Below, one piece after another: positions 1-20,000 of a stretch of 20,000 nucleotides of DNA. This DNA comes from an uncultured virus (IMG/VR IMGVR_UViG_3300042337_000191). Taxonomy: Duplodnaviria; Heunggongvirae; Uroviricota; Caudoviricetes. The stretch lies in the IMG/VR virus record IMGVR_UViG_3300042337_000191; one strand, 5' to 3'. The notes below the pieces were generated by a model. It was not told where the DNA came from. It saw only the letters and a list, made by a program, of their open reading frames with translations, and made no database searches. Numbering within the stretch: position 1 is the first letter of the stretch; each line of letters starts with the position of its first letter. The translations under genes and the position numbers were made by a program.

Positions 1-1033
1 GTTTACCACCCTCAAGTATGCGCTTGAGAAAATCGTTCGGTTCTTTCCTGCCCACAGAGCGGGAAATAGAACTACTTTCGTCATAGTTCGTAATGCTAGT
101 TCCCTTGACCTGTAGCCCACCACGATCAATCGCTGTAAGCCTCGTAATCGTCTTATACTTTGTATTGAAAGTCCAGAGTTCCATTGCACCGATGATTTTT
201 TCCGGTGACACTGAAGCAATTTTATAAGTTGCATCTTCCTTTTGGAACTTGAGACCCTTGATCTTCTTCTCAACTGATACTGCTCGTGGCTTGCGAGCCG
301 TTCTAACTTTCTTCGTATTTGAAGAATATCTCTCCGCATCTTCGATGAGGGTGTTGTAGAACGAGACGAGTTTCTTGATTTCTGTCTTTTTAAGGTGACG
401 ATAACCTTCTTTAAGCTGATCATCTTTTCCCTCATACGCTTCAAGCAATTCGTCGAGCACTGGGGAAAATTTAGCAATGATTGAAGTAGCATAGGCTGCA
501 GGAATATTGTTGCTCTGCAGCCACTCATACATCGAAAACTCTACATTCTCGTAGATGTAATCGTCAATCAATCCTTCAATCTCTCCCAAAATATCATGAG
601 TTTTCTCACGCATACGATCCTGGATAGAAATCCTCGGAGTTTCTGATTCCTCCTTGGGTTCTTCCTTCGCCTTGTCCCACATATTTAGGATCTTAGAACT
701 GAAAAACTGCATCGTAGTTCCCGATGGCTTATGACCACGAGAGATCATACGTGCAATCCAAGCAGCAGTCAAAGGAATATCTACGTCGGAGATCCTCGAA
801 AGCTTCTTGGCTAGGTCTGGCTTACCAGTGTTCTTGAAATATTCCTTTAGATAATCACGAGCATCATTGGCAGTGCACATGTAGTTATACCATGTGAAAC
901 ACTGACCCTCGTTGACATCCTGGGTCATAAGAGGCTCGTCGCCCAGATATTTCTTGTTCACAATATACTGTTCGGATCGAGAGACCCGAATAGTCTTTGG
1001 TTTACGCTTAATGAGTGCTGGGCGACGAGCCAT
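1..1033 (-). CDS. Conserved phage hypothetical protein, 3' end outside the window (MARRPALIKRKPKTIRVSRSEQYIVNKKYLGDEP...)
   Basis: ATG at 1033 with GAAGGAG SD and a promoter at 1059-1087. The frame runs off the left edge, so it is absent from the ORF track. Resembles hypothetical proteins of T4-like phages (recall only). Confidence 0.8.
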   Translation of the reverse strand, partial: MARRPALIKRKPKTIRVSRSEQYIVNKKYLGDEPLMTQDVNEGQCFTWYNYMCTANDARDYLKEYFKNTGKPDLAKKLSRISDVDIPLTAAWIARMISRGHKPSGTTMQFFSSKILNMWDKAKEEPKEESETPRISIQDRMREKTHDILGEIEGLIDDYIYENVEFSMYEWLQSNNIPAAYATSIIAKFSPVLDELLEAYEGKDDQLKEGYRHLKKTEIKKLVSFYNTLIEDAERYSSNTKKVRTARKPRAVSVEKKIKGLKFQKEDATYKIASVSPEKIIGAMELWTFNTKYKTITRLTAIDRGGLQVKGTSITNYDESSSISRSVGRKEPNDFLKRILEGGK

Positions 1034-1058
1034 GAATATCTCCTTCAATCGTATACAT

Positions 1059-1087
1059 ATTATACTTTATATAAGGGTCAAAGACAA
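1059..1087 (-). promoter_or_regulatory. sigma70-type early promoter TTGTCT-17-TATAAT
   Basis: Hexamers and spacing read directly; SD and ATG follow. Confidence 0.75.
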
Positions 1088-1094
1088 CTAAATA
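1087..1094 (+). promoter_or_regulatory. Possible T4-type late promoter variant (ACTAAATA)
   Basis: TAAATA core about 60 nt upstream of the NUMOD3-like ORF; not the full TATAAATA consensus. Confidence 0.45.
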
Positions 1095-1153
1095 TTATTG
1101 TCCGTCACGAGTTGGGAGCTCTACGGACTCTAACGCTAAGAAGGAGCATCAGC

Positions 1154-1582
1154 ATGGATATTTATGATCCAATCGGTAAAGCATTAGGTCTCGAACCTAT
1201 CGAATTTAATTATGATATAAAAACCTATTGTCCAGACCAAGAAATTATTCCTTGGAACAAAGGTTTGACAAAAGAAGATCCTTACGTCGCTGAAATAGGC
1301 AAAAGAATTTCTCAAGCAAAACAAAATAATCCTACCAAACCTTGGAACAAAGGTTTGACAAAAGAAGATCAACGTGTAAGAGAAAACTCTATAAAGGCAG
1401 CTAATACTAAAAAACAGCAGGGGTTTTATAAAGATTGCGGAAAATATCTCCCTAAACTCATAGGAGATAAAAATCATATGAAGTCTTCAGAACATAGAAA
1501 ACGTATGTCTGAATTAGCTTCTAGAAGATATAAAAAATGGAACGAGGACGGTAGCTGGACTTGGGGCTACCGTCCTCTGTAA
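1154..1582 (+). CDS. NUMOD3-like repeat DNA-binding protein (homing-endonuclease-derived, no nuclease motif seen)
   Basis: Two PWNKGLTKED motifs and an SEHRKRMSE motif. AAGGAG SD at 1141-1146 favours ATG 1154 over TTG 1112. Opposite strand to its neighbours. Confidence 0.7.
   Translation: MDIYDPIGKALGLEPIEFNYDIKTYCPDQEIIPWNKGLTKEDPYVAEIGKRISQAKQNNPTKPWNKGLTKEDQRVRENSIKAANTKKQQGFYKDCGKYLPKLIGDKNHMKSSEHRKRMSELASRRYKKWNEDGSWTWGYRPL
1250..1370 (+). repeat. 31-bp exact direct repeat (1250-1280, 1340-1370) encoding PWNKGLTKED
   Basis: CCTTGGAACAAAGGTTTGACAAAAGAAGATC occurs twice, 90 bp apart. Confidence 0.95.
1544..1577 (-). terminator. Intrinsic terminator-like hairpin after DUF932, lying inside the 3' end of the NUMOD3-like ORF
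   Basis: Perfect 12-bp stem GAGGACGGTAGC/GCTACCGTCCTC with a 10-nt loop; T run shortly after on the minus strand. Confidence 0.7.
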
Positions 1583-1583
1583 C

Positions 1584-2564
1584 TTATGCCGCTTGTTCGG
1601 CCATTTCTACTGCAAGCTCAAGAGCCTTAGTCTTGAGACCCTTGTTGTAGCCATACCAAGCCGACTGCATTCGAGTGTCAGCCGTACGACCGAGAACGTG
1701 ATCGGTCATAAACGTAACAGCGTTAAAAGGCTGCCACCAGCTGCCCTGAGCGAATTCGCTACCAGGCTGAGTGTCGAGAATACCGAGAGCCATATTGGCA
1801 TTCTTCGAACGCTTACCCTCAACCTTATCTTCCGAAGTAGCACCAGCCAGCGGGAAGATACGCTCGAAGTACTCGACGATCGTTTCAGTCTTGGCCTTCT
1901 TCGAACCAAGGAACTGAGCCATCTCCTTATACTTCTGGAGCTTGTCGGTTGCAATGCCAAGCATATCCTTCACGTTAGCAGGGTTAAACTGCTTACGATG
2001 GGAAATCTTGACCATACGCTCTACCTTCGAACTGAGCGAGAGCGAGAGCGTATTGTTGCAAACGACTCGGATCGGCGTAAACCGAACGTCAGTAGAGAAA
2101 CCATACTTGTGGAAATTAGAAAATAGAAGATAAGAGTCAATTTGATCTCCTTTGAAAAGCTCGAAAGATTCCTTGATCTTTGCGAGACCCCAAACGATCT
2201 GACCTCCCTTTAGCGAACCAGCGGTATGCATCTCCATATCGCCAGCCATCACAAACTCATTAAAGAAGTCGAACGCCTCTGCATTCTGCACGGGGTTCCA
2301 GTCGTCAGAGACAACGTCAAGCATCTTCTTGTCCTTCATACGAACAAGAGCAGACTGACCTGTCTCCATTACACTATCCGGATCGTTTTCATCCAGAATA
2401 GCAAAAGTAGGAAACTTCTGGACTTCCCAATTGAGACCAGCAGCTTCCAACATCTGTTCCGGGGTGAGATCCCCGAGAACCTTAACACCAAGACCATGCC
2501 ACGGAACATCGCCAGCATAAGCCATCTGAGCGACACCATCAACGAATTCGATTTCATGAGCCAT
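1584..2564 (-). CDS. DUF932/DUF945-family phage protein
   Basis: PWHGLG N-terminal motif, VQNAEAFDF, GSLKGG, TPIRVVCNNTL motifs; SD and promoter upstream. Confidence 0.9.
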   Translation of the reverse strand: MAHEIEFVDGVAQMAYAGDVPWHGLGVKVLGDLTPEQMLEAAGLNWEVQKFPTFAILDENDPDSVMETGQSALVRMKDKKMLDVVSDDWNPVQNAEAFDFFNEFVMAGDMEMHTAGSLKGGQIVWGLAKIKESFELFKGDQIDSYLLFSNFHKYGFSTDVRFTPIRVVCNNTLSLSLSSKVERMVKISHRKQFNPANVKDMLGIATDKLQKYKEMAQFLGSKKAKTETIVEYFERIFPLAGATSEDKVEGKRSKNANMALGILDTQPGSEFAQGSWWQPFNAVTFMTDHVLGRTADTRMQSAWYGYNKGLKTKALELAVEMAEQAA

Positions 2565-2598
2565 TTTACTTCTCCTTCACATCAACCATCATATACAT

Positions 2599-2627
2599 AG
2601 TATAGCTCGATATTTTAAAAAAGTCAA
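2599..2627 (-). promoter_or_regulatory. Early promoter TTGACT-17-TATACT with GGTTGATG leader
   Basis: Read directly. Confidence 0.85.
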
Positions 2628-2836
2628 GCGATCTTTTTGGCTTCGAGAGAGTCCTGAAAACCCTGATGGAACCCAGCATACCACTCTCGTTCACGATAGT
2701 GTTCCGACTGAACTAGCCTCTCGTTGCTCTGATCTACGGAAAGATAATTATAGGGACAATCCTTTATAGACCCTCCCTCTACATAATGCGTTTTACCTTC
2801 GAGAAAAAATTGATTAGTATACTGCCATTCATTCAT
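2624..2836 (-). CDS. Hypothetical protein, weak Rmf-like motif (G..CPY...W.AGF)
   Basis: ORF track with start moved to ATG 2836 (AAGGA SD). Confidence 0.65.
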   Translation of the reverse strand: MNEWQYTNQFFLEGKTHYVEGGSIKDCPYNYLSVDQSNERLVQSEHYREREWYAGFHQGFQDSLEAKKIA

Positions 2837-3011
2837 GTCGTTTATCCTTGACTTGAATCCAACAATTTTTAGGGTCATCGTGACACTGGACTTCCATTAA
2901 GGTGCCAGAGTCCTTCATCTTCTGTGTTATATATATTGCATCGAAATATGGGATAATCAAATATCCGCACATGAGCAATAATTCTAACCAAATTCTTTTT
3001 TTCTCAGTCAT
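2829..3011 (-). CDS. Hypothetical membrane protein
   Basis: 60 aa with a hydrophobic N-terminal segment; ATGA overlap with the upstream gene. Confidence 0.65.
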   Translation of the reverse strand: MTEKKRIWLELLLMCGYLIIPYFDAIYITQKMKDSGTLMEVQCHDDPKNCWIQVKDKRHE

Positions 3012-3328
3012 GATGAGAACGAGTAATATGCATCAATAATCTTTTGAAGTGGTCGCTCAAGACTATCATAATGTTCTTTATCTAAAATACCGCAAAGAAT
3101 ATCTTGATAATCTTCTGGTTCAAGAAACTGTTTTAGAATGTTTTGATATTGTTGACGAGTTTTTGGCTCTTCTACAGGAACACCCATTACATTAGGTACA
3201 TCGTATTGCTTCATTTCTTCGGCAATACTACGTGCAATGATAGTCTTTGCCTTACTGACAAAGTCTTTCATAGTTTCTAACTCTAACTGCTTTTTGGTTT
3301 TAGGAAAAGGTATAACTTCAGCGCTCAC
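3008..3328 (-). CDS. Hypothetical protein
   Basis: 106 aa; N-terminal VIPFP motif; coupled to its neighbours. Confidence 0.75.
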   Translation of the reverse strand: MSAEVIPFPKTKKQLELETMKDFVSKAKTIIARSIAEEMKQYDVPNVMGVPVEEPKTRQQYQNILKQFLEPEDYQDILCGILDKEHYDSLERPLQKIIDAYYSFSS

Positions 3329-3551
3329 GACTCATATCCCTTGGAACACATTTCACTTTGACATAAAAGATATCGCCTTGCCTCGGAGCAAGAGCACTCT
3401 TTGCTATTCTTTCATAGCCTTCTTTTGCACAACTCATTGGAGTGTTTTGTATTTCTCCCATGATAATTGTTGTATCTCGACCACCTTCTTTACATTCAAA
3501 ATCGGAAAGCATAGAATTACAAATTAATATGACTGGTATATATTGAATCAT
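3318..3551 (-). CDS. Small four-cysteine protein
   Basis: MIQYIPVILIC..C..C..C; ATGA overlap with the upstream ORF. Confidence 0.7.
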   Translation of the reverse strand: MIQYIPVILICNSMLSDFECKEGGRDTTIIMGEIQNTPMSCAKEGYERIAKSALAPRQGDIFYVKVKCVPRDMSRER

Positions 3552-3700
3552 CCCTGACAACGTATACCAAATTTAGCTTCAGCCCCCATTACTTTACCAT
3601 GTAGAGGACCAATCTTACATGCTTTAGATTCAATTTCTACATGTTGCTCGGTACACATTCCCGCAATGCACATATAGACAATAGCTGCAACGAGTTTCAT
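3548..3700 (-). CDS. Small four-cysteine protein, 50 aa (MKLVAAIVYMCIAGMCTEQ...RCQG)
   Basis: Translated by hand; AAGGAG SD; below the ORF-track cutoff. Confidence 0.7.
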   Translation of the reverse strand: MKLVAAIVYMCIAGMCTEQHVEIESKACKIGPLHGKVMGAEAKFGIRCQG

Positions 3701-3709
3701 TTTCGCTCC

Positions 3710-3835
3710 TTATACAAAAAAGGCATGCCAATTATGATATAGAAACCAACCAGCCAATAGAGCAAAAGCTGCTCGAGGCTGAAAGGTGCCCACTAGTAGT
3801 AAAACAACTACAACAAGCTTTGGGTCAAAAAACAT
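3710..3835 (-). CDS. Small membrane protein, 41 aa (MFFDPKLVVVVLLLVG...)
   Basis: Translated by hand; AAGGA SD; fills the gap in the operon. Confidence 0.6.
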   Translation of the reverse strand: MFFDPKLVVVVLLLVGTFQPRAAFALLAGWFLYHNWHAFFV

Positions 3836-3845
3836 ATTATATCCT

Positions 3846-4031
3846 TTATGCTGCCTTCTTAACCTCAACAAAATGTTTCTTGAGATTGTCAGAAGCTTTG
3901 TTTAAAATTTCTCCAGAAACGCCAATACGAATAAGATTAGACAACTCAATAATTTCTTCTTCTGAAATATCATTGGCTGGCTTAAACTCGAACAAATTAG
4001 ACTGATTATATTTTTTAGTTGCCTTTGCCAT
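3846..4031 (-). CDS. Hypothetical protein
   Basis: ORF track; AAGGA SD. Confidence 0.7.
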   Translation of the reverse strand: MAKATKKYNQSNLFEFKPANDISEEEIIELSNLIRIGVSGEILNKASDNLKKHFVEVKKAA

Positions 4032-4042
4032 ACGAGTTCCTT

Positions 4043-4225
4043 TTAAATCTTTTGTAGGGTTGAATTCGTTTCTATAATTTCCATCTCACTGAGGGGTACG
4101 TATTCATTTGAATTTAGGCTAGAAAAAATCTGTTTAGCTGATTCTGCTTCTTCTATTGAAGAATAGAAACCAAGAACCAAACCCTTTTTCTTATGCATTA
4201 AAACATAATAATGAGCGTTTGTCAT
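4043..4225 (-). CDS. Hypothetical protein
   Basis: ORF track; AAGGA SD. Confidence 0.7.
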   Translation of the reverse strand: MTNAHYYVLMHKKKGLVLGFYSSIEEAESAKQIFSSLNSNEYVPLSEMEIIETNSTLQKI

Positions 4226-4241
4226 TTACTATTCCTTATGT

Positions 4242-4424
4242 TTAAGATTGAGTTTTATACATAACATATGATGCGGAAAACCCTAATAGAGAAATTAGAG
4301 CACACATAAAATTTACAGTAGGATAATCTGCAACATACATTAGCAATGCATTACACAATACAAAGAAACCATTAATCCACATCATCCAAAGATGGAACTT
4401 TTTACTAAAAATAAAATCACTCAT
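4242..4424 (-). CDS. Hypothetical two-TM membrane protein
   Basis: Two hydrophobic segments. Confidence 0.65.
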   Translation of the reverse strand: MSDFIFSKKFHLWMMWINGFFVLCNALLMYVADYPTVNFMCALISLLGFSASYVMYKTQS

Positions 4425-4455
4425 TATATAGGCTTTCGCTGTTTAAAGAGACGGT

Positions 4456-4569
4456 CTACTTATTTACACTCCGAAGAAACTCCAGATACTTAGAAAGAGA
4501 AATATACCCATGGATCATAAGCATTTCCATAGCAGCGATCTTAGCTTCAATCTTTTCGTTATCAGTCAT
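4456..4569 (-). CDS. Hypothetical protein, 37 aa (MTDNEKIEAKIAAMEML...)
   Basis: Translated by hand; ATGA overlap with the upstream ORF. Confidence 0.55.
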   Translation of the reverse strand: MTDNEKIEAKIAAMEMLMIHGYISLSKYLEFLRSVNK

Positions 4570-4781
4570 AGCTTAATCCAATCTCTACGTTTCTTTAGTT
4601 TATTCACTTTAACCTTAATATACCCTCTATTCATACAGAAGGCAATAAGTTCAGTTACGTTCGAAGGAACCTTCTTCGAAATCTCCAAAGAAGCGGTTTG
4701 ACAAACAGCCAAACCGTCCGAAATAGTTACCGGATCCTCCGACACGAATTCGTATTCTCTGGTATCCTCAAAGGAGATCAT
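4566..4781 (-). CDS. Hypothetical protein
   Basis: ORF track; ATGA coupling. Confidence 0.65.
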   Translation of the reverse strand: MISFEDTREYEFVSEDPVTISDGLAVCQTASLEISKKVPSNVTELIAFCMNRGYIKVKVNKLKKRRDWIKL

Positions 4782-4966
4782 AGCGATTCAAGACCACGTT
4801 TATGGCATTCATCGACACAAGCCCAGTATTCCTTTTCATTGGCTCCACGAGCAGCAGCCTCTTGATTCCAATTACCTTCAGCAGCCATATAATACATATG
4901 CTGGCGCCAGAGACGATCCATTTCCTCGGTTAGTTGTTTATCAGTAAGCGTAGTAAAATCAGTCAT
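4778..4966 (-). CDS. Hypothetical protein
   Basis: ORF track with start moved to ATG 4966 (GGAG SD). Confidence 0.7.
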   Translation of the reverse strand: MTDFTTLTDKQLTEEMDRLWRQHMYYMAAEGNWNQEAAARGANEKEYWACVDECHKRGLESL

Positions 4967-5195
4967 GCCATTCTCCATCATCACATTCATAGAACACTCG
5001 CCCAAAATAAGTTTTGGGCATCACCATTTTAAGAGATACGTCATATTCCATGACGGTGCGATCGGGATTTCGATGAATAACCTTACAATGTTGATCAAGC
5101 CATTCCTGCCGATCACCGCCAATGGTAATGACAAAAGTCATTATTATTGCAATAGCTATCGCTCCAATAACGATAACTACTAACTCTCTATCCAT
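4959..5195 (-). CDS. Membrane-anchored hypothetical protein with two Cys
   Basis: N-terminal TM helix, then C..C. Confidence 0.7.
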   Translation of the reverse strand: MDRELVVIVIGAIAIAIIMTFVITIGGDRQEWLDQHCKVIHRNPDRTVMEYDVSLKMVMPKTYFGRVFYECDDGEWHD

Positions 5196-5487
5196 TACTC
5201 ATACCCTTGACGAGTTTCTGCCCATATTCAATACGATCACGGATGGCCTGTAGCTTACGCTTATGACCGTCCCCAGCAGTATAGTGTTCGGCCAGAGTTT
5301 CATATGCACCACAGACAGCAGCATTGTGTAGAACATCTTCTGCAAGATATTCATAACGTGCTGGATCTCGAGCCATTTTATTACTATCTTCAACAAACGA
5401 ATAGTAACAGGCTTCATATCCTTCATAGAGCATCTGAAGGAAGGCATCATCATAGGCTTCATAATTTAATTCTAAAGATAGTTTCAT
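5188..5487 (-). CDS. Hypothetical protein
   Basis: ORF track; operon continuity. Confidence 0.75.
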   Translation of the reverse strand: MKLSLELNYEAYDDAFLQMLYEGYEACYYSFVEDSNKMARDPARYEYLAEDVLHNAAVCGAYETLAEHYTAGDGHKRKLQAIRDRIEYGQKLVKGMSNG

Positions 5488-5765
5488 CACTTATAGATCT
5501 CCTCTAGTACACGTTCAAGAAAGCGAATAGGTTCTGAGTCATAGGCACCATATTTACTAAACTTCTTCATAATATCATGCATACCACTAAGAGTCTCTTG
5601 TATGGTATAGCCATTATTGACATAGTCTTCTAGTTCATTGTTCAGTCTATTTGCTATGGACTCAATTTCATCCCGAGGGAAAGACATTGTAAACAGTTCC
5701 CACTGATCGGCTGAGAAGTCAGCCTTAATGGTAGGAGACTTTATGATTGTAAGATTGTGCATCAC
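5487..5765 (-). CDS. Hypothetical protein
   Basis: ORF track; GGAGG SD. Confidence 0.75.
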   Translation of the reverse strand: MMHNLTIIKSPTIKADFSADQWELFTMSFPRDEIESIANRLNNELEDYVNNGYTIQETLSGMHDIMKKFSKYGAYDSEPIRFLERVLEEIYK

Positions 5766-5992
5766 TTATCCTCCGTCCATCGCTTTCCACAATCAGGACA
5801 TTCATATTCAAACCATTGACGATCCATAGAGGGATCATAATTCCCGCTGGAAGACTTATAGGTCTTAGTAGCATTTATATGGGGACAAAGTTGCTGCAGG
5901 CTATTAAGATCAGACTCAAGATCCGATATCTGTGCTTCAATCTCAATACGATCTGCACGAATGCCCTTACATAATAGTTGGTCCTTTGTCAT
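5762..5992 (-). CDS. Coiled-coil plus zinc-ribbon-like protein
   Basis: CPH and CPDC motifs. Confidence 0.7.
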   Translation of the reverse strand: MTKDQLLCKGIRADRIEIEAQISDLESDLNSLQQLCPHINATKTYKSSSGNYDPSMDRQWFEYECPDCGKRWTEDK

Positions 5993-6243
5993 TATGATCT
6001 CTCGATCTTATCAATGCGACGTCGCATTGACGATCGATCGATCTTATCAATGATTCCCTGCAGAAATTCGATCTCTTCTCGAACTGCATTCAATTCGCCG
6101 TCATTAAGTCCCCCATCATAGGGGTCAAATGCAACGTGCTTCTTGAGACGTTCTGCATATTCCTTGGCTTCCTGCAGTCGGGTATAAAGATCTTCTCTGA
6201 TCTCAATCCACCGATCCGTGGTGTCTCGTGAATAGAATTCCAT
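5992..6243 (-). CDS. Hypothetical protein, paralog of 17858..18052
   Basis: Shared MEF.S.D, LY.RL, EIEFL and IERS motifs. Confidence 0.75.
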   Translation of the reverse strand: MEFYSRDTTDRWIEIREDLYTRLQEAKEYAERLKKHVAFDPYDGGLNDGELNAVREEIEFLQGIIDKIDRSSMRRRIDKIERS

Positions 6244-6387
6244 TTAGTCCTCCAGTGTTCCCGGAACAATCCAATAAGAGTGATCGGTGCTCTCATCATA
6301 GGGAGCCATATCCTGTTCGGTGAAATAAAAGGCATGACCAAACATGCCAGGACAGATATACACCGACTGCCAATAAACGACAATCAT
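6244..6387 (-). CDS. WxVPGTLED micro-protein, copy 1 (47 aa)
   Basis: MIVVYWQ...SYWIVPGTLED; GGAGG SD. Confidence 0.75.
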   Translation of the reverse strand: MIVVYWQSVYICPGMFGHAFYFTEQDMAPYDESTDHSYWIVPGTLED

Positions 6388-6388
6388 C

Positions 6389-6517
6389 TTAGTCCTCCAA
6401 CGTCCCGGGAACTGCCCAGTAGGAGATATCAGCTTCGTCGCAGATGCACTCGCTAAGATAACGAATGAACGAGATATTTCGAGTGTTGTCATACCAATAC
6501 GAATAAAAGACTGTCAT
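6389..6517 (-). CDS. WxVPGTLED micro-protein, copy 2 (42 aa)
   Basis: MTVFYSYW...SYWAVPGTLED; first gene after the promoter at 6543-6571. Confidence 0.75.
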   Translation of the reverse strand: MTVFYSYWYDNTRNISFIRYLSECICDEADISYWAVPGTLED

Positions 6518-6542
6518 CTCACTTCTCCTCAACCATAGAATA

Positions 6543-6571
6543 ATTATACCACTCTTTTGATAAGAAGTCAA
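6543..6571 (-). promoter_or_regulatory. Early promoter TTGACT-17-TATAAT
   Basis: Read directly; part of a 33-bp repeat shared with 7291-7323. Confidence 0.85.
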
Positions 6572-6723
6572 GCTCGAATTTTTCGCATGCGACGATTAAC
6601 TCGATTAATGAAAAAAGGATAAGTCCCTGCATAAAAATCATCATATGGTCGAAGCCATGCATGATCTCTGTCTCTACGATAGATTATGATGGATCCCTTA
6701 CGGTAATAGCTATGGAATAACAT
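6568..6723 (-). CDS. Basic hypothetical protein, 51 aa
   Basis: C-terminal part of an ORF-track entry, from ATG 6723. Confidence 0.5.
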   Translation of the reverse strand: MLFHSYYRKGSIIIYRRDRDHAWLRPYDDFYAGTYPFFINRVNRRMRKIRA

Positions 6724-6764
6724 TTTCTCAGTTCTCCAAAATGTGCTTAGATTCGATCTGCATC

Positions 6765-7079
6765 TTACCCTGCATTGAAAGAAGAACAAACGATAGAAGT
6801 TACAGAACCTTCCTTTGCTTCGCCCAGATATTCTACCTGAACAAATTCTGGAGAAGTCCACGATAACGTACCATAATTTGCTTTCACATACGTATCGACA
6901 ACCCGACCATCTGCCTTATAGCACCACTTCTCATCCGACTCACGCCAGAAATATGGACATTCTCCATACCAATAAGGATGAATAAGACGAGCCTCATCCT
7001 CTGACTCTGCAATGACTACGGCAGAATCATAGGTATCATAATCACGGTTTTCTTCCTGAGAAATTTTATAAAGTTTCAT
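6765..7079 (-). CDS. Hypothetical phage protein (YDTYDSAVV.A.SE.EAR.IHP family)
   Basis: Motif recalled as common in phages; GGAGAGG SD before ATG 7079. Confidence 0.8.
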   Translation of the reverse strand: MKLYKISQEENRDYDTYDSAVVIAESEDEARLIHPYWYGECPYFWRESDEKWCYKADGRVVDTYVKANYGTLSWTSPEFVQVEYLGEAKEGSVTSIVCSSFNAG

Positions 7080-7266
7080 CTTCCTCTCCAAAAAATTCGT
7101 CTTCTCCAAAGGGATCGTCCATACCATAATCAATCCAGAACTGCTTTACATCGTCCTCAGACATATACATAAGGAGCGATGCAATAAGGTCTCGTGCAGC
7201 TTGATCAAGACGACCATAGAGTCCGTCATCCACCAGATCTAGGATCTTATTCGTATAGGTCCGCAT
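7066..7266 (-). CDS. Acidic hypothetical protein
   Basis: ATG 7266 with GGAG SD, directly after a promoter. Confidence 0.75.
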   Translation of the reverse strand: MRTYTNKILDLVDDGLYGRLDQAARDLIASLLMYMSEDDVKQFWIDYGMDDPFGEDEFFGEEDETL

Positions 7267-7287
7267 TTCTCCCTCCATCATATCACT

Positions 7288-7316
7288 ATGATACCACTCT
7301 TTTGATAAGAAGTCAA
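7288..7316 (-). promoter_or_regulatory. Early promoter TTGACT-17-TATCAT
   Basis: Read directly. Confidence 0.8.
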
Positions 7317-7493
7317 GCTCGAACTTTAAAAGTCAAAAAATTTTGTTGCGGATTTTTTTAAAATCCATTCGGTAAAGTCAGTGTGACCTTTTGAGGTGTG
7401 TGGTTGACCTTTTGGGCATGTCGGGGTGTGTGGAGATAATACTAGGCTCCGGGTCCCCCGCACGAACATCAACCGATTTTCTAAAGGTGCGAC

Positions 7494-7610
7494 TCACTTA
7501 CGCCAACGTCGCCGGTAGCGCACCATGTCCACATACAACTCGATCCAGATGCCATATGCGAAACCAAGCGTGAACAGAGCCACACAATCTCCAATCAGCT
7601 TCCAATCCAT
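7494..7610 (-). CDS. Single-TM micro-protein with basic tail, 38 aa (MDWKLIGDCVALFTLGFAYGIWIELYVDMVRYRRRWRK)
   Basis: Translated by hand; AGGAG SD; has its own promoter. Confidence 0.65.
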   Translation of the reverse strand: MDWKLIGDCVALFTLGFAYGIWIELYVDMVRYRRRWRK

Positions 7611-7649
7611 CTTCGTCTCCTAGTGATCCGTATTAAACCCTTCATACCC

Positions 7650-7678
7650 ATCATACCACCAATACTTGCCCAAGTCAA
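7650..7678 (-). promoter_or_regulatory. Early promoter TTGACT-17-TATGAT
   Basis: Read directly. Confidence 0.8.
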
Positions 7679-7762
7679 GCAGAGTTTTCTCGGTGGCGAT
7701 ACCTTTCCTCTGACAATCCATCAGTGTCCGCCAGAGGAGATAATGAGAGAGATGATCCGCCA

Positions 7763-7936
7763 TTACCACTCTCTATACTGTCGAGCTCGAGCCTGACGAT
7801 ACTCATCCAGACACCATTGGTCTAGCTCTCGTACCTCTAGGTCGTAGGTCTGTTGGTCAATGATACCACGGCTGAGCTCTCGGTCGAGCCTGTCCATGGT
7901 CCGTTCGGCGATACGTTCGATTTGGTCCTCGGTCAT
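7763..7936 (-). CDS. Hypothetical helical protein (MTEDQIERIAERTMDRLD...)
   Basis: ORF track with start moved to ATG 7936 (GGAG SD). Confidence 0.75.
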   Translation of the reverse strand: MTEDQIERIAERTMDRLDRELSRGIIDQQTYDLEVRELDQWCLDEYRQARARQYREW

Positions 7937-7938
7937 TC

Positions 7939-8082
7939 TCAGCGCTCCAATACGACAGACCACTTACCGTCTGCCCACTGCTTAGTCTTGACAATACGGT
8001 ATCCAGCGTGCACCCAAGCTCTCGCTGTCCGACAAACGTAGCTGTAAGATCCGGATATAACCTTCTTCGGCTTCTCTGTCAT
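7939..8082 (-). CDS. Hypothetical protein, 47 aa (MTEKPKKVISGSYSYVC...)
   Basis: Translated by hand; GGAGG SD. Confidence 0.65.
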   Translation of the reverse strand: MTEKPKKVISGSYSYVCRTARAWVHAGYRIVKTKQWADGKWSVVLER

Positions 8083-8229
8083 TTAATCCTCCAACGTTCC
8101 AGGAACAATCCACCATGAGCGATCTTGAATATCATCCACGGGATACATATCCTGCTCGCTATCGTATTGAGCAATAGACCATGCACCAACTTGATATATT
8201 GATCGACGTTGCCAATAAACGATAACCAT
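8083..8229 (-). CDS. WxVPGTLED micro-protein, copy 3 (48 aa)
   Basis: Translated by hand: MVIVYWQRRS...SWWIVPGTLED. Confidence 0.75.
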   Translation of the reverse strand: MVIVYWQRRSIYQVGAWSIAQYDSEQDMYPVDDIQDRSWWIVPGTLED

Positions 8230-8441
8230 CACACTTCCTCCCCGACACCATCGTATCCGTCATAGATACGGTTCAGTTCTACCTTACGGATCTCGATCCA
8301 CTCGCAGTCGTTTCCAACCGCATGCTTGGCCTTATAGGACACTTCGAACTCACGAGCCTTCACGTAGTCGGAGAACACGCCCAACAACTCCATGCCCTCA
8401 TACTGGACACCGTACATCACGACGTAGACTTCCATGATCAA
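8229..8441 (-). CDS. Hypothetical phage protein (VYVV...LLGVFS...A type)
   Basis: ORF track; GAGGAGG SD; follows a promoter. Confidence 0.8.
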   Translation of the reverse strand: MIMEVYVVMYGVQYEGMELLGVFSDYVKAREFEVSYKAKHAVGNDCEWIEIRKVELNRIYDGYDGVGEEV

Positions 8442-8465
8442 TCCTCCTCATCAACCTATATTCTT

Positions 8466-8494
8466 ACTCTACGCCCATTCTGGATAAAAGTAAA
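8466..8494 (-). promoter_or_regulatory. Early promoter TTTACT-17-TAGAGT with GGTTGATG leader
   Basis: Read directly. Confidence 0.7.
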
Positions 8495-8582
8495 GCTGAG
8501 ACTGTGCTGTAACGTCAACTTTTTTTAAAAATAATGCCTGGACGAACCTAGAGCTCCGCAGAGACAATGATCCGCCCAGGAC

Positions 8583-8611
8583 TTGACTTTTAGGTGATAA
8601 AATGGTATACT
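8583..8611 (+). promoter_or_regulatory. Promoter TTGACT-17-TATACT with no downstream + strand gene
   Basis: Read directly. Confidence 0.8.
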
Positions 8612-8617
8612 TAGAAA

Positions 8618-8718
8618 TTGTCTAACAGTGGGATGGACTATCAGCTCTCGACGTCCCAGTCACTGACAATCCATCCCACACTCAGAACCGCTGGAGCAAG
8701 GGCCAGGGCCGTGAGATC
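8618..8718 (+). ncRNA. Candidate small RNA with a long hairpin
   Basis: Follows the orphan promoter; 17-bp stem with two DNA-level mismatches (8628-8644 / 8663-8679); no SD-led ORF. The 3' end is uncertain. Confidence 0.4.
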
Positions 8719-9234
8719 TTAGACTAATGCCTTGACAGCATCAACCGTCAGGAACGTCGGAGCCTTGAAGGACTCAAGATCATTCGTGACAGCATCAACA
8801 TAAGCACGAGCCTCATCGGCATCGAAGTTCTCGACACCAGTGGCCTTCGGCTCGGCATACTGGCCCTTGGCATACTTACGGCCAACAGCCTTCAGACGAG
8901 CAAGGTTCTTCGCACGAATGTCGGCGATTTCCTCGGCAGTCTTGGTCTTACCGAGCTTGGCCTTCTCGGCCTGTTCCTTATCGCCAGCAACACGAGGAGC
9001 CGGAACCTTCTGGATCTTGCTCTTCGGAGCCTTAGCAGCCTTCGGAGCAGCAGAACGAGTAGCCTTCTCGACAGTGCCGAGCGACGGATCAGCCTTCACA
9101 CGGAGAGCATACGCTGCACGAGCGTTCTTCTCGGTCCAACCGAACTCTGCCTGGAGCAACGGCAGGACATCAGCCATCGCCTTACCAGCGTTTTCCTTCA
9201 TAATGCGAATCACGATTTCAGTCTTCGTAGCCAT
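8719..9234 (-). CDS. Lys/Ala-rich early protein, putative DNA-binding
   Basis: 171 aa; helical N-terminal domain then an AAPKAAKAPK linker; biased codon use; own promoter and GAAGGAG SD. Confidence 0.85.
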   Translation of the reverse strand: MATKTEIVIRIMKENAGKAMADVLPLLQAEFGWTEKNARAAYALRVKADPSLGTVEKATRSAAPKAAKAPKSKIQKVPAPRVAGDKEQAEKAKLGKTKTAEEIADIRAKNLARLKAVGRKYAKGQYAEPKATGVENFDADEARAYVDAVTNDLESFKAPTFLTVDAVKALV

Positions 9235-9265
9235 CTTCAGATCTCCTTCATCAACCTATATACGT

Positions 9266-9294
9266 ATTCTACCCCAGATTTCGATATTCGTAAA
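9266..9294 (-). promoter_or_regulatory. Early promoter TTTACG-17-TAGAAT with GGTTGATG leader
   Basis: Read directly. Confidence 0.75.
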
Positions 9295-9341
9295 GCCCCA
9301 AAAGTCAAATTTCTGAAGAAAAATGACTTTACCGTTCCAGA

Positions 9342-9503
9342 TCAATAGCTTGTCAACGAAACATGATCCTCTACGTCATAGCCATAGAATTCAGGGAATT
9401 CCTGGAAGTACTCGAGGTAGGACTTGACTGCTACCCGAGATATGTTATAATAGGCTCTGTCAAAGCCATCGAAATAGAGGATCAGATTGAATGAACGAAT
9501 CAT
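9342..9503 (-). CDS. Hypothetical protein, 53 aa
   Basis: From ATG 9503 (GAGGTG SD, ATGA coupling). Confidence 0.7.
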   Translation of the reverse strand: MIRSFNLILYFDGFDRAYYNISRVAVKSYLEYFQEFPEFYGYDVEDHVSLTSY

Positions 9504-9601
9504 TGGATCACCTCGAGGATCTGAACCAGAACAATGAATACAGCCAAGCCAACGGTCATCAGTCCGAGGCCAATTACGTTCTGCATATCTTGGGTTCTCA
9601 T
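9500..9601 (-). CDS. Single-TM micro-protein, 33 aa
   Basis: From ATG 9601; AAGGAG SD; follows a promoter. Confidence 0.65.
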   Translation of the reverse strand: MRTQDMQNVIGLGLMTVGLAVFIVLVQILEVIQ

Positions 9602-9632
9602 CAGCAGTTCTCCTTTCAACCTTACATATATG

Positions 9633-9661
9633 ATTATACCCAGTTTCGGAAAATTCGTCAA
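9633..9661 (-). promoter_or_regulatory. Early promoter TTGACG-17-TATAAT
   Basis: Read directly. Confidence 0.85.
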
Positions 9662-9745
9662 GCGAAAAATGACTCTCTCGGCAACTTTTTTTGAGCTTGG
9701 TCTGTGCTGTAAGGAACACCTGCCCCGCCCAATACCACTCCCTAG

Positions 9746-9774
9746 AGTATACTCCATTTTTGAGAAAAAGGCAA
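9746..9774 (-). promoter_or_regulatory. Promoter TTGCCT-17-TATACT, no ORF before the next promoter
   Basis: Read directly. Confidence 0.75.
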
Positions 9775-9830
9775 GCTAGGCTGTAGGGCTACCGCTAAAA
9801 TAAATTTGCTCGTTACAGCACAGTCTCAGC

Positions 9831-9859
9831 TTGCCTTATAAGGGGATCAGCGGTAATAT
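9831..9859 (+). promoter_or_regulatory. Promoter TTGCCT-17-TAATAT
   Basis: Read directly; GAAGGAG SD and ATG 9886 follow. Confidence 0.7.
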
Positions 9860-9885
9860 AATAATGGTAACTGAAGGAGAAACTC

Positions 9886-10107
9886 ATGAAAGCGATTTAT
9901 TTTCCCTTTAAAGGTTCAAATAATTGGGCTTTTATTAATTCGTGGGTTAATTCATGCGGCCCAATTGGGGTTATATATTATGGGGAAAATGAAATGATGA
10001 TCCCGGTATTAGCGACCGAATTAAATACCTATAATAAAAAGCCTTTAGATTTTTATAAAAATTCGCCTAAGTTTAATAAACGACGGGGGTATAATGCCCC
10101 TTATTAA
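9886..10107 (+). CDS. Hypothetical protein in the AT-rich island
   Basis: Promoter, SD and a 73-aa ORF. Confidence 0.7.
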   Translation: MKAIYFPFKGSNNWAFINSWVNSCGPIGVIYYGENEMMIPVLATELNTYNKKPLDFYKNSPKFNKRRGYNAPY

Positions 10108-10145
10108 TAATTAAAAAAACTTAGTAATTCTTGGCTAATTGTTAA

Positions 10146-10224
10146 TGCTCTTGGTTGTGTGTGGGTTTATAATAAGTTCAACAACCAAGAGCACCAACAC
10201 GCATTAGCACGCATTAGCAAGCAT
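10146..10224. repeat. 13-bp inverted repeat (10146-10158 / 10181-10193) followed by about 2.7 tandem copies of CACGCATTAG
   Basis: TGCTCTTGGTTGT / ACAACCAAGAGCA; tandem units start at 10198, 10208 and 10218. Confidence 0.9.
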
Positions 10225-10248
10225 ATACGCCTCGAATAGCGCAGAGAT

Positions 10249-10275
10249 AAAAAAAAGGGGATTTTTTATACCCCT
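10249..10275 (-). terminator. Intrinsic terminator
   Basis: Minus strand reads AGGGG-N10-CCCCT then a T run, just after the stop at 10294. Confidence 0.65.
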
Positions 10276-10293
10276 AAATATATTCCCTTATTA

Positions 10294-10494
10294 TTATTCT
10301 TTAATCTCTAGGTATTCCCTATATTTCTCTCTTAGGAGTTGCCTATCCTCTATTAACATATGGGTTAGCGTTCCCATTAAATCATATTCCCTTCGGTATT
10401 CTTTTAATTGGCGTAATTGGTAGTATCTTAGGTATAACTGGCCTATTATTGATTCTATTTCTAATTCTATATCCTCTACGGTTTTATTTTCCAT
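10294..10494 (-). CDS. Hypothetical coiled-coil protein
   Basis: ORF track; AAGGA SD. Confidence 0.65.
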   Translation of the reverse strand: MENKTVEDIELEIESIIGQLYLRYYQLRQLKEYRREYDLMGTLTHMLIEDRQLLREKYREYLEIKE

Positions 10495-10627
10495 TAAACC
10501 ATTCCTTTCGCATTTCGCCTATTATATTAATAAACCATTCAGGACCGAATATTAATACGCCTATTGCTAGTAATATAGAGCCGAATGATAGTATTAGACG
10601 GGCGGCGATATTTGATAGTAGTTTCAT
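10484..10627 (-). CDS. Single-TM micro-protein, 47 aa (MKLLSNIAARLILSFG...)
   Basis: Translated by hand; GAGGGG SD; fills the operon. Confidence 0.6.
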   Translation of the reverse strand: MKLLSNIAARLILSFGSILLAIGVLIFGPEWFINIIGEMRKEWFNGK

Positions 10628-10628
10628 T

Positions 10629-10811
10629 TTATTCCCCCTCAATCTTAATATTCTTCCAATCCGGGAGTAATTCGAATAATACGCCTTTAATTTCTTTTAA
10701 TACTCTACCCTCTACTATTTCCTCTACTCTGTATATTTGATTATGATTATAATAAGCGGCGATTAATCTATAATAATTACCGTTCTTCTCTTTGATGATT
10801 CGCTTAGTCAT
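10629..10811 (-). CDS. Hypothetical protein
   Basis: AGGAG SD and an upstream promoter. Confidence 0.7.
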   Translation of the reverse strand: MTKRIIKEKNGNYYRLIAAYYNHNQIYRVEEIVEGRVLKEIKGVLFELLPDWKNIKIEGE

Positions 10812-10833
10812 TTCGTTTTCTCCTACTATTCCT

Positions 10834-10861
10834 ATTCTACGCCTTTCCGGAAAAAAGGCAA
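10834..10861 (-). promoter_or_regulatory. Promoter TTGCCT-16-TAGAAT
   Basis: Read directly. Confidence 0.75.
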
Positions 10862-10929
10862 GCGCTGACTCTGCTGTAAGGCCAAGAAATTATTTTAAAA
10901 AAAATGACCCCATATGGTCTAGCTGGCGC

Positions 10930-10957
10930 TTGCCTTTTTCGGCGAAACGGGTATACT
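10930..10957 (+). promoter_or_regulatory. Promoter TTGCCT-16-TATACT with GGTTGA leader
   Basis: Read directly; near-identical to the promoter at 17616-17643. Confidence 0.85.
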
Positions 10958-10986
10958 AAGAATATGGTTGATTGAAAGGAACTGAT

Positions 10987-11220
10987 ATGACTACGTTTAC
11001 CTACCCGACTCAAGCTGAACTGTTGATCCTTATTGCTAAGACCGAGTTTAAGCCGTTCGATAAAATGGATTGGGACGCCTTTGCGGGTTGTGAAAGCGAT
11101 AATCCGTTTATCGGCTATTCCGACGAGTTTACTATCGTTCTTGACGGTCATCTTATTAATATTATTCATTCCGAAGATAGCTATGGCGGTCAGTTATTTG
11201 AATTGAATAAACTGGCCTAA
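10987..11220 (+). CDS. Hypothetical protein
   Basis: ATG 10987 after an AAAGGA SD. Confidence 0.8.
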   Translation: MTTFTYPTQAELLILIAKTEFKPFDKMDWDAFAGCESDNPFIGYSDEFTIVLDGHLINIIHSEDSYGGQLFELNKLA

Positions 11221-11231
11221 TATAGTATAAT
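11203..11231 (+). promoter_or_regulatory. Promoter TTGAAT-17-TATAAT
   Basis: Read directly; GAGGAG SD follows. Confidence 0.6.
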
Positions 11232-11257
11232 ATTAATATAATAAGAGGAGAGTTAAT

Positions 11258-11509
11258 ATGGATAATATTAACGAGAATTGGCTTATCCGCACCGACGAAA
11301 TGGCCTATAAATTCGAACAGGGCGATCTAACCGTAGATAAGTTTACGGACGATCAATTAACCTATTTGATATACTGGAACTTCGGAGTTTCTGGTGTATC
11401 TATTATGAAAGAAACTAAACTCGCCGAAGAAGAATTAATTCGCCGAGGTAATCCCTATTCCGAGGATTACGCCGATGAATTAAATGCTAAGACGGAGGAT
11501 TATCTATGA
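11258..11509 (+). CDS. Acidic hypothetical protein
   Basis: ORF track; SD present. Confidence 0.8.
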   Translation: MDNINENWLIRTDEMAYKFEQGDLTVDKFTDDQLTYLIYWNFGVSGVSIMKETKLAEEELIRRGNPYSEDYADELNAKTEDYL

Positions 11510-11724
11510 TTTATGATATATCTAAATGGTCGACCGAACAATTGGTTGACTTATTAAATCATTCAGGTTATAGTAGCGATGATATAGTTTCTTGTTACTA
11601 TAAACAAACGCTGTCCGAGGGTCATATAGTCTTTAATATAGACTACGAGAACCTAGATGGCGAATTAGAATCAGGTAATGTCTTTGTATTCATTCGCGAT
11701 GGTAAACTGGTCGCTGAGTTCTAA
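11506..11724 (+). CDS. Acidic hypothetical protein
   Basis: ATGA coupling; GGAGG SD. Confidence 0.8.
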   Translation: MIYDISKWSTEQLVDLLNHSGYSSDDIVSCYYKQTLSEGHIVFNIDYENLDGELESGNVFVFIRDGKLVAEF

Positions 11725-11725
11725 G

Positions 11726-11785
11726 TTGGTCGCAGCGTAGGTCAGCGAGTTGGTCCTTCACTTGGTCAGGAGATAGGTCATGTCT
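11726..11785 (+). repeat. 12-bp-period array, 5 units with TWGGTC core
   Basis: GGTC at 11728, 11740, 11752, 11764, 11776. Confidence 0.95.
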
Positions 11786-12085
11786 TTTAGAGTTACAAAT
11801 AACTTCGCCGATGCGAATATGACTGGTCTGGTTGGTTATGTTAATACAACCTACGCAGATCTGGTCGAGGCGTTCGGTCAGCCCCAGCAAGGCGGCGATA
11901 AGACTAATTCAGAATGGATTATTAAGTTCTCTGACGGTCAGGTAGCGACTATCTATGACTGGAAAGAACCTATGACGCCGACCGATGATTATGACTGGCA
12001 TATTGGCGGTAAACGCTCGGTCGTTGTTGAGCGTATTGCTAATATTCTAGGTGTCGGTAATAACTGTTGGTCGACCGATAGGTAA
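11780..12085 (+). CDS. Conserved phage hypothetical protein (TY..LV..FG.P / ATIYDWK / WHIGG family)
   Basis: Motifs recalled from phage early proteins; AGGAG SD. Confidence 0.85.
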   Translation: MSFRVTNNFADANMTGLVGYVNTTYADLVEAFGQPQQGGDKTNSEWIIKFSDGQVATIYDWKEPMTPTDDYDWHIGGKRSVVVERIANILGVGNNCWSTDR

Positions 12086-12222
12086 TCACTTAGGTCAGAC
12101 GATAGGTCAACCCGCTGGTCATTAAGTTGGTCAGCGGGTTGGTATTGTCGTAGGTAACTGCGTAGGTAGGTCAGTTGGTCACATCATAGGTAAACCAGTA
12201 GGTGAGTCAGATGGTCAACAAA
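12067..12222 (+). repeat. 12-bp-period array, 13 units with TWGGT(C/A) core
   Basis: GGT every 12 bp from 12069 to 12213 with no phase slip. Confidence 0.95.
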
Positions 12223-12277
12223 CATAATAGCGGCCAGCGCATAGATTAATCCGGCGAATAATCCTATTGCTAGGGGT

Positions 12278-12505
12278 TTACTCATCTTCCTCTCCCATAT
12301 ACTTGTCCCATTCCGCCGCCGTAATTCCGCTCTTAATAAACTCTCTGGCGTCGGAGGACAACTCGGGGAATGCCTCTTGAATTAACTTCTCTCCTCGACG
12401 CCAAGCTAATAGGCGTAACTCGAACTCGTCCTGATCATAGGCGGCAAACTCCATTGTATGCAGCTTGTTCGTGAATGGACTAGTCTTAGTAATTCTTGCT
12501 GTCAT
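12278..12505 (-). CDS. Conserved phage hypothetical protein (LIQEAFPELS..REFI.SGIT..EW family)
   Basis: Motif recalled as widespread in phages. Confidence 0.85.
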   Translation of the reverse strand: MTARITKTSPFTNKLHTMEFAAYDQDEFELRLLAWRRGEKLIQEAFPELSSDAREFIKSGITAAEWDKYMGEEDE

Positions 12506-12508
12506 ATA

Positions 12509-13144
12509 TCACCTAAATGATGGTCCGGCAACCCACATAACCAAAGAGTTTCTTATTCCCTTTGTTACTGGTGTCACTTCGTGAATAGTAAATGATGGAA
12601 ATAATAATACAGAGCCTCTTGTTGGTCTAATCTTAAAATCACGTGCATAAGGAAAACGTAGCTCGCCTCCTTCAAACTCATCTGGGTCTGAAAGTAATAC
12701 AGTCAATGATAGCTTTCTTGCTATTGTATTATAATCTCTATCCGAGTGAGCAATATAATGCTGCTCATCGTTGCCGTTATATTCCAGGAATTGCATAGGC
12801 TCTACGGGACCAGTCAAATCGAAATGAAAATGTCTTTGATTGGCCGTGACTACTACTTCTCTGATCCTCTCGATTACAAAAGCCAAATTCTCTTTTTGTT
12901 GTTCGGGCGACGCCTGATAAACCGTGCAGTTTCTTACGCTCTTGTCAACATTTCCCTCGCCAACAGAAGAAACATTCGGCGTAGTGTTGTTCTTATAATA
13001 ATCAATAATATCGTTACACTCTTTGGCGTCGAATACCTTATGATAAATTGCGAACTCTTCTATATTGTCTCGATGTACTCCGGGAATATCAAAAATACTA
13101 GGTATCTTGATTTCATTTTGATCATCACCAGTATCAATAATCAT
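12509..13144 (-). CDS. 2OG-Fe(II) oxygenase (PKHD/prolyl-hydroxylase type)
   Basis: HSD, RKLS, FEGGEL, FPS, HEVTPVTKG.R.SLV.W motifs. Confidence 0.93.
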   Translation of the reverse strand: MIIDTGDDQNEIKIPSIFDIPGVHRDNIEEFAIYHKVFDAKECNDIIDYYKNNTTPNVSSVGEGNVDKSVRNCTVYQASPEQQKENLAFVIERIREVVVTANQRHFHFDLTGPVEPMQFLEYNGNDEQHYIAHSDRDYNTIARKLSLTVLLSDPDEFEGGELRFPYARDFKIRPTRGSVLLFPSFTIHEVTPVTKGIRNSLVMWVAGPSFR

Positions 13145-13147
13145 TTA

Positions 13148-13795
13148 TCACTCCGGAATTTTAGGATCTTTAATAGGCGGAAATGGTTTGGCTTTCCCAG
13201 TTTTGTTAGGAACAAAATTAAACCATCCTGTAAGAATATACTTCTCTTGCGTTGGAGATACTACACCACGATGGAAATGAGTCCAGTCGACTGGCCATAT
13301 CATGGTCAATCCCTTCTCTGGGCGTAGATTAATACGTTGATGATAGAATTGCGTTCCGCCTCGATCAGTAACGTCATTAAGATATGTCATAAACGCCAGA
13401 TGACGAGATACTCCTGGCTCAACACAACTTAGACGTTCGGAATGCCAAATTTTAAATCCGCCACCCGGAGGATAATATTGAATATTTGGTGGGCTAAGAA
13501 CATCTACATCATCACCATACGCTGACAAAGGATATACCTTTTGATACTCATTCATTATGTCATGCAAATGAGCATAATACTCTTTTAGAATTGTATCGTC
13601 GCTTAAATGACAATCAACGGAGTCTTTAATTGATTTGTTAACAACTCTCTGGCCAAACTCGTTATGAATAATTCCAGCACTCTTATCTGAGTTATTATTA
13701 AACCATTCAATAACTCTATCGCAGAAACTGGTGTCTTTCATATACCATCCCAGGATGAAATTACCTGGGATTGGATTTAGTATATGTGATTTCAT
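13148..13795 (-). CDS. 2OG-Fe(II) oxygenase (prolyl 4-hydroxylase-like)
   Basis: WHSE, YLNDV..GG.T.F, WP..WTH.HRG, KYI.TGW motifs. Confidence 0.93.
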   Translation of the reverse strand: MKSHILNPIPGNFILGWYMKDTSFCDRVIEWFNNNSDKSAGIIHNEFGQRVVNKSIKDSVDCHLSDDTILKEYYAHLHDIMNEYQKVYPLSAYGDDVDVLSPPNIQYYPPGGGFKIWHSERLSCVEPGVSRHLAFMTYLNDVTDRGGTQFYHQRINLRPEKGLTMIWPVDWTHFHRGVVSPTQEKYILTGWFNFVPNKTGKAKPFPPIKDPKIPE

Positions 13796-13798
13796 CTA

Positions 13799-14017
13799 TT
13801 AACTCATGGAGTTAATAAGATCTTGGCGTATGTTATTTGTAATCTCTTCCATATCTTCGTCAAAGCCAACAGTAAAGCCTGACATAGTACGAACAAAGAA
13901 AACATATTTTGGAGACTCTAGATTATTTTCCTCGTTTGGTTCTACATACTGAACTGGGGAAACGAATTCAATATAAGCAGTATTAATTACACCAGAATTT
14001 GGACATCTGAAAAGCAT
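13799..14017 (-). CDS. Hypothetical protein
   Basis: AAGGAG SD. Confidence 0.75.
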   Translation of the reverse strand: MLFRCPNSGVINTAYIEFVSPVQYVEPNEENNLESPKYVFFVRTMSGFTVGFDEDMEEITNNIRQDLINSMS

Positions 14018-14064
14018 ACTATTCTCCTTGTTACTTTCAAGTCATATATGTATATAGTCGATTA

Positions 14065-14364
14065 TTATTCGTGGACTTCAAACACATGCCAAACGTGAAT
14101 TGAACCCATCATATTACGCCGCTGAACCGTTGCAACGTAATCATAATGCTTCTTTTCGTAATCATACATCTCGAAGCCAGTTCCGAACACATGAAATACG
14201 TATTTACGTTTTTCTCTCTTTGGGTTTACAATAGCCCAAATAACAGGAAAATTACCTTGAGCCTGAATTGTTAGGATCTTGGCGCCACGTGGCATCTCAA
14301 TCTCGTATACCGCATTGTGATGAATGTCGTCACCAAGCGGATACTTATAAATCATTTTCGTCAT
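14065..14364 (-). CDS. Conserved phage hypothetical protein (IYKYPL...GTG...WHVFE family)
   Basis: Start at ATG 14364 with GGAGG SD and ATGA overlap. Confidence 0.85.
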   Translation of the reverse strand: MTKMIYKYPLGDDIHHNAVYEIEMPRGAKILTIQAQGNFPVIWAIVNPKREKRKYVFHVFGTGFEMYDYEKKHYDYVATVQRRNMMGSIHVWHVFEVHE

Positions 14365-14750
14365 GCTGCCTCCATTACCTCTTGAACGTGGGAACAACTC
14401 TTCCGGTAGCCAAACCCCATGCAATTGCAGCGTAGAGAAATACCCCCATCGGCCAGACTAACAATATAAGACTTTCCATTTGATCGGGATGGGACAGAAA
14501 TTGATATCGGATCAGGCAATTTAGAATTGCTTGAAACAGTCCAGCCACATATGATCCGGTCTTTATCCAAAACACGAAGTTCTGATTCATCGGTGCCAGT
14601 GTCCATCATAAACTGATCTTCGGAAAGCCACTTGGGCTTGGGCGAAATAATCTCGCCCTCATACTCGTGATACTCTGGTATCTGCATATAGCTCGCATAC
14701 GTATGCCGGAAACGATACATAGGGTTGCTGACACGAATTCGAAGGCGCAT
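14361..14750 (-). CDS. SWIM zinc-finger protein
   Basis: C-terminal CNCMGFGYRKSCSH preceded by Y.V. Confidence 0.8.
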   Translation of the reverse strand: MRLRIRVSNPMYRFRHTYASYMQIPEYHEYEGEIISPKPKWLSEDQFMMDTGTDESELRVLDKDRIICGWTVSSNSKLPDPISISVPSRSNGKSYIVSLADGGISLRCNCMGFGYRKSCSHVQEVMEAA

Positions 14751-14759
14751 AACAATCTC

Positions 14760-15050
14760 CTAGAGGGGAGCGAATTTATATATCTTACCCTCTTTGGTGT
14801 ATAAAGTCAAGCCCGACACGTAATGACACGAATCAGTCTTTGGAATAACCCAGTGATAGCCAGCTGGAACATTTCGATATACCTCGAAGTCGCCGCATTC
14901 TCCGCCGTTCAATAATACTCTCGTAACAGTTACGTTTACTTTAAAATTGCAATGAACCTGGAAGTCCGAAGGCTTCTTAGCGCATTCGATATCGTCCTTG
15001 GCAAAAGCTATTGACGGAATTAATAGAATGGTATATAATAGTTTCTTCAT
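14760..15050 (-). CDS. Exported four-cysteine protein
   Basis: Signal peptide MKKLLYTILLIPSIAFA followed by four Cys. Confidence 0.8.
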   Translation of the reverse strand: MKKLLYTILLIPSIAFAKDDIECAKKPSDFQVHCNFKVNVTVTRVLLNGGECGDFEVYRNVPAGYHWVIPKTDSCHYVSGLTLYTKEGKIYKFAPL

Positions 15051-15253
15051 TCGTCTACTCTTACAAAAAGATCATCAGGGAATGTTCTGTTGTATGGCTT
15101 ACCTTCGAGCGTAACTACTCCGGCAACAGCCAACATTTTATCTACAACATAGATTGCACCAGGAGTTAGTTCCAATGTGTCAAGAAACGGGTGATCAGGA
15201 ATAACTCTTACCCGATCACCCGCCTTAAACGTAGCGAAATCTGTTCGCACCAT
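15047..15253 (-). CDS. Small beta-barrel (SH3/KOW-like) protein
   Basis: FKAGDRVRV and LTPG..Y.V motifs; TGATG coupling. Confidence 0.75.
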   Translation of the reverse strand: MVRTDFATFKAGDRVRVIPDHPFLDTLELTPGAIYVVDKMLAVAGVVTLEGKPYNRTFPDDLFVRVDE

Positions 15254-15690
15254 CAGAAGTCCCCCGGAGACACCTGAAGGCAACGAAGACCCGCCGAACG
15301 CCACATCTTAACCACTCGATCACGATCTTCGAGAACGAGCACAGGCTCATATCCCGCTTCATAGATCTGCTCGAGCAATTCGAACTTTACGATATCGTCA
15401 TCACGACGATCTCCTAACTTACGCATATAAAGAGCATGATAAGGAATATCATTCTCAGTAAGCCAGTCTAGAGTATCCTGACGACACTTCTCGTCACGAG
15501 CAGTGCAAAGGACAATCTTAATATCGTAGTCCGCCGCCATATCTAATAGGGCGACGACTTCCTCGATAGGCTCGTCCTTATGGGCATTAGAATGCCATGC
15601 ATTCCAGTCTTTATGCCCATTGGTAATGTAATGGATACGATGCTCTGTATTAGCAATCGTTCCATCAATATCCACGATCCAACACTTCAT
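15253..15690 (-). CDS. HAD-family phosphatase, like the 3'-phosphatase domain of T4 polynucleotide kinase/phosphatase; no kinase domain
   Basis: DIDGT, TAR, LYMRK.GD.R.D..VK, EDR..VV.MWR..G motifs. Confidence 0.9.
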   Translation of the reverse strand: MKCWIVDIDGTIANTEHRIHYITNGHKDWNAWHSNAHKDEPIEEVVALLDMAADYDIKIVLCTARDEKCRQDTLDWLTENDIPYHALYMRKLGDRRDDDIVKFELLEQIYEAGYEPVLVLEDRDRVVKMWRSAGLRCLQVSPGDF

Positions 15691-15706
15691 TATATATCTC
15701 CTTCAA

Positions 15707-16084
15707 TTAGGAATTGTCAACCTCTCGAATTGTGTAGTTTTCATGATTGAACGTTGAGTTGATATATTCCTCTGCATCCTCATGCGTCACAAATGCAGCG
15801 ACTGCCTCTTTGTTGAGGATATTAACAACGACAAAAGACCAACTACCACCAGCGATAGGATACTCAGACTCGATTGGCTTACACTTGATCATATTATGAA
15901 TGCTCTGTTTTGGAGAGACATGCATTAGATTGGTCTCGTGCCAACTCTCTATACATGCATCATTTGCATTATCAGGAAACCATCTAACAGATACCATTAC
16001 ATCAGTAAGGTATGATGTTACTTTACCACGACGGTGCTTGTCCCATATAGGACACACGATGGAACCAACACGAAATCTAGACAT
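15707..16084 (-). CDS. Hypothetical protein
   Basis: GAGG SD; N-terminal F.VG..V SH3-like pattern. Confidence 0.75.
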   Translation of the reverse strand: MSRFRVGSIVCPIWDKHRRGKVTSYLTDVMVSVRWFPDNANDACIESWHETNLMHVSPKQSIHNMIKCKPIESEYPIAGGSWSFVVVNILNKEAVAAFVTHEDAEEYINSTFNHENYTIREVDNS

Positions 16085-16093
16085 ATTATTTCC

Positions 16094-16900
16094 TCACTTG
16101 CAGCAGGTGACTTTCGCCACCTTTTCCCAATTTGTATTTCTCTTACGAATAGAGGCAACTTTGAGCGCCATACGCAGCGACAGTTCACGGAGGCTATCGG
16201 CATACGCTTCGATAAACGTAAGCACATCGACCTGCTCATCAATATCAAGATGCGAGAGCAATCCCTGAGCAACTACCTGACGAATACGCACCAGATAATC
16301 ACGGCGAGTCTTCATCGCCAGATCGAGATAATGAGCACGAGAAACCATCGCCTGAAGATGCGGCGCCAGCTTATGGCCCTTATCAATCATGGCGTCGAAG
16401 TCATAATTAGAGATGAAGATAATGGATCCCTCGAACACGAAAGACCTTGGGACGAGTTCACCAGTATCTTCATCAAGCAGCTTACCTTCGGACAACCAAG
16501 AGACGACACGACGCTCAGTAGTATCACAGACAGCCTTGAGGAGATTGAGGCTGATATCATCGAAAAAGATAGCATCAGCGTCGTCAAACACCAAAACTTG
16601 GCCAGCTTCACGGTAAGCATACAACAATTTAACAAGACCAGTCGCTCGGACATAGCCTTTCGTAATAGCGTAGTTGTGGCCGTTCGGATCCCATGCTTCG
16701 AGTTTCTTCTCGACGGTATAGGATTTACCGAGGCCAGCGGGACCACTGACGATCAGCGCACGAGAGTCACCAGCAATGCAGCTATCGGCCAGCATTTCGA
16801 GAATATCAAATCGCTCGGCGATACGATCCTCGACCTGATCGTCAGTTTCGTTAGAGACATTCAGCGGAACAACATTGTCAATCTTACGAGCACGAGCCAT
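16094..16900 (-). CDS. P-loop (AAA+) ATPase
   Basis: Walker A GPAGLGKS, Walker B VLVFDDAD, sensor IIFISN. Start moved to ATG 16900 because 16927 lies in the promoter. Confidence 0.9.
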   Translation of the reverse strand: MARARKIDNVVPLNVSNETDDQVEDRIAERFDILEMLADSCIAGDSRALIVSGPAGLGKSYTVEKKLEAWDPNGHNYAITKGYVRATGLVKLLYAYREAGQVLVFDDADAIFFDDISLNLLKAVCDTTERRVVSWLSEGKLLDEDTGELVPRSFVFEGSIIFISNYDFDAMIDKGHKLAPHLQAMVSRAHYLDLAMKTRRDYLVRIRQVVAQGLLSHLDIDEQVDVLTFIEAYADSLRELSLRMALKVASIRKRNTNWEKVAKVTCCK

Positions 16901-16927
16901 TTTTCTCTCCTCATCAACCATAGACAT

Positions 16928-16956
16928 ATTATACCGCTGAATTTGAAAGAAGTCAA
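16928..16956 (-). promoter_or_regulatory. Early promoter TTGACT-17-TATAAT with GGTTGATG leader
   Basis: Read directly. Confidence 0.88.
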
Positions 16957-16960
16957 GCGA

Positions 16961-17146
16961 TTAGTATTCGCTGTCGAGATCTTCTTCGTTAGCAACGATA
17001 CGGATACGGTCAGCCCATGCGAGGGCTTCCGCCACTCGCTCGAGCATATCGTAGTTAAAGCCAGTCCCGCCATCCCGAAGATATTCGTAGATGAGACCGT
17101 TGACTTCTCTGGCGTCTTCGCGAGTGATAGACCATTCTTCCTTCAT
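16961..17146 (-). CDS. Hypothetical protein
   Basis: ORF track; ATGA coupling. Confidence 0.75.
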   Translation of the reverse strand: MKEEWSITREDAREVNGLIYEYLRDGGTGFNYDMLERVAEALAWADRIRIVANEEDLDSEY

Positions 17147-17325
17147 TCTACAGCCTCAACTCTATCTTCTGCTTGCATATACCAATCAGGAGCAGTATCA
17201 CTAACATTAGCGTCATTTACCGACTTAATGCGAGCCTTTGCTTCTTCGAATGTATTATAATCTTCAGTCCAGTAGTCTTGACCCCAGCCACGCTCAGACT
17301 CCACGAGAAAGACACGGTATTTCAT
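17143..17325 (-). CDS. Conserved phage hypothetical protein (ESERGWGQ...PDWY family)
   Basis: Start at ATG 17325 with GGAGG SD. Confidence 0.85.
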   Translation of the reverse strand: MKYRVFLVESERGWGQDYWTEDYNTFEEAKARIKSVNDANVSDTAPDWYMQAEDRVEAVE

Positions 17326-17585
17326 TATACCCTCCGAAGAAGCGAGCCAGAAACTTTCCATTCGCTCGTAGCAGTCTTAACCGAGACCGTCTTCTGGTTA
17401 ACCTTCGTAACGACGCCAGTGATCTTCTGGCCGCTCTTCGCGATAAAGAACACGCTATCGCCCCGAGAGAACGAATGAGCCGCACGAGACTGAAGCTCTC
17501 GGAAGCGAACGTTGCAGGCGTTCATAACCTCACGAAGATCGTCCATATTGTCGATAGCAAAGATAGCCTTGTTAAGCGTAGACAT
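17325..17585 (-). CDS. Hypothetical protein with C-terminal SH3/KOW-like fold
   Basis: GDSV.F, G.V.KVNQKTV.V, WKVS..LL motifs; follows a promoter. Confidence 0.85.
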   Translation of the reverse strand: MSTLNKAIFAIDNMDDLREVMNACNVRFRELQSRAAHSFSRGDSVFFIAKSGQKITGVVTKVNQKTVSVKTATSEWKVSGSLLRRV

Positions 17586-17615
17586 TTTTCTCTCCTCTCA
17601 ATCAACCATATTCTT

Positions 17616-17643
17616 AGTATACCCTATCCTACGAAAAAGGCAA
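17616..17643 (-). promoter_or_regulatory. Promoter TTGCCT-16-TATACT
   Basis: Read directly. Confidence 0.85.
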
Positions 17644-17688
17644 GCGGAGACTTAACCATACAAGACTCTTTTTTTCTAAAAAGATCGC

Positions 17689-17716
17689 TTGCCTTTCGCC
17701 AAAAACCCGGTATAAT
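17689..17716 (+). promoter_or_regulatory. Promoter TTGCCT-16-TATAAT
   Basis: Read directly. Confidence 0.85.
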
Positions 17717-17744
17717 CATTAATGTGATTGAAAGAGAGGAATCG

Positions 17745-17858
17745 ATGAAACAGTTTAATCCTGTCGCCTTAGAGTTACGCTCAGGCAAATATAAACAGCG
17801 AGTAATTCGTAACAAGAAGAAATATGACCGCAAACGAATTGTTCGGGAGAAATACTAA
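17745..17858 (+). CDS. Very basic 37-aa protein (NPVA...KKKY.RK type)
   Basis: GAGG SD after a promoter; TAATG coupling to the next gene. Confidence 0.75.
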   Translation: MKQFNPVALELRSGKYKQRVIRNKKKYDRKRIVREKY

Positions 17859-18052
17859 TGGAATTCTTATCGAAAGATCGTGAAAAAGCGATTGAAGAAA
17901 TCAAAGAAACACTTTATAGTAGATTACGTAATAGAGAGAATTACGCCGCTCAAGATCCTTTAAAAGATCAATACTACAAAGGATTGCAGAAAGGCGCATT
18001 GTCCGAAATAGAATTCTTAAAGCAATTGTTGGATGTTATCGAGAGGTCATAA
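17858..18052 (+). CDS. Hypothetical protein, paralog of 5992..6243
   Basis: Shared motifs, see 5992..6243. Confidence 0.8.
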   Translation: MEFLSKDREKAIEEIKETLYSRLRNRENYAAQDPLKDQYYKGLQKGALSEIEFLKQLLDVIERS

Positions 18053-18489
18053 TGAAAATTCATAATGAATCTACCTGGTTAAAGCCGGATGGGATTACAA
18101 AAGTCGAACAGATGTATAATGCCAAATACGTATTCGAGTCATGCCTTAAAACTCGCTTTGGTGGTTGGTCAGAGTTTCCGGTAGCAATCTTTTATACCGA
18201 ACAGCCTCATCCAGAAGGCTCGAATTACTTTGGTCTGTTTAAGAATGCATTTGGGCAGTTGACGATTACCAATGGTATCTCTGCTCTCGAGGAATTTGTT
18301 GGTTTGCAAATTGGTGAAGATATTATATACTCTCGTTATCGTCACGATTACCGCACTCTAAATGAAGACGATTCAGCTGGTTTCATTGATGGTGGTCGTG
18401 ATTATGTTAGGTATAACCCAGAGGTAGGCAAGTTGGTCACACTGAAGGTCAACAAAGATAAACTCGAGTTGTCAAAAAATGAAGATTGA
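18052..18489 (+). CDS. Conserved phage hypothetical protein (YSR.RHDY...IDGGRDY.R family)
   Basis: Motif recalled from T4-like phages. Confidence 0.85.
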   Translation: MKIHNESTWLKPDGITKVEQMYNAKYVFESCLKTRFGGWSEFPVAIFYTEQPHPEGSNYFGLFKNAFGQLTITNGISALEEFVGLQIGEDIIYSRYRHDYRTLNEDDSAGFIDGGRDYVRYNPEVGKLVTLKVNKDKLELSKNED

Positions 18490-18607
18490 AATCCACTGGA
18501 TATGGAATCCTAAACACTGGGCGTTTCATATCGTGGAAAGGTTCAACAGTGGGAACCCATACAGAAGTTATAGGTTTGGACCGTTGTTTGTGAGGAGATT
18601 TTGGTAA
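18479..18607 (+). CDS. Aromatic-rich 42-aa protein (MKIEIHWIWNPKHW...)
   Basis: Translated by hand; overlaps both neighbours in operon fashion. Confidence 0.55.
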   Translation: MKIEIHWIWNPKHWAFHIVERFNSGNPYRSYRFGPLFVRRFW

Positions 18608-18924
18608 TGTCCTGGGTCCGCACTGAAAACGGTGGTATGTCTGATACCAGTCAGCAGATGTCATGGCAGAGTATATTAGATTGGCAGGTGGAAATGTTCT
18701 TTTATTCTTGTTATCTGTATTATGTTCTTGACAATCCAAAACTGGACGATGCTGGATTTGACCGCATCGTAGAGATTCTAGAAAATCATTTCAACGAATT
18801 GCCTGAACGTATTACGCATACAGTAGGTCCAGGACAGATTAAAGCCAACGCTCATCTGTTCGCTCATGATTTAACAGAAAAAGAAAAAGAAAACGCTTTA
18901 CTTTGGAAAAATAACGAACTATGA
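18607..18924 (+). CDS. Standalone protein resembling domain Ia of NAD-dependent DNA ligase
   Basis: YLYYVLDNPKLDDAGFDRI matches the LigA YY..D.P...D..YD.L motif; no adenylation domain. Confidence 0.7.
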   Translation: MSWVRTENGGMSDTSQQMSWQSILDWQVEMFFYSCYLYYVLDNPKLDDAGFDRIVEILENHFNELPERITHTVGPGQIKANAHLFAHDLTEKEKENALLWKNNEL

Positions 18925-18932
18925 TATAAATA
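18925..18932 (+). promoter_or_regulatory. T4-type late promoter TATAAATA
   Basis: Exact consensus, intergenic, followed by AAGGAGG SD. Confidence 0.75.
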
Positions 18933-18962
18933 CGTGACCTTAACAACACCAAGGAGGGTGTA

Positions 18963-19109
18963 ATGATTAGAATATCATATACAATCAAGAATATTGACGG
19001 ACTATTGGTTGACAAAACCCAAGTCTTCAATACGCTCTCCGAGTTAACCATGTTTATAGCACATCTCAGAGCGTCAGGACAGTTAGTAGGAAAGCCAACT
19101 ATCTCCTAA
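18963..19109 (+). CDS. Hypothetical late protein, 48 aa (MIRISYTIKNIDG...)
   Basis: Translated by hand; strong SD. Confidence 0.7.
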   Translation: MIRISYTIKNIDGLLVDKTQVFNTLSELTMFIAHLRASGQLVGKPTIS

Positions 19110-19112
19110 ATA

Positions 19113-19135
19113 GGGTTGCCTTCGGGCAATTCTTT
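19113..19135 (+). terminator. C(UUCG)G tetraloop hairpin: terminator or 5' stabiliser, directly after CTAAATA
   Basis: GGGTTGCC-TTCG-GGCAATTC then TTT. Confidence 0.55.
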
Positions 19136-19150
19136 CGAAAGGAGATTATT

Positions 19151-19384
19151 ATGAGCGGTTATAAGACGTATTTAATGGCTCTAATTGTAGGCATTTTACC
19201 ATTGGCTACAGAAAAGATTGGAGCTATAGACTGGAATGCATTGCTTTTGGGCTTGGGTGTTCCTGATAATTACGTAGTTCCTGCTGCTACTGCAGTCAGT
19301 GCTATTGTTATGATTATCATGCGAATGATCACACAAGTTACAACAGTTAAGACTGCTTTGGAGACACCTCCACCAGCTGAATAA
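19151..19384 (+). CDS. Small membrane protein, holin candidate
   Basis: Two or three hydrophobic segments, late-promoter context, next to the spanins. Confidence 0.55.
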   Translation: MSGYKTYLMALIVGILPLATEKIGAIDWNALLLGLGVPDNYVVPAATAVSAIVMIIMRMITQVTTVKTALETPPPAE

Positions 19385-19387
19385 GAT

Positions 19388-19412
19388 AAGGGCGCTTTAT
19401 GCGCCCTTTTTT
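19388..19412 (+). terminator. Intrinsic terminator between convergent genes
   Basis: AAGGGCGC-TTTAT-GCGCCCTT followed by a T run. Confidence 0.75.
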
Positions 19413-19678
19413 ATTGTTTTATCTGCATCGTTTAAGAATTTTCTAATACTTTCAATGGAGCTCTTACATGTCAAATTGTTCTTTTGAAGTTGGATTAACA
19501 GCTTCGCAACCTGAGAATCAGTCAGAGTCTGCCATTTCGGAAACTGTTTCACCACAGGACAATAATACATTGCCTCGGCAGGATGTGCGACCATATATTT
19601 GTAAGATGTTACAATCTGAGTCTGATCATTACAACTCGCCAGTGCAATTGCGATTGCCAATAGAATAATCTTTTTCAT
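19397..19678 (-). CDS. Outer-membrane spanin (o-spanin, Rz1-like lipoprotein)
   Basis: Lipobox LASC, Pro-containing middle, additional Cys; ATGA overlap with the i-spanin. Confidence 0.8.
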   Translation of the reverse strand: MKKIILLAIAIALASCNDQTQIVTSYKYMVAHPAEAMYYCPVVKQFPKWQTLTDSQVAKLLIQLQKNNLTCKSSIESIRKFLNDADKTIKKGA

Positions 19679-20000
19679 TCACTTAACCTTTTTATAGTTT
19701 CTTTAAGGATATCCGAAGATGGACGATCGTTACCCTTCCCGACCTCCACATCAACATGAGATTCTATTGCTTTTAGCTTATTTTCTAATGCTTGTTTCTG
19801 GCTTTCTAATTTCTCTACTGCTTCATCTCTATTTTTAAATATAGTTTGCTGATGTTCGATGAACAAATCTTTGTCCTTGACATTTTGTTCTAATTGGTTT
19901 ATATTATACTGTTGTAATGCTACTTGTTTTTCTAAATTTACTATTTGACGATGTTTCATGTAAAGACCAGAAACTAGTCCACCAACTAATATAAGTATTG
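19675..20000 (-). CDS. Inner-membrane spanin (i-spanin, Rz-like), start outside the window
   Basis: Frame continues upstream as ILILVGGLVSGLY (TM), followed by a coiled coil; directly precedes the lipoprotein. Confidence 0.8.
   Translation of the reverse strand, partial: ILILVGGLVSGLYMKHRQIVNLEKQVALQQYNINQLEQNVKDKDLFIEHQQTIFKNRDEAVEKLESQKQALENKLKAIESHVDVEVGKGNDRPSSDILKETIKRLSE

Follow-up and report, generated by a model that had tools for sequence, protein, structure and literature searches.

Strictly phased 12-nt arrays joined to translation starts and a 3' hairpin in a small-gene block of T4-like phages

What holds a short word at an exact 12-nt spacing on both sides of one small gene? The question was raised by the DNA of an uncultured virus (IMG/VR IMGVR_UViG_3300042337_000191; Caudoviricetes), of which a stretch of 20,000 nt, called the window below, was analysed. 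A sequence-only reading of this DNA had described two arrays of the motif TWGGT and had proposed that they were selected for the binding of a polymeric protein. The two arrays were located as follows.

11726..11785, + strand: leader (intergenic) array of 5 units x 12 nt (sequence and array finder)
12067..12222, + strand: terminal array of 13 units x 12 nt, between convergent genes (sequence and array finder)

The counts of 5 units upstream and 13 downstream, at a strict 12-bp period, had been given before and were confirmed both on the sequence and with the array finder. Each 12-nt unit consists of an 8-nt core, R-T-W-G-G-T-C-A, and four free bases, and every unit lies on the + strand. TWGGT pairs 12 nt apart numbered 15 in the window against 0.12 expected, a value reached by none of 200 shuffles. 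Thirteen of these 15 pairs fell inside the two arrays; the remaining two were at 10417 and 18299.

A unit profile was established from 87 distinct units (112 in total) taken from 10 representative related loci. Positions 3-5 were invariably G-G-T. Position 1 was T in 92% of the distinct units, position 6 was C in 87%, position 7 was A in 77% and position 12 was a purine in 79%. Position 2 was A in 44 units and T in 43, never C or G, and positions 8-11 were free (0.04-0.11 bit). The core had been called invariant, which is true of G-G-T but not of the rest: in the terminal array, unit 5 begins with CTGGT, unit 13 begins with ATGGT, and five units have A or G at position 6. The statement that the spacers of 6-7 nt all differ stands for positions 8-11 and has to be qualified for positions 7 and 12, which keep the preferences given above. 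Homologous arrays varied by whole units, the terminal array of the window having three more than that of L179. Decay of a simple minisatellite had been named among the outcomes that would speak against a selected site. The profile over 87 units speaks against such decay, since G-G-T is invariant, T1, C6 and A7 predominate and positions 8-11 are free.

The window comes from a T4-like phage of about 160 kb and is part of a hyperplastic region of small genes. This assignment was made because a relative, G002 (= L067), an IMG/VR record of 162 kb that is 98% complete, carries the T4 core gene set, namely DNA polymerase gp43, the gp41 helicase, a gp61-type primase, gp32, and the clamp with its loader. 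G002 also encodes UvsX/Y/W, RegA, the gp55 late sigma factor, gp23, gp20, sheath, tube and baseplate proteins, and further PhoH, MazG and many 2OG-Fe(II) oxygenases. The nearest record, G001, matches the window exactly over positions 1-7765 and ends there. Positions 11400-12600 were compared with the named phages of INPHARED by blastn and gave no match. The arrays belong to a + strand block (10972-12085) that sits amid - strand genes and terminates at a convergent junction. The elements of the block and of the junction were the following.

11203..11231, + strand: candidate sigma-70-like promoter TTGAAT-17-TATAAT (consensus scan, 10/12 matches), preceding the array-bearing + strand block
11258..11509, + strand: p83, 83-aa gene, first of the transcribed block, predicted four-helix protein (ORF; model pLDDT 85.9)
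11506..11724, + strand: p72, 72-aa gene (ORF; no PHROG/Pfam match)
11780..12085, + strand: 101-aa gene (the ATIYDWK/WHIGG gene), a widespread small phage gene whose last codons enter the terminal array (ORF)
12184..12285, - strand: 33-aa hydrophobic ORF, its start overlapping the stop of the 75-aa gene
12278..12505, - strand: p75, 75-aa gene, phrog_20898, convergent neighbour of the terminal array (ORF; model pLDDT 87.5)

The p72 gene stops at TAA 11722-11724, and a single base separates this codon from leader unit 1. The 101-aa protein had 109 homologs, none of them named, and gave chance-level matches only when compared with the PDB. The final 10 codons of the 33-aa ORF share their sequence with the three weakest terminal units; counterparts of this ORF were found in L140, L143, L067 and L182, and it is absent from L179. 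The p75 gene adjoins arrays in 16 of 17 array loci and occurs also in L139, which is array-less. Apart from the match of p75 to phrog_20898, the small proteins of the block received no family assignment by PHROG/Pfam. An Rfam scan of 9500-13000 matched no family, and a tRNA scan found nothing.

The same arrays were found on about ten related contigs, confined in each genome to a single block of 0.4-2.5 kb. Conservation in relatives, which the sequence-only reading had proposed to test, is supported, the related contigs having their arrays in phase, with absence from some close relatives. A pattern scan of IMG/VR returned mostly simple or coding repeats, plus L067 with a syntenic pair of arrays. 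The search by the 75-aa neighbour gave 7 loci, all of which (7/7) had in-phase arrays of at least 4 units. The search by the 101-aa gene, whose homologs had been proposed as the place to look for phased arrays, gave 80 IMG/VR loci; 6 of them had arrays of at least 4 in-phase units, and the 74 others, which are more distant, had none. Additional members were obtained from further scans (L339/L483, L290, L250, L300/L477, the L474 group and L479). An unbiased search for phased 5-mers with diverse linkers, at periods 9-24, was run on 82 loci and yielded 15 cases: 13 were at period 12, and 12 of these had a core of the R-T-W-G-G-T-C-A type. Phased pairs were concentrated within a single block in each genome (5/5 in G002, 8/8 in G007, 9/9 in G003, 11/12 in G008, 5/6 in G009 and 4/4 in G010), and reversed-pattern controls in the genomes of the relatives gave 0-1 pairs. 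In bacterial genomes, the four-unit pattern matched at least 119 loci; among the matches listed, 6 had diverse linkers, mostly in long ORFs, and none was similar to the arrays of the window. That the arrays bracket one gene is correct for the window and incidental, since those of the relatives occupy every junction of a run of 2-4 genes.

Translation of the arrays is excluded in every frame by codon usage. Each reading frame would give a 4-residue repeat, in which Gly would be encoded by GGT in 87 of 87 codons (48% in the usage of the phage), Val by GTC in 76 of 87 (9.5%) and Asp by GAC (26%). It had been claimed that the downstream array has stops in all six frames and so is not a coding repeat. 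The stops were confirmed, + frame 2 and - frame 0 having one each. This single stop leaves some room for a coding repeat or its recent wreck, either a (G-x-x-hydrophobic)n peptide on the + strand or, on the - strand, a (D/Y-Q/L-x-x)n tail of the small membrane ORF, with one stop read through. Some relatives offer material for it: a + frame is open with an ATG in L290, three in-phase units lie within a real-looking gene for an 88-aa glycine-rich membrane protein in L485, and the - frame is the tail of a 74-aa ORF in L271. Against these cases stand the codon choice, frozen in all frames against the phage's own usage, and the in-frame TAA of the hairpin loop described below, which is conserved in 5 relatives. 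The frames also vary between relatives with respect to the flanking genes, the upstream genes running into the arrays in differing frames, and G002 has no suppressor tRNA. The probability left to a coding origin is negligible.

Other readings of the word were dropped. An amber-suppression reading of TAG/TTG was dropped because G002 has no suppressor tRNA. T7-type primase sites (GGTC) were dropped because the phage has a T4 gp61-type primase, a sigma-54 spacing (TGG-N8-TTG) because the -12 GC is missing, and SD-like standby sites because C6 mismatches the anti-SD; these comparisons, like that with the elemental pause consensus, also dropped, were made with consensus sequences. Pairing with the CCA ends of tRNA was dropped as well.

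In all relatives, the arrays fill the junctions from stop to start. They begin at the upstream stop codon or one base later, the TAG of a unit often serving as the stop codon of the upstream gene, and they end at the next start codon. In the window, the end of the leader array has the following structure.

11762..11782, + strand: ribosome-binding cassette, composed of core, AGGAGA (11768-11773), core and ATG (11780-11782), recurring nearly letter for letter in relatives

The SD had been assigned to unit 4 and the ATG to unit 5, and both are there (AGGAGA at 11768-11773, ATG at 11780). The downstream array does overlap the stop of the same gene, as had been noted: the TAA of 11780..12085 is at 12083-12085, in terminal unit 2. 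Across relatives the last two units are near-identical (core, AGGAGA, core, ATG or GTG), and the start codon falls at unit positions 7-9 in 12 of the 14 gene starts examined. The exact 19-nt pattern of the cassette was found at 13 IMG/VR loci. In metagenome contigs it gave 79 matches, of which 25 had at least 3 phased units; the remaining ones were unrelated chance matches, mostly in high-GC contigs. The cassette stands before at least 8 unrelated small gene families, and the gene content between arrays varies among relatives. The arrays are always sense to the flanking genes. This holds also for L250 and L300/L477, where the window has the homologous genes on its - strand; the orientation was observed in about three independent contexts. 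The fixed register of the ATG could come from copy-and-paste descent of one 21-nt cassette, and not from function.

As judged from the genomes compared, the arrays are gained and lost between close relatives and are dispensable. The array-less L139 shares the genes of the 72-aa type, the 101-aa gene and the 75-aa gene with L140/L143 at high identity; its two homologous junctions have, in this order, a plain SD and a canonical intrinsic terminator. In L491-493, the four-gene block of L067 is kept with plain SDs, and arrays are absent. The arrays are taken as dispensable because these genomes lack them in spite of having the same genes, and essential cis sites (a packaging site, a centromere, a sole origin) are disfavoured for that reason. 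The earlier suggestion of a centromere or packaging site is not supported on this ground; in addition, no ParM, ParA, TubZ or other partition motor and no centromere-binding gene was present among the PHROG/Pfam matches of the window ORFs or of 144 G002 proteins, although small proteins whose fold has no match could still fill such a role. The conservation expected of iterons that form an essential cis site was likewise not found, L139 and L491-493 being without arrays; an accessory origin would escape this test.

The RNA of the arrays was then considered. The leader array of the window is predicted to be unstructured (fold z = -1.0; +0.7 in a second run), and the leader arrays as a set were no more structured than shuffles (z at least -0.2 in 7/7). 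A strong fold was predicted for 6 of 9 terminal arrays (z from -2.5 to -7.6). That of the window had a predicted energy of -56.6 kcal/mol, with z = -5.06 on the + strand and -4.15 on the - strand, and contains a hairpin.

12104..12145, + strand: conserved predicted stem-loop made of four units in mirror order (arms 12108-12121 / 12128-12141, loop 12122-12127, outer pairs to 12104/12145)

In this stem-loop, linkers are matched to linkers and cores to cores; the core pairing relies on tandem G.U, UGGUCA being complementary to itself in RNA alone. The GGUC/CUGG context is a specially stable one for tandem G.U in the nearest-neighbour rules. RNAalifold applied to 5 relatives gave 18 pairs. In 2 of them both partners have changed in a compensatory way; in the two cases where one side alone has changed, pairing persists only as G.U in the + RNA. 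L067 has a similarly built hairpin that is not homologous and is made from unrelated linkers, and in L250 the array closes with a canonical terminator that has a core as its loop.

The opposite strand of the terminal array suggests a loading track for host Rho on antisense (- strand) RNA, which would keep transcription of the convergent - strand genes from running on into the + strand block. In PMC6407284, rut sites are described as about 78 nt long, with C>G and cytosines every 11-13 nt. The antisense RNA of 12067-12222 resembles this description, with 47 C and 27 G, 13 regularly spaced CC and an ACC every 12 nt, the sense RNA having G>C; moreover, the array replaces the intrinsic terminator of L139. 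The same antisense RNA is, however, predicted to be structured (z = -4.15), which disfavours Rho. As Rho requires only a YC dinucleotide, a conserved 8-nt word would be left unexplained, as would the leader arrays inside the operon and the SD/ATG register. A Rho track was considered very improbable.

The arrays are genuine and under selection at the nucleotide level; they are specific to the lineage, can be dispensed with, and are firmly joined to translation starts and to a 3' hairpin. The core and phase are conserved, the linkers free and the sequence non-coding, in relatives as in the window, and to this extent the earlier interpretation is partly supported. The data point to selection on a regularly spaced nucleic-acid word; a multi-site binding platform is the simplest way to read them. 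Among the options of the sequence-only reading, a role at the transcript level fits best, given the sense arrays in at least three contexts, the SD/ATG register and the G.U pairs that exist only in RNA.

The main rival is an iteron array in double-stranded DNA, which could be an accessory origin, a transcriptional roadblock or repressor platform, or a set of decoys titrating the initiator of a competing replicon. On DNA, the 12-bp period would make the bound proteins spiral around the helix. This option stays alive because the core and the 12-bp period occur inside the initiator genes of other phages, a direct precedent for DNA binding. The same core, period and free linkers were found inside the replication-initiator genes of three unrelated phage groups: L229/L286/L296 (an O-like gene, then a DnaB-like helicase gene), L241 and L297. 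These initiator-gene arrays are read as a (D-Q-x-x)n linker. In the arrays studied here, the 50:50 use of A and T at position 2 and the restriction to one locus per genome would also suit iterons, and the T4 oriE, according to PMC3016281, is likewise an early-transcribed small-gene stretch with evenly spaced repeats. A cognate initiator was nevertheless not found when three initiators were run by phmmer against all ORFs of at least 40 aa of the window and of the 98%-complete G002 (best E 0.09), and no initiator was present among the 144 PHROG-scanned G002 proteins of at least 110 aa; an initiator that is smaller, or unrelated to these three, could have escaped. Close relatives that retain the flanking genes have no arrays. 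Where arrays exist, they are always sense, hold a fixed SD/ATG register and have been copied before unrelated genes, and the terminal hairpin needs G.U pairs, which do not exist in DNA. With this evidence on both sides, the iteron reading was judged unlikely.

The patchy presence of the arrays among close relatives, the near-identical 3' cassette before 8 unrelated genes and the variation of the intervening genes from genome to genome could also be accounted for without any protein. The arrays would then be cassettes providing in-frame stops, a strong standard RBS, an unstructured spacer and, as the GGUC core pairs with itself, easy stem-loops, and would persist and spread mainly by recombination like PeSLs (see below), being partly selfish. 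Such cassettes have a precedent in PeSLs, and adjacent or mirrored units do form predicted hairpins. They leave unexplained the retention of T1, A7 and the purine at position 12, the A found at position 2 in half of the units, which weakens self-pairing, and the strict phase kept despite randomised positions 8-11; the leader arrays, moreover, are structureless. Protein-free cassettes were regarded as improbable.

The explanation we favour, though its chances fall a little short of even, is that the arrays are modular cassettes of the mRNA, which probably serve a cooperative RNA-binding regulator as operator tracks, are completed by a 3' stem-loop and spread like PeSL cassettes. Their place of action would be the mRNA of a single small operon of early accessory genes in a T4-like lineage, each unit presenting the word R-U-W-G-G-U-C-A followed by 4 free bases. 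The intergenic cassette, from the upstream stop to the next start, would stay single-stranded, its last two units flanking the SD with the word, one copy immediately upstream of it and the other on the side of the AUG. A cooperative protein binding single-stranded RNA, one copy per 12 nt, would dock on the words and cover the ribosome-binding site. The cassette would thereby be a translational operator track in the manner of T4 RegA/gp32, with a different word and presumably an effect on translation. At the 3' end of the operon, mirror-ordered units may form a long stem-loop by which the 3' end of the RNA is marked or protected, as GGUC/UGGUCA can pair with itself through G.U; the stem-loop would take the place of the ordinary terminator seen in array-less relatives. 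Being repeated and near-identical at their 3' ends, the cassettes may also serve as recombination joints by which small genes move in and out, as PeSL cassettes do. Other observations weigh against RNA as the target. Equal shares of A and T, as seen at position 2, are usual where a protein reads the minor groove of double-stranded DNA and would be strange where RNA is recognised base by base, and one block per genome resembles a cis-acting DNA site, unlike a genome-wide regulon.

Candidates for the binding protein were sought among the small proteins that best co-occur with the arrays. Models of p83 and p75 were confident and gave no match to a nucleic-acid-binding fold. Neither had a sequence match in the PDB, and neither had a fold match (Foldseek E at least 1.4 for both; best VIA Z 4.3 for p83 and 3.0 for p75). 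Homologs of p83 are found in array-bearing relatives and also in the array-less L491-493, and p83 was rejected on the latter ground as the protein that tracks the arrays.

A more specific joint reading is that the 12-nt track is a dock for an undescribed polymerising protein with a footprint of 12 nt that switches a whole set of cassette-bearing early accessory genes at the RNA level or, in a DNA version, a set of decoy iterons that imitates the origin repeats of rival replicons and starves their initiators; it is possible but rather unlikely. Few viruses are more abundant than the T4-like phages of lakes and oceans, and the regulation of their small accessory genes is little known. The word track defined here is conserved, non-coding and strict in its phase, and is built into the ribosome-binding sites of unrelated genes. 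Should a protein read the track, the system would be a new form of control, post-transcriptional or at the level of DNA, that proceeds in unusual steps of 12 nt, and a natural portable gene-junction module. Should no protein be involved, the arrays would extend the PeSL idea, with repeated cassettes of a different design driving gene shuffling. In the RNA and the DNA version of the joint reading alike, and subject to the modest chances given to it, a compact and portable stop-RBS-start cassette would pass among abundant freshwater T4-like phages. The word and its period inside the initiator genes of unrelated phages constitute a separate lead, on the co-evolution of iterons and protein linkers.

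It had been stated that no described system matches the arrays. This was too strong, as PeSL cassettes share their place, their SD-start 3' end and their association with gene shuffling, and iterons share the core and period. The literature searches gave no description of a 12-nt word track of this kind. Several systems were compared.

CsrB/RsmZ sponges carry GGA words at irregular spacing, some of them in hairpin loops, on a dedicated non-coding RNA. The arrays are similar in that a single RNA bears a short word many times over. They differ by the word itself, by its exact spacing and by their location within mRNAs, GGA being found only in the SD unit; the CsrB-like sponge put forward earlier is a loose analogy, because the GGA motif is missing and the spacing is strict. 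A 12-bp repeat is also known from tubC of pBtoxis. The iterons described in PMC6009700 are other than this tubC repeat.

Repression of translation in T4 offers a further parallel. The RegA and gp32 operators are stretches of unstructured RNA around the SD/AUG of early genes that bind a repressor and are shared by several unrelated genes, and gp32 binds cooperatively along single-stranded RNA. These operators are A/U-rich and non-periodic, whereas the arrays repeat a G-G-U-C word at a fixed period. A RegA homolog is present in G002, and nothing links it to the G-G-U-C word.

Origins embedded in initiator genes form a classical arrangement, of which lambda O/ori is an example. The iterons in the initiator genes of L229, L241 and L297 have the same core, a 12-bp period, free linkers and 4-8 units, and tandem direct repeats at fixed spacing, as expected of iterons, are found in our arrays too. 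The initiator-gene iterons lie inside the gene, antisense, and are translated as a linker; the arrays lie between genes in the sense orientation, keep a fixed relation to SD and ATG and are dispensable, and they differ also in having T and A equally at position 2. The T4 oriE is presented, in PMC3016281, as having evenly spaced 12-nt repeats of undefined role in an early-transcribed small-gene stretch. In the T4 record, the sole such repeat near oriE has a 24-nt period and lies inside gene 5, where it encodes a beta-helix. These are presumably the iterons meant in PMC3016281; they are coding, unrelated in sequence and away from gene junctions, unlike the arrays.

Close to the arrays in organisation are the PeSL cassettes of T4-like phages, reportedly the subject of Arbiol et al. 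2010. Comeau et al. 2014 (PMC4122927) describe PeSLs (promoter-early stem-loop) as mobile regulatory cassettes of T4-like phages. As portrayed there, they differ from the arrays in promoter, periodicity and distribution. PeSLs carry a sigma-70-type -35/-10 promoter and are non-periodic, whereas the arrays are a strict 12-nt repeat, and a consensus scan found no promoter-like site on the + strand within 11726-11785 or 12067-12222, the nearest being at 11203 and 11546. PeSLs are also dispersed over many places, and the arrays form one block per genome. As to the 5'-side stem-loop (terminator) of PeSLs, a strong fold was predicted for 6 of 9 terminal arrays and 0 of 7 leader arrays. Other traits set out in PMC4122927 are shared. 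Both are short conserved intergenic cassettes which flank small variable ORFs in T4-like hyperplastic regions, a likeness that was tested and found here. Both have stem-loops, sequences that differ between phage lineages and an association with indels, and at the 3' side both finish with an SD followed by the start of the gene downstream, as is the case at 11762-11782.

The same core was found, in 12-bp phase, inside replication-initiator genes at loci from three unrelated phage groups:

L229 2484-2612, 12-bp-phased core array inside a replication-initiator gene
L241 1578-1673, 12-bp-phased core array inside a replication-initiator gene
L297 2496-2555, 12-bp-phased core array inside a replication-initiator gene

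All three arrays are read as a (D-Q-x-x)n linker and are probably origin iterons. One core word and the 12-bp period are common to these different initiator families. Units of the core also fall within two other reading frames, one in an array-bearing relative (L485, in G009) and one on an unrelated contig (L271):

L485 2451-2717, plus strand, gene of an 88-aa protein, signal-peptide and glycine-zipper-like
L271 398-622, minus strand, 74-aa ORF ending in array-encoded repeats

The 88-aa gene is located at the end of the G009 array-bearing block and contains three in-phase units, translated as G-x-x-V repeats; the array may have been taken into the gene, or the reverse. In the 74-aa ORF, which is coupled to an HNH endonuclease gene, a 10-unit array of this core encodes the eight D-Q-x-x repeats at the C-terminus.

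CA-rich tracts lie close to the array-bearing block in several relatives, and the tract of the window holds a 10-nt tandem repeat (2.7 copies, 10198-10224):

window 10180-10230, CA-rich tract
L182 2325-2370, CA-rich tract
L290 2350-2440, CA-rich tract

Enzyme genes of the window:

12509-13144, minus strand, 2OG-Fe(II) oxygenase paralog
13148-13795, minus strand, 2OG-Fe(II) oxygenase paralog
15253-15690, minus strand, polynucleotide kinase-phosphatase HAD phosphatase domain on its own (PF25109, E 1e-37)

The two oxygenase paralogs adjoin the block in tandem; at least nine such genes are dispersed across the genome of the 98%-complete relative G002. The kinase domain is absent from the phosphatase gene, and in the relative L479 a separate 134-aa P-loop kinase-like gene is among those preceded by the array cassette.

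G002 also encodes the following protein, adjoined by an amidotransferase-like gene and MazG:

L347 4958-7014 (G002 ~65-67 kb), 457-aa protein weakly similar to queuine tRNA-ribosyltransferase

Judged by gene names alone, this region may be a 7-deazaguanine DNA-modification module. Eight tRNAs were counted in G002, including a tRNA-Arg adjoining a permuted (two-piece) tmRNA gene (L350 14100-14418, minus strand, at ~134.1 kb) that encodes a 15-residue tag. Two-piece tmRNAs are a typical feature of alpha-proteobacteria and cyanobacteria, and this tmRNA type may hint at the host.
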